A model generated the notes under the pieces. That model saw nothing but the letters and a program-made list of their open reading frames with translations. It searched no databases and was not told where the DNA came from. The translations under genes and the position numbers were made by a program. 64,000 nt of DNA from a virus. Below are positions 1 to 64,000 of this stretch, piece by piece. Within the stretch, counting starts at the first letter, position 1. The number at the start of each line of letters is the position of its first letter. The stretch lies in IMG/VR virus record IMGVR_UViG_3300045988_150084, one strand, 5' to 3'.

Positions 1-1683
1 CGTAAAGAAATCATGGTCTGTGACACCCTTGACAACACCGAAACGCTTCTTGGTCTTATTCATCAAAGTAAAACAAGCATTTTCAGCTGGAGTGGAGAAC
101 ACGGCATACGCAACGTGATATTTCTGTGTGGCCTTATCCGTCATAGCTTTCATGTGCTTGATGATTTCAAGGCCGAGTTCCTGAGATTTCTCCGATTCGC
201 CGTGATGTTTTCCAGTAAGAGCAATCAGACACTCAGCAAGACCAATGTAGCCTACCGAGAGAGAGCCATTTCTGAAACACTTCTCCATGCTATCGTTCTC
301 GTCTTTGAGGTTTTCATGTCCCATATACCACTTAGACGCAAACGGAAAATCTTTAGCCTTGAAGGAACACATGATACCGTACCGCTCGTGAAGTTCCCCG
401 ATAGCATCGCTTACTGCTTCGTGAAGAATATCCCAGAACTCGGACAGCGGGTCGGAAGGATTCTTCTCTTTTGCAAGCAGAGCAAGATAGGGAAGATTCA
501 CAGTATCAAAAGCAAGGTTGCCACGCGCTTCTGGGGAACTATCTCCGTTGATGTTCGTACCGACGTTCGTGCGACATCCCATTCTGGCGCAATTCATCTT
601 GTCTTTATACATATCGCTGTCAGCCAAGACGAAACGCGGCATGATTCTTATTCCTACACAATCTAAGGCAAGCATTGTAAGGTCAAAGTTAGGGTCACCT
701 TCGTAAAGATTGATACCCTTTTTCAGTCTAAAGCAGAGAACAGGGAAGAACGGCATTTCTCCATTCCCCATACCATCCATGAACGCTTTCAACGTCATTT
801 CAGAAATCATGCGTCCCCAGAAGGAAGTATCTGTACCGAAATTGATAGAAGAGAACACATTCTGGCCGCCACTGCGAGCCTTTTGAGTATTTGCATTGTA
901 TACGAACGCTTGCATGGCTTGGAAAACAGCATCCCTCGTGCGTTTCATGGCAAGCTCGTAGACCTTTTCGTAATTTACATATCCGTCACCATAGACTTCC
1001 TTGATTTGCTTCACTTGCCGCTTGTATTCTCCCTCTGCATACGGCGCGAGGTCGGTGTCCCAATGTACATATCCTTCGCCGCCGAAGAAATTACTCTGCA
1101 TGGACTGGAGGATGATACTAGCCAATGCTCCTGCCGTCGTGATATGCTTCGGAGGTCTTACATACCCTGTACCATTGTCAAATCCCTCTTTCAGCATTTT
1201 ATAGAGGGGAGAGAAAAAACAGTTTACACTCATGTGCCTATACGGAAGGTCGTGAATATAGCAGATACCCTTTCGATGATTTTCCGCATACTTCGGATTC
1301 ATCTTGAGAAGCTCGGTTTCCTTGAGAACATGTTCAGCAACAAAGTGAGCCTTAGAAGCCATACTATTCTCACTGTTCGCGTTATCTTTGGACGCTTCGA
1401 GAAGTAAACCGTCAATACCCTTCACCATATCCGTTTTCCCAAGACGATAATCTGTGCGTTTCTGCCGATAGAGGATATACGCCTTGGCAACGTCAGGATA
1501 TTTCTCCATCAACTTCTTTTCTACCGCATCGTGAATCTCATCCACGGTTACGTCCCTATCGAACGAGATTTCACTAGCGATTTCCTTGCCAACTTCTGCG
1601 CTCTTAGCGGCTTTCGCCACCGCGTTTTCAATCTTTTCTCTTTTGAACGGCTCCTTCCGTCCGTCATGCTTCGTTACTGTCAT
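1..1683 (-). CDS. nrdD: Anaerobic ribonucleoside-triphosphate reductase (class III, NrdD), N-terminal 561 aa; C-terminus runs off the window start
   Basis: My own minus-strand translation is open from the ATG at 1683..1681 (GGAGG RBS upstream) to position 1, in frame with the window edge. The N-terminus MTVTKHDGRKEPFKREKIENAV is an ATP-cone and the body looks NrdD-like. Family call rests on remembered motifs. Confidence 0.6.
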   Translation of the reverse strand, partial: MTVTKHDGRKEPFKREKIENAVAKAAKSAEVGKEIASEISFDRDVTVDEIHDAVEKKLMEKYPDVAKAYILYRQKRTDYRLGKTDMVKGIDGLLLEASKDNANSENSMASKAHFVAEHVLKETELLKMNPKYAENHRKGICYIHDLPYRHMSVNCFFSPLYKMLKEGFDNGTGYVRPPKHITTAGALASIILQSMQSNFFGGEGYVHWDTDLAPYAEGEYKRQVKQIKEVYGDGYVNYEKVYELAMKRTRDAVFQAMQAFVYNANTQKARSGGQNVFSSINFGTDTSFWGRMISEMTLKAFMDGMGNGEMPFFPVLCFRLKKGINLYEGDPNFDLTMLALDCVGIRIMPRFVLADSDMYKDKMNCARMGCRTNVGTNINGDSSPEARGNLAFDTVNLPYLALLAKEKNPSDPLSEFWDILHEAVSDAIGELHERYGIMCSFKAKDFPFASKWYMGHENLKDENDSMEKCFRNGSLSVGYIGLAECLIALTGKHHGESEKSQELGLEIIKHMKAMTDKATQKYHVAYAVFSTPAENACFTLMNKTKKRFGVVKGVTDHDFFT

Positions 1684-1849
1684 TCTTCTCCTCCAAAACC
1701 TTATACATACCTCCCGCTCGATAAGCAACAACTACGTTACCCTCGGCATCCTTGAACAAGTACACATCGCCACAATCGCACCTAGCATACCCATTCTCCA
1801 TATACTTATCCCACAGTACATCCCAGCACCTTGCACACTTGACTTTCAT
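1664..1849 (-). CDS. Small Cys-containing protein (61 aa), possible zinc ribbon
   Basis: ORF track entry with a CxxC...CDC pattern. It overlaps the nrdD start and the phoH stop. Confidence 0.35.
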   Translation of the reverse strand: MKVKCARCWDVLWDKYMENGYARCDCGDVYLFKDAEGNVVVAYRAGGMYKVLEEKNDSNEA

Positions 1850-2508
1850 ACTGCAAAATCCTCTGCAAGCTGACTGAACTTACCACGGAAATTTTTCGTA
1901 AGGGAAATCGAATTGCCGAGAACTGACAGATATTTACCATACTTCACAAAATCATTGTTATGATAACCCCTGTTGTCCTTCTGGAAACTGTCTCCGATAA
2001 GCACCACATGGCAATCATCGTGGCAACGTGTGAAAATGAGCTTCAAGGTTTCATAGTCGCAGTTTTCGGCTTCATCGATAATCACGCCAGCGTTCTCAAA
2101 ATTTACGCCCCTGAGATTACTGTCTGTGGTCAAGTGCAAGAGCTTCCCTGCCCTGAGTGCTTGAATCTCATACGGTGTGAATCCCAGCGTCTCCATAGCG
2201 TCGTACACAGGGTTAAACAACGCTTCTGTCTTATCCTCCATAGTCCCAGGTAAAAATCCGTTCTGCAAGAACCTCTGAGAGACTTTCTGGATATAAATAA
2301 TCTTGTTGATTACGTCATTCGCCAGAAGGTCAATCATAGCTGCACAGGAAACAATCGTCTTGCCAGTACCAGCCGCGGCTTCGATAAAGGTAAACACATT
2401 GTCTGTGATACTGCTGAAAGCATCCTTCTGCTCCTGCGTCATGCCTGCATAGAACCTATCGCGGTCTTTTCTATTCTTGAGTTCGATATATGGCTTATCG
2501 TTCACCAT
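1846..2508 (-). CDS. phoH: PhoH-like ATPase
   Basis: Walker A motif AAAGTGKT and PhoH-like length and motif layout. PhoH is common in phages. Confidence 0.65.
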   Translation of the reverse strand: MVNDKPYIELKNRKDRDRFYAGMTQEQKDAFSSITDNVFTFIEAAAGTGKTIVSCAAMIDLLANDVINKIIYIQKVSQRFLQNGFLPGTMEDKTEALFNPVYDAMETLGFTPYEIQALRAGKLLHLTTDSNLRGVNFENAGVIIDEAENCDYETLKLIFTRCHDDCHVVLIGDSFQKDNRGYHNNDFVKYGKYLSVLGNSISLTKNFRGKFSQLAEDFAV

Positions 2509-2740
2509 ATTTACCCTCTACATACTTCTTCGCAAGACTTACAATAACATTGGCAACCATATCCTTGTTCTTCTCCTCTTTTTCAAGTACAAAGCCGACG
2601 AGATAGATAGCCGCGCGAATCAAAGCCCCCTCGCCGTGAGCTGCTACATAATCTTCATCATCTCCGAACATGACCATAGCATAACCGCTATAACCATGTT
2701 TCTTACACTCATCGAGAACCTGACTCTCAAAATCGTCCAT
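2495..2740 (-). CDS. Hypothetical protein (81 aa)
   Basis: ORF track entry, same strand and tight packing with neighbours. Confidence 0.4.
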   Translation of the reverse strand: MDDFESQVLDECKKHGYSGYAMVMFGDDEDYVAAHGEGALIRAAIYLVGFVLEKEEKNKDMVANVIVSLAKKYVEGKYGER

Positions 2741-2743
2741 TGA

Positions 2744-3199
2744 CTACCTCCAAATCTTCACCAAGATACGTTGTCTACCAAAACGAAAGGCTTCTTTCTT
2801 TGTGTTCATGTAAATATCTATTCGATTTGTATATCCACCACCGAACCTATCTTCGACGGTGTAAATGTGACCGTTTATTTCAACCTTTGTACCGAAGGGA
2901 ACGCCGTCCATAGCGATTGTCCTGCCAGCTGTTGCTCTCCTGCCGCTTGCTGTTATGCCGTCACCCTTGCCGCACTCATCGTCCGAAGAGGTATAAGCAC
3001 TAACATTGGCAACCATCTCTCGATAAGCAGGTTCTTCTACCTTCTGAACAGACTCAACAACAGGCTCTTTTACAGGTGATATGTATGTATCGTGCCAAAC
3101 CTTATGAGCCTTTGCCGCATGATGAGGTTTTAGCAGCAGGAACACAACGAGGACAGCCTTGACCAAACCGAAAAACAGTTTACGACCCAACGACACCAA
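2744..3199 (-). CDS. 3D-domain protein with N-terminal signal/TM segment (cell-wall binding, lytic-transglycosylase-like)
   Basis: The C-terminal stretch GRTIAMDGVPFGTKVEINGHIYTVEDRFGGGYTNRIDIYM matches the 3D-domain pattern of YocH/YuiC/MltA. The N-terminus is hydrophobic. The ORF begins with TTG/GTG, so the exact start is uncertain. Confidence 0.55.
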   Translation of the reverse strand: MVSLGRKLFFGLVKAVLVVFLLLKPHHAAKAHKVWHDTYISPVKEPVVESVQKVEEPAYREMVANVSAYTSSDDECGKGDGITASGRRATAGRTIAMDGVPFGTKVEINGHIYTVEDRFGGGYTNRIDIYMNTKKEAFRFGRQRILVKIWR

Positions 3200-3767
3200 A
3201 CTCCTCTGCCCACGGAAGAGTGCTGATAAACTGGCAGAACTCTCTCCACTCAGGAAGTCTATGATTGTGCCGCTGATACCAGATGGTTTTTAACTGAGCG
3301 TAGTTCGTGACGATACCAGCGCCGATACAGATACCCTCTGGCATATTTGCCTTGACCGCGAGGAGATTTTCCTCAGATGGATGTTCTACATACTCCGAAA
3401 CAATATCCTCAAAAATACCAAGGATAGTAGGATGTACATACTTGTTCGCCATCTTTTTATAGTCCAGAGATTTTACCTTGTGCATCGAGGACATACTATT
3501 CTTTGTGAACCAATGGTATGTATCGTGCTGTTGCCACCAATACCGAGGAGCGATGATATCATATCCCACCGTAATCTGTCTGAGGAATTTATCATCCCCA
3601 TGACCATACGGAGAATTACCCAGCTTGTCACCTCGCTTAATCAGCTTGACCTTATCTACGTCCATATCATTCATATCCTTGATTTCTGTGGACATAGGGT
3701 AGCCAGCGCGAATAAGCGCTTCTTGAATCCCCCATACGTCAACATTAAGAATTTTTATGTGCTCCAT
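3180..3767 (-). CDS. ThyX-like (flavin-dependent thymidylate synthase fold) protein with a degenerate active-site motif
   Basis: HGDDKFLRQITVGYDIIAPRYWWQQH aligns with ThyX [30 protein letters not shown], but the RHR motif is replaced by QQH. An ATG with a GGAGG RBS sits at 3767, whereas the ORF track starts at an upstream TTG. Confidence 0.5.
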   Translation of the reverse strand: MEHIKILNVDVWGIQEALIRAGYPMSTEIKDMNDMDVDKVKLIKRGDKLGNSPYGHGDDKFLRQITVGYDIIAPRYWWQQHDTYHWFTKNSMSSMHKVKSLDYKKMANKYVHPTILGIFEDIVSEYVEHPSEENLLAVKANMPEGICIGAGIVTNYAQLKTIWYQRHNHRLPEWREFCQFISTLPWAEEFGVVGS

Positions 3768-4056
3768 GTTTACCTCCTCGAATCGCAATCAGGTATCTAG
3801 CCTTGCCAATCGCCGCGTCATCTGCCTTATAGACAAGATTCATACCTGTCGAATAATCAAAATCGCAGAACATATCGAAGAGAGGAGCTTCTTTGCTTTC
3901 TTCTGGGTAATTCCTTTGCAATTCCACCAGTTGTTTAGCTCTTTTCGTCCAGTCCGCATCCGAGATGATATTTTCATTGAATTTATAGTAAACAACTGAA
4001 TGGACAAGCGTTTGAAGCCGTCTTCTCTTGATAAGTTCTACGATTTGTTCATTCAT
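3745..4056 (-). CDS. Hypothetical protein (103 aa)
   Basis: ORF track entry in an operon-like arrangement. Confidence 0.4.
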   Translation of the reverse strand: MNEQIVELIKRRRLQTLVHSVVYYKFNENIISDADWTKRAKQLVELQRNYPEESKEAPLFDMFCDFDYSTGMNLVYKADDAAIGKARYLIAIRGGKHGAHKNS

Positions 4057-4733
4057 TATTTCCCTGTGCTCCCAATACCGCCATCACGCAAATCGACAGG
4101 AACATCCTCACCAACAAGGAACTTCTGGAAGATACCCTGTGCAATCTTATCTCCCTTATGGATAGCATGCGGCTCATCGTCGTAGTTATACAGGAAAATC
4201 ATAATATGACCCTCATTTGAAGAGTTGTTGTAGTAGTCAGAATCAATAATTCCCACCGAATTAGGAAGGATAAGGTGCTTCTTTACCCCCATCGAAGAAC
4301 GAGGATAGATTTTCAACACCTCATCGGAGAGCATATACGCTTTCACTCCAGAAGGGATGCTCTTTTGTTCACCGCTACCGATAACGCAATCGATAGGAGA
4401 ATAGAAATCGTATCCTGCCGAGAAAATTGTGCTACGCCTTGGAAGGATAATATCCTCTGGGTTGAGGTTTGTGTTCTCTACCCTCTCGAAGCCGCGCACA
4501 GGTCTTTCCAGTACGTCGCAGAAGGAATTACAAACGCCTTCAATAGCACTCATCCGAAGACCCTTCATAATCTTCTTCTCTTCCCCTGTCACGTTGTTCT
4601 TTTCACAGAACTTATCGAAAAGTTTTTTCTCTCTGCGTACTGCTTCAACCAAAATCTGTGCTGCGTCACCCTTGTTCATCTGCGTTTTCCTTTCTTGTTC
4701 TGTGTTTTCCAATCCATCAATTTCTTCTGCCAC
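4056..4733 (-). CDS. dut: dUTPase (dUTP pyrophosphatase) with an ~80-aa N-terminal extension
   Basis: dUTPase motifs are present: AGYDF, RSS, GIIDSDYY and a C-terminal RDGGIGSTGK. The annotated start is GTG, so the true start may lie downstream. Confidence 0.75.
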   Translation of the reverse strand: MAEEIDGLENTEQERKTQMNKGDAAQILVEAVRREKKLFDKFCEKNNVTGEEKKIMKGLRMSAIEGVCNSFCDVLERPVRGFERVENTNLNPEDIILPRRSTIFSAGYDFYSPIDCVIGSGEQKSIPSGVKAYMLSDEVLKIYPRSSMGVKKHLILPNSVGIIDSDYYNNSSNEGHIMIFLYNYDDEPHAIHKGDKIAQGIFQKFLVGEDVPVDLRDGGIGSTGK

Positions 4734-4951
4734 GGCTCAAGCTCTTCATAAGGAGGAAGACCGCCTATACAATGTTTCAGAATACCTCTCTCAAGGTTTT
4801 CATCGACGATTTTTTCCATTTTCTGCTTGTACTCGTCAGCATTTTTTCTTTCGGAATCATAGTAAATCCATGTTCCATGATACTTGTACTTGTCCAAATA
4901 TTCTGTCCTCCCCGATAAGCAAAGTTTTAATACTCCAGACTTCATAAGCAT
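4676..4951 (-). CDS. Hypothetical protein (91 aa)
   Basis: ORF track entry only. Confidence 0.3.
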   Translation of the reverse strand: MLMKSGVLKLCLSGRTEYLDKYKYHGTWIYYDSERKNADEYKQKMEKIVDENLERGILKHCIGGLPPYEELEPWQKKLMDWKTQNKKGKRR

Positions 4952-5182
4952 CTGTCTCCATTACGCAGGAGAATTTGAACGAAGCACACGCTCCAAACAT
5001 CACGCCGCGATTTCTTTTCGCGGAATACGATACTTAACGCATATCTAGGCCGCCATAGATGCCTTTCATTTTAAGGGGGTCGACTCCGCAGAGTATTGAC
5101 CTCCCGAGACTTACACTATGGTTTTCGATATATGCTTTGCGCTGTATCGGAGTTTTAATGTCTTTTCTTTGACAAATAATGA

Positions 5183-5253
5183 AGACAGCGGCAGGACTTG
5201 AACCTGCGGCAATACCTTATCGGCAAGAACGGTTCCACACCATATTCGCTGTC
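5183..5253 (-). tRNA. tRNA-like element, possibly a degenerate tRNA; anticodon unresolved
   Basis: There is a perfect 7-bp acceptor pairing (GACAGCG/CGCTGTC) and a canonical T-arm (GCAGG TTCAAGT CCTGC). The D and anticodon arms do not fold canonically. It lies 4 nt from the tRNA-Thr gene. Confidence 0.35.
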
Positions 5254-5257
5254 ATAA

Positions 5258-5333
5258 TGGAGCTACCAGTAAGACTCGAACTTACAACCTTCTGATTACA
5301 AGTCAGATGCACTACCAGTTGTGCTATGGTAGC
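5258..5333 (-). tRNA. tRNA-Thr (anticodon TGT), CCA encoded
   Basis: Hand-folded cloverleaf: acceptor GCTACCA/TGGTAGC, D-stem GCAC/GTGC, anticodon loop CTTGTAA, T-loop TTCGAGT, then discriminator T and CCA. Confidence 0.7.
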
Positions 5334-5528
5334 ATGTAGCCGTCAACACCTCTGTGAAGACATCAACGGCATGTGCGGTTAAATTTTATAGAGCGATACC
5401 GTCAAGCTCTAGGAGTGCCAACGCCCAGTTTACGGATTCTAGTCACAGCTATACCGATGGCTATCTTGTTTTGCACCCAGAAGGAGGTACTGAGTGCTTT
5501 ATATAAAAGAGTTTCCTCTCTTATAATC

Positions 5529-5616
5529 TGGTGGGTAGGAGTGGATTTGAACCACCGAAGACATAAAGCCAGCAGATTTACAGTCTGTCTCCTTTAGCCA
5601 ACTTGGATACCTACCC
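5529..5616 (-). tRNA. tRNA-Tyr (anticodon GTA), class II with a long variable arm, CCA encoded
   Basis: Acceptor GGGTAGG/CCTACCC, anticodon loop CTGTAAA, T-loop TTCAAAT, 88 nt. The long variable arm fits bacterial tRNA-Tyr. Confidence 0.6.
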
Positions 5617-5617
5617 A

Positions 5618-5692
5618 TGGCGGGGGATGTTGGACTCGAACCAACGATGCAGGAGTCAAAGTCCTGTGTCTTAACCACTTGACGAATCCCCT
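5618..5692 (-). tRNA. tRNA-Gln (anticodon TTG), CCA encoded, A1:C72 mismatch at the end of the acceptor stem
   Basis: Acceptor AGGGGAT/ATCCCCC, anticodon stem CAGGA/TCCTG with loop CTTTGAC, T-arm GTTGG TTCGAGT CCAAC. It lies 1 nt from the tRNA-Tyr gene. Confidence 0.6.
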
Positions 5693-5694
5693 AT

Positions 5695-5771
5695 TGGTGT
5701 ACCAAGAGCGGCTCGAACGCTCGACCTACGGATTAAAAGTCCGTTGCTCTAGCCTACTAAGCTATTGGTAC
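5695..5771 (-). tRNA. tRNA-Lys (anticodon TTT), CCA encoded
   Basis: Acceptor GTACCAA/TTGGTAC, D-arm GCTT..GAGC, anticodon stem ACGGA/TCCGT with loop CTTTTAA, T-arm GAGCG TTCGAGC CGCTC. Confidence 0.7.
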
Positions 5772-5775
5772 ATGA

Positions 5776-5862
5776 TGGTGCGAAAGACGGGAATCGAACC
5801 CGTACAGTATTTCTACTGGGGGATTTTAAGTCCCCTGCGTCTGCCAGTTACGCCACTCTCGC
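5776..5862 (-). tRNA. tRNA-Leu (anticodon TAA), class II
   Basis: Acceptor GCGAGAG/CTTTCGC with one G-T pair, D-stem GCGT/ACGC, anticodon stem GGGGA/TCCCC with loop CTTAAAA, a long variable stem-loop CAGTAGAAATACTG, T-arm ACGGG TTCGATT CCCGT. Confidence 0.65.
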
Positions 5863-6126
5863 ATGATAAATGGTTTTAGCGTTTTTTCCTTAACGACCTA
5901 GCTTTTCAGATGTGTTTTAGTGCTGGCCAGTCACTTCAAGCATAGTCCCATTCACATCAGGGGCTTTAGGATTCGGTGCGATGCTCCTGCCATTTCAGAC
6001 AGGTTACATTGTAGAGATGGTTCCAAGAGGTTTTCTTCTCTCAGGAAGTTCTCCTCATTACGGTTTATATCATATCACTTTTTCGGTCTGTTGTAAACAA
6101 AAAATTTATTTATATAACGTAATTTT

Positions 6127-6705
6127 TCATTTACCCAACTCATCGAAGAAAGACGGCTGGAGTGCGAACATGAAGTCCTTATATGACTCATCGAGGGAAA
6201 CCATGTCAGCATAGTCTTGTTCAAAAAACTTGTGCAGTTCCCCATAGTTACGGTCAGAGACTTCTCGAATAGCATACTTCTCGCCGCTCTCGCTCTCAAT
6301 CACGTTACCGTTCACGGTCTTGGAGTGCTTTACTAAGTCGTAGAAGATATTCTCATCCATGACATAGCAGAATCCTGTGATATAAAGTATCTTCTTCTCG
6401 CCGATTAGTTTACGAATCCGCTCAAAAGACTGCCGTTTCTTGTTCTCTACCTTGCGTTCTACGCCGAAGATGGTCACGCGCAAGTCAGAATCAGCACCCT
6501 CACGAATCTTTTTATACGCGCCAGAACCGTCAATGATACGAGCTTCAAACCCCTGTCTCTGAAAATGCAGGAGCAACTTTTTTTCAGACTTCTTTCCTCG
6601 CCGCTTATTGGAACGACCGATAGCCTGTCTCGATTTGCTCTTCTTACGCTCAAACTTGTTGTACTCTTTACACTTACGACACATACCGCGAGTCTCACTA
6701 GACAA
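6127..6705 (-). CDS. Putative Holliday-junction resolvase (Hjc/RecU-like PD-(D/E)XK) with a basic N-terminal tail
   Basis: RQGFEARIIDGSGAYKKIREGADSDLRVTIFGVERK resembles the Hjc/RecU E...SG...D..[IV]..E.K core. The assignment is tentative. Confidence 0.4.
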   Translation of the reverse strand: MSSETRGMCRKCKEYNKFERKKSKSRQAIGRSNKRRGKKSEKKLLLHFQRQGFEARIIDGSGAYKKIREGADSDLRVTIFGVERKVENKKRQSFERIRKLIGEKKILYITGFCYVMDENIFYDLVKHSKTVNGNVIESESGEKYAIREVSDRNYGELHKFFEQDYADMVSLDESYKDFMFALQPSFFDELGK

Positions 6706-6716
6706 GCAGTACGGCT

Positions 6717-6905
6717 TTACGACACACTCAGAAATGGTGCATCCACCTCCTCTACATCGTCAATCACGATATTCGCAAACATATCCTCATCTGCATAGTC
6801 CTCTGGATAATCAATCATCCTCTGTTTTGCTTCTTCCTTTGAGGTAGCGCGGACAATAGAACTATCTTCCGTATGCCACCTCACCCGATACATCTTAGCC
6901 TCCAA
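6717..6905 (-). CDS. Hypothetical protein (62 aa)
   Basis: ORF track entry only. Confidence 0.3.
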   Translation of the reverse strand: MEAKMYRVRWHTEDSSIVRATSKEEAKQRMIDYPEDYADEDMFANIVIDDVEEVDAPFLSVS

Positions 6906-7030
6906 AGTGGATATACCTTCCCGCTACTTTCTCGATTAGCGACAAAACACCGTTCATTACAACCCAGCCAAGTGCCAGACCAGCACTTAACATAGCTCCA
7001 TCGACAAACAACATATACATCACTTTCCTT

Positions 7031-7333
7031 TCAGTTAAATAGCCATTTTGCGAGCTCAAGGGCTTCCAAAAACAGCCACGCGCCCATAGTAAAAAAGAAC
7101 CCCATTAATACAAAAGGGAAAAGTTTCACCGTCACATCTGTAAAACCTTCAATAAAGCGTTTAACGACGAGAAGGAAAGGACGCGCCCCCTTTGCCAGCT
7201 CTGGATGTTTCTTATAAAGTTTACAATAAATATTATCCATAAACATTTTATTACTCCAATCTATCAGGTACAGGCTCTCCCCATAAATCATGCCGCGCAA
7301 TATCACAAAACATATCGGCAATGCCAAGTTCAT
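7031..7333 (-). CDS. Hypothetical protein with a C-terminal hydrophobic segment (100 aa)
   Basis: ORF track entry with a hydrophobic C-terminus. Confidence 0.35.
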   Translation of the reverse strand: MNLALPICFVILRGMIYGESLYLIDWSNKMFMDNIYCKLYKKHPELAKGARPFLLVVKRFIEGFTDVTVKLFPFVLMGFFFTMGAWLFLEALELAKWLFN

Positions 7334-7589
7334 TGATACCGAAAGAAATAGCCAGAGCCTTGTTGCCCTTTACTGTCTCGCGAATTTCCTTTAATGTTTC
7401 CAGATACTCCATTATCACCTTCGCTTTCATGTTGCAGATAAGGGGAGAACGACGGAGAGCAAGCTCTGCTGCGTAAAGAGCATTGTTTTCCTCATCTGAA
7501 AAGATAAACTTCATATCTTCTTTTTCTTCTTTCAGACGCATCTTTTCGATAATTTTAATAGCTTTCTTTCTCTTCATTTTACTCACCAA
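7251..7589 (-). CDS. Hypothetical protein (112 aa)
   Basis: ORF track entry in the early gene run. Confidence 0.4.
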   Translation of the reverse strand: MVSKMKRKKAIKIIEKMRLKEEKEDMKFIFSDEENNALYAAELALRRSPLICNMKAKVIMEYLETLKEIRETVKGNKALAISFGINELGIADMFCDIARHDLWGEPVPDRLE

Positions 7590-8092
7590 TCTTCACACAG
7601 AGCTAATTCTTCATCACCATATTTACACCACATATAGCTGCAATAATCGGCTTCATTGACGTGCTTGTTGAAATCATACCAAGCCATATCAACTAACCTA
7701 TCATACACTTTCCTTTTCTTGAAATAATACTTTTGAAGCAAGCGATATTTCGCCAGTTTCTTTCCTTTTTCAAGGTCAAACTCATCATCTGGATGGCACT
7801 TCGCAACACCGACCAGCCCATCTTTTGTAAGCTCATCGGCATACTTTCCTAGGCTGTCCTTCACTTGAATAGAGAGGTGTTTTTCTTCAAAGATACCATT
7901 TACGATTTGATAGCCGTCTGGCTCATCTCCAGAAAACCGAGCGTAGACATTGTTCCCCTTGCGCGTATACTCAATCATTGTTTTCCTCCTCAAGAAGTCC
8001 AAGTGCTTCTGGCAGACTGAGGATGCCATTTTTGTGTAGCCATTCTTTTTCCTTGTCCGCTTTCCATGACGCATCGGAGCAGAAATCATCAT
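7583..8092 (-). CDS. Hypothetical protein (169 aa)
   Basis: ORF track entry. Confidence 0.4.
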   Translation of the reverse strand: MMISAPMRHGKRTRKKNGYTKMASSVCQKHLDFLRRKTMIEYTRKGNNVYARFSGDEPDGYQIVNGIFEEKHLSIQVKDSLGKYADELTKDGLVGVAKCHPDDEFDLEKGKKLAKYRLLQKYYFKKRKVYDRLVDMAWYDFNKHVNEADYCSYMWCKYGDEELALCEDW

Positions 8093-8249
8093 ACCAATCT
8101 AGCAGAGACAGAATCACCTTTCCGCATCTATCGCACCTGCAAACATCATAAATCTTTACGTTCGCGTTCATATAGCTAGAAGAAATTACATACGCTGGAA
8201 TACGCTTTCCTTTCCGCTTATGTCCGAAGAGCTTACAAAGAATATTCAC
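7971..8249 (-). CDS. Hypothetical zinc-ribbon protein (CRCDRCGK); the start is probably internal
   Basis: ORF track entry. It has a GGAGGAATAG RBS before a GTG, and it overlaps the upstream gene so the true start may be later. Confidence 0.35.
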   Translation of the reverse strand: MNILCKLFGHKRKGKRIPAYVISSSYMNANVKIYDVCRCDRCGKVILSLLDWYDDFCSDASWKADKEKEWLHKNGILSLPEALGLLEEENND

Positions 8250-8262
8250 TATCTATTCCTCC

Positions 8263-8427
8263 TCAAAGAATAAATCCTGCAAGTTCCAAGAGTTTCAAGA
8301 GCAAGAAAACTCCCACACCGACCGCTAAAACTATGATGATAAATCTTGCCAAAAGTATAAGGAAACAGACTACGGCAACGAGAATAAACCAAAGTAAACC
8401 ACCGATAATACAGATAATTTCTTTCAT
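8263..8427 (-). CDS. Small hydrophobic membrane protein (about 54 aa), not in the ORF track
   Basis: My own translation is MKEIICIIGGLLWFILVAVVCFLILLARFIIIVLAVGVGVFLLLKLLELAGFIL. An AGGAGG RBS sits 6 nt upstream of the ATG, and the stop overlaps the next RBS. Coordinates are +/-2. Confidence 0.45.
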   Translation of the reverse strand: MKEIICIIGGLLWFILVAVVCFLILLARFIIIVLAVGVGVFLLLKLLELAGFIL

Positions 8428-8654
8428 TTGCTCCTCCTGTACTCCTCACAACTCCACGACAAATCTCCCATAGTGACAGGGGACTGTTTCATACTCTTTT
8501 TACAGAACTCAGAATCTTTATTTCTATGGCAGCTTGTCTCGGCGCAATCGGCTAAACAGAAGCAAATATCCGAACTTTTCCCTGTGTACTTCCATGTATG
8601 ATACTCCTTAGTCCCCAATTCTGGGTTTTGACCCACGACATCAAGGTTTTCCAT
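8424..8654 (-). CDS. Cys-rich small protein (76 aa)
   Basis: ORF track entry with multiple Cys pairs. Confidence 0.4.
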   Translation of the reverse strand: MENLDVVGQNPELGTKEYHTWKYTGKSSDICFCLADCAETSCHRNKDSEFCKKSMKQSPVTMGDLSWSCEEYRRSK

Positions 8655-8872
8655 TACTTGTTTCCTCCTCTGTTCAAAAACGACTTCTTGATATTCTTCA
8701 TCACACTTGCTGGAATACCAGCCGTAACACTCAGAGCAACCAATGTCTCCGATTTGCCGTCCGTATATCCATGAGAGTAATCACTTTCTTCTTTTGGAAT
8801 CATAGAAATTTCTTCACACACATCGGAGTACATACGGATAATTTCCTCTCTGATTTTATTGCTAAGTTCCAT
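8654..8872 (-). CDS. Hypothetical protein (72 aa)
   Basis: ORF track entry. Confidence 0.4.
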   Translation of the reverse strand: MELSNKIREEIIRMYSDVCEEISMIPKEESDYSHGYTDGKSETLVALSVTAGIPASVMKNIKKSFLNRGGNK

Positions 8873-9249
8873 TATTTATCCTCTCTTACCGTAATCCTTA
8901 ATGAGTCCTTACTTATTTCTCCTTCGATAAAAGAAATGATGTAGTCACCGTACAATTCGATTCGGAAGAATCCTCCATAAACAGAATTAATGAAAACAAT
9001 ACCTAATGAAAACTTGTCATGTATAACGCACACCTGTGTATCGTATTTATGTAAAAAGAGAGTCATATCGTTACCAATGACCACTTTATTATGTCCATTC
9101 ACGATAGAGGAAAAGAGGTCTTCAAGGGTTTTTATATTTTGGTAAGCGAGTTTTTTATTCTCCTTCGAAAAGTCTTGTATGTTCATCTTATAAGAGTGGA
9201 GCGTCACTACATTCCTTTCACCGAATACCGAACGTTCAATTATTTGCAT
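8872..9249 (-). CDS. Hypothetical protein (125 aa)
   Basis: ORF track entry. Confidence 0.45.
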   Translation of the reverse strand: MQIIERSVFGERNVVTLHSYKMNIQDFSKENKKLAYQNIKTLEDLFSSIVNGHNKVVIGNDMTLFLHKYDTQVCVIHDKFSLGIVFINSVYGGFFRIELYGDYIISFIEGEISKDSLRITVREDK

Positions 9250-9470
9250 TTCCAGTTTCCATCCTCAAATACTGCGTCAAAAGCATCCCCTGCTAAATAC
9301 TTTTTGTCAAAATCGCTTTCTGGAATAGCGCATCCACAGGTAAGACAATCCTCATCACAACCGTCACAATCCAGTTTATTCCGCGTACAGAAATCGCAAC
9401 ACATGTTGTTCATCTCGCAATCTTCAACAGCGTCCTTACACTTCAAAACACCACGACCTTTCCATGCCAT
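9240..9470 (-). CDS. Cys-rich metal-binding small protein (76 aa, about 13 Cys)
   Basis: Sequence contains CKDAVEDCEMNNMCCDFCTRNKLDCDGCDEDCLTCGC. Confidence 0.45.
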   Translation of the reverse strand: MAWKGRGVLKCKDAVEDCEMNNMCCDFCTRNKLDCDGCDEDCLTCGCAIPESDFDKKYLAGDAFDAVFEDGNWKCK

Positions 9471-9685
9471 CCTTCCTGCATAACCCTACAAACCAAGTTA
9501 TACGCTCCATCCTCTGTATATGTGTGTACCTTCGCTTTAGGTGGATATTTCTTTAGTTCGTGAATCATATCTTCCACAGTCATTCCCTTAATGTATGTAG
9601 CAAACCGTTTTCTCGATGGGGAGCGGTCAATATTTTCAACCTTCGTAATCATGCGTCGAACCCCAGATAGTAGTCCCAAGAGCAA
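9443..9685 (-). CDS. Hypothetical protein (80 aa)
   Basis: ORF track entry. Confidence 0.4.
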   Translation of the reverse strand: MLLGLLSGVRRMITKVENIDRSPSRKRFATYIKGMTVEDMIHELKKYPPKAKVHTYTEDGAYNLVCRVMQEGWHGKVVVF

Positions 9686-9769
9686 GCGACAGACACGGCC
9701 AGTTCGTACTTGCCCCAGCCGACTTCTCTTGCAAGCATAATGACTTCTTTCATTTTCTCGATTAGCTCA

Positions 9770-10018
9770 TCAATCTTCTCTTCTTTTTCCATTCGCTTTC
9801 CTCTCGAACCATAAACGGCATAACTCCTTCGCGTGATTTACCACGTTCACAATATCCTCATTTCCATTCACGTTGATGCTCATTTCTTTCAGCGTCCCCT
9901 GTATAGCATCATCGTAGATAGTAATTGTTATCAAATCTGAACCCACCACCTTTTTTAATGATATAAAGCGCCTCGGCAATCGCCCCAAGAAGCGCTCCAA
10001 AGATAAGCACGGCAACAT
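9770..10018 (-). CDS. Hypothetical protein (82 aa)
   Basis: ORF track entry. Confidence 0.4.
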   Translation of the reverse strand: MLPCLSLERFLGRLPRRFISLKKVVGSDLITITIYDDAIQGTLKEMSINVNGNEDIVNVVNHAKELCRLWFERKANGKRRED

Positions 10019-10100
10019 AGCTCAAAAAAGTAATCATAGTTACCTCAACTTTCTATGAATAAACTTGCAACTAATTAAAACAAATAGCATATAGTTACTG

Positions 10101-10322
10101 CTAAATCAGCATTTTAAGCTCCAAAAGCTCTTTTACAAGGGCCATAATCTTGCGCTTAATGCTGCATGCTGACGAAGCTGTGGTATAGCTGTAGCCCGCC
10201 GTCTTTCCAATCTCATCTGCATCAGCTCTTCCACAAACATCTCTACATAGAGAGTTCACAAGTAATCTACACAGCTCTGCTTTTTCCATAGTGAGTTCTG
10301 TTCTCTCATTCATATCTATCAC
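10101..10322 (-). CDS. Hypothetical protein (73 aa)
   Basis: ORF track entry. Confidence 0.35.
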   Translation of the reverse strand: MIDMNERTELTMEKAELCRLLVNSLCRDVCGRADADEIGKTAGYSYTTASSACSIKRKIMALVKELLELKMLI

Positions 10323-10325
10323 TCC

Positions 10326-10571
10326 TCAGATGATATGCTCTTCTGGCCGCAAAATGCCATTTTCTGTAAGCTCCCTCTCGTCAACAAATGTATACCGATT
10401 GACGAACAGCGGGCATCTGTGGCACTCAGGTAACGTATAGTCCGTCATTGCATCATACCTTCCCCCGCACAGATAGATTTTTCTGCCGCTAGTTGTCTTA
10501 ATTGATTCAACTGCGTTTCCTTTTCTCTTTTCCTCACCCTTGCGTACTAACTCACACGCGCTCTGTCTCAT
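10326..10571 (-). CDS. Hypothetical protein (81 aa) with a CxxC...C...C pattern
   Basis: ORF track entry. Confidence 0.4.
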   Translation of the reverse strand: MRQSACELVRKGEEKRKGNAVESIKTTSGRKIYLCGGRYDAMTDYTLPECHRCPLFVNRYTFVDERELTENGILRPEEHII

Positions 10572-10607
10572 ATTTCTTCCTCCGAATAGATAATATTTGT
10601 TTTACAT

Positions 10608-10970
10608 TCATTTCGTTTCGCGAACAACTTCCGCAATTCTAGAAATAAAATCTACAATATGGTCTTCTGTAATAGAAATATTATCTGGTGTGATAACAGA
10701 TGCAGCAATCATTGCATAGATTGTTTTTCTGTCTGGAATCAAAATCAATACAAGTGTGCATACAACTATGCTGGCAGTACAAATTTTTATTCCTTTAACT
10801 ACAAGCACCCTCATTTTTTCTAAATCAGAATTACTAGTAGTAAAGAATATACCAAACAACAATAGCAGCAAAATAGGCACAGAGATACATAAAACAATGG
10901 CTGATGAATTATAAATTACATCGGAGACATGAATAAGATAAAACCATGTCGGTGAGATAATCGCGTCCAT
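10608..10970 (-). CDS. Integral membrane protein (120 aa, about 3 TM)
   Basis: Hydrophobic stretches spread across the protein. Confidence 0.45.
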   Translation of the reverse strand: MDAIISPTWFYLIHVSDVIYNSSAIVLCISVPILLLLLFGIFFTTSNSDLEKMRVLVVKGIKICTASIVVCTLVLILIPDRKTIYAMIAASVITPDNISITEDHIVDFISRIAEVVRETK

Positions 10971-10987
10971 TTTGCTTAATCACCACC

Positions 10988-11191
10988 CTATATACGTATA
11001 CATTCAAAATCCATAACTTCTGGTGTCTGTTCATCTTTCTCAAGCCAGCCCTTTCCTGCTGGAACTACAAGCGCACCGCTTTTCCCGTCGATATAAATTA
11101 GGTCACCAGTCAAGATACTCCTGTCCGTGTTTCCCTTTGTTACCTTGTAGACTTTATTAGGCTCTAACCTCATTCGCGCTCCCTCCTCCAT
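10988..11191 (-). CDS. Hypothetical protein (67 aa)
   Basis: ORF track entry. Confidence 0.4.
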   Translation of the reverse strand: MEEGARMRLEPNKVYKVTKGNTDRSILTGDLIYIDGKSGALVVPAGKGWLEKDEQTPEVMDFECIRI

Positions 11192-11388
11192 TTCACACCG
11201 TAAATATCAAACTTGTAGAGCAGAATCCAAAATGGATATTGGATTCTTTTCAAATATTCAAATTTACGATTAATAACACGTTGAATCTTTTTGGCTTTCT
11301 GTTCGTCTTTTATAGAATCCCTCCATTCGACTAATTCAAGGATTCCCATAAAGCATGTATATCCTGATTCTCTTGTGTGTCTGCTCAT
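11170..11388 (-). CDS. Hypothetical protein (72 aa)
   Basis: ORF track entry. Confidence 0.35.
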   Translation of the reverse strand: MSRHTRESGYTCFMGILELVEWRDSIKDEQKAKKIQRVINRKFEYLKRIQYPFWILLYKFDIYGVKWRRERE

Positions 11389-11397
11389 CTTATTGCA

Positions 11398-11985
11398 TTA
11401 CATACGCCCTTTCTCTAAGCAATCTATTTCCCTATTGAGATACCACGCAGCTTTTCGGAGGTCTTGTAAGCTGTCGGCGGTCTTGTGCCCGGCGCGGGCG
11501 ATGTACTTGACTACGTTGCCGAGGTTAAAGCCGAGTCCCCATGCTTCGATGGCGTCGATAGCTTCAACACCGCCTGTCTTGTAATACGATGGATGATTAA
11601 CGGCTTCACGTTTCTCGATATGTTCAAGCTGCTCTTGTGCATACGTCGGAGCATCATCAGAGCCATGATTATCTTTTATTCCTGCTTCGTGTTTCCACAT
11701 ATCCTCAAGTGCAAATCTACAACCTATTGTACCCGGATTGCACCCGCACGAGTTCTTACACCTGCATTTACCGCAATTAGTCTTAGTCCTTACAAAATCA
11801 CGCGCCGCATAAGAGAGCGCCTGTTTGTATCTCGTGACCATCTGCTTTTCTTTTTTCGTATTCATTAGCTCTTCTTTCTCTTTAAGGTCTGCAAGCTGCT
11901 CCTGCGCGTATGTCGGAGCGTCAATGATGCAATCTTCTGCATCAATTTCATTTCCGTTTGTGTCGTAATGTACTGTTCTGCTCAT
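11398..11985 (-). CDS. DUF3310-family phage protein with an internally duplicated DAPTYAQEQL segment and a Cys cluster
   Basis: The C-terminal HPSYYKTGGVEAIDAIEAWGLGFNLGNVVKYIARAGHK...DLRKAAWYL fits the DUF3310 pattern. The tandem motif is visible in the sequence. Confidence 0.5.
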   Translation of the reverse strand: MSRTVHYDTNGNEIDAEDCIIDAPTYAQEQLADLKEKEELMNTKKEKQMVTRYKQALSYAARDFVRTKTNCGKCRCKNSCGCNPGTIGCRFALEDMWKHEAGIKDNHGSDDAPTYAQEQLEHIEKREAVNHPSYYKTGGVEAIDAIEAWGLGFNLGNVVKYIARAGHKTADSLQDLRKAAWYLNREIDCLEKGRM

Positions 11986-12002
11986 CTTCTTCTCCCTTCC
12001 TC

Positions 12003-12227
12003 CTATCCGCGTCCCATCATCTTGTTTACGATTCCATCTACCTCAGCCTTTTCATCATCGCTCAGATTGTCGTATTGAGGTGCGATAAACTCGGTTTCTT
12101 TCAGGGCTTTAAGTAGCGACTTTGCGAGAAAACTAAAGACACTTTTCGGAATGTCTGCTCCGCTCTTGTTCAGAATGTCCATGATTTCAGCTATTGCCAA
12201 AACGTCTGAAAGTTTATCCTTGTTCAT
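12003..12227 (-). CDS. Hypothetical acidic protein (74 aa)
   Basis: ORF track entry. Confidence 0.4.
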   Translation of the reverse strand: MNKDKLSDVLAIAEIMDILNKSGADIPKSVFSFLAKSLLKALKETEFIAPQYDNLSDDEKAEVDGIVNKMMGRG

Positions 12228-12736
12228 CTTCTTCTCCTCTTCTTCAAATGACTAATCTCTCTCATCAATCCAGCGAGGAAAACCTTATCCTTACTGTTCC
12301 ATGACTTTTTTAATTCTCTTGATAATGAACGAATCAGGTACATTTTCATGTCATTTTCCCTCGATTTGCTCATACTCTTTCTCTTAGCTTTCTTCACACA
12401 TTCAAGGTCAGTACCTACAAGAACGCCTATCTCATCGGGAATCTTGTCCTTCACGGCCTGATATAAAGCTCTCGGCATGACATAGTAGTTGTAGTGACCT
12501 TCAAAATTGTGTCCGTGCTTGCTGTGGAAATCCCCCTCAGAAACCTTTATCTCATAGCACCAGATTGTCCCCTTCGTGTTTGTCTGCATAAAGTCAACGC
12601 GCTTTTTTCCATACCAGCCAATAGTTACCTCTGGACAACCGAAAGTTCTGAACTCTACCGTTTTTCTGATAAGGGCATGTTCCAGCTTTAGTGTTTCTTC
12701 GCTTTTCATGCTAACCTCTTCAATACTCGAAAGCAC
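12224..12736 (-). CDS. Putative PD-(D/E)XK-fold nuclease (VRR-NUC/MmcB-like) with a basic C-terminus
   Basis: A D...YEIK arrangement (RVDFMQ...IWCYEIKVSEGD). The assignment is weak. Confidence 0.35.
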   Translation of the reverse strand: MLSSIEEVSMKSEETLKLEHALIRKTVEFRTFGCPEVTIGWYGKKRVDFMQTNTKGTIWCYEIKVSEGDFHSKHGHNFEGHYNYYVMPRALYQAVKDKIPDEIGVLVGTDLECVKKAKRKSMSKSRENDMKMYLIRSLSRELKKSWNSKDKVFLAGLMREISHLKKRRRR

Positions 12737-13020
12737 AAATCATCCACGGTAACATTTTGATTAGCTCTTGTGTACCTGTGCTCCCTTTTATTCCTTTCGT
12801 GTTTGATAGGGACGCATAACGCTTCTTCCCCGATATGCAATCCCTTGAATGAACGGTTATTCGCCTGTACCGCTCCCATCTCCTCAATAATTCTCTTGGT
12901 GCAAGGATGTCCTATATAGTGTGGAACACCTTCGATATGTACCGCTTTTCGAGGAATGGTATAGATACTGTAAACACCGTCTTTAGGCATCACGCTAGTC
13001 GATAAAACTGCCACAATCAT
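12706..13020 (-). CDS. Hypothetical protein (104 aa)
   Basis: ORF track entry. Confidence 0.35.
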   Translation of the reverse strand: MIVAVLSTSVMPKDGVYSIYTIPRKAVHIEGVPHYIGHPCTKRIIEEMGAVQANNRSFKGLHIGEEALCVPIKHERNKREHRYTRANQNVTVDDLCFRVLKRLA

Positions 13021-13907
13021 TTCTTTTTATGTGCGCTCCTTCCGAAAGAACAATACTTCCAGACTGGACAGAACCCTGCACACTTGCGCCCTCCCCATCT
13101 CTCTCGATAAGAACATGGAGGAGGAGTTACATGAGCTTCTAGTGCTTCTTGCAACCTGTGAGCCTTGGTCAGCATGTACTTCTGAATCCACTCATCGGAA
13201 ATCTTATTGATACGGATAAGCTGCATATTGGTATTCACACCGCGGTCACGAGCAGAAAACGTCCCAGCATCGCGTGTAAATATCTCCACTTGCATATCAT
13301 CAACAGGAAGGCCGATAGACTCTACCATTATCCGATAAGCATTGAGCTGAATGGCAACATCATGTACATCCCTGATACCGCGCGTGTAGTATGTTTTGTA
13401 CTTCTTCTTACCGTTCCTCCACTTCTCTTGCTTTCCGTCCTTACCGATGACAGGTTCTTTATGCTTGACCAGCCCCATCGCATGAGCCGTCTTAAGGCTC
13501 CCATAGGTCTTCACGTCGTACAGGATATGTCTCTTGCCATCATAGCAGTCAAACTGTCCTGTATACGTCCCTGTTGGGTCTGTGAGCCGTTTCTCTGCAA
13601 CCATCTGGTCATTCTCAAGGAACTGTTCGAGGAAAGCATGACAGCCTGTACCAAAGATAGCGAAAATACTGTCTTGTGGGTTGATTGAGTAGTTCCTCGT
13701 TAGCTTCAAATACTCTTCTCTAGTCCCACTAAGGAGCTGCGTAGCAGATGGCTTTCCAGTCCACTCTCTTTGCTCTGAAATAGCCTTGAGCGTCCTGTGA
13801 GATAAGCACCTCCCTGCATCAAAACATCCTCCGATTCGACACTTCGTTAAACACTTCTCGATTTGCACATCCTTCCCATCAGGGCAGATGTATTTGTTAT
13901 ATGGCAA
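13017..13907 (-). CDS. Cas4/RecB-family PD-(D/E)XK exonuclease with a 4-Cys Fe-S cluster; likely the exonuclease partner of the SSAP
   Basis: LYDVKTYG is a motif III hhDYKT-like sequence and QLNAYRIMV is a QhxxY motif. An N-terminal Cys plus the C-terminal C-x10-C-x3-C-x5-C give the Fe-S cluster. It sits next to the Rad52-like gene. Confidence 0.6.
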   Translation of the reverse strand: MPYNKYICPDGKDVQIEKCLTKCRIGGCFDAGRCLSHRTLKAISEQREWTGKPSATQLLSGTREEYLKLTRNYSINPQDSIFAIFGTGCHAFLEQFLENDQMVAEKRLTDPTGTYTGQFDCYDGKRHILYDVKTYGSLKTAHAMGLVKHKEPVIGKDGKQEKWRNGKKKYKTYYTRGIRDVHDVAIQLNAYRIMVESIGLPVDDMQVEIFTRDAGTFSARDRGVNTNMQLIRINKISDEWIQKYMLTKAHRLQEALEAHVTPPPCSYRERWGGRKCAGFCPVWKYCSFGRSAHKKK

Positions 13908-13931
13908 TTTATCACTTCTCCTCTGTCTATT

Positions 13932-15899
13932 TTAATCTGCGAGACGGATTCTACTCGTATTCAAATCCATCACTAGCTCTACTTCTTCCACCTTCGTACC
14001 ATGTCTAGCCTTGCCAACACCGAGCATGACCTTGTTCTTCTTTAGCTCCGCTTCTTCTGGCATAAGCTCTGGATTTTTACCTGGCCTCCACAGCAGGAAG
14101 ATGTTATCCGCACTCGCTTCAAGGTCGCCGCCGCCTTTGAGGTCTGCCATGCTAGGCTTCTCCCAGATACGGCTACCGCGATTCAACTGACTCAGAACAA
14201 CCACATGAATGTTATTGTCTTTTGCAAGTGGTTTCATTCCTTTAGCCGTCTCAGCAAGAAACTCGAACTGAGAACAGTTCTTCATATACTGAATGTAGTC
14301 GATAAAAACAACATCCAACTGCCCCTCGAAGAGCTTTGCGTTTGCATCCTTGATGTAAGAATCCACCTGTTTGATGTCCAGACCGTTCTTATCAATAATG
14401 TACAGATGTTCCTTGAGCTTATCGAGACAGTTATATACGAGCACATCTCCCTGCTTAATCATCTCGTCAACGATTTCAACAGGTCTTGCCAGCATACACG
14501 CCAGCACGCGCTCATAAAGTGCTCCTGCGCTCATCTCCATTGAGAAATAGAGGATATTCTTACGCTGTCTCACCACCATATCCACGCACATACAGACGGT
14601 GATGAAGGTCTTTCCTGCGCCGCTATATCCACCAATGAAGGTAACATCCTTACGCCGTCCCCCACCTCTCACACCATCGTCAACAGCTGTGATACCATAC
14701 TGGACGCTCTTCTCTTCAAGCATCGCTCTCGTCTCTTCTAGGCATTGCTCTGGCGCTTTGAAATCCTCATCGAGACGAATATCCTCTTGTGACACATGTA
14801 AGAAATCAAGAATTGCAGGACGCTCCAGTTTCCATCTCTTAGCAAGCATGTCGGCAATAGAAATTAATGTCAAGTTGTCTTTGATACTCTTTGAAAAGCT
14901 CTCCGCTACCTTCTTCTCTGCCGATTCGGAGGAACATTTATTAAGCTCCTGTTCCAACACAAAGAGGTCAAGCGATACACGTTCAAGAGAGTCGAGGTCA
15001 TTGTTTCCCTTTGTAAAATACTCATTAGCGTCCTTGATACCGTCAGGAAGAATCAGCACCTCGAACGGCACATCGGCGGCATATTTCAGAACGTTCTTCC
15101 TCACCTTTGTTAGCAGCGGATAAGCTACACCGTCATTATCAGGGACGAGCACCACGGTAAGAGACTCATATATCCTATGAATCTTTTGTAGCTCTTCGAG
15201 GTGATATTTAGACGGCTGAGAGGAATTGTAGGCAACCGCCGCATATCCAGCTTGGTGAAGACTCATCGCGTCGAAGAATCCTTCTACGAGAAACAGCGTA
15301 TTGGTAAGTCGTTCTTTCGCCCCTCTGAGGTTGAACAGGAACTTAGATTTCGTAAAAATATCGTCGTTCTTGTTGGTTAGATACTTAGGAGTTCCCTCGA
15401 ATCGCCGTAAAGCATAGCCGACATAGCGACCGTTAGTATCGACAAACGGAATAAACACATTTCCATGATTATCCGCGCCCAACGTAAACTCATTAATCGT
15501 TTCTTCTGTAAGACCGCGTTCTTTTGTGAGGTAGTCATGCACGACCTTGACGTTTTTGTGATACGTCTCTGCCGCTTCTTCGTTGTAGTTGACGATACTC
15601 TTGCGCTTCACATACCCTTCGTCTTGAGAAATATCAACGTTAAGCTCGTCAGCAAGAATCTCACAAGCGGTAAAGAAGTCAACCTGTTCCATTTCCTCGA
15701 TTAGATTGATTACATCACCGCTCTTGCCACACGCCCAACAATGAAACGTCTTATGGTCATACACGCAGAACTCCGTGGCATTGTCGTGCTTGCAAATCGG
15801 ACAGACACCACGATATACATTTCCCTGACATGTAAGCTCCGTGAACTTCTCGCAATACTCCACGAGGTCTATCTGGTCGATTAGTGCTCTTAAAATCAT
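13932..15899 (-). CDS. Bifunctional DNA primase-helicase (DnaG-type zinc finger and TOPRIM fused to a DnaB-like helicase)
   Basis: The N-terminus has the CHC2 zinc finger CPICKHDNATEFCVYDHKTFHCWACGKSG. The TOPRIM motif is LVEGFFDAMSLHQAGY and the helicase Walker A is GGYSGAGKTF. Confidence 0.8.
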   Translation of the reverse strand: MILRALIDQIDLVEYCEKFTELTCQGNVYRGVCPICKHDNATEFCVYDHKTFHCWACGKSGDVINLIEEMEQVDFFTACEILADELNVDISQDEGYVKRKSIVNYNEEAAETYHKNVKVVHDYLTKERGLTEETINEFTLGADNHGNVFIPFVDTNGRYVGYALRRFEGTPKYLTNKNDDIFTKSKFLFNLRGAKERLTNTLFLVEGFFDAMSLHQAGYAAVAYNSSQPSKYHLEELQKIHRIYESLTVVLVPDNDGVAYPLLTKVRKNVLKYAADVPFEVLILPDGIKDANEYFTKGNNDLDSLERVSLDLFVLEQELNKCSSESAEKKVAESFSKSIKDNLTLISIADMLAKRWKLERPAILDFLHVSQEDIRLDEDFKAPEQCLEETRAMLEEKSVQYGITAVDDGVRGGGRRKDVTFIGGYSGAGKTFITVCMCVDMVVRQRKNILYFSMEMSAGALYERVLACMLARPVEIVDEMIKQGDVLVYNCLDKLKEHLYIIDKNGLDIKQVDSYIKDANAKLFEGQLDVVFIDYIQYMKNCSQFEFLAETAKGMKPLAKDNNIHVVVLSQLNRGSRIWEKPSMADLKGGGDLEASADNIFLLWRPGKNPELMPEEAELKKNKVMLGVGKARHGTKVEEVELVMDLNTSRIRLAD

Positions 15900-16288
15900 G
15901 TACCAAGAAATCCTTTCAAGTCGATGTCATATTCCTTCTTATCCGTAATACTCTTAACGGCTTTCTTCTCTTCTTCGGACTGCCGACTCTCAACCCATAT
16001 CTGAGATATACGCTCAAGTGAGTACACATCTTCAACAGGAATCTCCGTCTCAGTCAGCATCACACAGATATTCTTTATGGTCTGCCGTGGTAGCTTCATA
16101 AGATAACTCCGACAAATGAAATACTCCTTACGCGGCTTACCTCCTACGAATGGTTTCAGATGGATATTTTGAAGCCAAGTGAGACAGCACTTATGCACCT
16201 GTTTATTGAAATCCATCTTACTAAATTCTATAATTTCCTCCTTAGTCATACAGTCACCTCCTTGAATCGTATCAATAAAGTGTTTCAT
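15896..16288 (-). CDS. Hypothetical protein (130 aa)
   Basis: ORF track entry. Confidence 0.45.
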   Translation of the reverse strand: MKHFIDTIQGGDCMTKEEIIEFSKMDFNKQVHKCCLTWLQNIHLKPFVGGKPRKEYFICRSYLMKLPRQTIKNICVMLTETEIPVEDVYSLERISQIWVESRQSEEEKKAVKSITDKKEYDIDLKGFLGT

Positions 16289-16397
16289 AAAGTAGTATCT
16301 ATTTATATTTGATAGTATAAGTTACTACTCTATGGGTAAAAAAAGATGTAAGTATTACACGAAAAGACGGCCTGTTATGACCGTCCACGGAATAGTA

Positions 16398-17111
16398 TTA
16401 TTTACGAGGGAACTTGAAATCAAGCACCTTGGCCGCAGCCTCCTTGAGAACTGGGTCATTGCTGTTGAACTTCATCCACGTCAGAGACTTCATAGAAACC
16501 TCGGACAACTTTTTACCGTTGTTCATACTGCCGTCACTCACCACCATATCGAGGAGCTTCTGGATTTCCTCAGGTGCATTTGCCGTATCGACAGGCTTCT
16601 GATATGTGCTGCTTGAGCCGTAGGACTGCCGCTTGTCATACTCTACCTTGGCTTCGAGATTGCCACTACGCTCGTTCTCTGGGAGCGCCCAATCGGGGAG
16701 AGTAATCTTACCGTAGAAGCGTCCATTATGCAGGTCAACGCGCGGAGAATCAAGCTCATAGAGGTAGCGACCAATACCGAGCTGTGCCGCGGCACGCTTG
16801 AGAGCACCAGAGATAGCACCCTTGAGAGGAGAAGCCTGTTCCGTGAACTCAGCTCCGTCCGACTTGATGATAGTCTTGCCGCCGAACTCACACGCCAGAG
16901 TGCAGATAACACCCTTAGAGCAAGTCTCAAAACTGTCTTTCCAGCCCTCTACGCCGAAGACCTCATCGAGACGGTTCTGGATGCCACGTGCCGAGACATA
17001 GGCAAGCATCGTGCCGCTCTGACGGTCTTTGAAGGTACTACCTACACGCCACTCAATCTCTTTGCTGGAAAACGGTGCGCGGAGCAGTTCAGCTACATTT
17101 TTTTCTGCCAT
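16398..17111 (-). CDS. Rad52-family single-strand annealing protein (Sak-like)
   Basis: YVSARGIQNRLDEVFGVEGWKD...KGAISGALKRAAAQLGIGRYLY parallels the Rad52 N-terminal domain. The likely start is the ATG at 17111 with a GGAGGAAG RBS; the ORF track starts upstream at 17177. Confidence 0.65.
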   Translation of the reverse strand: MAEKNVAELLRAPFSSKEIEWRVGSTFKDRQSGTMLAYVSARGIQNRLDEVFGVEGWKDSFETCSKGVICTLACEFGGKTIIKSDGAEFTEQASPLKGAISGALKRAAAQLGIGRYLYELDSPRVDLHNGRFYGKITLPDWALPENERSGNLEAKVEYDKRQSYGSSSTYQKPVDTANAPEEIQKLLDMVVSDGSMNNGKKLSEVSMKSLTWMKFNSNDPVLKEAAAKVLDFKFPRK

Positions 17112-17286
17112 TTTGTTCTTCCTCCATCTTGAACTGAATATTAACCTTTGGCACATAGCGAGTACCGTGAGAATCAACGGCGTAAATCCTGATTGGAATA
17201 CCGTGTTTTATACAGTTTTTGCAATAAGCTGTTGCTTCGTTTACTTCGTCCGTGAGCACTCCAAATTCTTCGTGGATAAACGTCAT
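17089..17286 (-). CDS. Small CxxC protein (65 aa) leading the recombination operon; contains the spacer-2 protospacer
   Basis: An AGGAGG RBS sits 8 nt upstream of the ATG at 17286, and the protein has a CKNC motif. It overlaps the SSAP start. Confidence 0.45.
   Translation of the reverse strand: MTFIHEEFGVLTDEVNEATAYCKNCIKHGIPIRIYAVDSHGTRYVPKVNIQFKMEEEQNGRKKCS
17204..17243 (-). other. Protospacer-like self-match: 40/40 identity to spacer 2 of the array at 59539-59578 (in the reverse-complement sense)
   Basis: Checked base by base: plus strand 17204-17243 reads tgttttatacagtttttgcaataagctgttgcttcgttta, the reverse complement of spacer 2. Its position within ORF 17089..17286 was confirmed against that ORF's translation. 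Confidence 0.9.
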
Positions 17287-17434
17287 TCTTACGACCTCCT
17301 ATGTGATAATACCAGTATAGCAGAGTTAGAGCTTTACGTCAATAAAAAATTCATTTACCCAGTAATACTTTTCGGCAGACGTTCTCGTGGTAAATCAATA
17401 ATAGCACTTTGTTCGATTAGTGTCAATCTTAACT

Positions 17435-18211
17435 TTACTTAGAAAGACGCTTTGCGAGACGTACAGCGAGAGCAGGGTTTGTCTTAGAGAGACTACGCAT
17501 AAAGTCAGAATCGATAGCTTTTTTTGAAGAGACGATAGGCTTCACATCGACGGCATAGACAACGGCATGGTTTCTAGCAGGTTTCCCAATATCCTTCTTA
17601 GCTTTTTTGCCGAGTTGCCAGTTGTTTTTAAGAGCAGCGAAAAAGTAGGCAATAGGATTCTTGACAGAGAGGGAGCTATTGAGAAGGGCGAGCTTTTCTT
17701 CAACGTAGTTTACGCCAAGCTCTTTCATCTCCTCGAAGGAGCACGGCTTATTGCCAGCCAGCTTGCGTCCGTATTCCAGAACTTTCGTTGCGTAGAGGAC
17801 GGGGGAAATACCGAGGGCAGCAGCTTTCTGTCCAACGGCGGCATGGTGGCTAGTCTCAGTCTCCTTCTCAACATCGTTATTATTTGTTTTAACTATTCTA
17901 GTTTGTTCTTTGCGATTCGTAGCCATAGGGCATGTCATGGGCTTCTCGAGGATGCGGACATAGCGGCCAAGCACCATTTTAGGGATTTTGGGAGAGTACA
18001 TGAGCTTGACGGCAACAAGACCAGCGCGGCGAAGGTCGGTAATGATATGACTGATACGCGACATGGATTTACCCATCATCTCTGCAAGGCTTCGATTGTT
18101 CGCCCAGCATGAACCTGTTTTTGCGGAAAGATATTCAATTCTCTCGAACAGCAATACATGTGTGGATGTCATTTTGATACCGTTAATAGTGTCGTTCGGT
18201 TTGAACTTCAT
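17435..18211 (-). CDS. Winged-helix DNA-binding protein, putative replication initiator (Rep-like)
   Basis: A predicted HTH (SLAEMMGKSMSRISHIITDLRRAGLV) sits in the N-terminal third. The gene is divergent from the partition cassette. Function is inferred from context. Confidence 0.4.
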   Translation of the reverse strand: MKFKPNDTINGIKMTSTHVLLFERIEYLSAKTGSCWANNRSLAEMMGKSMSRISHIITDLRRAGLVAVKLMYSPKIPKMVLGRYVRILEKPMTCPMATNRKEQTRIVKTNNNDVEKETETSHHAAVGQKAAALGISPVLYATKVLEYGRKLAGNKPCSFEEMKELGVNYVEEKLALLNSSLSVKNPIAYFFAALKNNWQLGKKAKKDIGKPARNHAVVYAVDVKPIVSSKKAIDSDFMRSLSKTNPALAVRLAKRLSK

Positions 18212-18650
18212 GTTGTACCTCCATTTTTAATAAAAAAATAAGCGTCCAACACACCTTTTTGGTGCATCAGACGCTCTTGTTTCTTGAATCAGATGCTAGA
18301 CTATGTTATAATAGTCGTAGATAGTTGATGAAACAGGTGTTGTCTATTTATTTTGTTTCACCGACTTGCGTAGCTGAGTGGTGTGAAGATTACCAGCCGC
18401 GCTCGCTCTACTGGGTGGTGTAAAGGTAGACCAGTAAAGCCGCTTCTAAGTGACGCCAATCACTTGGGAGCATTTTTTTTGTTCAATTTTCAAGGAAATG
18501 TGGATAACGCTGTGGATAACTCGTGCTTCACAGATTGCTACCTACGTCTTATATGATAACTCGCTAACCCTTATGTAGTCAACGCTTAAAAGCAAATATT
18601 TACACAAAAGGTTCGGTATATTACTGAGTATTACTCAATGATATTTTTTC

Positions 18651-18679
18651 TTGACGTATCGCTTATAGTGTTATACAAT
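18651..18679 (+). promoter_or_regulatory. Sigma70-like promoter upstream of parM: TTGACG, 17-nt spacer, TACAAT
   Basis: The -35 and -10 hexamers with 17-nt spacing are read directly, about 44 nt upstream of the parM ATG. Confidence 0.5.
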
Positions 18680-18722
18680 GTGAGCGTAGATGATTTTTGC
18701 TTATCGAGAAGGAGGAATTGCC

Positions 18723-19634
18723 ATGATTTCTATCGACGTAGGATTCGGTAACACTAAGGTGTATGACGGCGAAACCTTAAACGTGTTCCCCTCTATCTAT
18801 TACCGCGCCAAGGCAGCCGAAGCCGTGAACGACCCAAGAGATATGCTCCTTGAACTTGACGGTGAAAGGTATCATGTTGGTATCACAGCCCTGCATAAAG
18901 GTGGGGAGTCACAGATGGAGCGTCACAACCTCCTCCGTCACAAGCTCTTCATTCTCTCTGCGATTTGCGCTACAACGAGAGGGGATTTCTCCGATAAGGT
19001 TCTTCTTGGTCTTCCGATTAGCGACATGGAGACGATGAAGGAATCTGTTGAAGGATTGAAAGGCGTATACCACGTTATTTTCAACGGAGAGACGCGAGAA
19101 ATCAACATCACGGCTATTAAGGTATATCCCCAGTCAGAAGCCGTATACAACCTCCTAGAGCGTCAGGACGAGAATATCAGAGACAAGGCAATCGGTATCA
19201 TCGACGTGGGACAGAAAACAGTTGACCTCGCCTACTACAACTACGGCACGCTTGATGATGATAGGTGCGGTAGTCTCACAAAACTCGGTTGCAAGTCGGC
19301 ATACCTTGACATCCAGAAAGCGCTTAATCGTGTCTGCGACATCGATACTGAGTGGTATCTGGTATCTAAGTTCTTGAACCGCGAAGCAATAGAAGAAGAT
19401 AAGAATCGTGCGTTTGAGGACATGGCGCGTAAGATTCTGAGCGCAACCAGTAATCTTGGATGGAACTACCATGAACTCGATGCAGTATACCTTATCGGCG
19501 GCGGTAGTTCTTATGTTGAGCCGTTTGTAAAAGAGCATGTAAAGGTTCTTACTGGAGAGAGCGAAAAAGTTATTATTCCGTCTAACCCAGTATTCGCGAA
19601 TGTGAGGAGTTACTACGAGGGGGAATTGAAATGA
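18723..19634 (+). CDS. parM: ParM/StbA-like actin-type partition ATPase
   Basis: Phosphate-1 ISIDVGFGNTK, phosphate-2 GIIDVGQKTVDLA, adenosine motif LIGGGS. A GAAGGAGGAA RBS precedes the ATG at 18723; the ORF track starts at an upstream ATG with no RBS. Confidence 0.7.
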   Translation: MISIDVGFGNTKVYDGETLNVFPSIYYRAKAAEAVNDPRDMLLELDGERYHVGITALHKGGESQMERHNLLRHKLFILSAICATTRGDFSDKVLLGLPISDMETMKESVEGLKGVYHVIFNGETREINITAIKVYPQSEAVYNLLERQDENIRDKAIGIIDVGQKTVDLAYYNYGTLDDDRCGSLTKLGCKSAYLDIQKALNRVCDIDTEWYLVSKFLNREAIEEDKNRAFEDMARKILSATSNLGWNYHELDAVYLIGGGSSYVEPFVKEHVKVLTGESEKVIIPSNPVFANVRSYYEGELK

Positions 19635-20044
19635 GCAAGAGAGTCTCAGTAGTATTTCCTGGGCTTATCGGGGACTATGTGGAAAAACGCATGAACCAGC
19701 TCGGTCTTACTCCTAGTCAGTTCCTTCATATCATGGTTATCAGGGACTTAATCAGACCGTTGACCATTGAAGAAGCTGGCATCTTGAGCATCGGCGTAGG
19801 TCGTATGAAGTCAGGCGGCAGTGCGGAACAGGTTATCGCTGGACTTGCCCCACTATTCGAGAGAGAAGGTTACTCCAAAAAACAGGAAGAGGAAGAACCT
19901 TTAGGAGACGATGACGTAAAGAAAGTGGTTAGCGACATCCTCTCCGAGCCAATCCCAGAACCGCCAAAGGTAGAAGAGCCAAAACAGACCGTAGAGAAAC
20001 ACCAAGACGAGCCTAAGATGGGGAATATGACAGGCTACATCTGA
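19631..20044 (+). CDS. parR: ParR-like ribbon-helix-helix partition adaptor with an acidic C-terminal tail
   Basis: The N-terminus RVSVVFPGLIGDYVEKRMNQLGLTPSQFLHIMV has an RHH-like strand-helix pattern. The gene overlaps parM (ATGA junction). The C-terminus is rich in E/D/P. Confidence 0.5.
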   Translation: MSKRVSVVFPGLIGDYVEKRMNQLGLTPSQFLHIMVIRDLIRPLTIEEAGILSIGVGRMKSGGSAEQVIAGLAPLFEREGYSKKQEEEEPLGDDDVKKVVSDILSEPIPEPPKVEEPKQTVEKHQDEPKMGNMTGYI

Positions 20045-20050
20045 AAATAG

Positions 20051-20092
20051 GCAAAAAAATAAGGGGACTGCGAAAGCAGCCCTCTTTTTATA
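20051..20092. terminator. Bidirectional intrinsic terminator between parR (+) and the XRE gene (-)
   Basis: The hairpin GGGACTGCGAAAGCAGCCC is flanked by an A-run on one side and a T-run on the other. Confidence 0.55.
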
Positions 20093-20534
20093 GTTTATTT
20101 TTTCTTTTCATCGGATATAAAGCGAATACGGCTTTCTCAAGGTCAGACGCAAGGTTTTTCTCCGCTGCTTCTTTTTCCAGCCGTAATTTTTCCTCGATTT
20201 GTTTCTTCTTATAAGCGGCGTAACCCCTTACGAGATAGTCGCGCCCTTCTCTTGTGTGAATCCATTTTTCCACATCAGCAGGGAGTGTAACAAGTTGTTC
20301 AGAAACACTAGCTTCACCTAACAGCGTATCGACAGGGATATTCATGCCCTCTGCGGCTTTGATGATGTTTTTGAGATAGACACGGCTACCCTTCATCGCT
20401 TGTAGGTATTGTGGTTTCCAGCCAATGCTACGGCAAAACTCGGCGGCAGAGATTTTATGCTGCTTGGTATATCTCTTAATAGTCTCGAACAGATAATCTC
20501 CGCTAATGTGTGTTGACTTACTATTATTTACCAT
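20088..20534 (-). CDS. XRE-family helix-turn-helix transcriptional regulator (candidate repressor)
   Basis: HTH ISAAEFCRSIGWKPQYLQAMKG. The ATG at 20534 has an AAGGAG RBS; the ORF track starts upstream. Confidence 0.55.
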   Translation of the reverse strand: MVNNSKSTHISGDYLFETIKRYTKQHKISAAEFCRSIGWKPQYLQAMKGSRVYLKNIIKAAEGMNIPVDTLLGEASVSEQLVTLPADVEKWIHTREGRDYLVRGYAAYKKKQIEEKLRLEKEAAEKNLASDLEKAVFALYPMKRKNKL

Positions 20535-20764
20535 TCGAACACACTCCTTACCAATAAATAATACAATGTGCAATCGCATGTTATCAGTACATATAATTTT
20601 TACTTTGTCCTAGTATAAAAAGCAACGAAATTTATTTATTCAAATATGATAGTATGCTTTTCTTTCATAACTAGTTAGATAACATCGTAGAGCGTCACAA
20701 GACTCTATTTACATTATATTGAATAGCAGGAGAATCCGCAAGACCTAAATCATGCTAGTTAATA

Positions 20765-23700
20765 TTAAATAATACTCCTAAATTTGTTGCCAACAACAGA
20801 CATCCGATAGATTTTATTCGTCTCGATTGGTACATAAACACTATTGAACATTACCATATCGTGCTGAGTTCCATCGGGACATTCCAGAGTAAAGAACATC
20901 ATAGGCTTACCGTTTTTCTGTTTCCAATGTTTGATACGTCGCACAACACCGAGAACAATACGGACACGTTTGTCTTGCTCATCGGGAGCCTGATATTTAC
21001 TTGTATCATAATCAGCGAAAATATCTTCAAAGGTCATGCCGAGCACTTCCAGCTCTCCAGCCTTGTAATCATAGTCTTCGTCGGTATTCTTAACCTCTTT
21101 GATTTTCTGTTCGATGTCCCAATACTTAGAGCTGTAATCAAGATACTTCTTATGAGCTTCTTTCTTCTTCTTCGTACCGTCTTTCGCTGTCTCATAGATA
21201 GCCTTATTCTTCTCGATTCGCTCTTTCACGGTAGAAAGCTGTCTGTTCAGCTTGTCAAGCGTGCCGCTCTGGTATACATCCTGCAAGAGTTCACTCCTGT
21301 CACCGAGGAAGTCAAGTGCTCCTGCTTTGATAAGATTTTCTACCTTGTCCTTTGGGAGTTTCTTATAGCTCTGATAGTCAAGAGGAACAGGAATATCGCC
21401 AATGCCAGAGATATAGTTAATAGCCATTCTGATAGTTTTATCGTCAACCACTTCCCAATCACAGGTATGTGAACGCGCATCGGGAGGGAGAATCTTGATA
21501 CCGTGCCGACGAGCGTCATTGACATATACTAGAAGGTCTTCCTGTTTGTCTCCGTTGTAGGCGTTGAGATAGGCACAAAGGAACTCAGCAGGGTAATGAG
21601 CCTTGAGGTATGCCGTCTGATAGCAAGTATAGCCGTAAGCCGCGCTGTGCGATTTGTTGAACTGATACGCCGCCGCATTGGACAACCATTCTGCCAACTT
21701 TTGAGCGACATCTTGACTTACACCACGTTTCTCGCAATCATTCACAAACTGAGGGACAAGTTTAGCCATCTCCTCTGGAATCTTCCTACCGATAGCACGA
21801 CGAAACACATCTGCTTGACCAAGGTCATACCCTGCCATAGCCTGTACAATCTGCATAGCCTGTTCCTGATAAAGCATGACACCATAGGTATCTTTCAAGC
21901 AATCCTCTACCCAAGGATGGATGTATGTAAACGGCTGTCCTTTTCTCCGATTCGTAAACTCATCAACCATGCCGCTCTGAATAGTGCTAGGACGATACAA
22001 TGCCACCAACGGAACAATATCGAACACATTTTGAGGTTTGATGTCTTGAATGATTTTCCGCATACCACCAGACTCAATCTGAAAACATCCGAGAACATCA
22101 TCATGGTTCAGCATATCGAAGGTAGCCGTATCTGTGTCAGGAAGGTTGTCTACGTCCACAGACGCGCCGTAACGTGCCTCCACCATCTTACAGGTGTTAT
22201 CTATCACGTCAAGCGTTTTAATGCCCAGAACGTCCTCTTTGAGTAGTCCCATGGCTTCGAGGTCGTGATACTCATAGGCACACACATAGTCTTCTCCCTG
22301 TTTCTCAATAGCACACCACTCCGTAGGGTCACTAGAAAAAAGCATGACAGCACTTGCATGACAGCCATAGTTTTGAATAATGCCAACATACTTCATCGCA
22401 AGGTCTTTCAAACGCTCATCGGTCTGTTCTTCAATGGTCTTAGGAAGATTGCGAATCGCAGAAGGTTCATAGCCAAGACTTCTAGCCGCTCTTTGAATTG
22501 CCGCACGCTCCCCCATCAGTCCAAAAGTGCGAACGTGATATACCTCGTGATACTTGTCTACAAGATATTGGATAGCATCGCCGCGCCTACTGTTGGGAAC
22601 ATCCGTGTCAATATCTGCGCTCGAACTTCTTTTGTCGTGTGCAAACCTTTCAAAGATAAGCCCGTACTTGATAGGGTCAATGCGAGTAATGTCCATGAGG
22701 TAAGCAACAAGACAGCCACCGACACTACCACGTCCGATACCCGTCCTGATACCGAGGTTGTGACATCCTCTTACAAAGTCCTCTGTCATAAGCATGTAGT
22801 TCGTATAGTCAATCTTATCGAGAACCTTGATTTCATGGTCAATCTGCGCTTTGTACTTGGGATATTCTGACTCAGGAACATGACCGACAATCTTCTTTTT
22901 GAACCCATCCGCTACTAGCTTGCACATCTGAGAGAGGGGCGTTTCGCCGTCAGGAACTTCAAAGACAGGATAATGTTTTTCTCCAAAAGGAATCTCTACC
23001 TGCTCACACTTGTCCGCTACACGCTCAGTTTCCTCGATTAGCTCATCAGCAATAGTGCCGTCAAGGTAGCTCAGAGCATCGCGTGCTTGCTGTTCGGAAT
23101 GGATATAGTAATCGTCAGTCTGATAGTAAGTGCTGTCTTCGTCGATACCGAGCCATTTCCTATGTGTGTCCGCTTCATCTTTGTTGACATAGTGAGAGTC
23201 CTCAGTAACATAAGCAGAGATACCTAAGTCCGTGGCGAGGTCAAGCATGTTCTGGTTATACTTCTTTTGCTCTTCATCTGTACCGAGCTGCAATTCAACA
23301 TAAAAATCCTCACCAAAAACATCTTGGAAGGTCTTAGCACGGTCATAGGCAAGGTCATAGTCCCACTCGTCACCGTTTCGCGGATTGAGAAGACCACCCA
23401 TGCAAGCAGAGGAAATAATCAGACCTTCTTTATGAGCGATAATATCCTCGGTAGTGAGCCGCATTGTGTAGAAGAAATTATCAGGTTTATTTCCCTTGTC
23501 ACCATATCCAATCGTTGCTAATCGGAGAAGATTATGATAGCCTGTCTCGTTCTTAGCAAGTAAGATAATATGGCAACTAGCCTTTCTGTCTTTGACGTAA
23601 TAGTTAGGAACCCAGTACCCCTCCATACCAAAGATAAACTTGATAGATGTACCGTGCTCCTTGTTGTACTTCTTTGTCTCTTTGTACGCCTCCATAAGAC

Positions 23701-23833
23701 CGCTCGTCGTGCCGTGGTCTGTCAGCGCCCAAGCAGTTTGTCCAAGCTCTCCGATTCGAGAAACCATCTCTGGAATTTTAGCAATGGCATCTCTCTTTGA
23801 GTAATGACTGTGCCTATGTAACCCTACGAACAT
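20765..23833 (-). CDS. dnaE: DNA polymerase III alpha subunit (DnaE-type, PHP domain plus polymerase core)
   Basis: 1022 aa. The N-terminal PHP motif is GLHRHSHYS...ALTDHGTTSG, and the length and layout are those of a replicative polymerase. Confidence 0.8.
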   Translation of the reverse strand: MFVGLHRHSHYSKRDAIAKIPEMVSRIGELGQTAWALTDHGTTSGLMEAYKETKKYNKEHGTSIKFIFGMEGYWVPNYYVKDRKASCHIILLAKNETGYHNLLRLATIGYGDKGNKPDNFFYTMRLTTEDIIAHKEGLIISSACMGGLLNPRNGDEWDYDLAYDRAKTFQDVFGEDFYVELQLGTDEEQKKYNQNMLDLATDLGISAYVTEDSHYVNKDEADTHRKWLGIDEDSTYYQTDDYYIHSEQQARDALSYLDGTIADELIEETERVADKCEQVEIPFGEKHYPVFEVPDGETPLSQMCKLVADGFKKKIVGHVPESEYPKYKAQIDHEIKVLDKIDYTNYMLMTEDFVRGCHNLGIRTGIGRGSVGGCLVAYLMDITRIDPIKYGLIFERFAHDKRSSSADIDTDVPNSRRGDAIQYLVDKYHEVYHVRTFGLMGERAAIQRAARSLGYEPSAIRNLPKTIEEQTDERLKDLAMKYVGIIQNYGCHASAVMLFSSDPTEWCAIEKQGEDYVCAYEYHDLEAMGLLKEDVLGIKTLDVIDNTCKMVEARYGASVDVDNLPDTDTATFDMLNHDDVLGCFQIESGGMRKIIQDIKPQNVFDIVPLVALYRPSTIQSGMVDEFTNRRKGQPFTYIHPWVEDCLKDTYGVMLYQEQAMQIVQAMAGYDLGQADVFRRAIGRKIPEEMAKLVPQFVNDCEKRGVSQDVAQKLAEWLSNAAAYQFNKSHSAAYGYTCYQTAYLKAHYPAEFLCAYLNAYNGDKQEDLLVYVNDARRHGIKILPPDARSHTCDWEVVDDKTIRMAINYISGIGDIPVPLDYQSYKKLPKDKVENLIKAGALDFLGDRSELLQDVYQSGTLDKLNRQLSTVKERIEKNKAIYETAKDGTKKKKEAHKKYLDYSSKYWDIEQKIKEVKNTDEDYDYKAGELEVLGMTFEDIFADYDTSKYQAPDEQDKRVRIVLGVVRRIKHWKQKNGKPMMFFTLECPDGTQHDMVMFNSVYVPIETNKIYRMSVVGNKFRSII

Positions 23834-24546
23834 TTCAACCTCTCCTCCGCAATCTCAAAATACGCATCATTCTGCTCCCAGCCGATATAGTTCCTGTTTG
23901 TATTCTTAGCCGCAATAGCCGTTGTTCCACTACCTATAAATGGGTCAAGAATTACATCCCCTTCGTTACTGTATGTCTTGATGAAGTATTCACACAATGA
24001 AACAGGCTTCTGCGTAGGATGTAGAGTCTTGCTAAAGGAAGGTCGCCATTGAACTTTTAGAACGTCGCGAGGGAATCTTGTACCAGTAGGGTTTTCACTA
24101 CGGAAACGTTTCATCGCGTTATAGTTACTACTATTTCTGTCTGTCAGCCCACACCGATACGGCTTACCGTGCCCCATAATAGGGTGATAGACAGGCAACT
24201 TATCGTAGAACACTAATACATTCTCGTGACACTTCATAGGCATCCGACGAGCATTTAGAAAACCTGTTGAGTTCGCTTTCTCACAAATCCATTCATATCG
24301 GAACATCTTAGGATTGGACATAACTACCGTTGCCGTGAATGGCATCTGAGTGAAAATGAGAATGGCAGAATTTTTCTTTGTCACCCTCTTAATTTCCTTC
24401 CAGAACGCATCCATATCAACAACCGTGTCCCATTTATTTCTTGTCGTGCCGTAAGGAGGGTCGGTCAACACCATGTCAACTGAATTATCAGGCAGAATCT
24501 TCATTCCCTCGATACAGTCACCGTGATAGATAATATTCTTTTCCAT
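23824..24546 (-). CDS. DNA methyltransferase, beta-class (DPPY then FxGxG), likely N6-adenine
   Basis: Motif IV VLTDPPYG near the N-terminus and motif I DPFIGSGTT near the C-terminus. The ATG start MEKNIIYHGD is at 24546. Confidence 0.7.
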   Translation of the reverse strand: MEKNIIYHGDCIEGMKILPDNSVDMVLTDPPYGTTRNKWDTVVDMDAFWKEIKRVTKKNSAILIFTQMPFTATVVMSNPKMFRYEWICEKANSTGFLNARRMPMKCHENVLVFYDKLPVYHPIMGHGKPYRCGLTDRNSSNYNAMKRFRSENPTGTRFPRDVLKVQWRPSFSKTLHPTQKPVSLCEYFIKTYSNEGDVILDPFIGSGTTAIAAKNTNRNYIGWEQNDAYFEIAEERLKCS

Positions 24547-24575
24547 ACAAAAAAAGAAGGAAGCTCTCGCTCCTC

Positions 24576-24758
24576 TCAGCAGACAACCCCGATAGCAGAG
24601 TTGAATCCGCACTTATATCCCCTTGTCGCTGCCTTGAGGGCCTCTTGAGCCTCGTGCAACGTTTTATAGCGTCCTACATGGTGCTTCTGCCTTACACCGA
24701 TACCGACACGCCATTTACCTCTTTCCGTATCAAACCAAATCACGCCATCTTTACGCAA
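24576..24758 (-). CDS. AP2-like DNA-binding domain protein (60 aa)
   Basis: GKWRVGIGVRQKHHVGRYKTLHEAQEALKAA resembles AP2 domains, which are often linked to HNH endonucleases in phages. Confidence 0.4.
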   Translation of the reverse strand: MRKDGVIWFDTERGKWRVGIGVRQKHHVGRYKTLHEAQEALKAATRGYKCGFNSAIGVVC

Positions 24759-24769
24759 ACAAATCTCTC

Positions 24770-24970
24770 CTAATCATCTTCATGTAGCATCTCATACATA
24801 CGTCTCCACCTTCTGCCCTGTCTGCAATTCTTCCACGCTCCATCGCGTTTCCAAGGGTCACCAGTACACTTACCGTTTACCCAATAGATACAGGCAAGAC
24901 AGAAACACCACTTGTCGCAAGCGTTCTCTATACACCTACGACAGAACCGTTTCAACGCACAACTAAACAT
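24770..24970 (-). CDS. Cys-rich small protein (66 aa)
   Basis: ORF track entry with 9 Cys. Confidence 0.35.
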   Translation of the reverse strand: MFSCALKRFCRRCIENACDKWCFCLACIYWVNGKCTGDPWKRDGAWKNCRQGRRWRRMYEMLHEDD

Positions 24971-25018
24971 ATCGCATCAACTCGTTTTTAGACCCCCGAA
25001 GGGGTACAGTATATTTTG

Positions 25019-25615
25019 TCAAGGAATCATAACTCCACCGATAAGACCAATGCCAGCACCGATGAGGAACGATTCAAACGTCTTTTTATGACGCTTTTTA
25101 GCTTCGTCCTTCTTCACTTGCTGGACTTCTTTATCTTTCTGCTCGGTGAGTGTCTTTGTATTCTGTTCCACGGCAATTTGTACTTCACGTTCAACGATGG
25201 GAGTCACGTCGAGAGTAGTCTTACTAGACTGTTCCACTTTCAGTTTACCCTTATCAAACTTCTGCGTCTCGTTGTCAAGAGTATCAAACGCCGTCTCTTT
25301 GCCGTTGTAGTTAATTACCACTTGCGGCTTATCGGAGCGAATCTCTACGTCAGCGTCGTTAGGAGTCTCCTTCTGGACGTACTGAATAACAGATTCTTTC
25401 TGCGATTCGACAGGGATTTTTACCTCTTTGACCTCAGTAACAACCTTGGGAACTTCCACTCGATTAGCACCGTATTTCTTACACGCTTGCCATCCACACA
25501 TGAAAGAGATAGCAAGGAGAGAAACAATGATGATGCCATAGAGCACCTTATCTTTGTTCTTCCAGACAATACCGAGAAAACCAGTAGCCTTATCCTTGAT
25601 TTCCTGCTTATTCAT
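25019..25615 (-). CDS. Membrane-anchored lysis accessory protein (unimolecular spanin-like, N- and C-terminal TM)
   Basis: An N-terminal TM (VLYGIIIVSLLAISFMCGW), a K/E-rich middle region and a C-terminal TM (LIGAGIGLIGGVMIP). The ATG sits 2 nt downstream of the endolysin stop. Confidence 0.45.
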   Translation of the reverse strand: MNKQEIKDKATGFLGIVWKNKDKVLYGIIIVSLLAISFMCGWQACKKYGANRVEVPKVVTEVKEVKIPVESQKESVIQYVQKETPNDADVEIRSDKPQVVINYNGKETAFDTLDNETQKFDKGKLKVEQSSKTTLDVTPIVEREVQIAVEQNTKTLTEQKDKEVQQVKKDEAKKRHKKTFESFLIGAGIGLIGGVMIP

Positions 25616-26207
25616 AGATAACATCTGCATCAAACTCCTTATCGCCAATGATAGCCTTGTCCGTGTACTGCCACATGAAACCCTTGATACCGTCCGTACC
25701 ATCATCGTCAGCGGTAGGGTTATACCCATTCTTCCACGCAGCGTTCCACACAGCACAATCAAGCGACTGCCAATCAATGTAGTTGTTCAGCCATCCCTCC
25801 GAAGCGTATACACCGCAATCAAGTGGGTACATACAGTTGAGGAAAGCGCGGCAGATACCTGTCACATTATCGCTAGAGAACTCAAACCCATGCCTAGACT
25901 TATAACCGTCCGCATCCTCCATGTCATAGAAGATAGGCAGCTCGAGGAGCACTCCAGCTCCTGAGATTACCTCCTTACAGTTATCGGCTTCAATCGTTGC
26001 TTCATACGGCGTAAGTCCATATCCATAGTGATAAGCGCCCACTTGCAGACCTACCGCATGAGCACCGTTCACATTTTCGAGAAACCTATCGTCGCGGCCT
26101 GTCTTGCCATAGGAGCACCGTACAATAGCGAAATCATACCCTGCATCCTTCACCGCTTGCCAATCGACAACACCGTTATTCTCTGAAACATCAATACCAT
26201 ATCTCAT
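25608..26207 (-). CDS. GH25 muramidase endolysin
   Basis: GIDVSENNGVVDW...DFAIVRCSYG...GAYHY is the GH25 signature. Confidence 0.75.
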   Translation of the reverse strand: MRYGIDVSENNGVVDWQAVKDAGYDFAIVRCSYGKTGRDDRFLENVNGAHAVGLQVGAYHYGYGLTPYEATIEADNCKEVISGAGVLLELPIFYDMEDADGYKSRHGFEFSSDNVTGICRAFLNCMYPLDCGVYASEGWLNNYIDWQSLDCAVWNAAWKNGYNPTADDDGTDGIKGFMWQYTDKAIIGDKEFDADVIYE

Positions 26208-26220
26208 ATACCATTCCCCT

Positions 26221-26469
26221 TTAACTCCACCAAAGAAACATGCCTAACACAATGCAGACCACGATGATAAGCGGCATAATCTTCCCAATCAGAATTAAGG
26301 CAAGTAATGCCCAAAATGCACCGATGGCGAAAGCATAGTAGACAACACAAAGAACAAACATACAGAACATAGAAAGAAACCAAAGGACGGCTTTTTCAGC
26401 TTTCCTTCCCATCTCTTTCAGCTTCTCGATATGAGGAATCTTGTGAAACAAACTCTTAATCTTATCCAT
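26221..26469 (-). CDS. Holin (82 aa, 2 TM)
   Basis: Two hydrophobic helices, and the gene sits immediately upstream of the endolysin. Confidence 0.5.
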   Translation of the reverse strand: MDKIKSLFHKIPHIEKLKEMGRKAEKAVLWFLSMFCMFVLCVVYYAFAIGAFWALLALILIGKIMPLIIVVCIVLGMFLWWS

Positions 26470-26472
26470 GAA

Positions 26473-26793
26473 TTACCTCCTTACAGGTGGAGCACCGTTA
26501 GGACTGTTCAACTCACTATCAATCCGATACTTGCCGAGAGACTGTCTGACAAGACCATAAATAGAAGGGACAGCGCCGATAACACCAAGTAGCCCCTGCC
26601 AACAGCTAGACAGCTCGAAGTGATACCCACAAAGACCATTAAGCCAATAACCTACCAGCCAAGAAGTACCCACGCACATGAAAAACAGCCCCCATAGGAT
26701 AGCCATGAGAGCTGCACATGTATAGACATTGTTTCTCACCCAATCGGCAGTAGCCAATGCCTTGTTCTTTAGCTTTTCAAAAACCAATGACAA
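26473..26793 (-). CDS. Holin-like membrane protein (106 aa)
   Basis: Multiple TM segments and a position inside the lysis cassette. Confidence 0.45.
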   Translation of the reverse strand: MSLVFEKLKNKALATADWVRNNVYTCAALMAILWGLFFMCVGTSWLVGYWLNGLCGYHFELSSCWQGLLGVIGAVPSIYGLVRQSLGKYRIDSELNSPNGAPPVRR

Positions 26794-27031
26794 ATCTGAG
26801 CAGAGTTACGATAAGAGCACCGCCACCAGAAATAATAGCCCAGAAAGCCGTGTTCTTATTCTTCTCAAGCTCACCAACCCTCCTTTCAAGGTCGCTCATC
26901 TCAGAACGATAGACTTCCTTCGATGGGTACAGACTAGGTAAATCAGACTTTAAGTCATTGAGACTAGCAAGAATCTCCGAAGACTGTTCCTCTAACCTTT
27001 TCAGCCTGTACTCAAGCGTTTCTTGTTCCAA
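26777..27031 (-). CDS. Coiled-coil protein with a C-terminal TM anchor (84 aa), lysis-associated
   Basis: A heptad-rich N-terminus and a C-terminal AFWAIISGGGALIVTLLRFVIGF segment. Confidence 0.4.
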   Translation of the reverse strand: MEQETLEYRLKRLEEQSSEILASLNDLKSDLPSLYPSKEVYRSEMSDLERRVGELEKNKNTAFWAIISGGGALIVTLLRFVIGF

Positions 27032-27035
27032 TCAA

Positions 27036-29378
27036 TCACCCTCTTATCATCAAAGATACCTGACCGTCTATATATGTTCCACTTTCGTTTTTGAGGTACA
27101 CAGTACACCCATAGCGCGTTATATTCTTTATTTCAATCGTGCCACCTGTATACGATGGGAAAATGCTAGGAGTTTTGAAGTAGAGATTATCGAAAGCAAC
27201 ATCTGTGCCGCTTGCCGTGACATCAATGACCTGTGTCTCTTCTTGGATTGGTGCAACAATCTTTAATTCTGCCGCATTACAATAGCCATTAATGAGAATA
27301 CGGAACTGGATGTATCTACAATCTATCTTCTTCGCCGTGTAATCTTCCCACTCTCCGTAGGAATCAGAGCCATAACGCATCTGGGCGCGACAAGTGCCTT
27401 GCAAATCGAGGTAGGGAATTATCGTATACACATCATCAAGGTCAATTCCATCACACTCACACACCGCATAGGAGGACGTAGGAATCGAGGAAAGCTCTCT
27501 TTCTGTGGAGAAGTTCTTACGTTGCCATGTAAAGTGGTCGTTGTTGGTAGTTCTGAGAGAGTCAAACTCTTTAATAGAGGGTATTGCCAGTCTGCGAATC
27601 GAAGAGAACTCATAAGAAAATCCTCTGCTCGTCTTTCTGAGGGCATCGTTGTCTGCATACTCATAAGAAACCATCCTACGAATTGCAACATAGTCATCCG
27701 AAACATTGAGCCTGTCAGTATAGAGCGCTCTCGATAAGTCAGAATCACTAGATACACCGACTGTTGAACGCACACAGGTGTCATAATCATCCTTGACATT
27801 GACTCGGGGGTTGAAATCCTTAGTGAACGACCAATAGAGGGACATATTGTTTTTGTTGCCGCTCTCATCGTAGACAGTCCAAGGAATCGACGTTCTATCT
27901 TTTGTATCTGAGTTAAACTTATCAAACCTAGCCAGCGAATCGGAAGGAATCTTGTTAAGTTCATCGTCCGTCAGGGAACGCTTAAATACTTGCAGTCCGT
28001 AAAGATTGAACTGTGTATGGCTATTTCCGTCATAGAACGCACCAAGGTAGGTAGTGGAATCACACACGCCACGGCTTTGAGGTAACTCTACTGGCAGCTT
28101 CTTTCCGTCGCAGAATAGCTCCAGCCTTGTTCCTGTCGCCCTCAGAATGATTCTATGCTTTTTACCATCGTTGACGCGGACACCAGTATTGTATACATAA
28201 TCGCCGCCGTTTAACCGCTGTGTGTATTTATAGGCAACCCTCCGATTAGCGTCATAGTCAATAGAGACAGGAATTGCCTTTCGGATAGTTCTGTCCGTAT
28301 CGAGAAAACAGGAAACAGACAACACTTTATGTATCTTCGTGTCATATTCTGCTGTCCTTCCTGTGTATTTCACAAAACGACTAGCATCAAAAGAATCAGA
28401 TACGAAAGTGAGTGTTTTTGTTTTTCCGATAAGGTTGATGTTTGAAAAATCTCTATTTGCTCCACCTGTGGTATTTTTAGAGAGGATGCGATAATAGGAA
28501 CTTCCCCCTGTTTTTAGAGGTACGACAGTTGGAGTATTACCGCTGCACTTGAACGAAGCAATATCAGTATATGTCACGCCATCCGAAGAGCTTTGAATAA
28601 CGGCATCGCTAGGAGGGTCGGAATCATTACTCAAGAAAATAGCAGTTGTAAGTGAAACAGGTTCTTTGATGAAAATATCTAAATATTGACCATTGTTTAT
28701 CCTGTTCATATACGAGCTGTAACTTGAATCGAAAGCACAGTATGGGTCACTTACACCACTAGAACCTCTTACCGCAAAATTATCAACACCCCAGTTACCA
28801 TTGGAGGACAGAGCAGGGTTATACCAAATGCCGTTTTCGTCTATTTTCTCGTCTGAAATGGTGAAATTAGAGAGTGCGTTAGCTCTTTGCGAATAATTAT
28901 CACCGCCGCCTGTACACGAAAAGGCAATAGTCGTTACTTTTAGCCCCTTGAGCCAAGAATAGGTAACTTTATTGATATAGACACCATTTAGCCAAAGTTC
29001 CGCTGTTCCGTCTATCGTGCTGAAATGGATATACACATGATTGATACCTGGATGCCCATTGATACCAGAATCACCGAAAGTGAAGTAATTATTATCACTA
29101 CCACCAACAAGTGCAGTTGTAGGTCTGTCGATAGAATTTTCATTCAAAGAAACAACATGCCAAAACCACGAATCACACCCACGATGAGTTCCGTATGTGT
29201 AAAAGTCGTAGCTAATCCAATACTCACTACATGATGGAACGTTCTTGGTGATTTTATTGGCAAAACCGACGTTTAAGGCCGTGCCAGTAATAGTTTTGTA
29301 CGAGTCTGTAATTACAACATAGCTATTGTGGACATCAAAGAAGTCTGCTTCTCCTTTTGATTTATAGAGAAAACTCAT
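27036..29378 (-). CDS. Putative receptor-binding tail fibre/spike protein (780 aa)
   Basis: A large protein rich in Ser/Thr/Asn/Gly and Asn-Gly-rich, beta-rich, sitting last in the tail module before the lysis genes. Confidence 0.5.
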   Translation of the reverse strand: MSFLYKSKGEADFFDVHNSYVVITDSYKTITGTALNVGFANKITKNVPSCSEYWISYDFYTYGTHRGCDSWFWHVVSLNENSIDRPTTALVGGSDNNYFTFGDSGINGHPGINHVYIHFSTIDGTAELWLNGVYINKVTYSWLKGLKVTTIAFSCTGGGDNYSQRANALSNFTISDEKIDENGIWYNPALSSNGNWGVDNFAVRGSSGVSDPYCAFDSSYSSYMNRINNGQYLDIFIKEPVSLTTAIFLSNDSDPPSDAVIQSSSDGVTYTDIASFKCSGNTPTVVPLKTGGSSYYRILSKNTTGGANRDFSNINLIGKTKTLTFVSDSFDASRFVKYTGRTAEYDTKIHKVLSVSCFLDTDRTIRKAIPVSIDYDANRRVAYKYTQRLNGGDYVYNTGVRVNDGKKHRIILRATGTRLELFCDGKKLPVELPQSRGVCDSTTYLGAFYDGNSHTQFNLYGLQVFKRSLTDDELNKIPSDSLARFDKFNSDTKDRTSIPWTVYDESGNKNNMSLYWSFTKDFNPRVNVKDDYDTCVRSTVGVSSDSDLSRALYTDRLNVSDDYVAIRRMVSYEYADNDALRKTSRGFSYEFSSIRRLAIPSIKEFDSLRTTNNDHFTWQRKNFSTERELSSIPTSSYAVCECDGIDLDDVYTIIPYLDLQGTCRAQMRYGSDSYGEWEDYTAKKIDCRYIQFRILINGYCNAAELKIVAPIQEETQVIDVTASGTDVAFDNLYFKTPSIFPSYTGGTIEIKNITRYGCTVYLKNESGTYIDGQVSLMIRG

Positions 29379-29917
29379 TTAAGCACCACCTCTCCACTTC
29401 CACCAAGACCGCTATACAGGTACAACATACCATTGTCTATGCCAATATTAAATTCACCACTCACAGTGCCGTTCTTAGTCACGTTTAGGAATGTTTCCCT
29501 TCTCGAATAGTCCTTGCTCTTCGTATCTTGCGAATCGGAGGAATCTATATCCATGACAACAGTAAACTCAGTAGCGTCTTTCAGAATATTTCCCATCGTT
29601 GCATAGGACACTTTTCCGTCGAATTGTACCTTTGTCTCATAGTCAATATCATGGATTTCTCGAACAGCATCATAGTTTGTAGATACAGAAATCTTCCTAC
29701 GAACGACCTTTACGCCAACGTCAAAAAACTTGAACGTTACTTCATCAACAATTTTTTCTTTTGGTACGACAAAAACTTGAATGTCCTTTGCGACGAGTTT
29801 ATAGTGAGGAAAATAGTAAGCGACAACTTTTCTAGGAGTAACCTTTACGCGTTCAGAATTGATGATGGCTACGAGCTTTACATCGCTTACAGTTACCCTA
29901 TCGTCCATGTCACTCAC
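29375..29917 (-). CDS. Tail/baseplate protein (180 aa)
   Basis: Synteny within the tail module. Confidence 0.4.
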   Translation of the reverse strand: MSDMDDRVTVSDVKLVAIINSERVKVTPRKVVAYYFPHYKLVAKDIQVFVVPKEKIVDEVTFKFFDVGVKVVRRKISVSTNYDAVREIHDIDYETKVQFDGKVSYATMGNILKDATEFTVVMDIDSSDSQDTKSKDYSRRETFLNVTKNGTVSGEFNIGIDNGMLYLYSGLGGSGEVVLK

Positions 29918-30717
29918 CCCTTAATTACAATTTTTATGTTCTGCATATCGGACGGACTATCAAATTTCAGCGGAATATAGCAAGTGGAAGTGCCAACTGG
30001 AATCTCGTATGTACCGACCTTATCGCCAACGGAAAATTGCAGAGTTTTGAGTTTAGACCCCTTCTTTTCAAGCTGACAGCAGAGATAACAGGACATAATA
30101 TCAGATGTCTGTTTCAGATTTGCCAACTGCTCATTATCAAGCTGAATTACGCCCTCTTTATCTATATCCGTGAGAAGATAATTTCCGTCCGTTCCTTTCT
30201 CCCAATTCGTGATGTCATTGATAGTGAGGTGTGTGTATTCGGCATAAACTGGAATCTCCGTGTCAGAAATAAAAATATCCTTAACCAACGCTCCACCCGA
30301 ATAGTCATTTCCGAATGTGACAGACATAGGCAAAGACTTTACACTCGTGTCAACTGTGCTATATTTAGCCCCAGCGATTGTTACCTCTACTAAAAGGCCA
30401 TCATCTTGAACATGAAAGTGACAGAAAACCCTTACTCCTGTACCAAGGTCAGCATGTTTGTCAGTGAATAAAGAACTAAAGGTTGTCGCGTTGACACGAA
30501 GTTCTTTATTTTTGAGCGTGAACGAAAACCATGGGTCAGCGTATGTGTAATCTTTGGAATAGAAGAAAGAGTAATAAGCGTCCTTTGTCTCGATTGGTGT
30601 AGGAATAGAAAAATAACAACCCTTGTCAATGCGAATATATTCTCCTGACTGACTAACACCTTTAGAAGAGTTAGGGAGTAAGGTAACATCACCCTTGTTG
30701 TAATAGGAAAAACTCAT
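29914..30717 (-). CDS. Tail/baseplate protein (267 aa)
   Basis: Synteny within the tail module. Confidence 0.4.
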   Translation of the reverse strand: MSFSYYNKGDVTLLPNSSKGVSQSGEYIRIDKGCYFSIPTPIETKDAYYSFFYSKDYTYADPWFSFTLKNKELRVNATTFSSLFTDKHADLGTGVRVFCHFHVQDDGLLVEVTIAGAKYSTVDTSVKSLPMSVTFGNDYSGGALVKDIFISDTEIPVYAEYTHLTINDITNWEKGTDGNYLLTDIDKEGVIQLDNEQLANLKQTSDIMSCYLCCQLEKKGSKLKTLQFSVGDKVGTYEIPVGTSTCYIPLKFDSPSDMQNIKIVIKG

Positions 30718-31712
30718 TCTGAAATCCTCCTTGTTGTAAGAGTAAGTGTATCAATACCATCAACGAAATCCCATGCCGTGCCGATAGAGTGGTCACCGTA
30801 GTCAACCTTTTGCTGGGAAGTATTCGTACCATAAGCTACATCGAGCGCGTTGATATTCTCTCCAGTTCTTGAGGTAGTACCACAGAAACCAAATTTACGA
30901 ACATCAACTAGCGTTTTAGCTTTTGCGAGGGAATCAGCATTGACTTTTAGTGTAGCCGTAGCGTTTGTGAACTGCGTCGTATACTTATCGCCGACCTTTG
31001 CCCATCCATCTCCTGTAATGCTCTCTACATCAACCTCTTGTACCGTATCGGAGAAGGTGATAGGGTCTTCTGAAACAATCAGGTTGCGGAGATAAACACC
31101 TTGAAAAGCAATCTTGAATGGAACAGCCCTAGCTCTTACAATACTGCTCTGAATAGAGGAGATATGTTTGCATTGACCGCCTACCTTGTTATGGTAGTAT
31201 ACCTTGAGAACATTCCCCCCTTCGATATATGACTTTAAGACATCAACGTTCGCATAGGAAGAACCGTATGAATCGTATTTATCACCCCAACTTCCCATTG
31301 GAGGTATATCAGGCAGCCAATTTCCATCACCATGATGTTCGTAGAGCCAGTCCCAATGATAGTCGTTCCAATTATACCTGATTCTTGCCACATGATTTAC
31401 AGAATAGTCTGTGACACTATCACTTGCCGATGTATAGTACCTTACATAAGAAGAAAGCGTATCTCCGTTCGGCATTTCTGCTTTATACATCTTTGTGAAA
31501 TCCTTGGGAATAGGAATAACCTCTGCCGAATAGTAGAAATCCGACAGGGACTTAGGGTTAATCATAAATCCTGCTTCAATGTTATACGGAATACGAATCC
31601 ATTTCTTATCGAGATAGGTGATTTCCTCAAGTGCCGTAGAACCGTTACCCTTATCGTTGACATAGTTCAGAAGGTCTGCATTGTGCGTATTTGCGTAGAA
31701 GAACTTACCCAA
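30714..31712 (-). CDS. Tail/baseplate protein (332 aa)
   Basis: Synteny within the tail module. Confidence 0.4.
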   Translation of the reverse strand: MGKFFYANTHNADLLNYVNDKGNGSTALEEITYLDKKWIRIPYNIEAGFMINPKSLSDFYYSAEVIPIPKDFTKMYKAEMPNGDTLSSYVRYYTSASDSVTDYSVNHVARIRYNWNDYHWDWLYEHHGDGNWLPDIPPMGSWGDKYDSYGSSYANVDVLKSYIEGGNVLKVYYHNKVGGQCKHISSIQSSIVRARAVPFKIAFQGVYLRNLIVSEDPITFSDTVQEVDVESITGDGWAKVGDKYTTQFTNATATLKVNADSLAKAKTLVDVRKFGFCGTTSRTGENINALDVAYGTNTSQQKVDYGDHSIGTAWDFVDGIDTLTLTTRRISE

Positions 31713-31725
31713 AAGGAATCCCCCT

Positions 31726-32181
31726 TTATGCCTGTTCGATTACTGCTTCAATATGGATAGATTCATCCGTGTCGTTTGCTGGAATTTCTGCCTTGCTAGA
31801 AGCCGCCTTGACCCAGATAAGCGTATTTTTATCCGTGATTACGTCGCTGATTGTGAGCTTGTTAGACCACGCTGCGTTTGTAAGCGCATTTGCCGCTGAG
31901 TCATAGTCACCAACAGCAAAAAACCACTTAGCTGTATCACCCGTATTAGGCTCATACTTCTTTGTCTCAGAGTTGTAGTGGTAAGCCGTGATAACCGTAT
32001 CTCCGTAAGTCTTATAGCCACTATCGCACCGAATCGCAATCTGTTGGCAGGAGGACTCCTCTTTAGCCGCGTTCAGCGTGAAGGACAAGGGATTTGTCTG
32101 TGTACCGTTCTGGGAAAGCTCTGTTCCGTCAGTTGCATCCTTTGTTACCGTACCATTGTAAAGTTTAATCAGGTCGCTCAT
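31726..32181 (-). CDS. Tail protein (151 aa)
   Basis: Synteny within the tail module. Confidence 0.4.
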   Translation of the reverse strand: MSDLIKLYNGTVTKDATDGTELSQNGTQTNPLSFTLNAAKEESSCQQIAIRCDSGYKTYGDTVITAYHYNSETKKYEPNTGDTAKWFFAVGDYDSAANALTNAAWSNKLTISDVITDKNTLIWVKAASSKAEIPANDTDESIHIEAVIEQA

Positions 32182-35162
32182 TATTTATCAATCTCCTTTT
32201 TCACAAGAGTTTTTACTCCGTCTTCAATAAGAAATTCTGAATTATTATCAAGAGTTACCGAATCGAGAAGATTTATACTTCGTATCTCAGTCCCTTTTCC
32301 TTCGCTTGCGTCTGTGTCTACTGTAAATTTATATGGAGAAGCGAAACAATAGTCATTACCAGAACGAATACTAAGAGAAAGGCTCTGCTTGGTTGCCTTA
32401 AACGTAATCTTCGTCTCGTATGTCACAGCATGATAGTCACCGCTTATCTCATAGAACGTCGCGCCGATTGCTTCATCCCAAGAAAGGGTAACGTATTCTC
32501 CAGACATACTCTGCCGTACAAAGGCAACAGGGTTAGGCATTAACGACATCGTGAACGTCTTTGTAGTGCTTGCCGAATTGCCAGCTTGGTCATAAGCCGT
32601 GATAACGACCGTATTAATACCATCTACGCCAATACCTGTGTATCGAGTGTTGGTTGTGTGTTCGAGCTTGTCGCGGTATTTGACCGTGTATTCCTTGAAG
32701 TCTCCCTCCGTATTCTTATCCCATGTAAGACTGAACTTTGCGCCATCTTTTGTGAGAATGACGTTCTGTGGTGTGGCTGGAGGACTGTCCGTGAGGTGAA
32801 GAGTAACCGTACCTGTCTCAATCGCTTTAGAGTACAGACCGCTCTCATTTCTGACGATAACGCGGAACGCTACATTTGCATCCTGTTTTTCTTCGGCCTC
32901 ATAGGAACAAACATTTGTATCTGTGAGAAGCTCCCATTCCCCATCTGGATATTTACGATAGAGAGAATAATACACCCCGATTTGTGTAGGAGAAGCTCCC
33001 CACGTTACTTTTGCTTTTAGCTTTGTGATAGGCGTATCGAGAATATCATCAAGAACCGTAACTCTGATACCGTCAGCTGGCAATGGCGTGCCAAGAACAG
33101 GCTTATTAAGAGAATAGTTAGGCATTGTGATTGTCGCACCGAGCGTATCGTTGTAGATAGTCGGATTGTACTGTCTTCCCTTAATGGTATATTCGCCGTC
33201 TTCTGTCTCTTGAATCTCCGTAATTCTAAAGGGCATTTCTACGAAAATATCCTTATAGGTAATGGAAACAACATCGGACGGTTCGAGGTGTGCAGCTTGA
33301 TAGCCAGTCTTGAACTCTACTTGAAGAGTACACGTTCTGTTGTAGTCTCGATAGAAACGACCAAGACGAAGAGCTTGAGCCTGAGAAGTAACGCCCTCCA
33401 GTTCAACCTCTTTTGTAATAATCTTGTGCCGTTGTCGTTGGTCACCATAATCATCAACAATAGCGGTTGCCGTTTGCCAGTTATTGAGAGGGTCGATAAA
33501 CTTGATTTGATATTGGTTCGGACACTCATCGAGGGAAATCTGTGAGATAGAGAAATCCTTGATAGAACTGTCCGTGAACTTGTAGGATATATCAGTCTGT
33601 CTCTCGATTCGCAGATGAAGTTTATTCTTAGACAGGACAAGATAGCCGCAGAAAGAAGCCATGATATTTTGAATCCAGTCCCACATAGATTGCTGATTGT
33701 CCATGACAAGGTTCAATTCATATCTCTTGCCTGTAAGAACTGTTCCGTCAGCCATCTTGTAGGAGACTTCCGCGTCGCACCAGTCAGCCGCTTCTTTGAA
33801 ACTATCCTCGTCGATATTTTCCTCTGTCAGCCAAAGACCGCCGCCGTATGTCTTGTTGAGAAGCAAGTCCCTGAGACACATAGCAGGATTTGTTGAATAT
33901 ACCCATTGATTAGTTCGCGTATCATATACCTTGCGTCCTTTTACAAGTGCTTCGATAGACGGATTTCCGTTTAGCTCACTACATACAGAAAAAGTAAGGT
34001 CTAGCCATGCCATATTAGGATAGCCGCCGACCGTTTCATAGTTCTCAGGTGTGTCTCCGTCGTGATACGTCATTTTAGTCTGTCCTGCAATCGTAGAAGC
34101 AACGGCTGGAACAGGCTTGCGGTAGCACGGAGAGGGCTTGCTGTTCACTACATATCGGTCAAATGTACAATACCATGCCTTACGTTTTCGCATGTGATGC
34201 CAATGAGATTCGCTGTGTCTAGTGTTAGGGACAGAGAGGAGAACCATACCGTCTCTATAAGCCCTAATGTCCCAATCATCGCCGCCATCCTTGCGTAGTT
34301 CCGCGCGTCCCTTGAAGGTTAAGTCACCAATGAGGATGTCTCCTGCACTTCGAGAGGTATTAGCAACAGGGAACGCCTCCCATCCGTCCTGCAATCTATT
34401 GATATACGAGATGAGGGAAGACACTTCCATCTGCCAAGACCAATAACTTGCGTCCGAGCTTTGTGTATCGTCCTGATTTTTTAAGTCTAACTTTTTGAGG
34501 TTTCCGTTCCAGTACAGTTGAAGCTGTTTTCCGTCCATCTGTACCCATGCGTCCTCGAATCGTCTGTTCTGCACATAGAAGATAGTCCTGCTCTGAATAT
34601 CATCTTTACTCGATGAGTCGGGGATGTTGTAAGAAGCAGCCGTGACGTTTTCGACACCTTCAATACCACCCTCGCAGAGAACAACATGCTTATGAAGTGT
34701 ATTTGCATCTGCGTCTGTTTCGTGAAGCGTCTGATTGCCAGTTACTTTTCTTCTACCATAGACAACTGGGATAACACCGCCGAGAGACTGAGTTTCCTGT
34801 TCGCGGTCAAACCTCATTACACTTACGTTGCTATTCGATTGTCCTTGCTGACCACCAAAAGCCGTCCAAATCGAGGAGAAAAGAGAAGCCCCCATGATAC
34901 CAGCCGCAAGGGAAACGCCGTGAGCCGCTTGTAAGCCAAACATAGCAGGATTGCAGAAGCCAACCGCAAAACCAACGACGGATAAAGCAACCTTACCAGC
35001 GTCCTTACCTCCACCGCCTTTACCGAATCGTTGAAGGTCAAACTTGAACGCTTTAGAGGAAAATTTCAGAAATTCGTCACCGTAAACCTCATCGCTCAAG
35101 GCATTGCGGGACGTGATAAATCTATCCTTCATTGTTCCCTCCTTAGTGATAATTAGCTTCAA
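32181..35162 (-). CDS. Central tail fibre/host specificity protein (J-like, 993 aa)
   Basis: A large protein downstream of the tape measure and NlpC/P60 genes, with C-terminal Ig/FN3-like beta repeats. Called by analogy to lambda gpJ. Confidence 0.5.
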   Translation of the reverse strand: MKLIITKEGTMKDRFITSRNALSDEVYGDEFLKFSSKAFKFDLQRFGKGGGGKDAGKVALSVVGFAVGFCNPAMFGLQAAHGVSLAAGIMGASLFSSIWTAFGGQQGQSNSNVSVMRFDREQETQSLGGVIPVVYGRRKVTGNQTLHETDADANTLHKHVVLCEGGIEGVENVTAASYNIPDSSSKDDIQSRTIFYVQNRRFEDAWVQMDGKQLQLYWNGNLKKLDLKNQDDTQSSDASYWSWQMEVSSLISYINRLQDGWEAFPVANTSRSAGDILIGDLTFKGRAELRKDGGDDWDIRAYRDGMVLLSVPNTRHSESHWHHMRKRKAWYCTFDRYVVNSKPSPCYRKPVPAVASTIAGQTKMTYHDGDTPENYETVGGYPNMAWLDLTFSVCSELNGNPSIEALVKGRKVYDTRTNQWVYSTNPAMCLRDLLLNKTYGGGLWLTEENIDEDSFKEAADWCDAEVSYKMADGTVLTGKRYELNLVMDNQQSMWDWIQNIMASFCGYLVLSKNKLHLRIERQTDISYKFTDSSIKDFSISQISLDECPNQYQIKFIDPLNNWQTATAIVDDYGDQRQRHKIITKEVELEGVTSQAQALRLGRFYRDYNRTCTLQVEFKTGYQAAHLEPSDVVSITYKDIFVEMPFRITEIQETEDGEYTIKGRQYNPTIYNDTLGATITMPNYSLNKPVLGTPLPADGIRVTVLDDILDTPITKLKAKVTWGASPTQIGVYYSLYRKYPDGEWELLTDTNVCSYEAEEKQDANVAFRVIVRNESGLYSKAIETGTVTLHLTDSPPATPQNVILTKDGAKFSLTWDKNTEGDFKEYTVKYRDKLEHTTNTRYTGIGVDGINTVVITAYDQAGNSASTTKTFTMSLMPNPVAFVRQSMSGEYVTLSWDEAIGATFYEISGDYHAVTYETKITFKATKQSLSLSIRSGNDYCFASPYKFTVDTDASEGKGTEIRSINLLDSVTLDNNSEFLIEDGVKTLVKKEIDK

Positions 35163-35946
35163 ACGGAATTGCTGGGAAACCGCTGAAATGTTTTAGATTA
35201 TTGAACTTCTTACAACACTCTTTTGTCTTATCGCAACCACGTTCGAGAATCACATACTGACCAACCAAATCACTTTGTAGAAAGTTGATACCAAGCGTGA
35301 TATTGTTTCCGTCATTGCTGATAATATTCCTCGATTCGCCACGGATAATAGCCATTCCAAAGGAAAAGAAATCCTTATCGAAAGAGCTTTCAACAGTCAG
35401 AACATTTCCATCCGTACTCACATTGGTGATTTTTACGTTGTACTGCTTTTGTTCAAGAGCACAATTCGCATCGCCAAAGTTACTATTGCATTGTGTCTGG
35501 TAAAGCCTTTGCGGAGTATTAACCGTGGGGAAAATGGAACGTAGCGTACATGAAAAAACACCCTCTGAATAAGAAGGTGAATCAAGGTAGCCGATAAAGA
35601 TAGGGAGACAAGAACCATCTTTCAGACTGTCAGGGTATTGTATTTTCCAGATACCAACCTCACATCCGCGAAAGTCAAAACCATTCAACACATAAGACAG
35701 CTTAGTTCCGTCAACATCGCCAAGATGTACCTGTGTCTCATCGAAAAGATTATCAGCACTCCTCGTAATATCGTCTCTCGAAAAGGGAATGTGTACAAAG
35801 GTTTGACCATTGAAAACAATATCCTCATCACATGCAGCAATATAGGAAAGTCCTGTTCTGAGCTTTAGGACATACAGTTCAATAAAGAACGGAGCGTTTG
35901 AGTCTTTTGCTTTCTCCATTTCAACAGGGATATAAGACAAAATCAA
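35143..35946 (-). CDS. Tail assembly/tip protein (267 aa)
   Basis: Synteny within the tail module. Confidence 0.4.
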   Translation of the reverse strand: MILSYIPVEMEKAKDSNAPFFIELYVLKLRTGLSYIAACDEDIVFNGQTFVHIPFSRDDITRSADNLFDETQVHLGDVDGTKLSYVLNGFDFRGCEVGIWKIQYPDSLKDGSCLPIFIGYLDSPSYSEGVFSCTLRSIFPTVNTPQRLYQTQCNSNFGDANCALEQKQYNVKITNVSTDGNVLTVESSFDKDFFSFGMAIIRGESRNIISNDGNNITLGINFLQSDLVGQYVILERGCDKTKECCKKFNNLKHFSGFPAIPFEANYH

Positions 35947-36878
35947 TCACCGTCCTTTTTCATAGGAGCACCAACAACAACGAGGTGCATAGTGGAGGAA
36001 CTTGCTGTCTGAGGAATCATAGGAGCACCAAAAAGGTACGTCTTTCCCTTATCAACACCGAGTAATTCACTTTTTTCCTTACCGCTGAAATAGCAAACAG
36101 CTCTCTTGAAATAGAACTCATTGCTCTCTCCGAAAAGGTAAGAATACGGCTTCAACACGACATGGTTTGCTGCCCCATTGTCCGAAGTAAGAGTCATTTG
36201 ACACTTATATCCAACAATGTTCTGCATTTCTCGAATATCTGTAATAGTAAGCTCACTAGGCATATACACATTATAGATATTTCCGTGGTTAATGAACTGG
36301 AGAGGAGAGAAATCACCGTAGCGGTTATACAGAGCCATCAGCCTATCTCGCTCTTTCTTTTTTCCATTCATATTGAAGGTGAAAGTGTGGATAGGATTGT
36401 TCCATGTTTTTTCTCTAGCGTCAGCAAGCGTTTCGAGGATATTTGTATTCCAATCGTCTGTATCTTCAATTTCTCCTCGAATCGGAAAATCAAACTCGGC
36501 AAATTCTGGAAGTTCTTGATATAAAACCTTACTTCTATCAATCTGCAACTTAATTTCAGCACTATAACCGACGATGTTCTGCATCTCACGAATCTGTTTG
36601 AATGTTATTTTTTCTGCAAAACAACACGTTTCTTTTGTTCCATTATAGTTGAAATAAAACTTATCGAGAAGTCCGTGATGTCTGTCATAGAAGTCGCGAA
36701 GATACCCGAGCATATTTTCCTTACCATACACAACAAAAGATAGCATTTTCTTTGCTCTTGCTCTCCTGCGATTATGGACAACCATACCGTTATAGAACTG
36801 AATTTCTTTGCTTTCCCATGAGTAAATATTTTGTACTTCCCCACGAGGGACAATATTTAATACTTCAATATCACTCAT
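35943..36878 (-). CDS. Minor tail protein (311 aa, internally duplicated REMQNIVGY segment)
   Basis: Synteny. The sequences IREMQNIVGYSAEIKLQ and IREMQNIVGYKCQMTL indicate a tandem domain duplication. Confidence 0.4.
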   Translation of the reverse strand: MSDIEVLNIVPRGEVQNIYSWESKEIQFYNGMVVHNRRRARAKKMLSFVVYGKENMLGYLRDFYDRHHGLLDKFYFNYNGTKETCCFAEKITFKQIREMQNIVGYSAEIKLQIDRSKVLYQELPEFAEFDFPIRGEIEDTDDWNTNILETLADAREKTWNNPIHTFTFNMNGKKKERDRLMALYNRYGDFSPLQFINHGNIYNVYMPSELTITDIREMQNIVGYKCQMTLTSDNGAANHVVLKPYSYLFGESNEFYFKRAVCYFSGKEKSELLGVDKGKTYLFGAPMIPQTASSSTMHLVVVGAPMKKDGD

Positions 36879-37276
36879 CGTTTATAACCTGCCTTGAATC
36901 CTTTTTGCCAGAAATCTCTATGGTAAATTGTGCTTGATGTTTCTCCTTCGATTGTGGGAACTTGCATAGCTAAAACCTTACCATATCCAAGATAGATACC
37001 AAGGTGGGAGTCACCGAGAACGTCAAAGAGAATAATATCTCCGAATTGCAGTTTCTCGTAATCATTCTCTCTTGTGAAATGGCCATTGAGATACCTTGCT
37101 AATCGGAAAGGCTCTCTCTTCTCCCAGTCCTTTGTAATAGGCCGTCCATCGTCAAATGTCTGCTCCCAGCCATGCTCTTTGTAAAACAAGGAACACAGAC
37201 CAAGGCAGTCACATCCGTCGAAGTCACGACCGTTGAATTTATGAAGAATACCAATGTATTTATCTATATTTTCCAT
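36875..37276 (-). CDS. NlpC/P60-family peptidase (tail-associated, lambda gpK-like position)
   Basis: A catalytic Cys (DCLGLCS), a His (GDSHLGIYLG) and a third polar residue downstream. The gene lies directly after the tape measure gene. Confidence 0.6.
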   Translation of the reverse strand: MENIDKYIGILHKFNGRDFDGCDCLGLCSLFYKEHGWEQTFDDGRPITKDWEKREPFRLARYLNGHFTRENDYEKLQFGDIILFDVLGDSHLGIYLGYGKVLAMQVPTIEGETSSTIYHRDFWQKGFKAGYKR

Positions 37277-37359
37277 GATACCTCCTTAACGCCTGAGCTT
37301 CTTGCGGCGTTTACTAGGCTTTTCACCTAGGCTTTCCCTTTATGGGAGCTTACGAAAGA

Positions 37360-40300
37360 TTATCTGAAACCGTGACGCTGTTGATTGCCCATGATTCTCT
37401 GGAAAGCACGCGGGTTCTTTTGAATTGCTCTCATAACACTTGCACTATCTGCTTGCGTATTGAGAACAACCATATTCCCAGAACCGTTATCTTTACTCCC
37501 CATAGCGGCTAACATATCGTTCTGTTGTTGCATAAGCTGTTCCAGACGTTTGTTGCTGCTTGTCTTAATCACGGTGTTATTACGGTTGAACTTGCGGTAA
37601 TTCTCCACAGTTTTAGGACTCATAACAGGCTCATAGGACTCACCAAGGTCACCGCCGTCCGCGTATCGCTTCATACCAGCAATAGCTTCTGGATTGGCAT
37701 TGAGCGTATCGAGGAAGGAAACTCCGACCTTATCCACCGTGGATTTCTTGATGATATACTCACCATTGGATGTGCGGATAAACTGCCCTCGATTAGCAAG
37801 GTAGGTAAGAATGGAATCACTTGTACCTGTTCCTGCTCCTCCGATAAGACCTGTTGTGTCACCGCCAGTAGCGAACTTAGGAATCAATCCACCAGCAGCC
37901 ATTGGGAAGAAATTCCTTGTCATCATCGTCCCATTCAAGGTCATAACCGAACCAGACAAAATATCCATGACCGAAGTATTTGCTGTTGTTGTAGCCGTTC
38001 CTGTAACCTTTGCGCTAGTGTCTAATGCCGTTTTAGCCGTGCCGAGGATTGTCTCTTTTGTGAGAAGTCTAGTTGCATTTGACATGGCATTTGTGACTGC
38101 TGAAGCACCCTTAACAGTAGTAGAATTGATTGCCAGCTTTTGTCCGAGGTCTGAGAACGCTTTTGTATAGTCTGCCTTACCGCCGAATTGGTTTGTTGCA
38201 CCGTATCGAGAGGAAGGAATCCTATCCATGACGTTTCCGCTCCAGCCGCTCATAAAGCCGCCTACTCTGCCGATATTGTTGACAAAGTTTCTCCTCTGCA
38301 CCCTTCTCGTGATGTTCTCACCGCTAAGAATGTCCTTGAGTCCCCATTTCTGCATCTGAACCTTGAGGATTTGTTGGAGAGCGAGCTTTGCAATATCACT
38401 CCAGAGTGCTTTCCACGACTCTTTGAACGACTTTCCTTCGAGCAGCACATCGGAGAATATAGAATGGACACCATTTTCGATGATGTCGGCAAGTTGGTCT
38501 GTCACAGCATTAAGAGATTTCTTTACATCGTCAATGGATTTCTGAACCTCTGTCAAGTCCTTCTTATATTGCTGTGTAGCTTCGCCGCCGTGTTCGCGGT
38601 TTTGGTCAATCCTATCGGTAAGTTCATCTACATGCTTAGAAACCTTTTGAATCTCGGCATTGAGTGTCTTATCTTCGCTTGTGAGGGTCTTGCGTTTCTC
38701 GATAAGCAAATCAAGGCGTTTCTGTTCGGCATCACGTTCTGTCTCCCAGCCGCTACGCTTCTCGTAGTCGCTTGACTCTGCCTTAGATAACTGAGAATGA
38801 ATCCAGTCGTATTTCTTTTGCAGGATGTCAAGTTTCTGTGCATAGAACCGCATATTCTCCATATAGGACTCATTGTCGGTCATGCCGTTTACTTTGTACT
38901 CGTGTGCGTTGGAAAGACTCTCAAGCTGTGCGTCCAGACGTTCCGTAGGAGACATAGAGCCATAAACCTTACGGTCGCGCTCCGCTTTGTCTTCTACATA
39001 CTTCGATTCGAGGGAATCTAGTTGACTACGAGACTTGATGATAGAGTTAATAGCCTTGGTGAAATCACCCTTGCCCTCTTTATCAAACTTCTTCGCAATC
39101 TCTTGAATCTCAGAATCTGGAAGTGTCTTGATACCTTCGATGGACAGATTATTCTCACTCAGGAAACCCTTGAAGCCACTGAACTTATCGGAATAGTCCT
39201 TGAGGAAGTCTTCGCCGTTCTGTTGGATTGCTCTCCAGTAACTAAGCGTAGTCTCCGTAGACTTGAGTTTAGCTTCTTCGTTCTCGGCAATCTTCTTATA
39301 GATTTCAGCCGTATAGCCACTCAGTTTAGCTTCGGTTTCAAGGCGTTTCTGTTCCCTCTCATAGCGCTTCTGGTCAGTCTCGTACCGATAAGCAGCTTCT
39401 TCGATACCGTTTCTATGGAACGCATTTTCACCACGGTATTTCTCCCAACGGTCAACAGACTCGCTCGAACTAATCGAAGGAGAGCCATATTTAACACCGT
39501 TAGCTTGAGCAAGTTCTTTGATGTCTACACGACCGAGAACAGCTCCGAAATACTGTTGCGCTTCTTCCATTGTTCCATGATGAACGCCGCCGCTACTGTT
39601 CCGTGCGATATACCCACCGTTGCCGTCATAGATACCTACATGCTTATTCCAGTTGATGATGTCACCAGCATTGAGAGGAGCTTCACCAGCGTGATATGCA
39701 CTTCCTGCCTGTTCCATAAGCGTGTCGCCGTTCGGACTATTGACAGATGTGATACCGTGCTTGTTCATCATGTAGGAAACCCAAGACGAACATTGACTCT
39801 CCCATGTAGAGTTATCATCAAAACCTGCATCTATGCCGCGCCATTGTTCGCCAGCATGAGCGTCAGCTTCTTTGACCATGGCTTCACCGATGTTCTCGCC
39901 AATGGTTTGTGTTGCCGTGTTCCAACCAGACTCATTAGCGTATTGGTCAATAGAACGAGAGTAATTATATCCATCTTCGTCCTCGGGCCAAGCATTAGTG
40001 TGACCGACATTATACCAATCCGTAGCGGTTTTAGCGTCATCGTAGCGCATACCGTTATAAGCGTCACCGCGAATGTATGTCTTAGCTAATTCATCGATGA
40101 GGTCTGCCTCGTCTTTGAAACTTCCCATATAGCCGCCGATGTGAGCGTTTGTAGTAAACTCAGTAACGTTAGGAGTTTCAGACATAAATTGGCCATACAT
40201 CATATTAGGAGTGATATAGCGGCCTGTTGTGTCTTGGATTTCTTTCGACACCCTTACCGCAAGTTCAGCAAGATATGGATTTGTGAAGGAACTGTAATCA

Positions 40301-43300
40301 TACCCACCAGCATTAAGCCGAGAACCTTCCGTCATGCGATGTTCATCGTTTCGGGAATAGTCCCTAGAATACTTCGTACTGTTGTACTTCTTATCAAATT
40401 CCTCGATATAGTCAGGAAGAACCTTGTCTAGTTGCTCATCGGAGAGGAAATTGCCATAGAGTTTCTTCCAAATCTCACCCTCGGATAACCCCTGTGAAGC
40501 AAGGTTACCAAACTTTTCGAGGAGCTTATAAGCAGAATCAAATGGGTCAGAACCGCCAGTAGCAAACAGGTCGCTGATACCAGAGAAGTCTGTATTCTTA
40601 GCACCCTTGCCATAGAACAGGTTCAGAAGACTAAACAAGGAAGATTCTTTCACGCCATACTTGGAAAAATCACCGCGAGACATCATATCTTTGACTGTGG
40701 CGATAGCCTGTTGCTGTTCGTCAGAGTAGTTTATATACTCTTTCGGTTCTTTCTTCTCATGGCCAGATGAATCCCTTCCAGAACCAGAACCACCACGCCC
40801 AGAGCCGAAATTCTCAGAATCCTTGCCTTCGTTGTTGCGTCCCTCTGTAATGTCTTTGGACTCATAAGGAGTAACCTTTTGGAGTCCTTCAATCGCTTCT
40901 TGCGCTTTTTTGTTCTCTTCGTCTAGGTAGCCTTGAATATCTTCTAACGCTTTTCCTTTAACTTCACTTTGGTCTTCTGTTACCCAGTCAAGGTGTCTCT
41001 GGATATTATCTATCTGTGCTTCTTTGATTTTTTTAAGCACGGTGTCTAAAAGACCGTCCCCAAGGCTTTCTTGCTCCTCTTTAAGTGATTCAATAGATTG
41101 TTTGTCTACTTCAATCGCTTGCGCATCCATGTTGTATCTAAATTGATAGAACATAGCGTATGCTTTTTGAAGGATATTTAACCCATCGAGCTGTGAGGTT
41201 GTCCATTTACCAAAGTTTTGAATGGATTTTTCCAACCTATCTCTTTCTTTATTCGTCCATTCAACTTGATTGAGATAATATTGATAGAGAGAAGTGTTTG
41301 CTTCTTTTAGTTTTTCTTCTTTTGCATTTGTCGCAGTAATATAATTATCTTTTTCAGCATTATATGCTTCTGTTGTGTAACCAGCTTGCTTGATTCTTTC
41401 TGCTGCATCTGCGCCAAACACATCTGTCAAATGTTGGTCAATGTCGATTAGCTTACTTTTTGAAGTTGCAAGTTCTTCTTCTGAGAGTTTCCCAGATTCA
41501 ATAGCTTCTTTCAGTTCTTGTGCTTTTTCTATGCTGCTATCTGTCATTTCGATGTTCTTTTTACGAGCATCAACCTCTTTAGAAAGCGTATCAACTTCTG
41601 TTTCCAGACTTTCCTTTACCTTATCAGTAGCTTCACTAAAATCGAGAAAAAGAGGAACAACAACTGCAAGAAGGGTAATTATAACTCCGATAGGCCCACC
41701 AAAAGCAGAAAAGGCAATATTGAGAACGCGAGCTGCCATAGAAGCAGCAGTCATCCCTGCGGCCGCAAGTCTGCCTGCGTCAGCCATAGCAATCATTTTA
41801 ACTCTAGCGATTTCGGTACTTACTGCGTTCGCTTTAGCGTATCTATCAGCTATCCTGAGTTGCTGTGCATAAGACATCTGAGCCAGTTGTACCGCTTTCG
41901 TAGACGTAACAACCTTTTTGTCAGTAGTGATGAGACGTTCAAGCTCTGCTCTATATTCTTTTGTTTGTCTTATTGAATTAACGGTAGCAGAACTTTTCGA
42001 ATCGGATTTATTTATTGACGTAGCCGCTGGGATATTCATCACCTGAGTCATGTATGAAGACCTGCCAGACGCATAAGCAGCTTGAAGGTTTCCAGCAAGA
42101 GAGGAGATGATACCTGCATTTTTTTGTGCAGCACCGACTTCCCACATCGCAGTAGTTTTACCAGCTAAAGAAGCAATTTGTCTGAGGATAGGAGGTAATA
42201 ACTTGTATGCCGCAACAATAGCAAGGATACCCTTCGCGAACTGATAAGCGTGAGATGTTCCTTTTTGACTTTTTTCAAGGAGACTATTTAAGAGATTGAG
42301 AATCCACTTAATGTCATTAACAAGACCGTTGTTGCCGTTCGACATGAAGAGCTTTGCGATATTCGCTTTCAGAGTCTCTACCTTACGAGCAACCGTGTCC
42401 ATCTGGAGAGCTAACTGTTGGTCTGTGAATCCAGCGGAATCCTTGGTCAGCTCGATAGTACGTTTCAACTCGTTGTAGTTGTTCAAGAGAGCGATGGTCT
42501 TGGATGATTGCCACTTACCACCAGAGATAGCAAGCATAAAATCAGACAAGGACTTAGAATCAAGGTTTGTGTGTTGCAGTCCTTTGGAAATATCAAGAAT
42601 CAGGTCTTCAACAGGACGTAACTCTTTCTTTCCGTTTGCGCCAATCTTATAAACCTCAATGCCGAATTTTTGCATAGCCTTGACAGCCTTATCTGACTGA
42701 ATCGAGGCAAACAAGGATTTCAGCATTGTACCGATTTCATTACCACTCTTAGCCGTGGTACGGACACCTGTTGCGATGAGTGCGTTTAAGAAACCAAAGG
42801 AAACACCAGCGGCGTTCGCGGCAGCTCCTGATTGCTTAACACCTTCTGTCAAATCCTGCGCCGAAGCACCAGATGTATGAGCAAGTTTCGTCCACACATC
42901 GAGGATATGAGTAGAACGTGCCATCAATAGGTTACTGTCCTCTGTCTGCATATTGAACTGGGAGAGTGCCGACTCAAGACCAAGTACAGCGTCCTTCATC
43001 TCAAAGTTATCTGTGGTAGCCATCTTAGCCGCTTGCGCCGTCAGAATTTCAGTATTCTTAGCGCCCACGTCAGCGTCACCGCCGCCTTGGCCATACAAAC
43101 GACCGACAGACCTTGCCGCTTCGAGGACATTATCAGCAGACTGTCCGAATTGAGCACCGATAGAAGCAAACTTTGAGAACTCTCCGTTCATCGCCGCTTG
43201 TCCTTCTTCTACCTTCGGCAACACCTGTGCGATACCAGCCATAGCAAGCTCGTACTTAGAAACGTCAGATACCACATCGGAGGGGAAACTGATAATATGA

Positions 43301-46089
43301 TTCTCAATAGAACTACCGATTGCCCAGTTCGCAGATTCTCTAGCTCTCCTGAGGATGTTCTCTATATTAAGCGCATGACGAGGAGCTTTAGAAATTTCCT
43401 CATTGAATCGCTCTGCCTGACGGTTGAGAAGTCTGAGTTCGGTTCTTGCTCTCTCAAAACCAATCTTATCAGTAATAGAATTTGTCTTTTGGAACTGTAA
43501 GTAGAGGTCTTGAGCGTTCTTACGCGCTTCGGAGAGCCGTGCATTGAACGATTCGGAGATAGAGAGGGCTTCAACCTTGTTATCCTTGAGAGGAGCTGGC
43601 TTCTTGACGTTTACGCCCTTTAGCATGGACTCGTCAACGCCTACGGCCTTTCCCTCTTCGCCAAGTTGCTTGAGTGCCTTTGCAATATCCTCGATACGGT
43701 TCTTCTCCGTGATATAGCTGTTCTGAGTATAGACAAGCCCAGCCTTACCAGTATGCTGGGAGATTCTTCTCTTTACCTTCTCAAGAGCTTTAAGCTGATT
43801 AGCAATCTGCTCCTGCCGAGCGGCTTCTTCTGCATCGGCTTTCTTCTGAGCAGCTTGACGAGCTTTCTGGATAGCAAGGCGTGTCTTTTGTTCCGCTTGG
43901 AGGACTTTCTCTCTTTCTTGTGCGGATTTCTCTGCTTGCTTAGTTTCCTCTTTTTGAGCCTTGGCTTCTTCCTCCATTTGCTTCTTGAGGAGGGCAGAAC
44001 TTTTCTTTGCGGCCTGTTCCTGTTGCTTAATTTCCTCATCGAAAAGGTTAGTGACTTTCATACCACTACGCGCTTTTTCAATGTCTCTCAAGCTCATGGG
44101 CTGATTCTGTACGTTCTTTACATAGTCAGCGTATTTTCCCTCTGAGAATGGATTTGTTGTAGAAAGGTCACCTTTAAGTTCTGAAAGAACCTTGCGTAAA
44201 GCAATAATTCTCTGCCGAGCTTGTTCCCACTTGCGTTCATTGAGAATCGTGCCGTTATCTCTGCTGTTCCATCCGCTGTTGACGAGCTTATCATGCTCTT
44301 TCTGAGCGGCTTCAAGACGCTTTGCAGGTTCTTCGCCAAGTTTCCTACTTACTGACCGTTTGAGTTCCTCGAAATGCCTACGAAGGGTTTCAAGCGTTGT
44401 GAGATACTTTCTAGCATCCCTGTCAGCGCGATTGATACCTTGAGCGAAATCACCGTTGCCGAGTTGCTGGAGGAGCGCTTCTGCCTGTGTGATTCTTGCG
44501 AGGGCGCGGGCATATTTGCCAAGGGATTCGTCCTGCTCTGCTCCCTTTTTGAGAAGTTGTACAAGGTCATTCTGTTGCTTAGAAACATCAACCTTTGTGT
44601 CGTTGGTTTTCTTTCCGCTTGCATAAGCCTTGCGAAGTTCTTCCTCTTTAGCGCGGATTTGCGAATCGAGGGTCTTTACTTCTGGTTTCTCAGGAGCTTT
44701 CTTCTCTTTGGATGATTCTTTTTTCTCTGCTTCTGCCTGTGCCTTACGCTCCGCGGCTTTTTCAACAACATCCTTACCGAATTTCTTGAGTGTATCACGA
44801 GCCTCGTTTACAACAGCGAAAGCATTGGCAATAGAGGAAAAGTCGATATGTGCCGCGTTCCAGAGGTATTCATACATAGAGCGCGTATCGGCAGCAAGAG
44901 CATTGATAGCGGAGACAGGGAGAGATTTACCTACGTTTTCCCATGCGCGAGAAAGACGTTCTGTATAGTCCTTGATGTCCTCATTCGCGTCCGTACTCTT
45001 GACAGACGGTTTCTTCGCTTTAGGAGCGGTAGTTCCCTTGACGTTCAGCCTCGGCGGTTCGGGAATCTTGATGTTCTTAAAGCTCTCGTTTATCTCGTGT
45101 GCCAGCTTCTTCGTCGATTCGACCATAGCGACTGTCTTATCGTTTGCATTGACCAGACTCGAATTAACTTTTGTGTCAAGAACGTTAGCAATTTCCAGCC
45201 ATTTCTTTTTGATACCGTCGAGAAGCCCAGCGGCTTCGGCATACTCTTCCAGAATAGCCTTAACTGCCTTTTCGGAGAAACTATCATCTGTTGTAAGAGC
45301 TTCTTTAGCGTTCTTCTCTGTCTTAGCCTTTGCCTTTGCAGCTTCTTTTTCCCTTTCCGCTTCTCTTTTCGCTTGAGCCGCCTTTGCAGCAGAAAGAAGA
45401 GTATACTCATTCCTAAGAGCGCGGATTTCCTCTCTCTGTCCTTCTACGGAGAGGTCTTTGGGAAGTCCCTTGACTTTATTAAGTCCTGAGATAAAGTTGC
45501 CCAAATCCATCTTGACTAGATTATTGCCAGCAAGAGAATGTAACTCCTTTTTGATATTAGCTACGTTTTTACTGACGATACCAGAATAAGTTCTTACATT
45601 GTCAGCGGCTTTCTCTAGGTTAATACCATCAACAGCATTTGTCCTGATTTTCTCTGCTGATGAAGCAATCTCATTGATAGCCGTTTTGATTGACTTGGAT
45701 TGTGCTAGAAACTTATCTAAAGCATCATCTTGAGCCTTTGCTGTCTCTTCTGTTGCCTTTTTTACGCCTTTTGCGGCATCGATTTGCTCTTTAGACGCAT
45801 TGACACTCTCTTGCAGCTTCTTGTTCACGTCTCCAATCTCTTTGGTCATGGTCGTTAAGCCAAGGGATTTAGAGATTTTTTCAAGGTTTCGTGCTAGTTC
45901 GAGAGCAGAGCCACCAGTCTCATTTAGGGAAGAGATGATAGACTTCCTGTATTCATCCTTAAAATCGGTAAACTTGATGTCGTTGATGGAATTGAGCGCA
46001 TCTTTTACTTTTTCGAGATTAGTAAGAGACTTGCCAATTTCAACTTCCAAGTTATATGAGATTTTCGTAGACTTAGAATCGTCTGGCAT
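37360..46089 (-). CDS. Tail tape measure protein (2909 aa) with an embedded CHAP peptidoglycan-hydrolase domain
   Basis: A giant ORF with long A/E/K-rich coiled coils and a hydrophobic transmembrane-like segment. QCSSWVSYMM...HVGIYDGNGGYIARNSSGGVHHG carries a CHAP-type Cys/His pair. It follows the G/GT chaperones. Confidence 0.8.
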   Translation of the reverse strand: MPDDSKSTKISYNLEVEIGKSLTNLEKVKDALNSINDIKFTDFKDEYRKSIISSLNETGGSALELARNLEKISKSLGLTTMTKEIGDVNKKLQESVNASKEQIDAAKGVKKATEETAKAQDDALDKFLAQSKSIKTAINEIASSAEKIRTNAVDGINLEKAADNVRTYSGIVSKNVANIKKELHSLAGNNLVKMDLGNFISGLNKVKGLPKDLSVEGQREEIRALRNEYTLLSAAKAAQAKREAEREKEAAKAKAKTEKNAKEALTTDDSFSEKAVKAILEEYAEAAGLLDGIKKKWLEIANVLDTKVNSSLVNANDKTVAMVESTKKLAHEINESFKNIKIPEPPRLNVKGTTAPKAKKPSVKSTDANEDIKDYTERLSRAWENVGKSLPVSAINALAADTRSMYEYLWNAAHIDFSSIANAFAVVNEARDTLKKFGKDVVEKAAERKAQAEAEKKESSKEKKAPEKPEVKTLDSQIRAKEEELRKAYASGKKTNDTKVDVSKQQNDLVQLLKKGAEQDESLGKYARALARITQAEALLQQLGNGDFAQGINRADRDARKYLTTLETLRRHFEELKRSVSRKLGEEPAKRLEAAQKEHDKLVNSGWNSRDNGTILNERKWEQARQRIIALRKVLSELKGDLSTTNPFSEGKYADYVKNVQNQPMSLRDIEKARSGMKVTNLFDEEIKQQEQAAKKSSALLKKQMEEEAKAQKEETKQAEKSAQEREKVLQAEQKTRLAIQKARQAAQKKADAEEAARQEQIANQLKALEKVKRRISQHTGKAGLVYTQNSYITEKNRIEDIAKALKQLGEEGKAVGVDESMLKGVNVKKPAPLKDNKVEALSISESFNARLSEARKNAQDLYLQFQKTNSITDKIGFERARTELRLLNRQAERFNEEISKAPRHALNIENILRRARESANWAIGSSIENHIISFPSDVVSDVSKYELAMAGIAQVLPKVEEGQAAMNGEFSKFASIGAQFGQSADNVLEAARSVGRLYGQGGGDADVGAKNTEILTAQAAKMATTDNFEMKDAVLGLESALSQFNMQTEDSNLLMARSTHILDVWTKLAHTSGASAQDLTEGVKQSGAAANAAGVSFGFLNALIATGVRTTAKSGNEIGTMLKSLFASIQSDKAVKAMQKFGIEVYKIGANGKKELRPVEDLILDISKGLQHTNLDSKSLSDFMLAISGGKWQSSKTIALLNNYNELKRTIELTKDSAGFTDQQLALQMDTVARKVETLKANIAKLFMSNGNNGLVNDIKWILNLLNSLLEKSQKGTSHAYQFAKGILAIVAAYKLLPPILRQIASLAGKTTAMWEVGAAQKNAGIISSLAGNLQAAYASGRSSYMTQVMNIPAATSINKSDSKSSATVNSIRQTKEYRAELERLITTDKKVVTSTKAVQLAQMSYAQQLRIADRYAKANAVSTEIARVKMIAMADAGRLAAAGMTAASMAARVLNIAFSAFGGPIGVIITLLAVVVPLFLDFSEATDKVKESLETEVDTLSKEVDARKKNIEMTDSSIEKAQELKEAIESGKLSEEELATSKSKLIDIDQHLTDVFGADAAERIKQAGYTTEAYNAEKDNYITATNAKEEKLKEANTSLYQYYLNQVEWTNKERDRLEKSIQNFGKWTTSQLDGLNILQKAYAMFYQFRYNMDAQAIEVDKQSIESLKEEQESLGDGLLDTVLKKIKEAQIDNIQRHLDWVTEDQSEVKGKALEDIQGYLDEENKKAQEAIEGLQKVTPYESKDITEGRNNEGKDSENFGSGRGGSGSGRDSSGHEKKEPKEYINYSDEQQQAIATVKDMMSRGDFSKYGVKESSLFSLLNLFYGKGAKNTDFSGISDLFATGGSDPFDSAYKLLEKFGNLASQGLSEGEIWKKLYGNFLSDEQLDKVLPDYIEEFDKKYNSTKYSRDYSRNDEHRMTEGSRLNAGGYDYSSFTNPYLAELAVRVSKEIQDTTGRYITPNMMYGQFMSETPNVTEFTTNAHIGGYMGSFKDEADLIDELAKTYIRGDAYNGMRYDDAKTATDWYNVGHTNAWPEDEDGYNYSRSIDQYANESGWNTATQTIGENIGEAMVKEADAHAGEQWRGIDAGFDDNSTWESQCSSWVSYMMNKHGITSVNSPNGDTLMEQAGSAYHAGEAPLNAGDIINWNKHVGIYDGNGGYIARNSSGGVHHGTMEEAQQYFGAVLGRVDIKELAQANGVKYGSPSISSSESVDRWEKYRGENAFHRNGIEEAAYRYETDQKRYEREQKRLETEAKLSGYTAEIYKKIAENEEAKLKSTETTLSYWRAIQQNGEDFLKDYSDKFSGFKGFLSENNLSIEGIKTLPDSEIQEIAKKFDKEGKGDFTKAINSIIKSRSQLDSLESKYVEDKAERDRKVYGSMSPTERLDAQLESLSNAHEYKVNGMTDNESYMENMRFYAQKLDILQKKYDWIHSQLSKAESSDYEKRSGWETERDAEQKRLDLLIEKRKTLTSEDKTLNAEIQKVSKHVDELTDRIDQNREHGGEATQQYKKDLTEVQKSIDDVKKSLNAVTDQLADIIENGVHSIFSDVLLEGKSFKESWKALWSDIAKLALQQILKVQMQKWGLKDILSGENITRRVQRRNFVNNIGRVGGFMSGWSGNVMDRIPSSRYGATNQFGGKADYTKAFSDLGQKLAINSTTVKGASAVTNAMSNATRLLTKETILGTAKTALDTSAKVTGTATTTANTSVMDILSGSVMTLNGTMMTRNFFPMAAGGLIPKFATGGDTTGLIGGAGTGTSDSILTYLANRGQFIRTSNGEYIIKKSTVDKVGVSFLDTLNANPEAIAGMKRYADGGDLGESYEPVMSPKTVENYRKFNRNNTVIKTSSNKRLEQLMQQQNDMLAAMGSKDNGSGNMVVLNTQADSASVMRAIQKNPRAFQRIMGNQQRHGFR

Positions 46090-46273
46090 ATAAATCCTCC
46101 TTCGGATTGTTCTTTTGATTAGAATATGCTATACTTAATTGGTGAATTTAATACGACAGAACGAATAAGCCTGTTGTATATTATAGGTACAAAATAACAA
46201 AAATGTTCCTTTACGCATCGGGGAATATTTGCTATAATGTACCTAAGTAAATTGTGTGTTTTTCTAGAATGGA

Positions 46274-46711
46274 GTGATGAGGATGCAAAATAACGAGAAA
46301 GACGGCGCGTTTATTACTATGTCCGAGACTACATTTTTTTCTATACTGACGCTAACACTATTACCCACAATTATTTCTTTAATTATTTTAATTTATTTCA
46401 AGTTGTCGCACGGTGTTCTCGTGGAGATTGACTTCGTTATAGCATTTGTTATAGCATTTGTAGCAAGTGTACCTTTTGTTCTTGTTGGATTAATTCCTGC
46501 ATTTATCGCAAAAAGTAAAGGAAGGAATTTTGGGAAATGGTGGTTGTATGGCACAATGACATTTATGATTGCCGTTATTCACTCTCTCCTCATAAAAAAG
46601 AATGATACTGTTTTAGCAGAGGACAAATCTCTCAAGAAATGCCCTTACTGCGCCGAGTATATCAAGAAAGAATCTAAGGTCTGCCGTTACTGTGGGAAGG
46701 AGCTTGAGTAA
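46274..46711 (+). CDS. Membrane protein (about 3 TM) with a C-terminal CxxC...CxxC zinc ribbon, opposite-strand insert in the tail module
   Basis: The gene is on the plus strand between tape-measure start and the chaperone genes, with a TATAAT-like box upstream. The C-terminus carries CPYCAEYIKKESKVCRYCGKELE. Confidence 0.5.
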   Translation: MMRMQNNEKDGAFITMSETTFFSILTLTLLPTIISLIILIYFKLSHGVLVEIDFVIAFVIAFVASVPFVLVGLIPAFIAKSKGRNFGKWWLYGTMTFMIAVIHSLLIKKNDTVLAEDKSLKKCPYCAEYIKKESKVCRYCGKELE

Positions 46712-47286
46712 TTACTGATTCTGCATGAACTCCATGAAGTCATTTGCGTCACCATGAGTACGCTGGACACCTTTCAGTTCATCTTGCTCGCGCTCGGAGT
46801 TCTTAGTCATACCTTCCATAAGACCTTCTAACTCAGGATAGGACAAGTTCTTGATGTCTTGTACCGTCATGCTCGTATTAGCTACGATGCTGGCAACAAG
46901 TTCATCCCAAGTTACTTGTCCTTCTTTGTCTTTTTTTTTGCTTCTCCATATCCGCTCGTCGCGAAGAACACATCGAAGATTTTCGGAATCATAGCAACGT
47001 CAACGAAGCCCTCGATTTCCTCTCGCGTATACTTCTCACCAAAAGCAAGCACGAGCAGTTCCATCATGGCTTCATACGGCTCATCAGAGAAATACTCCTT
47101 ATCATTGTCGCTCGTAGGCGTGGACTCAACAACTTTTTGCACATCGGGAGAAATGATATTGAGAATAGCCATATCCGTTCTGAACCGTGTGATATAGTGG
47201 CGAATCTTGTTCTTGTACTTGATAAGTGCAGGGAAAATCTCGCGCTCCTTACCATCACGGCATTTGATGAAATTATCTTTTTCCAT
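46712..47286 (-). CDS. Tail assembly chaperone frameshift product (GT-like), made by a -1 programmed frameshift at A AAA AAG near 46933
   Basis: On the minus strand GCA AAA AAA AAG ACA sits 5 codons before the G stop. The -1 frame stays open for about 76 codons (KDKEGQVTWDELVASIVANTSMTVQDIKNL...) to a TAA at 46714..46712. Confidence 0.5.
46912..47286 (-). CDS. Tail assembly chaperone (G-like, 124 aa)
   Basis: An acidic protein immediately upstream of the tape measure gene that ends in a slippery A9 run. Confidence 0.55.
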   Translation of the reverse strand: MEKDNFIKCRDGKEREIFPALIKYKNKIRHYITRFRTDMAILNIISPDVQKVVESTPTSDNDKEYFSDEPYEAMMELLVLAFGEKYTREEIEGFVDVAMIPKIFDVFFATSGYGEAKKKTKKDK

Positions 47287-47388
47287 ATTGTCATAACCTT
47301 TCGTAATAGATTTCAGTTTTTCGTCAATGAGGGTTTCCCCTCAAAGACAAGAAAAGAGAAGAGATAGTAACCTCTCCTCCATCATTCA

Positions 47389-48207
47389 TTAGTGACCTGC
47401 GTCTGTGCCTGTGGAACCCGTGCTAGACGAACCCGCCGAGGCGGTCGGAGCAGTAACATCCTTGTTGTCGGACTCTGCCTCCGTGACATCCTCCGTAGCG
47501 AAGCTCCAGAACTTGCCGTCCTTACGCTCAGGGTCAACAATGGAGAATTTCAGCTCAGGAGCAAAAGCGTTCTTGTGCTTGAAATCCAGCTTGAGAGAGC
47601 CGTCGGAACGCGTCTTGTAAAGGATAACGTTCATGCGGACGATACGACCGTTTTTCTGCTTCATCGGCTTCGACTTGAAGTAAATCGTGGCATAGCCAGG
47701 AACGGAAACCGTCTGCACATCAAGACCAACAGCACCAGTATCGGTCGTATATGCGTAGGTAGCTTTAAGCTCCTTGCCAGCATACGTCGCATCAACCTTG
47801 CTGTCCGTCACCTTCACCACGTTACCCTCATCGTCAGCGACAACGAGCGTAGCAAGGTCAGCCGTATCAGCGTGTGCCAGCTTAATAGCACCGCCAGTAC
47901 CGACCGTGACAGCTTCATCAAGAGCGAAGACAACAACACCCTTCTCCTTGGCCTTTACGCCCTGAGTGAGTGCGACCGTCTGCGTGTCCATCGAAGCGTT
48001 CGTAAACGTGACGGAACCGCTCTTCTCAGTCTGATACGAGAACAGGGACGTATTGGACTCGCCGCCGAAAATGTCCTCCATCTTGGACGAGAACTCGAAC
48101 GTAGCGTTCTGGAGGTGGATGTAACCAACCTTGCCAGTCTCACCGACTACAATAGCCTTACCAGTACCCTCAACAAAGAAGGACTCGTTCTTAGTGATTG
48201 GATTCAA
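47389..48207 (-). CDS. Major tail (tube) protein
   Basis: 272 aa with a Thr/Val-rich beta-type composition, located between the head-tail genes and the chaperones. Confidence 0.55.
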   Translation of the reverse strand: MNPITKNESFFVEGTGKAIVVGETGKVGYIHLQNATFEFSSKMEDIFGGESNTSLFSYQTEKSGSVTFTNASMDTQTVALTQGVKAKEKGVVVFALDEAVTVGTGGAIKLAHADTADLATLVVADDEGNVVKVTDSKVDATYAGKELKATYAYTTDTGAVGLDVQTVSVPGYATIYFKSKPMKQKNGRIVRMNVILYKTRSDGSLKLDFKHKNAFAPELKFSIVDPERKDGKFWSFATEDVTEAESDNKDVTAPTASAGSSSTGSTGTDAGH

Positions 48208-48224
48208 ATTAATTCTCCTTTTCT

Positions 48225-48623
48225 TTATGCAAAAATTAACGGACGATAACGCTGTGCATATTTATATACGCCCTTCGTGTCAGATGGAAGGTTATAGCAC
48301 GAACCAACGAAAAAATCCTCCTCGCGCAGCTCTTCCGTAATGATTCGCTTCATAGCTTTCAAATCTGCCCTCGATTTAGCATAATAATCTACGCACAAAA
48401 AACCTCTCAGCACATAAATATTATCCGTTTCAGTTGCGGACGAGAAATATATGCTTACGAAGTTTACGTTATCAACTGTGGCGTAACTAAGCGGCGTTAA
48501 TTCCCTGCGGATTCGCTGATTAATTTCGCCCTCGGTTTTTGGATTTCCCAGCAGTTTTATGAGGTCTTTATTCTTTTTGAGCTTGCGGTAAACATCATCA
48601 AGGACTCCCATATCATCTGTCAT
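48225..48623 (-). CDS. Tail completion/terminator-like protein (132 aa)
   Basis: Synteny. Confidence 0.4.
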   Translation of the reverse strand: MTDDMGVLDDVYRKLKKNKDLIKLLGNPKTEGEINQRIRRELTPLSYATVDNVNFVSIYFSSATETDNIYVLRGFLCVDYYAKSRADLKAMKRIITEELREEDFFVGSCYNLPSDTKGVYKYAQRYRPLIFA

Positions 48624-49255
48624 AGAGAAATTCTCACCTTCTTCATTTCACTCTTAAAATATCTAGCGACACATTCGACAAAAACGTTGTGAATCTCTTC
48701 TTCCATATCGGAGAGGAGATTATTGTCCAGCAGCGCCCTTTTTAGAACATGATAAGCTGGAGATGGTGTGTAGAAATAGCCATCAATTTTCAGTCTGTGG
48801 TTGCGTCCTCTGAGGTTTATATGGCGTGAAGACCACCAATCCTCAAGGTTTACCCACTCAGCACTACCGCTAGAGGAATATTCGTTTCCGTCAAGGTCTT
48901 TATATACGCCCTTCGGTCTACCCATGATAGCCAAGCCATCCGCAAGACGGTTTTTGTTGAAATTGGAAGAAGCCAAGTAATTGGACAGGTATGGATTCTC
49001 ATCCGATTTGTCCATTAGGCTGCCCTTTCCGTACTCAGCAATCCACGCCTTCTGTCCCCACGCTTCTACGATATAGCTCACAACTGCATCCGTTGGATAA
49101 TATTGCCCAGTAGATAAGATGTGTGCTTCACCGTCAATCGTGTTCATCTTCTGCCACTCTGTACGAACGTTATCTTTTGCCGCTTTGATATATTTTGAGA
49201 CAACCCTACGGACACCTTCACCAAGGTTTTTCCCTAGGTCAAATCTTCTACTCAT
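48620..49255 (-). CDS. Head-tail joining protein (211 aa)
   Basis: Synteny. Confidence 0.4.
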   Translation of the reverse strand: MSRRFDLGKNLGEGVRRVVSKYIKAAKDNVRTEWQKMNTIDGEAHILSTGQYYPTDAVVSYIVEAWGQKAWIAEYGKGSLMDKSDENPYLSNYLASSNFNKNRLADGLAIMGRPKGVYKDLDGNEYSSSGSAEWVNLEDWWSSRHINLRGRNHRLKIDGYFYTPSPAYHVLKRALLDNNLLSDMEEEIHNVFVECVARYFKSEMKKVRISL

Positions 49256-49827
49256 AGGTTACGGTTATCGTCGCTTGTCTGAACCGCAAGGAGTCCAGCA
49301 AACTTCGTGGTGTCAATAGCGTCTACACAATAGTTCTTGCTGTCGAGTGTGATACGGTCAAGTAACTTAATATCGCAAATCGGAACGCGGAACTCTTTTG
49401 TCGTGCTAGGAAGAAGCCCTGCATCCATCATTCGCATATTGGCATTTACTGTCACATGATTGCATGGCGTGTCGAGAACATGAACCAGTTCCGTGCCAAT
49501 CAAATCACCGTCTTCGTTATACTTCTCTTCGCCCTTCCTTGTTACGGAGATAGCGCCGTTGCACATATACACCGTAGCTTGCACCGACTCGGCAGAGGGA
49601 CGTAATGCAACAACGATGAAATTTTTCTTAGTTCCCTTTATCGTGCAGGAAAACAGGTCACCATTTTGGAGCTCCGTGTTCTCTTGAAGGAGTCCAGTAA
49701 AAACAAAGTTGCTCTTGAAGTTAGAAGCATTACTTTTACCGACTCGTGTGAGAACAATCTTTTCTGGGTCTTTACCGACAATATCAATCGGCTGTTTGAA
49801 CCTATTAAAAAGCGCGAACATCGGCAT
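49252..49827 (-). CDS. Head-tail joining protein (191 aa)
   Basis: Synteny. Confidence 0.4.
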   Translation of the reverse strand: MPMFALFNRFKQPIDIVGKDPEKIVLTRVGKSNASNFKSNFVFTGLLQENTELQNGDLFSCTIKGTKKNFIVVALRPSAESVQATVYMCNGAISVTRKGEEKYNEDGDLIGTELVHVLDTPCNHVTVNANMRMMDAGLLPSTTKEFRVPICDIKLLDRITLDSKNYCVDAIDTTKFAGLLAVQTSDDNRNL

Positions 49828-50383
49828 TTAACCCCCTCAGAAGCATCTTGATGTCAGAAGTGAAGAAACTATCGTCTGTCATCATAATGTTAAAGTCAAG
49901 AGATGTTAATTGCTTTGCTCCAGCGAAACTCTGTGCCTGTCTGATATTGCAAGCAAGCATAGCCGTTGCCGTCTTGAGACGTTTAGGATACTCGTCGAAA
50001 CCACTCTTGTACTTGATTTCAAGTTTAGACGGTCTGGAGTGGAAGAGCATCATGTTAATATCGAAAGAGCCGATGTAGGTGAAGTACCCATCATTCTCAG
50101 TATCAAGCTCAATATCATTCACATCGAGAGCATTTGTACTCCTGCCGAACAACGTATCAGAGATACAGGTAACTGACTCGATTTCAATGATAGGAGAATG
50201 ACTGAGCTTTCCTCGATTAGTCTTAGATAGCTTTACCCTGTCAACGTATTCCTTTGGAACAAACGACCGACCAAGAAAGCTGTTGATAAGGTCTGTTGCC
50301 ATCGCTACATCTGAGGAATTAACTCCATCAATCGTAGAGCAATAAACAGGAATTTCTTCTTCTGTGAGGTACATATCACTCAT
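49805..50383 (-). CDS. Head-tail connector/adaptor protein (192 aa)
   Basis: Synteny. Confidence 0.4.
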   Translation of the reverse strand: MSDMYLTEEEIPVYCSTIDGVNSSDVAMATDLINSFLGRSFVPKEYVDRVKLSKTNRGKLSHSPIIEIESVTCISDTLFGRSTNALDVNDIELDTENDGYFTYIGSFDINMMLFHSRPSKLEIKYKSGFDEYPKRLKTATAMLACNIRQAQSFAGAKQLTSLDFNIMMTDDSFFTSDIKMLLRGLNADVRAF

Positions 50384-50570
50384 TGGAAATCAGCCCCATC
50401 ACCTTAACCTCTGCAAACTCCTCTGGATTGACAAGAACATACCCATCGTGAGCGATAACCGCGCGGTGTTTGAGAATAATGACATCCTCATTCGTTCTTA
50501 CCTTGTAGACAACATTCTTTGGAGTATCCTTCGGTGCAACCTTCGTCGTAGTGGTTTTTCTTCGTGGCAT
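50376..50570 (-). CDS. Small head protein (64 aa)
   Basis: ORF track entry between the capsid and connector genes. Confidence 0.35.
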   Translation of the reverse strand: MPRRKTTTTKVAPKDTPKNVVYKVRTNEDVIILKHRAVIAHDGYVLVNPEEFAEVKVMGLISNE

Positions 50571-50654
50571 TGAATCAACTCCTTTAGAAGCCGCCGCTGA
50601 CGCTTTTTGTTTATTTGTTGGCTTACCAAGCGACTTATTACGAAAGGTTAGAGA

Positions 50655-51713
50655 TTAGTCGTGACTTGCCCCAGCACCAGCCGTAGCGTTCGTGGACGGA
50701 CTCTCATCTGTCTTGTTGACCGTGATAACATCCGTACCAACAGGAACCGTAGCCTCCGTCTCGCCGTCAATCGTGAGCAGGAGGTGACCGTAGTTACCGC
50801 CGCGCACGATGAACGTATCGAACAGAACCGCGATATAACGCTGTGCAAGGTCTTTCTCCGTGCCAAGCTGATACATACGCGGAACATCACTAGCCACGTA
50901 CTGACGCTCAAGGAGGTTCTCATCGACAATAGCAATCTTACCGACAGGGCAGTAAATATCCGTCACAATCGGCAGAACGCCAGCGACCGTCATAATGCCA
51001 GTCACCTTAATGCCAGGAAGAACCTCGACATCGTAGGTCTTGACCTTATCCTTCGCGTTAATCTCCTGAGACTCAAGTTTTGCCTTATCGAGCGGATTCA
51101 TGTAGATAGCAGTCGGCGTAACCTTGTACTTCTTGTTGTACATAAGCATAGCCACACCGTTGCGGATAGCCTCCGTCAGACGCGCGTCCTTAGCAATCGT
51201 ACCAGTCTTCTTAATCTGCGTGATGATGGAGCAATACTCGTGAGATGTGGAGTCCATGAGGTCTTTCGCACCGCCAGTCCACACAGCGCGGTCTTGTGCA
51301 TCGAGCATATCAGAGACAACTTCCGAAAGGTCTTGCGCTTGAAGGTCACCGAAAAGCCCCTGCTGCTGCGTAACCTCACGGTCAAACTTGCCGAACGTGA
51401 TACCATCAACCTCTGCGCGAATCAGAGCCGAACGCTCAACACGCTGGACTTGCGTATCAAGAGCATGGTCGATTGCACGCGGGTCAATGAACTTCTCCTT
51501 GGTGTCATGTGCGAGCTTCTCGAAGTAGCGCGTCGGATGGCCTGTTGCAGCCTTGGCCTTAACGCGCTGAAGGAGCGTACCCCGCTTGCGCGTCTTATCC
51601 ATAATCTGCGACTCGAAAACAGGGACATACAGTGCGCCTGTGCCGATATAGTCAGCCGTCGCGTTCGCGAAACTCATAAAGCGGCTCTCGCCGTCAAAAA
51701 GTCGAATACTCAA
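50655..51713 (-). CDS. Major capsid protein (HK97-fold candidate)
   Basis: 352 aa, directly downstream of the protease/scaffold gene. Called on position and size. Confidence 0.6.
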   Translation of the reverse strand: MSIRLFDGESRFMSFANATADYIGTGALYVPVFESQIMDKTRKRGTLLQRVKAKAATGHPTRYFEKLAHDTKEKFIDPRAIDHALDTQVQRVERSALIRAEVDGITFGKFDREVTQQQGLFGDLQAQDLSEVVSDMLDAQDRAVWTGGAKDLMDSTSHEYCSIITQIKKTGTIAKDARLTEAIRNGVAMLMYNKKYKVTPTAIYMNPLDKAKLESQEINAKDKVKTYDVEVLPGIKVTGIMTVAGVLPIVTDIYCPVGKIAIVDENLLERQYVASDVPRMYQLGTEKDLAQRYIAVLFDTFIVRGGNYGHLLLTIDGETEATVPVGTDVITVNKTDESPSTNATAGAGASHD

Positions 51714-51729
51714 ATTTTACCTTCCTCTC

Positions 51730-52752
51730 TTATGCCTGAAACTCGTCTTGATGCTCATTCCAGAGCTGGATTTTCTTCGCCCATTTCTGCTCTGCCGTCA
51801 GCTTATCGTTATCGTCGATAGCCTTGGAAAGCTCCATAGCCGTCTTCTTCTCACCGTCGAAACGCGGAAGGGATGCAAAGTCAACCTTCGTCTTGCGCTC
51901 TGGCTCTTTCTCCTCTGCCTTCGTCTCAACCTTCTTCTCGGCAAGTGTCTGTGCCATAGCGTCCTTGATACCAGCCGTGATAGCATCCTGCATAGCCGCA
52001 AAATCCATCTTCGGCTCTTCCTGCTTCGGCTCAGCCTTGTCTTCAACCTTGGACAGCTTTTCAACCGTCTCCGTCAGCGTCTTCATAGATGCTTCAAGAG
52101 CGGAAAACTTAGCGTCGAAAGCCTTTTTCTGCTCATCGAGAGCGTTCTTCGTTTCCTCGTTCAATTCTTCATTCTCCTTATTCATCATGGAACACATAAA
52201 CTTAGTATTCTGAAATGCCGCCTTGTTCTTGTAGAGGATTGCAACCCCTGTGAAGTGCGCTCCCAGCCCTGTAAGAGTCTGCGCTTTATCATCCCTCATC
52301 ACACCGTCAAAGTAAACTTCGACAGAGAACCCAAGAGAATCTTTTGCACTCTCAATCGTGTCACACACATCGGGAAAATCATTCTTCCACAAATGACCAG
52401 CAACAGCAATTTCATTACCGTTCAAATGAGCTTCATCAACCACGCCGACCTTAAATCGAGGAGCATGGTCTTTCAGATTATGTGCAGGGTCGCTAAAGAA
52501 ATCATCACTCCATTGGACGTTTACGCCGCTACCAGCAAGGGACTCCACATCAATATTTTCACTACTGATAATGGTTTTATATCCCATAATGCCGCCGCAT
52601 GGTGTACCGTCCGTGGGAGTATCAACATACCCAGCAACGCCGCTGAAATTCAATACGTCAGGATTGTTCTCGTCCTGCATCGTACTGAAACTAGAGAAAT
52701 TAAGCGTTACGCTCTTTCCCTCTGTCTTCTTCTGCTCGTTTCTTTTCGCCAT
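51730..52752 (-). CDS. Prohead protease fused to a scaffolding-like coiled-coil C-terminus
   Basis: An N-terminal globular domain followed by a long E/K/A-rich helical tail, between the portal and capsid genes. Confidence 0.5.
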   Translation of the reverse strand: MAKRNEQKKTEGKSVTLNFSSFSTMQDENNPDVLNFSGVAGYVDTPTDGTPCGGIMGYKTIISSENIDVESLAGSGVNVQWSDDFFSDPAHNLKDHAPRFKVGVVDEAHLNGNEIAVAGHLWKNDFPDVCDTIESAKDSLGFSVEVYFDGVMRDDKAQTLTGLGAHFTGVAILYKNKAAFQNTKFMCSMMNKENEELNEETKNALDEQKKAFDAKFSALEASMKTLTETVEKLSKVEDKAEPKQEEPKMDFAAMQDAITAGIKDAMAQTLAEKKVETKAEEKEPERKTKVDFASLPRFDGEKKTAMELSKAIDDNDKLTAEQKWAKKIQLWNEHQDEFQA

Positions 52753-54055
52753 CAGTCTTCTTTTTCACATCCTCTTTTTGGTCTTTGCCTAAACCATTAA
52801 ATCCACCAGTCTGCACAGCATATTTTTTATTCAATACCGATTTCATTTCTGCCTGAGTCATGTCGTTATACGGACTGTCAATATGCGGCATACCGATAGC
52901 ATTTCTATACTCTGCAAAGGTAATACCGTTGTTGTTCCATTGTTCCGTGAGCATCGTCTGCTTCTGTTGCTTCTGCGTCAGCGTGTCTTCAAAGACAAAC
53001 TCGAACTTCAAATAATCGCCCATACCTAAACGACCAATGATTTTCTTGTTAATCTCATCGGCAAGCAGTAAGCAATACGGACGAACCGCTTCATTAAGCA
53101 TGGACTCATTCTGCTCTTCCACAGTAGAACGGTCTGTATTGCTGCCCTGACCAAGTTTCTTAGGGTCAATACCAAAGGCAAGAGCAATCTCCGTGATTAA
53201 CTCTTTCTGCCATTCGAGGAACAGCCCTTCGTCACCGTCAGCACCAAGATGAAGTGCTTGAGCACCCTTTGTACCGCCGATAATTGCCTGTTCGCCGCGT
53301 CCCTGTACCTCTTCACGCCAATACTTTCTGAACGCATCGAGGTCTGCCTGTGAGACGTTCTCTCCAAGGTCAAGGGCATATTTAGGAATAGCATTGTCGG
53401 TCTGTGTAGAAGCGTATTCTTGAGCACTACTTAACGCATTGATATGCTGGAAAGCCGCTTCGATAGGAGATAAACCGTATGGCGTATCGACGGTCTTATT
53501 ATGCTGCAAATAAAGAACATCCTTGTCATACAGATACGTTCTATTCGCTCCTACGACCTGACAGAATCGGTAAAAATCTGGATTTGTGAAAAACCCTGTG
53601 ACATATTCAAGAGCGAAACCGTTAATCGGATATAACTTCATTGGTCTGCGAATGTCTCCAGTAAAGACAATCTCGGCCGCTCCATTATCTCCAATCAGGG
53701 TTTCATTGATAACCTGTCCCCAGAAAGACTCGTAGGTGTCTGTCTCGTTAGGGTGCAGGATAATATTCTCCAATGCTTTGATAGCAGCACCATAGGTACG
53801 TTTATCTCCTGCATTGGTAGGGACAATCCTCCAATTCTGCGCTAATACTCCGTCCCGAATAAGGGAAATAGCACGGTGAGGAATTGCCATTCGAGAAAAG
53901 TTCCGCAAGCTCCGTTCGTTTACCTTGATAAGCGAATCTTTTGGAGTAAAGTTAGGCAAAGAAATAATCGTCGTGGCAGACTGCCTTTGAAGGTGTCCGT
54001 CAGACGGTGTTTTAATGCCAAGGTGGAAAATCTTCCCGAAAGCTCTTATCTCCAT
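52700..54055 (-). CDS. Portal protein
   Basis: 451 aa immediately downstream of TerL, overlapping it by 10 nt. Confidence 0.6.
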   Translation of the reverse strand: MEIRAFGKIFHLGIKTPSDGHLQRQSATTIISLPNFTPKDSLIKVNERSLRNFSRMAIPHRAISLIRDGVLAQNWRIVPTNAGDKRTYGAAIKALENIILHPNETDTYESFWGQVINETLIGDNGAAEIVFTGDIRRPMKLYPINGFALEYVTGFFTNPDFYRFCQVVGANRTYLYDKDVLYLQHNKTVDTPYGLSPIEAAFQHINALSSAQEYASTQTDNAIPKYALDLGENVSQADLDAFRKYWREEVQGRGEQAIIGGTKGAQALHLGADGDEGLFLEWQKELITEIALAFGIDPKKLGQGSNTDRSTVEEQNESMLNEAVRPYCLLLADEINKKIIGRLGMGDYLKFEFVFEDTLTQKQQKQTMLTEQWNNNGITFAEYRNAIGMPHIDSPYNDMTQAEMKSVLNKKYAVQTGGFNGLGKDQKEDVKKKTDGEKKRAEEDRGKERNA

Positions 54056-55596
54056 TTTGTGAAAATCCCTCCCATCGGTGTTGGTTTCATGCGCGAGGAT
54101 AGTCCTCCAAAAACAAGGCGGTGAGACATATCAGGGAAAGCAGCAGAACAAATCATGTTAAGTGCATCCATTCCATCATCACTACCCTTTGGAAATCGTA
54201 AAAATTCGTTGACAAGTACAGTCTGGTCTTTGCGGAACTTGATGTATTTGTTCTTGATTCTCGGAATCATACCGCGAAGACGTAACTGCTTTTCAACCTT
54301 GCTGTTGTACTCATTAATTGGAATCTGAATACCAGCGTTCAGACCTCTCTTAGCAACTTCATCCTTGAACATTGCTTGGAACTGAACTGTCTCAATCGTC
54401 ACCGAAACAAGGTGGCTCTGATATTTCATAGAACCCGCAATAATGAGGTCAATGAGCCTGTCTGGCTTAAATCTTCCCATAGTCACATCAAGTACATAGA
54501 GGAACCCGTTCTCATCCTTACCAGCGAATATGATTGCTGCTCGGTCTGATTTTGCCTTGCCAAGAGAAGGGTCAACAGCGCCATAAACTTCCTTGATTTC
54601 TGGAAGTTCATAGTAGTAATCAAACCACTCAGGAAGGAACTCCGCGTTCGCAGGGTCAATCGGTTCATTCTGATACTCACTTGCAAAAGAACTACTATCG
54701 GAAACCCGAAGTTCCATCATATTCTCGTAATAATCTGGAGAACTCTCAGGCCAAAGAGATTCGACACCTTTAAGCATCTCATCTCTGTGCTTCTGATAGA
54801 ATTGATAGGCATCTTCGCCAGCCTTAGGGTTGTGCTCGTCCGTGAGAATTTGTTCCCAATCATCCCACAACGGAGAATCCGAAAAGTGCTGTACCGCTTG
54901 GTATCTCTTTCTGTCCCACATTGAGAACGCAGGAGCAGTTAAGAGCTTTTGCAGTAATGACTCATAGTGAAGCACCGTCCCAATATAGATATAGTCGCTT
55001 GTTGGTGTACCTACTGGGATAAGGGCTTTCATAAACCAGTTGAACAACTTTTTTCGTTGCGCTTCTGTCTCTACGTTTTCATCGTTCTCCAAATCATCGA
55101 TGATGATTAACTCAGGGCGAATCGAGCCGAACTTATTACCGCGAAGTTTCTGTCCAGCACCACGGCCATAAACCTGTACACGGTTAGAAGTAATAATCTT
55201 ATCTTGCGCCCATTTCTCTTCCGAAACAAGGTCACCAAAATCGGTTTTGATAAGGTCATTTTCTTCAAGTTCTGTCTTTATCGCCGAGATGAAAGAACGC
55301 GCTTGGTCTAACGTATCAGAAACGAGCAAAATGTTCCTTTTGTACTTGTAAACTATGCACCAGATAATCAGCAAAAACGAGATAACCTGCGACTTACCAT
55401 GTCCACGCGGAGCGGCTCGAACATAGAAGTTTTTTCGTCTTTTTCTCCTCAGAATCATGTCCTCTGCGGACTTGAAAATTTCCTTGTGTAAAGGGGAAAA
55501 TGCACAAGAAAATACCGAGGGGAAATAGGTAAGAGCGAACTTTTCAAGGGAAGTAGCACAGTCTTTCATGCGCTGTCCCGCGTCCTCTCTATCCAT
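54046..55596 (-). CDS. terL: Terminase large subunit
   Basis: Walker A motif RAAPRGHGKS, an ATPase N-domain and a nuclease C-domain, 516 aa. Confidence 0.8.
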   Translation of the reverse strand: MDREDAGQRMKDCATSLEKFALTYFPSVFSCAFSPLHKEIFKSAEDMILRRKRRKNFYVRAAPRGHGKSQVISFLLIIWCIVYKYKRNILLVSDTLDQARSFISAIKTELEENDLIKTDFGDLVSEEKWAQDKIITSNRVQVYGRGAGQKLRGNKFGSIRPELIIIDDLENDENVETEAQRKKLFNWFMKALIPVGTPTSDYIYIGTVLHYESLLQKLLTAPAFSMWDRKRYQAVQHFSDSPLWDDWEQILTDEHNPKAGEDAYQFYQKHRDEMLKGVESLWPESSPDYYENMMELRVSDSSSFASEYQNEPIDPANAEFLPEWFDYYYELPEIKEVYGAVDPSLGKAKSDRAAIIFAGKDENGFLYVLDVTMGRFKPDRLIDLIIAGSMKYQSHLVSVTIETVQFQAMFKDEVAKRGLNAGIQIPINEYNSKVEKQLRLRGMIPRIKNKYIKFRKDQTVLVNEFLRFPKGSDDGMDALNMICSAAFPDMSHRLVFGGLSSRMKPTPMGGIFTKWR

Positions 55597-55777
55597 TACC
55601 GCCTCGGCTGACGTAGTTTCCTCGATTGCCTTTGCTAACTCATCAAAATATCTTTTCTGCTTTATAGAATCACCCCTTTTAGTGCCTTGTCCCTGTCAGC
55701 ACCTTGGACACTCCCAAATTGCATGTCTTCCTCGTGCCTCAGCCTCGTGCCTACACTCATAAGCTAGGACTTTTGTT

Positions 55778-56317
55778 TTAGATGGCTCTGATTGTCTCGA
55801 ACATATCCGAACGTCGAAGCTCTTCAAAGACCTCGGCTTTAACTTGCGGGTATCTGTCTAGGATTTTCAAAAAGACTTCAAGAACTTTTCGCACCTTCTG
55901 GATGCCTAGCTGTTCTTTCTGAATTCTTGAAACGCTCTCGTTCAAATCTTCGAGAAACTTGCACGAATGGAGATAGGCGTTTGAGATGGAGGAAATCTCA
56001 GACAGCTTCTCTTCATCGTCTTTGAGGTTATCGAGTATTCTGCCGAGCTTGTTTGTATGCCTTACAAGACGGTTGCGGACACTCCATGCCTCGGAAAGAG
56101 CATTAAAGCGATTAACCGCTGTTGCGACATCATTCCTGCCTACGTCCGTTAAGCCATGCGCGGCGCAGTATCTTGAAATAGTCATTTTGTTCAACGGCTG
56201 CTCGCCAGCTGGGAGGGATTCTCTGTTGATTACATCGGCTACTTCTTCACAGGTAAGCGTCTTGCGGAGTTCAAGAACCTTCCTACCCAACCCGAGTTCA
56301 TCAATCCTGTACTTCAT
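55778..56317 (-). CDS. terS: Terminase small subunit (HTH)
   Basis: Upstream of terL, with an N-terminal HTH (LTCEEVADVINRESLPAGEQPLNKMTISRYCAAHG). The ATG at 56317 follows a GAGAGGTGA RBS. Confidence 0.5.
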   Translation of the reverse strand: MKYRIDELGLGRKVLELRKTLTCEEVADVINRESLPAGEQPLNKMTISRYCAAHGLTDVGRNDVATAVNRFNALSEAWSVRNRLVRHTNKLGRILDNLKDDEEKLSEISSISNAYLHSCKFLEDLNESVSRIQKEQLGIQKVRKVLEVFLKILDRYPQVKAEVFEELRRSDMFETIRAI

Positions 56318-56341
56318 GTAATCACCTCTCAATTTGTCCTC

Positions 56342-56376
56342 TCATATATTATCTATGGTGGCTTTTCAAGTAAAAA
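56342..56376 (-). promoter_or_regulatory. Conserved upstream element, copy A (TTTTTACTTGAAAAGCCACCATAGATAATATATGA on the minus strand), upstream of terS
   Basis: 31/35 identical to copy B at 57946-57980. Contains TTGAAA and TAATAT boxes. Confidence 0.45.
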
Positions 56377-56640
56377 AGGGCTGAAATTCCAAAAAAAATC
56401 ATTTTTAATCAAATTTTTAACTAAAATAGCTATAAGATATATCTTTTATAAAGAACCTGAGAGTAAGAACAGGAAGTTGACCTCGGATGCGACGAGGACA
56501 TGAAGCGATGATTTTGTGACTATATTTTCGTGCTCCTTGTGACGCTCCAGAGCAAAGATGTCATTTTTCGCGTTTTTTACGATAAAAAGTACCCTCGATT
56601 TTGCCACGCGATAACTTATACCTGTGAAAGATTCGAGAGG

Positions 56641-56670
56641 GATTTCCTTCGTAAATTTACGAAGGAAATC
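56641..56670. repeat. Perfect 30-bp palindrome gatttccttcgtaaatttacgaaggaaatc
   Basis: The first half is the reverse complement of the second half. It lies 25 nt downstream of the ORF 56695..56982 stop and 310 nt upstream of terS. Confidence 0.6.
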
Positions 56671-56694
56671 CGCTTAAAATCGATTTTACGTTAA

Positions 56695-56982
56695 TTACCT
56701 ACCCCCTTTTCCCTTGTTGAGAGTCTTCATAGCGGCAGAACGAGCTTTTTTTGTGCTGTCAGAAATACTATTTTTCCCACGTCGGAATGTAAGTAGCTTC
56801 TTTGGAACTCGATATTCTACTGCCCAGATATGTCGATTGGTCTTGAATACCTGATAGCGTGGATAAATCTTGTCCAGCTTCGTAATCATCTTCGTGTCGC
56901 TTGTCCAAATCCTCATCTCGTCAGGCTCTCGCTCAAACTCAATAACGGTTTCTTGTTCTTCTTTTGCTGTGTACTCTTTCAT
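56695..56982 (-). CDS. Hypothetical basic protein (96 aa)
   Basis: The ATG at 56982 has an AAGGAG RBS 7 nt upstream. The ORF track extends upstream without an RBS. Confidence 0.45.
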   Translation of the reverse strand: MKEYTAKEEQETVIEFEREPDEMRIWTSDTKMITKLDKIYPRYQVFKTNRHIWAVEYRVPKKLLTFRRGKNSISDSTKKARSAAMKTLNKGKGGR

Positions 56983-57492
56983 GTAAACTCCTTTCAGCGT
57001 TCGGCTAAAGCCGAATTGTCTTTTCCAGACAATCAAATGTTTGCTAATCGAGGAAATAGGGTTGTGACTGCCTACAAGCGGCGTAGCCGCATACCTAGCC
57101 ATATAGATATATTTATACCCATTGGTCGTGCGAAGGGGCTTAGAGCGAACGTCAGGCGGTCGGTTTCTATCGACGGCGTGGCTTCGTGATACGCCCGAGT
57201 GCGTGGTGAGCGGAACACACACTCTTGGTTCGTCTGCTTGATATATATAAATACATCTACACAGATTGAAACATGAATGTTTCTTTTGCTAATCTCTTAC
57301 AGAGAGTTTTACTAATCGGAGAAGTTGGTCGGGGGAAGGCTTGTCAAAGCCGACACCGATATTATTTATTTAAGATATACGTTAGTATAGATTAAATAAA
57401 TAATACATTTTATTAACACCCTTGTATGTATATATATTAATTAGATGGGGTAATTTTTCCCCCTAATTGTGCTGCCTGTCAGATTTGCCCCC

Positions 57493-57795
57493 TCAGATGG
57501 TGATTTTAAGTCGATACAGAGACGGGACTCCCCTCTGGCGCGATGGTGCATATTCAATCATTCCCTTCTCGATTAGTTCCCTTCTTGCTCTATGAATCGT
57601 TTTTCTGGCCATTCCAGTATCTTGAACCGCTAGGCGGTCTGTGTAACAGAACTCTCCTTCTCTGCCCTTCCAAGACAAAATGAGAAACAGTTTCAATGCC
57701 GATGGCGAGGTTTCCTTGATTCTCTTGATAAATTCGTAGTTCACTTCTTCCTCCTGTGATTCTTCTTCCTGATTCGCGACCATTTCAGCCGACAT
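57493..57795 (-). CDS. Winged-helix transcriptional regulator (100 aa)
   Basis: An acidic N-terminus followed by a wHTH-like KTIHRARRELIEKGMIEY. Confidence 0.45.
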   Translation of the reverse strand: MSAEMVANQEEESQEEEVNYEFIKRIKETSPSALKLFLILSWKGREGEFCYTDRLAVQDTGMARKTIHRARRELIEKGMIEYAPSRQRGVPSLYRLKITI

Positions 57796-57926
57796 TTCAC
57801 CTTTGCGCCGCTATACACTTTCTTCCGATGGGGACATTCATAGACACCTTCCCAGTAGTATAACCCCTGACAGTACATCAAAGCATAGTTCCTCGATAAG
57901 CCGATTTTGTTTCCTAGTATCTTCAT
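57741..57926 (-). CDS. Small basic protein (61 aa)
   Basis: ATG with a GAAGGGGGAA RBS, directly downstream of conserved element copy B. Confidence 0.35.
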   Translation of the reverse strand: MKILGNKIGLSRNYALMYCQGLYYWEGVYECPHRKKVYSGAKVKCRLKWSRIRKKNHRRKK

Positions 57927-57945
57927 GGCGTAAAAATTCCCCCTT

Positions 57946-57980
57946 CATATATTATCCGCGGTGACTTTTCAAGTAAAAAC
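57946..57980 (-). promoter_or_regulatory. Conserved upstream element, copy B
   Basis: tcatatattatccgcggtgacttttcaagtaaaaa is 31/35 identical to copy A. Confidence 0.45.
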
Positions 57981-58453
57981 ACGCTCAAATACATTAAAGT
58001 TACATTAGAATTATATTATAGAAAGCTATAAGAGTTAACATGATGTAATGCTACCCAGTAACACTCAATCATATTGCCTTGACATCCCTTTTGCCATGCG
58101 CCCTCGGCGGCTCTGAAATTGTCCTCCCTGAGTGATACTTGACAATAGCGCGTAACACCGTGAGTAACGCCAAAAACTGCTGCCTATGTACACCCTCAAC
58201 AGACACCATCTTCCTCGATTTGTAAACTAAAAAACGCAAAGTGCTTGACGATGTATACGAGAATAAAGCGCCCCCTAGCTGGATTAAGTGTTTTTTGCAG
58301 GTTTGCCGAAAATTGCCCCATCTAGCCCCAATCCTTTAGTTAGTTGAAGAGCCTGTGAAGCCTTATACCACAAGGGCTGGCGGCACTTCCACGTTGCATA
58401 ATTGATATTATAAAACGATTGAGAATAATTTCCAATAACGTGTATTAATCAAG

Positions 58454-58974
58454 TTGTCTGACAATTTCTTATTGATAGATTTTCTCATTTACTTTGACCT
58501 TTTGTCCTATATCATTTCTGCATATTATGCGCGCGTATTATGCTATTTTTGTATGTACGCCTCCAGTGGACACGTTACTAAAATATACCCCTCTAGGGTA
58601 TACCAAAGTCAAACTTAATTTTACTTCTATTTTATCCAATTCAATTTAGCTAAATCGTTTTTATCCTTAGTAGCATCAAGGCTTTTCGCATATCCAGTCC
58701 CATTTAGTAATATATCTTGTTACATAATCATACCCGATATCATTAAGTCTTATTCAATCATACCTAGTAATACCCTTGCATATCGGAGAAGTGTGTTTTA
58801 GCAAAGTAAAGTAAATAGTATTCATACTTGATTGCTATGTTTTAGTAAAGTAAAGAGACAGGAAAATAGTCCTATTTAATTCTCTCAACCCTTGTAATTA
58901 CTAGCTTCATCGCCCTTGTACTCTCTCGATGCACATTTGTTTTGCCTTATCAAATTATTATTGTCTGACAATTT
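58454..58974. repeat. AT-rich noncoding region with several direct repeat families (iteron-like)
   Basis: TTGTCTGACAATTT appears twice (58454, 58961) and contains a TTGTC-N-GACAA palindrome. TTTTAG(C/T)AAAGTAAAG appears twice (58796, 58840). CCCTTGTAATTACTAGCTTCATC appears twice (58889, 58996). No ORF of 60 aa or more lies between 57930 and 59345. Confidence 0.55.
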
Positions 58975-59428
58975 ATTTTTCTTGTTGCCCGCCAGCCCTT
59001 GTAATTACTAGCTTCATCACTGTTTTCTACCTTTTTCTAATAAAACAAAATATCCATGCTCATATATCAACGCCCCGCCAGCCCACTAACTACGCCGCCT
59101 GATAGCCTTTTCGATTAGCAAAAAATCATCACTTTCTCTCATATAAAAATACACGCGAGGAAATCCCTTATTGATAATATTTCTCAAAGGAATTAAAAAT
59201 AAAAAGACTTGCACGTTATTCGTCGCTTGCTATAACAAAGTTGCAATCGGGAACGGCCCGAAAGGGAAATGAACCGAAAGCAATCCATCCGACGCCCGCG
59301 GGGGGGCCGAACAAGACGCCCCGCTTAAAAGAGAAAGAAAGGAGATGAAAAGGCCGCTATCAGGCCCAGCACGCCCGCCGCAGTCAACTTCTATTAATAG
59401 TTCTTTGAAAATTTCATATTGCAGGGGG

Positions 59429-59613
59429 GTTTCCGTCCCCTTACGGGGATTTTGTTTTTCAACGAAGAAGAGTTTTATTCGACCGTCGCGCCCGCTGATG
59501 AAAGTTTCCGTCCCCTTACGGGGATTTTGTTTTTCAACTAAACGAAGCAACAGCTTATTGCAAAAACTGTATAAAACAGTTTCCGTCCCCTTACGGGGAT
59601 TTTGTTTTTCAAC
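59429..59613 (-). CRISPR. Mini-CRISPR array with 3 identical 35-nt repeats (gtttccgtccccttacggggattttgtttttcaac on the plus strand) and two 40-nt spacers; type III-A-like repeat read on the minus strand
   Basis: Repeats at 59429-59463, 59504-59538 and 59579-59613 are identical. Spacers are 59464-59503 and 59539-59578. The repeat reverse complement GTTGAAAAACAAAATCCCCGTAAGGGGACGGAAAC has the hairpin plus ACGGAAAC tag layout typical of type III-A repeats. Strand is inferred from that. Confidence 0.8.
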
Positions 59614-59734
59614 ACGCTCGTCGGGAATAGAGTTACGCGAGTACCCTGCTATATGGATTAATATTGACCCGTAGACTCCGAGAACAGGGGACGCGGCCGG
59701 CGAGGGCCTCTAACGTGACAGGTTAGTAGGTACG

Positions 59735-59989
59735 GTGAACCACACTCAAGCCGGTTTTAAGAAGTACCGAAGGCCTTCTTGCGTCTCACACGACAACCGA
59801 CTCGGGGAGACAGGCCGGAGGGGCGTTAAGTTGCGCCCGCTTGTTGGCAGCACGGTATTACTTTATGTAGTATCGCCGGAGGTCGAGCAGTTCAATAAGG
59901 CCGAGTATGACGTCAAGGCGGGCCGCGTTGATAATCTCGGCGTGTTCTGTCAGCAGTTCATGCTGGCCGGTATGAAGGAGGTGAAGTAA
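59735..59989 (+). CDS. Doubtful ORF (GTG start, weak RBS) in the GC-rich region between the array and the early genes
   Basis: ORF track entry only. The region may instead be the array leader or a structured RNA. Confidence 0.2.
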   Translation: MNHTQAGFKKYRRPSCVSHDNRLGETGRRGVKLRPLVGSTVLLYVVSPEVEQFNKAEYDVKAGRVDNLGVFCQQFMLAGMKEVK

Positions 59990-59991
59990 AG

Positions 59992-60180
59992 ATGTTCTGG
60001 AAAGCGTTCCACTCCTACTACTACACGGAGGACGAGGAAGAACGTGCCGAACTGTTGCAGGACTTCCCCGCCGCCGTGCCGATGACGGAAGAAGAGTTTT
60101 ATTCGACCGTCGTGCCCGCTGATGAAATCATGGTGACGGGGAACTACCTTCACGCCTATGGAGAAGTAGATTTCCTGTAA
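59992..60180 (+). CDS. Small acidic early protein (62 aa); contains the spacer-1 protospacer
   Basis: ATG preceded by GGAGGTG. First in the plus-strand run of small genes. Confidence 0.55.
   Translation: MFWKAFHSYYYTEDEEERAELLQDFPAAVPMTEEEFYSTVVPADEIMVTGNYLHAYGEVDFL
60088..60127 (+). other. Protospacer-like self-match: 39/40 identity to spacer 1 (59464-59503), single C/T difference at 60113
   Basis: Aligned by hand. The mismatch converts GCG (Ala) in the spacer version to GTG (Val) in the gene. Confidence 0.85.
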
Positions 60181-60331
60181 GGCACGCGCCCAAACCGACC
60201 ATTTCCGGCCGCGCCGGGCGTTTGTTTTCGCGCTTGAACGCGCTACGAGCCTACGCAAGTTTCCCCGATTTGCATAGGTTTGCTAATGCTGTCAAGCAGA
60301 TTTGTTGTTTCTATCTAAGGGAGGAAAAACC

Positions 60332-60655
60332 ATGAAACTTGTCAATCTTACGCCGCACGCTATCAACATCTATGGGCAGGACGCGTCGACGGTGCTCGTC
60401 ACGGTCGAACCGACTGCGCCCGCCGCTCGTTGCGCCCAGCGCTCCGAGGTTTGCGGGTACGCAGGGGAAATCCCCATCTACCGCATGGAGTTCGGGGAGG
60501 TGGAGAACCTGCCCGAGCCTGTCGAGGGAACGGTTTACATTGTCTCGCGGCTGGTCGCTACGGCGGTCAATCGTGCCGATGTGTTCTGCCCTGGCGCGGC
60601 GGTACGCGACGAGGCTGGCCGTGTCGTGGGCTGTGTAGGACTGTCCCGCGTGTAA
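60332..60655 (+). CDS. Hypothetical protein (107 aa), markedly GC-rich relative to its neighbours
   Basis: ATG with an AAGGGAGGAAAAACC RBS. Rich in Ala/Arg/Val/Gly. Confidence 0.5.
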   Translation: MKLVNLTPHAINIYGQDASTVLVTVEPTAPAARCAQRSEVCGYAGEIPIYRMEFGEVENLPEPVEGTVYIVSRLVATAVNRADVFCPGAAVRDEAGRVVGCVGLSRV

Positions 60656-60738
60656 GAGAGAACAAGATACACAAAGGCACTCATGGAAACATGGGTGCTT
60701 TTATTGTGTTTTGTTCTAGTTCAAGGGAGGAATTGATT

Positions 60739-60969
60739 ATGAAGTCATTTACCTTTGGTGCGTGGAAAGTATGTATCTGGGAGGCCTTTGATGGTGTGTA
60801 CCAAGGGGAGGCTGTCCTAACGAAAGCCCCGCCGAAAGGCGCTGATGTACCTTCTATCATGCTGGAGGGTATTCCATTCATAGTAAGCTCGAAGGGAGTA
60901 GAGGGAAAGAACGTGAAGTATATCTTCCCGCCACTTATCCCGCGTATCCTCGACGCGCTCAAGGGCTGA
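60739..60969 (+). CDS. Hypothetical protein (76 aa)
   Basis: ATG with an AAGGGAGGAATTG RBS. The ORF track extends upstream in a spurious GC-rich frame. Confidence 0.5.
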   Translation: MKSFTFGAWKVCIWEAFDGVYQGEAVLTKAPPKGADVPSIMLEGIPFIVSSKGVEGKNVKYIFPPLIPRILDALKG

Positions 60970-61050
60970 AACAAGGCAGATAAAGCCGTCTATCGTGACA
61001 GGTAGGCGGCTTTCTTGTGTTTTGTTTTTCTCTAAAAAGGAGGTATTTTC

Positions 61051-61281
61051 ATGGAATTTGTACTGTACCACGACAGGGATTACGTCTCTGTTCGCGGGGA
61101 GGGTGCTCTGTATGTTCTGATGGACAAGGCGAGCGCGGAAATGATTGTTGATGCCGCGTTTGTGATTTTCCAAGACGGCACTACGGAAAGGGAGTTATGG
61201 GAGAACGCGACAATCCTCGAGCAGACGCGCGACAAGCGCGCTATTGCGGCTCTCAAACAGCAGTATAAGGAGGTGTATTAA
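61051..61281 (+). CDS. Hypothetical protein (76 aa)
   Basis: AAAAGGAGGTATTTTC RBS. Confidence 0.5.
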   Translation: MEFVLYHDRDYVSVRGEGALYVLMDKASAEMIVDAAFVIFQDGTTERELWENATILEQTRDKRAIAALKQQYKEVY

Positions 61282-61434
61282 ATGCGTACCGTAGCGACTT
61301 ACGGCTGTTATCAGCTGGAGCAGCTGGGCAACGGCCTTTTCCGTATTCTGCGGAACTGGCATCCGTTCAAGGAACTGTACCTCGTAGGGGAAGAAAACGC
61401 TAAAGCATACTTTTACGAGTTCGTTCGCGGCTGA
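61282..61434 (+). CDS. Hypothetical small protein (50 aa), not in the ORF track
   Basis: A TAAATG junction with the preceding gene. My own translation is MRTVATYGCYQLEQLGNGLFRILRNWHPFKELYLVGEENAKAYFYEFVRG. Confidence 0.35.
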   Translation: MRTVATYGCYQLEQLGNGLFRILRNWHPFKELYLVGEENAKAYFYEFVRG

Positions 61435-61515
61435 TTGATAGCGACGGAGGGAATAAGGCAACTCGTTCCTTCTACGGTGTTAACCAACTATCTATATCTA
61501 TGGGAGGTAATAACA

Positions 61516-61785
61516 ATGAAGTTAAACTGGCTTGAGGATGTAAAAATCCGAAACAAGAACTGGAAGGCCTCTTTAATGAGGTATGAACTTCCAAAACAGG
61601 GAAAGGTCTGGTACGCAGGATGGGTTCACTACAGCAGGAAATATCTCCGCGCCGAAAAACTGATGGGTACGGAGTGGGAAGGCGACGGCGTAACGGTGTA
61701 CCAAGCCGGCCGTATCTCTTTCGACTGGCAAGGCTGGGTTTCTCCCTTCATCTCCGCCGAGCTTGCGAAGAAGTGCAAGTTCTGA
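61516..61785 (+). CDS. Hypothetical Trp-rich protein (89 aa)
   Basis: ATG with a TATGGGAGGTAATAACA RBS. Confidence 0.5.
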   Translation: MKLNWLEDVKIRNKNWKASLMRYELPKQGKVWYAGWVHYSRKYLRAEKLMGTEWEGDGVTVYQAGRISFDWQGWVSPFISAELAKKCKF

Positions 61786-61872
61786 GAATCAAGGCAGAAA
61801 GAAAGCCGCTTATCGCAAAAGGTAGGCGGTTTTATTGTGCCGTGATTTTATCTATTAAGGGAGGAAACAACA

Positions 61873-62259
61873 ATGAAAGCAACAATGAAAAATGGGAAGG
61901 TAATCTATACCGACAAGGCAAGCGACTACGCGAAAAAGAAGGGGCGTCTTGACTATGCTTCTATGGTCGAGTGGTGTACGGAGGGGCAAATGGTGATGCT
62001 GTCCGTATCTCCGTGGAAACTCTCGGAGGACTGGCAAAAACAGGTCGAAGAGGAAGAGACGGAGGAGGCATACGAGGACGAGGAGGAAGAAGTTTTTCAG
62101 TGGTTTATCATTGACGATACTGCGGCAGATTTCTTTGCACAGCTCACGAACGAACTGATTTATTACAGCGAATACCTTGATATGTATCTGCTCGGCGTGA
62201 CTCATTGGGGAACAAGATGGGATTATGTTTTGACCGAGTGGAAACTGGAGGAGGAATAA
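61873..62259 (+). CDS. Hypothetical acidic protein (128 aa)
   Basis: TTAAGGGAGGAAACAACA RBS and an internal poly-E stretch. Confidence 0.5.
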   Translation: MKATMKNGKVIYTDKASDYAKKKGRLDYASMVEWCTEGQMVMLSVSPWKLSEDWQKQVEEEETEEAYEDEEEEVFQWFIIDDTAADFFAQLTNELIYYSEYLDMYLLGVTHWGTRWDYVLTEWKLEEE

Positions 62260-62262
62260 ACG

Positions 62263-62544
62263 ATGAAGGAGTGTAAAAACATCTACGAGTTAAAGGACTT
62301 TCCCTATGAAAAGTTTGATTACTGGGACGTAGAGGATTTGACGAAGAGCATCAAGAGGATTGTTGACAATACGGTAGAGGAACAAATCGAGGACGCTATT
62401 GCAGAAGAACAGGAGGAGACTGTTTACTGGCAAAACCTCGCCGACGACGTTGCGTCCGAGCGCGACGAATTACAGAAGGAGGTTGATGAGCTGAAAGAAA
62501 AGTTGAAGGAATACGAGGATGATGGGGAAGTCTTTCCATTTTAA
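62263..62544 (+). CDS. Hypothetical acidic coiled-coil protein (93 aa)
   Basis: CTGGAGGAGGAATAAACG RBS. Confidence 0.5.
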   Translation: MKECKNIYELKDFPYEKFDYWDVEDLTKSIKRIVDNTVEEQIEDAIAEEQEETVYWQNLADDVASERDELQKEVDELKEKLKEYEDDGEVFPF

Positions 62545-62556
62545 GGAGGAGTAACA

Positions 62557-62808
62557 ATGAAAATGAAAGCTATGCCGAGCGCGATGGACACGCTTCTCGA
62601 TTTGAGAGACAGCATTGTGCATGAACTGAATTACATTGAGAAAGCGCAGAAGGTGATGGATGAAGAGTATATGGGAGACTATTTCAAAGCGGTGAACAAG
62701 AGGAAGAAATCGTTCCTTATCGCGACATACAATATGCTCCCCGATGAGGTAGAGGAAGGTGTTATCAAGAAGGAAGGTGAAGAGGAATGGCACGAAAACT
62801 GGTTCTGA
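62557..62808 (+). CDS. Hypothetical protein (83 aa)
   Basis: TTAAGGAGGAGTAACA RBS. Confidence 0.5.
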   Translation: MKMKAMPSAMDTLLDLRDSIVHELNYIEKAQKVMDEEYMGDYFKAVNKRKKSFLIATYNMLPDEVEEGVIKKEGEEEWHENWF

Positions 62809-62936
62809 TTGTTCTCGGTGTGATTGGAATGGTCATTCATCCCTTTCAACGAGAGCGCATTTGCGTGTATAATGAGGATAACCAATTAGAGACGTTCGCA
62901 TACGGTGACCGTCCGATTAGCAAGCTGTGGAGATAA
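62787..62936 (+). CDS. Small membrane-anchored protein (49 aa), not in the ORF track
   Basis: ATG after a GAAGAGGA RBS. The protein has the MARKLVLIVLGVIGMVIHPF TM segment, and the ORF overlaps the preceding stop. Confidence 0.3.
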   Translation: MARKLVLIVLGVIGMVIHPFQRERICVYNEDNQLETFAYGDRPISKLWR

Positions 62937-63028
62937 TTGAAATGAAACTGAAAGGAAAAGTCACTATCTATGCCGACGATGAAATCTATGATGTGCGGTA
63001 TGATGTTGATTGAGAGGAGGTTTTTGAC

Positions 63029-63427
63029 ATGAAAAAGACTACGGTTCAGATTGTAGGCTTTGAAGGGTATGACAGTGATTTAGGAGGCTTTACGCTCCGT
63101 GTCCGCATTAACGGAACCGAGCATGAAATCATTAATCAATGTTTTCCGTATGAAGATGGCTATGCAGAGAGTCTGGTAGATGTGTATGGGAGCCGTGCAG
63201 ATTGCCTTTGCTTTGTAGATGGCAGAGACTGGTTACCAGAGGACTTCGTTTCTGATTGCGGCGGAGACGAGGAGTTTGCCGAGAAAGTGCTCCACTCTCT
63301 TGTAGACGAGGTGGTCAATGCGTATGGAATTTACGAAGAAGAAAGGACAGAGACAAGCGGTAAAGACAAAGAATACGAGCAGAAAGCGGCTAATGGCTGG
63401 TTTGTCGATGTAGAGTGTGGAGATTAA
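63029..63427 (+). CDS. Hypothetical acidic protein (132 aa)
   Basis: GAGAGGAGGTTTTTGAC RBS. Confidence 0.5.
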   Translation: MKKTTVQIVGFEGYDSDLGGFTLRVRINGTEHEIINQCFPYEDGYAESLVDVYGSRADCLCFVDGRDWLPEDFVSDCGGDEEFAEKVLHSLVDEVVNAYGIYEEERTETSGKDKEYEQKAANGWFVDVECGD

Positions 63428-63445
63428 GTAAAGGAAGGTAAGAGC

Positions 63446-63682
63446 ATGGAGTACATTAATTCTCGAGGCTGGCGTTATCGCGTCATGCGAGGAATTCCTA
63501 GCCTTCCGCGGTTCGACAACTGGTATGACACGTCGGCGAGGGGAACGGCATACAAGGCTTACCGCAAAACAAGCGGAGGTAGGTGGAAATGTGTCAGAAC
63601 GTTGCCATGGCGAGATACCAGAGAAGCGGCAGAGAAAGACCTGGCTGCGTATGCTGCTAGGCATGGGATGAAGGAGGAATAA
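63446..63682 (+). CDS. Hypothetical basic protein (78 aa)
   Basis: AAAGGAAGGTAAGAGC RBS. Confidence 0.5.
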   Translation: MEYINSRGWRYRVMRGIPSLPRFDNWYDTSARGTAYKAYRKTSGGRWKCVRTLPWRDTREAAEKDLAAYAARHGMKEE

Positions 63683-63684
63683 GT

Positions 63685-63927
63685 ATGAAGAGACGAGACG
63701 TGCAAGGCAACAAAGAGTTTGACAATGACAACGATACGGATGAGATGCTCAAATGGATGGGTATCTGCCTGTTGATTTATGCTGGCTTTTTTATCTTTGC
63801 CGCAGGATTAGCCAAGCTCATACTATCGACTGGTGCTAACCCAAGTGACTTGGTTTTTGGATGCGTTGTATTGCTGATTATTATTTGCTCATCGAGGGCA
63901 TTTGAGGACTGGAAAGACAGATTGTGA
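63685..63927 (+). CDS. Small membrane protein (80 aa, 2 TM)
   Basis: GGAGGAATAAGT RBS and two hydrophobic helices. Confidence 0.5.
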   Translation: MKRRDVQGNKEFDNDNDTDEMLKWMGICLLIYAGFFIFAAGLAKLILSTGANPSDLVFGCVVLLIIICSSRAFEDWKDRL

Positions 63928-64000
63928 GGAGGAATTAAAATGAAAGACAAAATTTTTCCGTGTATCTTATGGATATGTTGACAAGGCCGTGGATGGAGGA

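Follow-up and report, generated by a model that had tools for sequence, protein, structure and literature searches.

The element at 59429-59613 of the window, by which we mean the whole 64,000-nt stretch of viral DNA analysed here, is a genuine leaderless mini-CRISPR array. Its repeat is identical to that of arrays flanking complete type III-A loci, its two spacers match genes of the carrier and of other mobile elements, and the reading that we rank first, with slightly better than even confidence, is that it serves competition between mobile elements by way of the host Csm complex. The array has a period of 75 nt and is made up of three identical repeats of 35 nt and two spacers of 40 nt. The repeat, GTTTCCGTCCCCTTACGGGGATTTTGTTTTTCAAC in its plus-strand reading, is present in mismatch-free copies at 59429-59463, 59504-59538 and 59579-59613; no further copy was found within the window when up to three mismatches were allowed, and the repeat search of shuffled sequence returned no matches. 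In crRNA order, all on the minus strand, the array runs from repeat 1 (59579-59613; GTTGAAAAACAAAATCCCCGTAAGGGGACGGAAAC on that strand) through spacer 2 (59539-59578), repeat 2 (59504-59538) and spacer 1 (59464-59503) to repeat 3 (59429-59463). This last repeat is an exact copy rather than a degenerate one, in contrast to the decayed final repeat beside cas1 in host arrays. The regular, identical repeats and the unique spacers of host length are those of a type III-A array. In the minus-strand reading, the repeat forms a CCCC/GGGG hairpin of 5 bp and then a tail of 7-8 nt that includes the tag ACGGAAAC; on the plus strand, every repeat scores as an intrinsic terminator, with a hairpin and a T-run, in a consensus scan. 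A spurious ORF that spans the array, used as a protein-database query for other arrays, gave no matches.

The element that carries the array is a tailed phage with a Mu-type TerL, a portal, a major capsid protein, a 2909-aa tape measure and an endolysin, and it also encodes a DNA polymerase III alpha subunit, a primase-helicase, an Erf/Rad52 recombinase and five tRNAs. A second contig links position 64000 of the window to position 1 via 3731 bp, giving a circle of about 67.7 kb; this closing stretch encodes an integrase and the start of nrdD. ORF 13-666, which lies opposite nrdD, is spurious. A ParM-type partition gene (18690-19634) is divergent from the replication-initiator operon (initiator, 17435-18211), and phage structural and lysis genes are thereby combined with plasmid partition and replication genes in one circular replicon. 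The closest named relative is pSRC4, a 72,893-bp circular plasmid of Selenomonas ruminantium TAM6421, whose TerL is 83% identical to that of the carrier. The two share a layout in which the terminase is followed by 2-3 kb of non-coding DNA and then by divergent small genes that reach up to the integrase. Given the circularity, the ParM and replication genes, and the pSRC4-like terminase and layout, the carrier is best described as a putative Selenomonas phage-plasmid that would be maintained as a plasmid. The anticodons of its five tRNAs (UGU, GUA, UUG, UUU and UAA) all start with U or G and serve A/U-rich codon boxes, a set that would fit an AT-rich phage in a GC-rich host; the GC content of the phage is 44%, as against 60% for the host loci described below.

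No cas families appeared among the Pfam hits in 1-6196, 10448-40717 and 49917-64000 of the window or in the 3.7-kb circle closure; the stretches between these, 6196-10448 and 40717-49917, consist of tape-measure, head and small genes. Within the screened regions, the array therefore stands without the adjacent cas genes of a type III-A locus. The small ORFs at 59735-63682 fell into no meaningful family, one of them having sub-threshold coiled-coil-type matches only, and the small early ORFs gave no hit when searched against Pfam and PHROG for anti-CRISPR or ring-nuclease families. A nucleotide search of 57000-62000 against GenBank phages likewise returned nothing.

The best Rfam match of the repeat is CRISPR-DR18 on the minus strand, but its score of 35 bits lies below the gathering score of 50 and is only a hint. 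A scan for the 3' 21-mer of the repeat in one genome per species yielded 85 loci, whose full repeats were then ranked. Two loci (L033 and L087), which lie on a single contig of a MAG from an uncultured gut Selenomonas and comprise at least 31 repeats, were identical at all 35 positions, and a full-repeat scan of metagenomes added two more loci with an identical repeat, L097 and L098. Beside these exact-repeat arrays lie cas1, cas2, cas10, csm2, csm3 and csm4, and L097 has the full set of cas1, cas2, cas10, csm2, csm3, csm4, csm5, cas6 and csm6, with arrays on both sides. The host Cas10 has both HD and GGDD motifs, and Csm6 is encoded in the host locus. The repeat is one used by a locus of Cas10/Csm1, Csm2-5 and Cas6, and because identical arrays adjoin complete Csm loci, we assign it to a canonical type III-A system. 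A preliminary description of this DNA, made from the sequence alone, had called the repeat type III-A-like, and the 35/35 identity to arrays flanking complete type III-A loci bears this out.

The spacers of the exact-repeat host arrays are 36-42 nt long, compared with 40 nt in the phage array. Approximately 500 spacers from arrays of this repeat family, about 60 of them from the exact-repeat Selenomonas loci, were compared with the window and with related phages and gave no match, so that there is no spacer-based link to a host; nor did any of these host arrays contain spacer 1 or spacer 2. The assignment to Selenomonas is a probable one that draws on the identity of the repeat and on the related Selenomonas plasmid.

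The functional strand of the array is probably the minus strand of the window, with the direction of transcription carried over from the host arrays. In the host, a leader conserved in both L087 and L098 stands ahead of the repeat in its GTTG...GAAAC reading. In these arrays the decayed last repeat adjoins cas1, and the array and the cas genes lie on one strand. Together with the strand of the best Rfam match and the terminator-like plus-strand reading of each repeat, the side of the leader and the decay of the terminal repeat point to the minus strand, which is how the preliminary description had read the array.

The surroundings of the array offer no counterpart to the host leader. The AT-rich left flank (59386-59428), which had been put forward as a potential plus-strand leader, is a conserved phage element that is kept in L195, a sister phage lacking the array, and is therefore not an array leader. 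The right flank (59631-59700), which is the leader side in crRNA orientation, also consists of conserved phage sequence, and no homology was detected between the host leader and the array flanks. The best minus-strand sigma-70-like promoter to the right of the array, at 59934-59904, agrees at only 8 of 12 positions. The leader with a promoter that stands upstream of the first repeat in a type III-A array is thus missing here. About 60 nt downstream of the array, a weak terminator-like hairpin with a T-rich tail (59351-59367, minus strand) was picked up by the consensus scan only, and a plus-strand promoter-like site at 59171-59200 is conserved in L195. A GC-rich island (59200-60700), with 50-63% GC as against 44% for the phage, has the array at its left margin and also contains target gene 1. 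Because the array has no leader, it would most likely have arisen by recombination with a host array and not by adaptation in place.

Both spacers match the genome of their own carrier. Spacer 2, whose guide in the minus-strand reading has the plus-strand sequence of 17204-17243, matches this protospacer on the minus strand at 40 of 40 positions, with no such match expected by chance; the protospacer lies inside ORF 17089-17286. Spacer 1 matches 60088-60127 on the plus strand at 39 of 40 positions, the mismatch being C59489 against T60113. Protospacer 1 lies inside ORF 59992-60180, and the target is 485 nt away from the array. In the guide, the mismatch becomes a G:U wobble at position 15, a detail absent from the preliminary description. 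One G:U pair should not spare target 1 from a type III effector. Since both protospacers occupy the sense strands of their ORFs, minus-strand crRNAs would be antisense to both predicted mRNAs, as had been proposed; with only two spacers, the probability that both guides are antisense by chance is 0.25, which makes the argument from strand a weak one.

The 3' flanks that would face the crRNA tag are TCATGGTG at target 1 (60128-60135, plus strand) and CGGTATTC at target 2 (17196-17203, minus strand; given in mRNA sense as the reverse complement). Each shares just one of eight positions with the self anti-tag GTTTCCGT. When G:U pairs are counted, the tag could pair at one of eight positions with the flank of target 1 and at two of eight with that of target 2. 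The earlier claim that the target flanks are not complementary to the tag thus holds for both sites.

Target gene 1 (59992-60180, plus strand) is a 62-aa ORFan and the first gene of a rightward block of small genes. It is called as a gene on 15 contigs, and a search of Pfam and PHROG families returned none for it. Target gene 2 (17089-17286, minus strand) encodes a predicted protein of 65 aa and sits between the replication-initiator gene and the Erf/Rad52 gene (16398-17111). The protein has 26 homologue clusters, many of them on phi29-like phages of 12.3 kb.

The same array recurs in natural populations. Identical copies of all three repeats, both spacers and the flanks are present in independent gut metagenome assemblies, produced by SPAdes and MEGAHIT from different samples. 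In one variant (L178), exactly one unit of repeat and spacer 1 is missing, which leaves an array with a single spacer; this contig is otherwise near-identical, with 100% identity to the left of the array and two mismatches in 4.5 kb to the right. The loss of one unit indicates turnover by repeat recombination, and L178 thereby displays the spacer loss that such recombination is expected to cause (PMC7099407). In IMG/VR, the exact repeat and both spacers are absent, and no mini-arrays were found near TerL at 79 related IMG/VR loci. One of the four spacers of the Megasphaera-phage arrays, searched against IMG/VR as a test for a general habit of self-targeting among type III-like arrays of phages, had no other match.

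Target gene 1 separates the carriers from a sister phage. Among 5.8 billion proteins, the target 1 protein exists in only two alleles, with Val in the carriers and Ala in the sister phage, and the difference falls precisely in the codon covered by the mismatched position of spacer 1. The Ala allele is found on L195, a 58-kb sister-phage contig with 99.5% identity to the window over 8.7 kb; between the same conserved flanks, it has 107 nt of unrelated sequence in place of the array. A 9-nt match in this insert (TTTCCGTCC) was considered as a decayed repeat and rejected, as 10% of shuffles were as good. Spacer 1 matches positions 10097-10136 of L195 at 40 of 40 positions, with the same non-tag flank. 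The array is present in all four Val-allele contigs that have enough upstream sequence (4/4), and the Ala allele occurs without it. The local divergence between the carrier and L195 is about 9%, so the single difference in protospacer 1 of the carrier needs no special explanation. For spacer 2, exact matches were found in 10 further contigs, including a 94%-identical variant, and sisters of about 90% identity match it at 28-30 of 40 positions. The array therefore shares with known viral mini-arrays its place in a viral genome, its one or two spacers between host-identical repeats, and spacers that match close relatives, often near the array, here in L195 and the sister contigs. It departs from them in that the genome of the carrier is itself matched, by spacer 2 at 40/40 and by spacer 1 with a G:U pair.

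One of the two guides also reaches beyond the close relatives. The target 2 family (55-65 aa) is encoded as well by very widespread 12.3-kb phi29-like phages, which have a connector, a Phi29 major capsid protein, a Gp16 ATPase and a protein-primed polymerase, and in which the gene lies just downstream of the capsid gene. Spacer 2 matches these phages at 35 of 40 positions in sense orientation, again with a flank that does not pair with the tag. Of the five mismatches, three concern guide positions 36, 38 and 40, which are normally trimmed in the maturation of staphylococcal Csm crRNAs. The 180-bp target 2 gene is the sole similarity between the carrier and the phi29-like phages.

In our preferred reading, the array would be transcribed on the minus strand of the window, the host Cas6 would cut each repeat and leave the 8-nt 5' tag ACGGAAAC, and both guides would load into the host Csm complex. 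The complex would then recognise transcripts of the two small genes that the carrier has in common with other elements. Since neither target flank pairs with the tag, activation of Cas10 and Csm6 would follow, and competing elements would be excluded from cells that already carry the phage-plasmid. Guide 1 pairs at 40/40 positions with the array-less sister, and guide 2 at 40/40 with sister elements and at 35/40 with the phi29-like phages. The copies in the carrier itself (40/40, and 39/40 with the G:U pair) would be spared only while they are untranscribed, since type III interference needs target RNA; the silence of the targets is assumed here. Alternatively, these copies would escape if the array or the Csm complex were unexpressed.

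Self-tolerance is the weakest link of this proposal. The carrier should be hit whenever it expresses the target genes, because the self-match of spacer 2 is perfect and the G:U pair should not protect target 1. Target 2 belongs to the replication operon beside ParM, and this operon may be expressed while the element is a plasmid. The lack of a convincing minus-strand promoter upstream of the array also counts against the preferred reading, as do the IMG/VR relatives without such an array, the absence of hits on the phage among the host spacers compared, and the gap in GC content between the host loci (60%) and the phage (44%). The conditional tolerance invoked in the preliminary description would reconcile a type III-A repeat with self-matches. 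Of the functional idea offered there, the exclusion of related phages fits better than a dedicated self-guide, as spacer 1 matches the sister at 40/40 compared with 39/40 in its own carrier and spacer 2 matches the phi29-like phages at 35/40. A more ambitious form of the proposal, which we regard as speculative and doubtful when taken as a whole, is that the phage-plasmid turns to its advantage the fact that type III immunity depends on RNA. It would carry guides against sequences that are also its own and so exclude identical and near-identical sisters as well as phi29-like lytic phages that share the small gene. The resident copy would escape only for as long as its early and replication genes stay silent, so that in Csm-positive hosts the array would also restrain the lytic induction of the element itself.

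Against competition between mobile elements, we weigh the possibility that the array is a neutral relic with no function, either a piece of a host array acquired by recombination or a set of spacers inserted in trans, for instance because its carriers live without an active Csm system. Neither a leader nor a recognisable promoter accompanies the array, which is missing from all relatives among the IMG/VR loci examined; one unit has been lost in L178, and the spacers would be antisense through prior selection in the host. Its persistence says little about selection, since the carrier population is almost clonal, with 100% identity between contigs. All three repeats, the last included, are nevertheless still identical to the host consensus, and the association of the array with Val, and of its absence with the Ala allele that spacer 1 matches perfectly, is what functional viral mini-arrays display (PMC6858448). 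On balance, we judge a relic unlikely. Less probable still is a dedicated conditional self-guide, which would be silent while its targets are repressed and would trigger Csm on their expression, so as to keep the plasmid state or abort induction. It accords with the self-matches of 40/40 for spacer 2 and 39/40 with G:U for spacer 1, with their interference-competent orientation and non-pairing flanks, and with an arrangement that is stable across samples, and transcription-dependent tolerance of prophages under type III-A is established (PMC5754349 and work cited there). Spacer 1, however, fits the sister phage better than the carrier, which suggests outward targeting; an element gains no evident benefit from blocking its own induction; and the tolerance is leaky and costly (PMC5754349). 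Moreover, the spacer 1 unit is dispensable, because L178 without it is otherwise 100% identical to the left of the array.

Two further explanations fare worse. The array could act as an RNA anti-CRISPR whose repeats soak up Cas6 or Csm; as a decoy, in which plus-strand transcripts would present self-like targets, each protospacer then being followed by the perfect anti-tag GTTTCCGT; or as an insulator, the three repeats then serving as terminators in tandem that separate the leftward from the rightward regions. Solitary phage repeats that inhibit Cas complexes are known (PMC10651486), and the intrinsic-terminator score of each plus-strand repeat and the conserved promoter-like site at 59171-59200 also speak for a role of this kind. 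The RNA anti-CRISPRs known so far, however, consist of a solitary repeat and have no self-matching spacer. Transcripts of the plus strand would end at the first repeat, ahead of any spacer, and a decoy would protect from two host spacers only, when no observed host spacer matches the phage. We find any of these roles very improbable. An assembly artefact, in which a host array had been joined to the phage through the identity of spacer and protospacer, is scarcely credible. The data are all metagenomic, and the long scaffold scaffold_103 diverges from the window below 10448, but the array lies between unique phage flanks at a site distinct from both protospacers, these flanks are conserved in the array-less sister, and the k-mers given in the contig names exceed the 40-nt identities in length. 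The recurrence of the identical array in independent assemblies by different assemblers, together with the one-unit variant, argues directly against such an origin. A regulatory guide against host cas genes was also considered and rejected, as no spacer match longer than 11 nt occurs in the host cas loci.

The array bears the closest resemblance to viral mini-arrays, which have host-identical repeats, are usually leaderless and target nearby genes of close relatives (PMC6858448, PMC11656645). Among them are the mini-arrays of the Saccharolobus portogloboviruses SPV1 and SPV2 and those of the phages and prophages of Faure et al. 2019, which, in the summaries given by the two papers, serve in inter-virus conflict (PMC6858448, PMC11656645). 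The similarities include two spacers between host-identical repeats and the absence of cas genes from the screened regions, and the array at 59429-59613 is leaderless, as are those of bacterial phages. In addition, the target of spacer 1 lies near the array in a close relative, with a point difference at the site in the carrier. The present array differs in belonging to a type III-A repeat family, which needs target RNA and no PAM, and in that one of its guides also reaches an unrelated phage family, the phi29-like phages. It differs further in that spacer 2 perfectly matches its own carrier, a situation treated as excluded, since identical self-matches are expected to be lethal (PMC7099407). 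Viral mini-arrays are thought to work only when they do not match their own carrier, and this array breaks that rule with a type III-A repeat, type III being the one CRISPR class in which a silent self-match is tolerable. DNA-targeting mini-arrays cannot carry guides against their own sequences; RNA-dependent type III mini-arrays could, if our reading is true.

These findings define a trio from the human gut, made up of an array-bearing phage-plasmid, an array-less sister with a perfect target, and phi29-like phages with the second target, and the trio is tied to a Selenomonas Csm locus. If the array is functional, transcription-dependent immunity would be usable for the exclusion of kin, even of identical copies, and possibly for control of the lytic switch. 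Should it be no more than a relic, it remains a record of recombination that joined a phage-plasmid and a host array. The Vibrio phage ICP1, in its conflict with PLE, has type I-F cas genes of its own and a leader, and it acquires spacers. Like ICP1, whose CRISPR-Cas system is complete, the phage-plasmid is proposed here to turn phage-borne guides on a competing mobile element within a shared host; unlike ICP1, the carrier bears guides only. Tolerance of prophages under type III-A immunity is real, if leaky and costly (PMC5754349): a perfect target is tolerated while silent and attacked when transcribed, which would hold here as well. In the known case, however, the spacer is acquired by the host and resides in a host array, whereas here the guides are borne by the targeted element itself. 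RNA anti-CRISPRs (PMC10651486) likewise place host CRISPR repeats in phages without cas genes, but they are single repeats without a functional spacer that poison Cas complexes, in contrast to the three repeats and two full-length spacers with targets that we describe. Prophage regulatory mini-arrays have spacers that partly match cas promoters and repress host cas genes (bioRxiv 10.1101/2023.03.03.530964). The array would share with them its reliance on host Cas proteins, and it differs from them in that its spacers match the host cas loci over at most 11 nt but match phage genes perfectly.

The window's end (64,000) is joined to its first position by 3731 bp carried on L178 (14009-17741), a variant contig of the same phage-plasmid that lacks one repeat-spacer unit of the array. 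This closing segment encodes a 146-aa ORF, a tyrosine integrase, small ORFs, nrdG and the start of nrdD. Judged from this join, the phage-plasmid genome is about 67.7 kb and is circular or circularly permuted. Two plus-strand ORFs near the window's start, 13-666 and 883-1407, lie opposite nrdD and were rejected as spurious. A second contig, L201 (scaffold_103, 100.5 kb), is identical to the window from position 10448 upwards; below that point the two part, and L201 runs on in other phage-like sequence that includes another portal and capsid gene set. Either this scaffold is chimeric or it represents a recombinant.

We found no convincing ORF across the 2.2 kb (57796-59991) that separate the leftward structural genes from the rightward small genes. 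As far as about 59200 the stretch is AT-rich (30-40% GC). It contains direct repeats of 26 nt, located at 58886 and 58993, and adjoins a small gene for a winged-helix initiator-like protein at 57493-57795. A comparable gap, of 2.7 kb rather than 2.2 kb, is present in the related plasmid pSRC4 of Selenomonas ruminantium TAM6421. The region is possibly a plasmid origin, or else a control region.

The array itself (59429-59613) lies within this stretch. When read on the plus strand, every repeat is a GC hairpin with TTTTGTTTTT after it. Each one scores as an intrinsic terminator, so that the array would amount to three tandem terminators. In this orientation, it would terminate any rightward transcription starting at the promoter-like site at 59171-59200. 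The corresponding array on L178 (9513-9622) is missing exactly one repeat and spacer 1, and the two contigs are otherwise essentially identical, with 2 mismatches in 4.5 kb. This difference points to loss of the leader-distal unit in the very recent past, a gain being less likely.

Five tRNA genes are clustered at 5258-5862 (Thr-UGU, Tyr-GUA, Gln-UUG, Lys-UUU and Leu-UAA). In each, the first anticodon base is U or G, and the codon boxes that they read are A/U-rich, a set that fits a phage of 44% GC whose host has about 60% GC. In addition, a 180-bp gene of the phage-plasmid (17089-17286) shares 85.6% nucleotide identity with one in phi29-like phages of 12.3 kb, a family that is very widespread; there it lies at about 4194-4385 in L203-L205 and is also present in L210. 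Its product is 55-65 aa long with a conserved core, AYCKNCIKHGIPIRIYAVDS. The similarity between the two phage types is confined to this gene alone, and its presence in both suggests gene exchange inside a common host.

Among the three repeats upstream of the first exact-match copy in one array, on the minus strand of the metagenomic type III-A locus L097, several host repeats finish in GGAAAT rather than GGAAAC. Repeat microheterogeneity thus exists inside a Selenomonas type III-A locus.

Short copies of the repeat's hairpin-plus-tag part (…CCCCGTAAGGGGACGGAAAC), solitary or paired and without normal spacers, were seen on other viral contigs (L003, 9920-9955; L007, about 9275-9370; also L006, L009 and L011). 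These copies may be candidate solitary-repeat RNA anti-CRISPRs against Cas6/type III-like systems. An array of four repeats and one decayed repeat is carried by unrelated large phages (L001, L002, L004, L005, L008 and L010; IMG/VR contigs of 87-110 kb and, in addition, one 10-kb fragment). One of its four spacers was tested and gave no further match in IMG/VR. The repeat is identical to that of Megasphaera elsdenii, and the 77 nt upstream share 74% identity with the leader of that host. The Megasphaera-type array of the large phages is therefore leader-bearing, whereas the window array is leaderless.

Follow-up and report, generated by a model that had tools for sequence, protein, structure and literature searches.

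A two-spacer mini-array of the Selenomonas type III-A CRISPR system in a gut phage, with matches in the phage itself and in its relatives

The DNA considered here is a stretch of 64,000 nucleotides (the window) from IMG/VR virus record IMGVR_UViG_3300045988_150084. The genome that carries it is circular, with a length of 67,731 bp. Genes for a terminase, portal and capsid, together with other phage genes, identify it as viral; its lifestyle genes include an integrase, a ParM-like cassette and an XRE-like regulator. The carrier is a gut phage of Selenomonas with phage-plasmid-like genes. All of its contigs have the circular arrangement, and none was seen to hold an integrated prophage junction.

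Within an early leader of this phage lies a CRISPR array (59429-59613), built from three perfect 35-nt repeats and two 40-nt spacers (Table 1). The repeat reads GTTTCCGTCCCCTTACGGGGATTTTGTTTTTCAAC on the plus strand. On the minus strand it reads GTTGAAAAACAAAATCCCCGTAAGGGGACGGAAAC, a hairpin followed by an 8-nt tag, ACGGAAAC; the fold is CCCCGUAAGGGG and then the tag, which is the order expected of a 5' tag that follows a repeat hairpin. The plus strand early leader RNA starts at promoter-like sites to the left and continues into the array, on the strand opposite to the crRNA sense. One of these sites, TTGCAC-17-TATAAC, is conserved in a sister phage (L084) that is 99.5% identical to the window across the structural genes and has no array.

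Table 1. Positions of the array, of its surroundings and of the two genes that its spacers match
Feature	Position	Strand	Remarks
gp65, 65-aa gene	17089..17286	-	first gene behind two strong promoters, replication module
Protospacer 2, gp65 sense strand	17204..17243	-	perfect match to spacer 2 (40/40)
Promoter-like sites starting the early leader RNA	59171..59236	+	TTGATA-18-AAAAAT and TTGCAC-17-TATAAC
CRISPR repeat 1	59429..59463	-	35/35 identical to the other two copies; leader-distal if the phage array shares the polarity of host arrays
Spacer 1, 40 nt	59464..59503	-	guide is the reverse complement
CRISPR repeat 2	59504..59538	-	perfect copy
Spacer 2, 40 nt	59539..59578	-	
CRISPR repeat 3	59579..59613	-	perfect copy
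Early leader right of the array	59614..59883	+	host-array protospacers at 59623-59659 and 59666-59695
3' remnant of a 192-aa gene	59884..59989	+	gene intact in L084
gp62, 62-aa acidic orphan gene	59992..60180	+	first intact plus strand early gene
Protospacer 1, gp62 sense strand	60088..60127	+	39/40 to spacer 1

The phage repeat is identical at 35 of 35 positions to the repeat of type III-A (Csm) arrays in Selenomonas (L001/L003, L102, L113 and L114). Those arrays flank cas1, cas2, cas10 (with HD and palm domains), csm2-5, cas6 and csm6, and their spacers are 35-42 nt long, a range that includes the 40 nt of the phage spacers. Judged by its repeat, the phage array is one of the Csm (type III-A) system found in the Selenomonas host. 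The type III-A systems of Streptococcus thermophilus and Staphylococcus epidermidis have the same gene set as this host locus, a repeat of the same kind (a CCCC/GGGG hairpin and an 8-nt tag), and spacers that are likewise antisense to mRNAs. Unlike those, the array described here sits on a phage rather than in the host chromosome, away from cas genes, and its crRNAs are predicted.

The array is an orphan, lacking the adjoining cas genes of a type III-A locus. No cas domain was found in the phage ORFs that were scanned (47 small ORFs and others), nor in the Pfam annotation of related contigs; these contigs span the greater part of the genome and take in what lies beyond the window. With its two spacers, its host-identical repeats and no cas genes, the element has the make-up of a virus-borne mini-array. 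It is not a solitary repeat unit of the Racr kind, since its repeats number three and its two spacers are full-length, each with an exact target. Racr elements do resemble the present case in that a phage carries host repeats without cas genes. They are, however, single repeat units that act as sense-strand crRNA mimics and have no targeting spacers, whereas here there are two, both full-length.

The polarity of the array can be read from several signs. In the host, the cas genes lie on the strand opposite GTTTCCG, and the degenerate terminal repeat of a host array adjoins cas1. At the host array L004, a scan for sigma-70 promoters gives one on the minus strand (TTGACA-17-TAAAAT), 42 nt from the first repeat. 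The tag ACGGAAAC is that of the S. thermophilus type III-A system (PMC9297841). An Rfam scan of the GC-rich leader gave no structured RNA family, only sub-threshold CRISPR-DR matches; the best match, itself sub-threshold, is on the minus strand. Lastly, there are 11 host spacers that match these phages, and 10 of them, if given in the GTTTCCG orientation, have the sense of the target mRNA; both phage spacers are oriented as those 10 are. On these signs, the crRNA sense of the phage array is the minus strand, with ACGGAAAC as tag. Because of this, both predicted crRNAs are antisense to the mRNAs of gp62 and gp65.

An earlier note on this DNA, made from its letters only, had drawn attention to the match between spacer 1 and a site about 470 bp from the array, at 39 of 40 positions. 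This match stands. Its two ends coincide with the borders of the spacer, and in 100 shuffled versions of the window no match with three or fewer mismatches turned up. The protospacer begins 474 nt past the last repeat and lies, as the note had it, inside the 62-aa reading frame called gp62 here, which is annotated as a gene in public assemblies. The sole mismatch is a C at 59489 in the spacer against a T at 60113 in the gene. It falls on the second position of codon 41, so that GCG (Ala) in the spacer version becomes GTG (Val) in the gene; the difference is indeed nonsynonymous.

The note went on to suggest that the spacer came from the allele of a close relative, or else that the resident copy carries a point change. 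The sister phage supports this, since its positions 10097-10136 match spacer 1 at 40 of 40 and constitute the exact Ala/C protospacer. Over the 343 nt from 60018 to 60360, position 60113 is the only difference between the window and the sister. All of the array-bearing assemblies (the window, L085, L086, L088 and L089) have the T. The note had also asked which allele is the common one. Only three alleles of the gp62 protein exist among the roughly 15 billion proteins searched; Val, the allele of the window, is the commoner, on 14 contigs, and the two Ala alleles are on 3. No relatives of gp62 were found in IMG/VR, and the protein has no Pfam or PHROG match.

Whether a single mismatch permits escape had been doubted in the note, with reference to the tolerance of type III systems, and this caution is strengthened by the nature of the change. 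Read in the crRNA sense, the T at 60113 does no more than put a G:U wobble in place of a G:C pair, at guide position 15. Tolerance of mismatches by type III systems is stated in PMC9297841.

Spacer 2, too, points at the genome that carries it, as the note had claimed for both spacers. Its target lies within the gp65 reading frame rather than in an intergenic region, and it is matched at 40 of 40 positions in the carrier itself and in all ten related contigs. A contig from the same sample as the sister phage (L097) likewise matches at 40 of 40. Closely related viruses without the array match the spacers, as is seen with interviral mini-arrays. The second spacer reaches further. Podophages of the phi29 type (L104-L106; 12.3 kb), unrelated to the carrier, share gp65 with it and match spacer 2 at 33 of 35 over guide positions 1-35, with one of the two mismatches being a G:U wobble. 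The podophage is also matched by one host spacer of the Selenomonas type III-A arrays. The gp65 protein has no Pfam or PHROG match; its AF2 model (pLDDT 71) gave no significant fold match in the PDB, and a search of IMG/VR with a degenerate gp65 motif returned nothing.

Self-protection through pairing of the tag with an anti-tag, GTTTCCGT, was considered for both protospacers in the carrier and rejected. Read directly, the 3' flank of protospacer 1 is TCATGGTG and that of protospacer 2 is CGGTATTC; each agrees with the anti-tag at 1 of 8 positions. In the podophage, the corresponding flank is CTGTATTC, with agreement at 2 of 8.

A sceptic might, of course, ask whether the array exists outside a computer. 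Assembly from metagenomes runs a general risk of chimeras, and the 40-nt identity might here have led host CRISPR reads to be assembled into a phage contig. One array-bearing assembly (L085) differs from the others by exactly one repeat-spacer unit, having lost that of spacer 1, a difference that could in principle come from collapse. The probability of a chimera is nonetheless negligible, because several assemblers, working on independent samples, gave identical junctions on both sides: the window, L086 (a SPAdes NODE contig), L088 and L089 (k127) and L085 (k119). The k-mers used in assembly were longer than both the 40-nt match and the 35-nt repeat, and the flanks, as far as the first base of the repeats, are phage sequence homologous to the sister phage. 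The array is therefore real, and it is stable.

Searches with blastn, using 58800-62800 and the array itself, found no match among GenBank phages or PLSDB plasmids, and the repeat has no exact match in IMG/VR. Among 79 relatives by terminase large subunit in IMG/VR, none has the repeat, either spacer, or a CRISPR-like array upstream of the terminase; nor do more distant relatives have an array at the same site.

What might such an array do for a phage? The reading preferred here, whose chances of being right fall just short of even, is that the phage-borne mini-array uses host Csm to exclude kin and competitors. The array would be transcribed leftward, from the minus strand. Host Cas6 would cut its repeats to give crRNAs that begin with ACGGAAAC, and host Csm complexes loaded with these would bind the sense mRNAs of gp62 and gp65, two small early genes, each of which comes first among the intact genes that follow an early promoter. 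Because neither site has an anti-tag, binding would activate Cas10, with its cyclic oligoadenylate signalling to Csm6 and its HD nuclease. This, in turn, would abort an incoming phage that transcribes gp62 or gp65. The intended victims would be the 12.3-kb podophage with gp65 and array-free sister phages of the L084 type, L084 being a 40 of 40 match to both spacers. As the T at 60113 gives a mere G:U wobble, the carrier itself would presumably escape only in a lysogenic or plasmid state, for as long as it does not express gp62 and gp65. Transcription-dependent targeting by type III systems, on which Goldberg and colleagues worked in 2014, reportedly would let a silent prophage be tolerated. 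The array would probably have come from a host array, which recombined with the phage within the early leader.

There is precedent for such an arrangement. The mini-arrays of the Saccharolobus portogloboviruses SPV1 and SPV2 (Medvedeva et al. 2019, PMC6858448) also have one or two spacers on a viral genome without cas genes, between host repeats; their spacers also match close relatives, and the targets also lie near the array. SPV1 and SPV2 target each other, and the carrier's own loci have point mutations (PMC6858448), as is true here for spacer 1. Heterotypic superinfection exclusion was the role proposed for them, as it is here. The differences are nevertheless substantial. SPV1 and SPV2 are archaeal viruses with recognisable array leaders, whereas the present host is bacterial, its system is of type III-A, and no leader was found. 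In SPV1 and SPV2 the self-sites are mutated or deleted and self-targeting is prevented; here, the carrier's own target sites are not altered in a way that would stop it, one being a perfect match and the other a G:U wobble. Also unlike SPV1 and SPV2, one spacer here reaches an unrelated podophage.

One survey counts 1,132 mini-arrays in 1,005 viral genomes (bioRxiv 10.1101/2023.03.03.530964). Catalogued examples in phages and prophages (that survey and the review PMC11656645) resemble the present one in having host-identical repeats and one or two spacers, directed mostly against relatives; the text read of these two contains no type III-A example with a perfect self-match and an array-free sister. 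A further difference is that neither GenBank phages nor PLSDB plasmids contain the present phage family. A virus with a mini-array is thought to turn the host's CRISPR effector on relatives of the carrier, and the cases that have been tested are archaeal, with mutations in the carrier's own sites that keep it from being targeted. The locus offers a natural trio from the human gut, defined by sequence: an array-bearing phage, a near-identical array-free sister that matches both spacers exactly and an unrelated podophage reached by one spacer. For each of the three there is a link to the same complete type III-A system of Selenomonas. It also raises the question of how a phage can carry a type III guide against itself, as targeting depends on transcription and tolerates mismatches and the self-match is perfect.

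This same question supplies what speaks against exclusion of kin. In the carrier's own gp65, spacer 2 has a perfect target that lacks an anti-tag, and spacer 1 is separated from the carrier's own gp62 by a wobble pair alone, in a type of system that tolerates mismatches. A Pfam scan of the 47 small ORFs gave no ring nuclease, CARF protein or other known counter-measure to type III systems. Further, the array lies antisense within the plus strand early leader, where each repeat resembles a terminator. Also counted against it are the want of a leader and, with little weight, of a promoter, the circular junctions in place of an integrated prophage, and the want of an array at this site in more distant relatives.

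The antisense position might itself be put to use. Under one proposal, which seems distinctly improbable, the array is a poison directed at kin with a built-in antidote: the crRNAs target the whole family, and the carrier is exempted by its own antisense leader. Transcription of that leader would shut the array off, and the leader RNA would carry copies of the targets together with a perfect anti-tag, to be read by Csm as "self." If this were true, carriers of the array alone would be exempt, and the tag and anti-tag logic by which type III systems recognise self would have moved from the host into competition between phages.

A related idea makes the leader RNA a decoy, in effect an RNA anti-CRISPR. 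Here, the plus strand leader yields RNA complementary to host repeats and crRNA tags. It also contains the gp62 and gp65 targets in sense, with a perfect anti-tag (GUUUCCGU) behind each. This RNA could occupy Csm while leaving Cas10 inactive, or prevent the processing of host pre-crRNA by pairing with it; in a variant, the repeats simply terminate a heavily targeted leader early. A conserved plus strand promoter does lie directly upstream, and host spacers indicate that the leader is transcribed from the plus strand, since they match the sister's leader, from 8685 onward, in sense orientation. Directly behind each plus strand copy of a spacer there is in fact GTTTCCGT, which complements the tag exactly, and the repeats do look like terminators on that strand. 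The last point cuts both ways: three tandem terminator-like repeats should halt most plus strand transcripts at repeat 1, before the spacers. Csm cleaves and releases targets that have an anti-tag, and because of this the decoy would have to be in large excess. Moreover, it would help solely against host crRNAs with exactly these two spacers, and none were found among the host spacers and translated array ORFs searched. Phage RNA anti-CRISPRs built of repeat units are known (PMC11656645); known Racr elements, however, are sense-strand repeat units, not antisense arrays. On balance the decoy is improbable.

Might the phage be regulating itself instead? Host Csm would then serve as an RNA-guided RNase that silences the phage's own gp62 and gp65, at a set time or while it is in the carrier state. 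In the phage's own genome, each spacer is antisense to the gene that comes first, among intact ones, behind an early promoter, and all carriers retain the perfect match of spacer 2. For type I and type V systems, regulatory mini-arrays are known; the survey (bioRxiv 10.1101/2023.03.03.530964) found none for type III. Those that are known rely on partial matches, which avoid interference, while the absence of an anti-tag at both targets leads one to expect a full Cas10/Csm6 response rather than a quiet knock-down. The sister phage, further, copes without the array. These considerations make self-regulation highly improbable.

To return to exclusion of kin and competitors, the alternative that it must most seriously face is that the array does nothing at all. 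It would then be a passive relic, a fragment of a host type III-A array with spacers raised against this phage family, captured in the leader by recombination between a spacer and a protospacer, unexpressed and without function. It would have persisted because the event was recent, or by hitch-hiking with an escape rearrangement that replaced leader sequence and deleted the 192-aa gene. This is unlikely overall, with an appreciable chance of being correct.

Counted in its favour are the surroundings of the array (set out in the last paragraph) and the want of expression signals. Neither a host leader nor a promoter was found: the array flanks share nothing with host leaders, and to the right of the array the scan gives no sigma-70-like promoter on the minus strand. 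The missing promoter weighs little, because the same scan also gives none for L113, whose host leader is a true one. A relic would account for the orientation of the spacers and for their matches to the carrier with no need of selection in the phage; the loss of the spacer 1 unit in L085 is a further point for it.

The relic has its own difficulties. No donor array was found: neither spacer occurs among the 144 unique spacers of eight host array loci, nor in 64 spurious ORFs that run through host arrays and that a protein-database search with translated array frames brought up. The only array with spacers for both flanks, L113 (seen as P0069), has them in the reverse of the order that a double crossover would need. 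Because only about 8% of the sampled host spacers match this phage family, two adjacent spacers that both do so require clustering or selection. The three repeats, finally, are still perfect, and the array is present in several cohorts.

Capture by recombination, which is shared by the relic and by exclusion of kin, has a reported parallel. Varble and colleagues are said to have described, in Nature Microbiology in 2019, recombination between phage protospacers and CRISPR spacers, through which CRISPR loci were transduced. There as here, homology between spacer and protospacer offers a route by which array DNA could enter a phage; what was described there was the transduction of CRISPR loci, not small array fragments kept stably in a phage genome.

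The locus records the details of this arms race. The early leader is the main target of host spacers, and four of the six newest spacers of L113 match this hot spot. On either side, the sequence next to the array is a documented protospacer of host arrays, and the two share one orientation. To the left it is the counterpart of positions 8903-8930 of the sister phage, a protospacer of L003_174_215 and L113_3288_3322. To the right, L113_3069_3106 matches 59623-59659 at 37 of 37 and L102_11158_11197 matches 59666-59695 at 27 of 30, both in plus orientation. Exactly between these host protospacers, the array takes the place of about 90-110 nt of the sister's leader, a replacement and not an insertion. 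In the same lineage, a 625-nt deletion, with its junction at the microhomology CGAGCAG, took all but the 3' remnant of the 192-aa gene, which is matched by at least five host spacers and whose loss would be a linked escape. With host spacers focused on the leader, a targeted gene deleted and the array lying between host protospacers, capture by recombination between spacer and protospacer becomes a testable proposition.

The array is built from three identical copies of a 35-nt repeat (GTTTCCGTCCCCTTACGGGGATTTTGTTTTTCAAC), spaced with a period of 75 nt (59429-59613), between which lie two 40-nt spacers. Both match the genome that carries them, as the earlier note had proposed. Its match for spacer 1 was confirmed: identity stops precisely at either spacer border, and shuffles of the window gave no match to spacer 1 with up to three mismatches allowed. 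The sole difference, C at 59489 against T at 60113, does change the codon as had been said, from GCG (Ala) in the spacer to GTG (Val) in the gp62 gene. The second target, gp65, lies in the replication module, with a replication-initiator-like gene on one side and the genes for Rad52, a primase-helicase and Pol III alpha on the other; two strong promoter-like sites precede it (TTGACA-17-TATTAT and TTGACG-17-TATACT).

Coordinates of the array spacers, their targets and features of the carrier phage (window positions, except for the integrase)
Feature	Position	Strand	Remarks
Promoter-like sites	59171-59236	+	conserved; start of the early leader
Spacer 1	59464-59503		matches 60088-60127, 39/40
Spacer 2	59539-59578		matches 17204-17243 (minus strand), 40/40
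gp62	59992-60180		62 aa; also annotated as a gene in public assemblies
gp65	17089-17286	-	65 aa; contains the spacer 2 match
tRNA cluster	5258-5862	-	five genes: Thr, Tyr, Gln, Lys, Leu
Tyrosine integrase	L085 14469-15350		just beyond the window

The same junctions recur in independent assemblies, which leaves next to no room for the array being an assembly artefact. One variant of the phage (L085, otherwise 99.96-100% identical) has only repeat, spacer 2 and repeat (9513-9622). Since what it lacks is exactly one 75-nt unit of repeat plus spacer 1, spacer 1 is dispensable and spacer 2 is the one kept.

Uncultured Selenomonas and Selenomonadaceae genomes, and metagenome contigs, also have the exact repeat, in long arrays. 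There, the arrays flank a full type III-A operon (cas1, cas2, cas10, csm2, csm3, csm4, csm5, cas6, csm6), in which Cas10 has HD and palm domains and Csm6 is of the CARF-HEPN type. On the phage side, neither the ORFs scanned nor the related contigs, by their Pfam annotation, showed a cas domain. Several lines concur that the crRNA sense is the minus strand. In the host, the GTTTCCG... form of the repeat and the cas genes occupy opposite strands; a degenerate terminal repeat adjoins cas1 in the host array; on the host side, too, L004 has a minus-strand promoter (TTGACA-17-TAAAAT) 42 nt from the first repeat; the best Rfam match to the repeat, a sub-threshold one, is to CRISPR-DR18 on the minus strand; and the reverse complement of the repeat, GTTGAAAAACAAAATCCCCGTAAGGGGACGGAAAC, has a hairpin and, after it, ACGGAAAC, which in S. 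thermophilus is the 5' tag of type III-A crRNAs (PMC9297841). Host spacers that match these phages give an independent check of this polarity. In the GTTTCCG orientation, 10 of the 11 interpretable matches are sense to the target transcript, so that the host crRNAs would be antisense to mRNA; the exception (L113 1875-1915 against a tail-region gene at 35071-35111, 41/41) is oriented such that it is unable to pair with mRNA. Beside the same leader and promoter as in L004, the Selenomonadaceae genome L002 holds an array remnant of one full and one truncated repeat (2768-2868), apparently a CRISPR locus that has decayed.

Judged from their coordinates, both spacers of the phage array share the sense-to-target orientation. 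The predicted crRNAs are ACGGAAAC-UUUCAUCAGCGGGCGCGACGG..., against gp62 mRNA, and ACGGAAAC-UGUUUUAUACAGUUUUUGC..., against gp65 mRNA. In type III systems, a target whose flank pairs with the crRNA tag is read as "self." Here, the RNA flanks 3' of protospacers 1 and 2 are TCATGGTG and CGGTATTC, each of which agrees with the anti-tag GTTTCCGT at one position in eight; neither target would therefore count as self.

Where, then, might spacer 1 have come from? It had been suggested that it fits the allele of a close relative, and that Ala and Val be compared among homologs of gp62. The site does vary. In a protein collection of 5.8 billion clusters, the homologs form a single cluster of three alleles: the Val allele of the window, on 14 contigs, and two Ala alleles on three (P0001 on two, P0003 on one). 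P0001 is encoded by L084, the 58-kb contig of a sister phage with 99.5% identity to the window over 50546-59243; the CRISPR repeat is absent from it, and it matches spacer 1 at 40/40. Every assembly containing the array has T at the site (the window, L086, L088, L089 and, with its shortened array, L085). Because L084, P0003 and spacer 1 alike have C, T at 60113 is probably the derived state.

Over the 343 nt of 60018-60360, position 60113 is the sole difference between the window and L084, the remaining differences being concentrated at 59983-60017 and 60361-60600. The chance that a lone change would fall in the 40-nt protospacer is ~0.12, so its location is suggestive, not significant. The doubt already voiced, that type III tolerance of mismatches makes escape uncertain, fits what was found. 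The mismatch, at guide position 15, sets a guide G against a target U and is only a G:U wobble, and mismatches are reported to affect type III systems less than other CRISPR types (PMC9297841). For both reasons, the change is unlikely to protect the carrier.

Spacer 2 is different in its reach. Its 40-mer is identical in all 10 related contigs fetched around gp65, including L097, from the same sample as L084. The gp65 family comprises one 90%-identity cluster of 30 sequences and 25 further clusters, and members of 55 aa are located in phi29-like podophages of ~12.3 kb (L104 4194-4361, L105, L106), which encode a connector, a Phi29-type capsid, a Gp16 ATPase and a protein-primed polymerase. Such podophages with the gp65 gene are common in gut assemblies. 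Window phage and podophage share 85.6% DNA identity in this gene, and positions 6-40 of spacer 2 (guide positions 1-35) match the podophage at 33/35; guide position 6 has a U:C mismatch and guide position 12 a G:U wobble. The family is most conserved at YCKNCIKH, to which the tag-proximal half of the guide pairs; the 3' end of the guide falls on variable residues and is probably trimmed, as the 3' ends of crRNAs are. A spacer in host array L102 matches the podophage at 28/30, from which it follows that the podophage is targeted by the same host CRISPR system. The gp65 protein itself is small and highly conserved, keeps its CxxC..H motif, and is common to two unrelated phages; an AF2 model of it gave no fold match.

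We lean, tentatively, toward reading the locus as a type III-A mini-array that would turn the machinery of the host on other phages. Its predicted crRNAs would put host Cas6 and Csm to use against kin phages and the phi29-like podophage; the array itself would have been taken up from a host array. If crRNAs are made, of course, the carrier should be attacked via spacer 2, and almost certainly via spacer 1 too, and no recognised type III counter-measures were found in the ORFs scanned. The carrier would be spared as long as its own targets stay silent; type III tolerance of prophages with silent targets was reportedly described by Goldberg and colleagues in 2014. Matches to its own genes might also mean that the array regulates them, which we consider very improbable.

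The array sits within the long plus-strand leader ahead of the early genes. This leader RNA (59207-59990; L084 8665-9420) is long and GC-rich and matches nothing in Rfam. It is where Selenomonas type III-A spacers chiefly cluster, and those that match it are all in sense orientation. The leader of L084 is matched by seven of them (L003_174_215, L113_3288_3322, L113_3142_3178, L113_3431_3471, L114_5680_5721, L114_5379_5417 and L102_1184_1225); L113_3069_3106 matches 59623-59659 (37/37) and L102_11158_11197 matches 59666-59695 (27/30). Four of the six newest spacers of L113 (array 3069-3471) match the leader. Beyond these, translated array ORFs gave host spacers of which at least five match the L084 192-aa gene, with others directed at replication genes and at the early genes in 60535-61800. 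In the array-bearing phage, 625 nt of that 192-aa gene are deleted (against L084 9271-9896) at a CGAGCAG microhomology, leaving a remnant at 59884-59989; by this deletion the phage seems to have escaped type III targeting.

On the plus strand, every repeat combines a -9.6 kcal/mol hairpin with a U-tract in the manner of an intrinsic terminator, which places three tandem terminator-like elements inside the early leader. The array might, then, act as a leader terminator, or as an antisense or anti-tag decoy; we regard these roles as doubtful. A separate terminator-like element of 59 nt occurs twice in the early region (60982-61040 and 61802-61860, 76% identity), on both occasions behind a short early gene.

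As to origin, the segment 59243-59621 stands in place of L084 8699-9030. Homology with L084 reaches repeat 1 on the left and restarts ~7 nt past repeat 3 on the right, and both flanks coincide with host protospacers. Recombination of the phage leader with a host array would give this pattern, and would also set the orientation of the array. No donor host array was found; only one host array, L113, has both flank spacers, in the reverse of the order needed. Such a capture might have left only a non-functional relic that hitch-hiked with the remodelling of the leader. No host-like leader was found for the array, and no consensus promoter on the minus strand to its right, which is weak evidence, as the same scan was blank on the genuine host leader of L113. 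We judge a relic rather unlikely; what credence remains goes to explanations other than those named here.

The closest precedent is that of SPV1 and SPV2, whose mini-arrays target a sister virus, with targets a short way from the arrays and point mutations or deletions in the carrier's own loci (PMC6858448); the same logic has been described for phage mini-arrays in general (PMC11656645; bioRxiv 10.1101/2023.03.03.530964). The present array shares the architecture and the targeting of a close relative. Unlike SPV1 and SPV2, its carrier's own site is not disabled, and no recognisable leader was found. New here is a bacterial, type III-A, self-matching mini-array, antisense within the most targeted transcript, and one that, from its pairing, would reach an unrelated phage via a shared gene.

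The carrier genome is a circle of 67,731 nt, 64,000 nt of which are covered by the window (L085 17741-20189 is window 1-2449, and L085 14009 is window 64000); the length of a public contig, 67,850 nt, is accounted for by this circle plus a 119-nt k-mer overlap. No member of the family was found among GenBank phages or PLSDB plasmids. The assemblies show circular junctions only, with no integrated prophage seen. Besides phage genes (terminase, portal, capsid, a tail protein of 2,909 aa), the genome encodes five tRNAs, an XRE-like regulator and a ParM-like partition cassette, which, with the tyrosine integrase, is phage-plasmid-like gene content. The ParM-like actin gene and its small partner gene (18690-20044, plus strand) are transcribed in the opposite direction to the replication genes.
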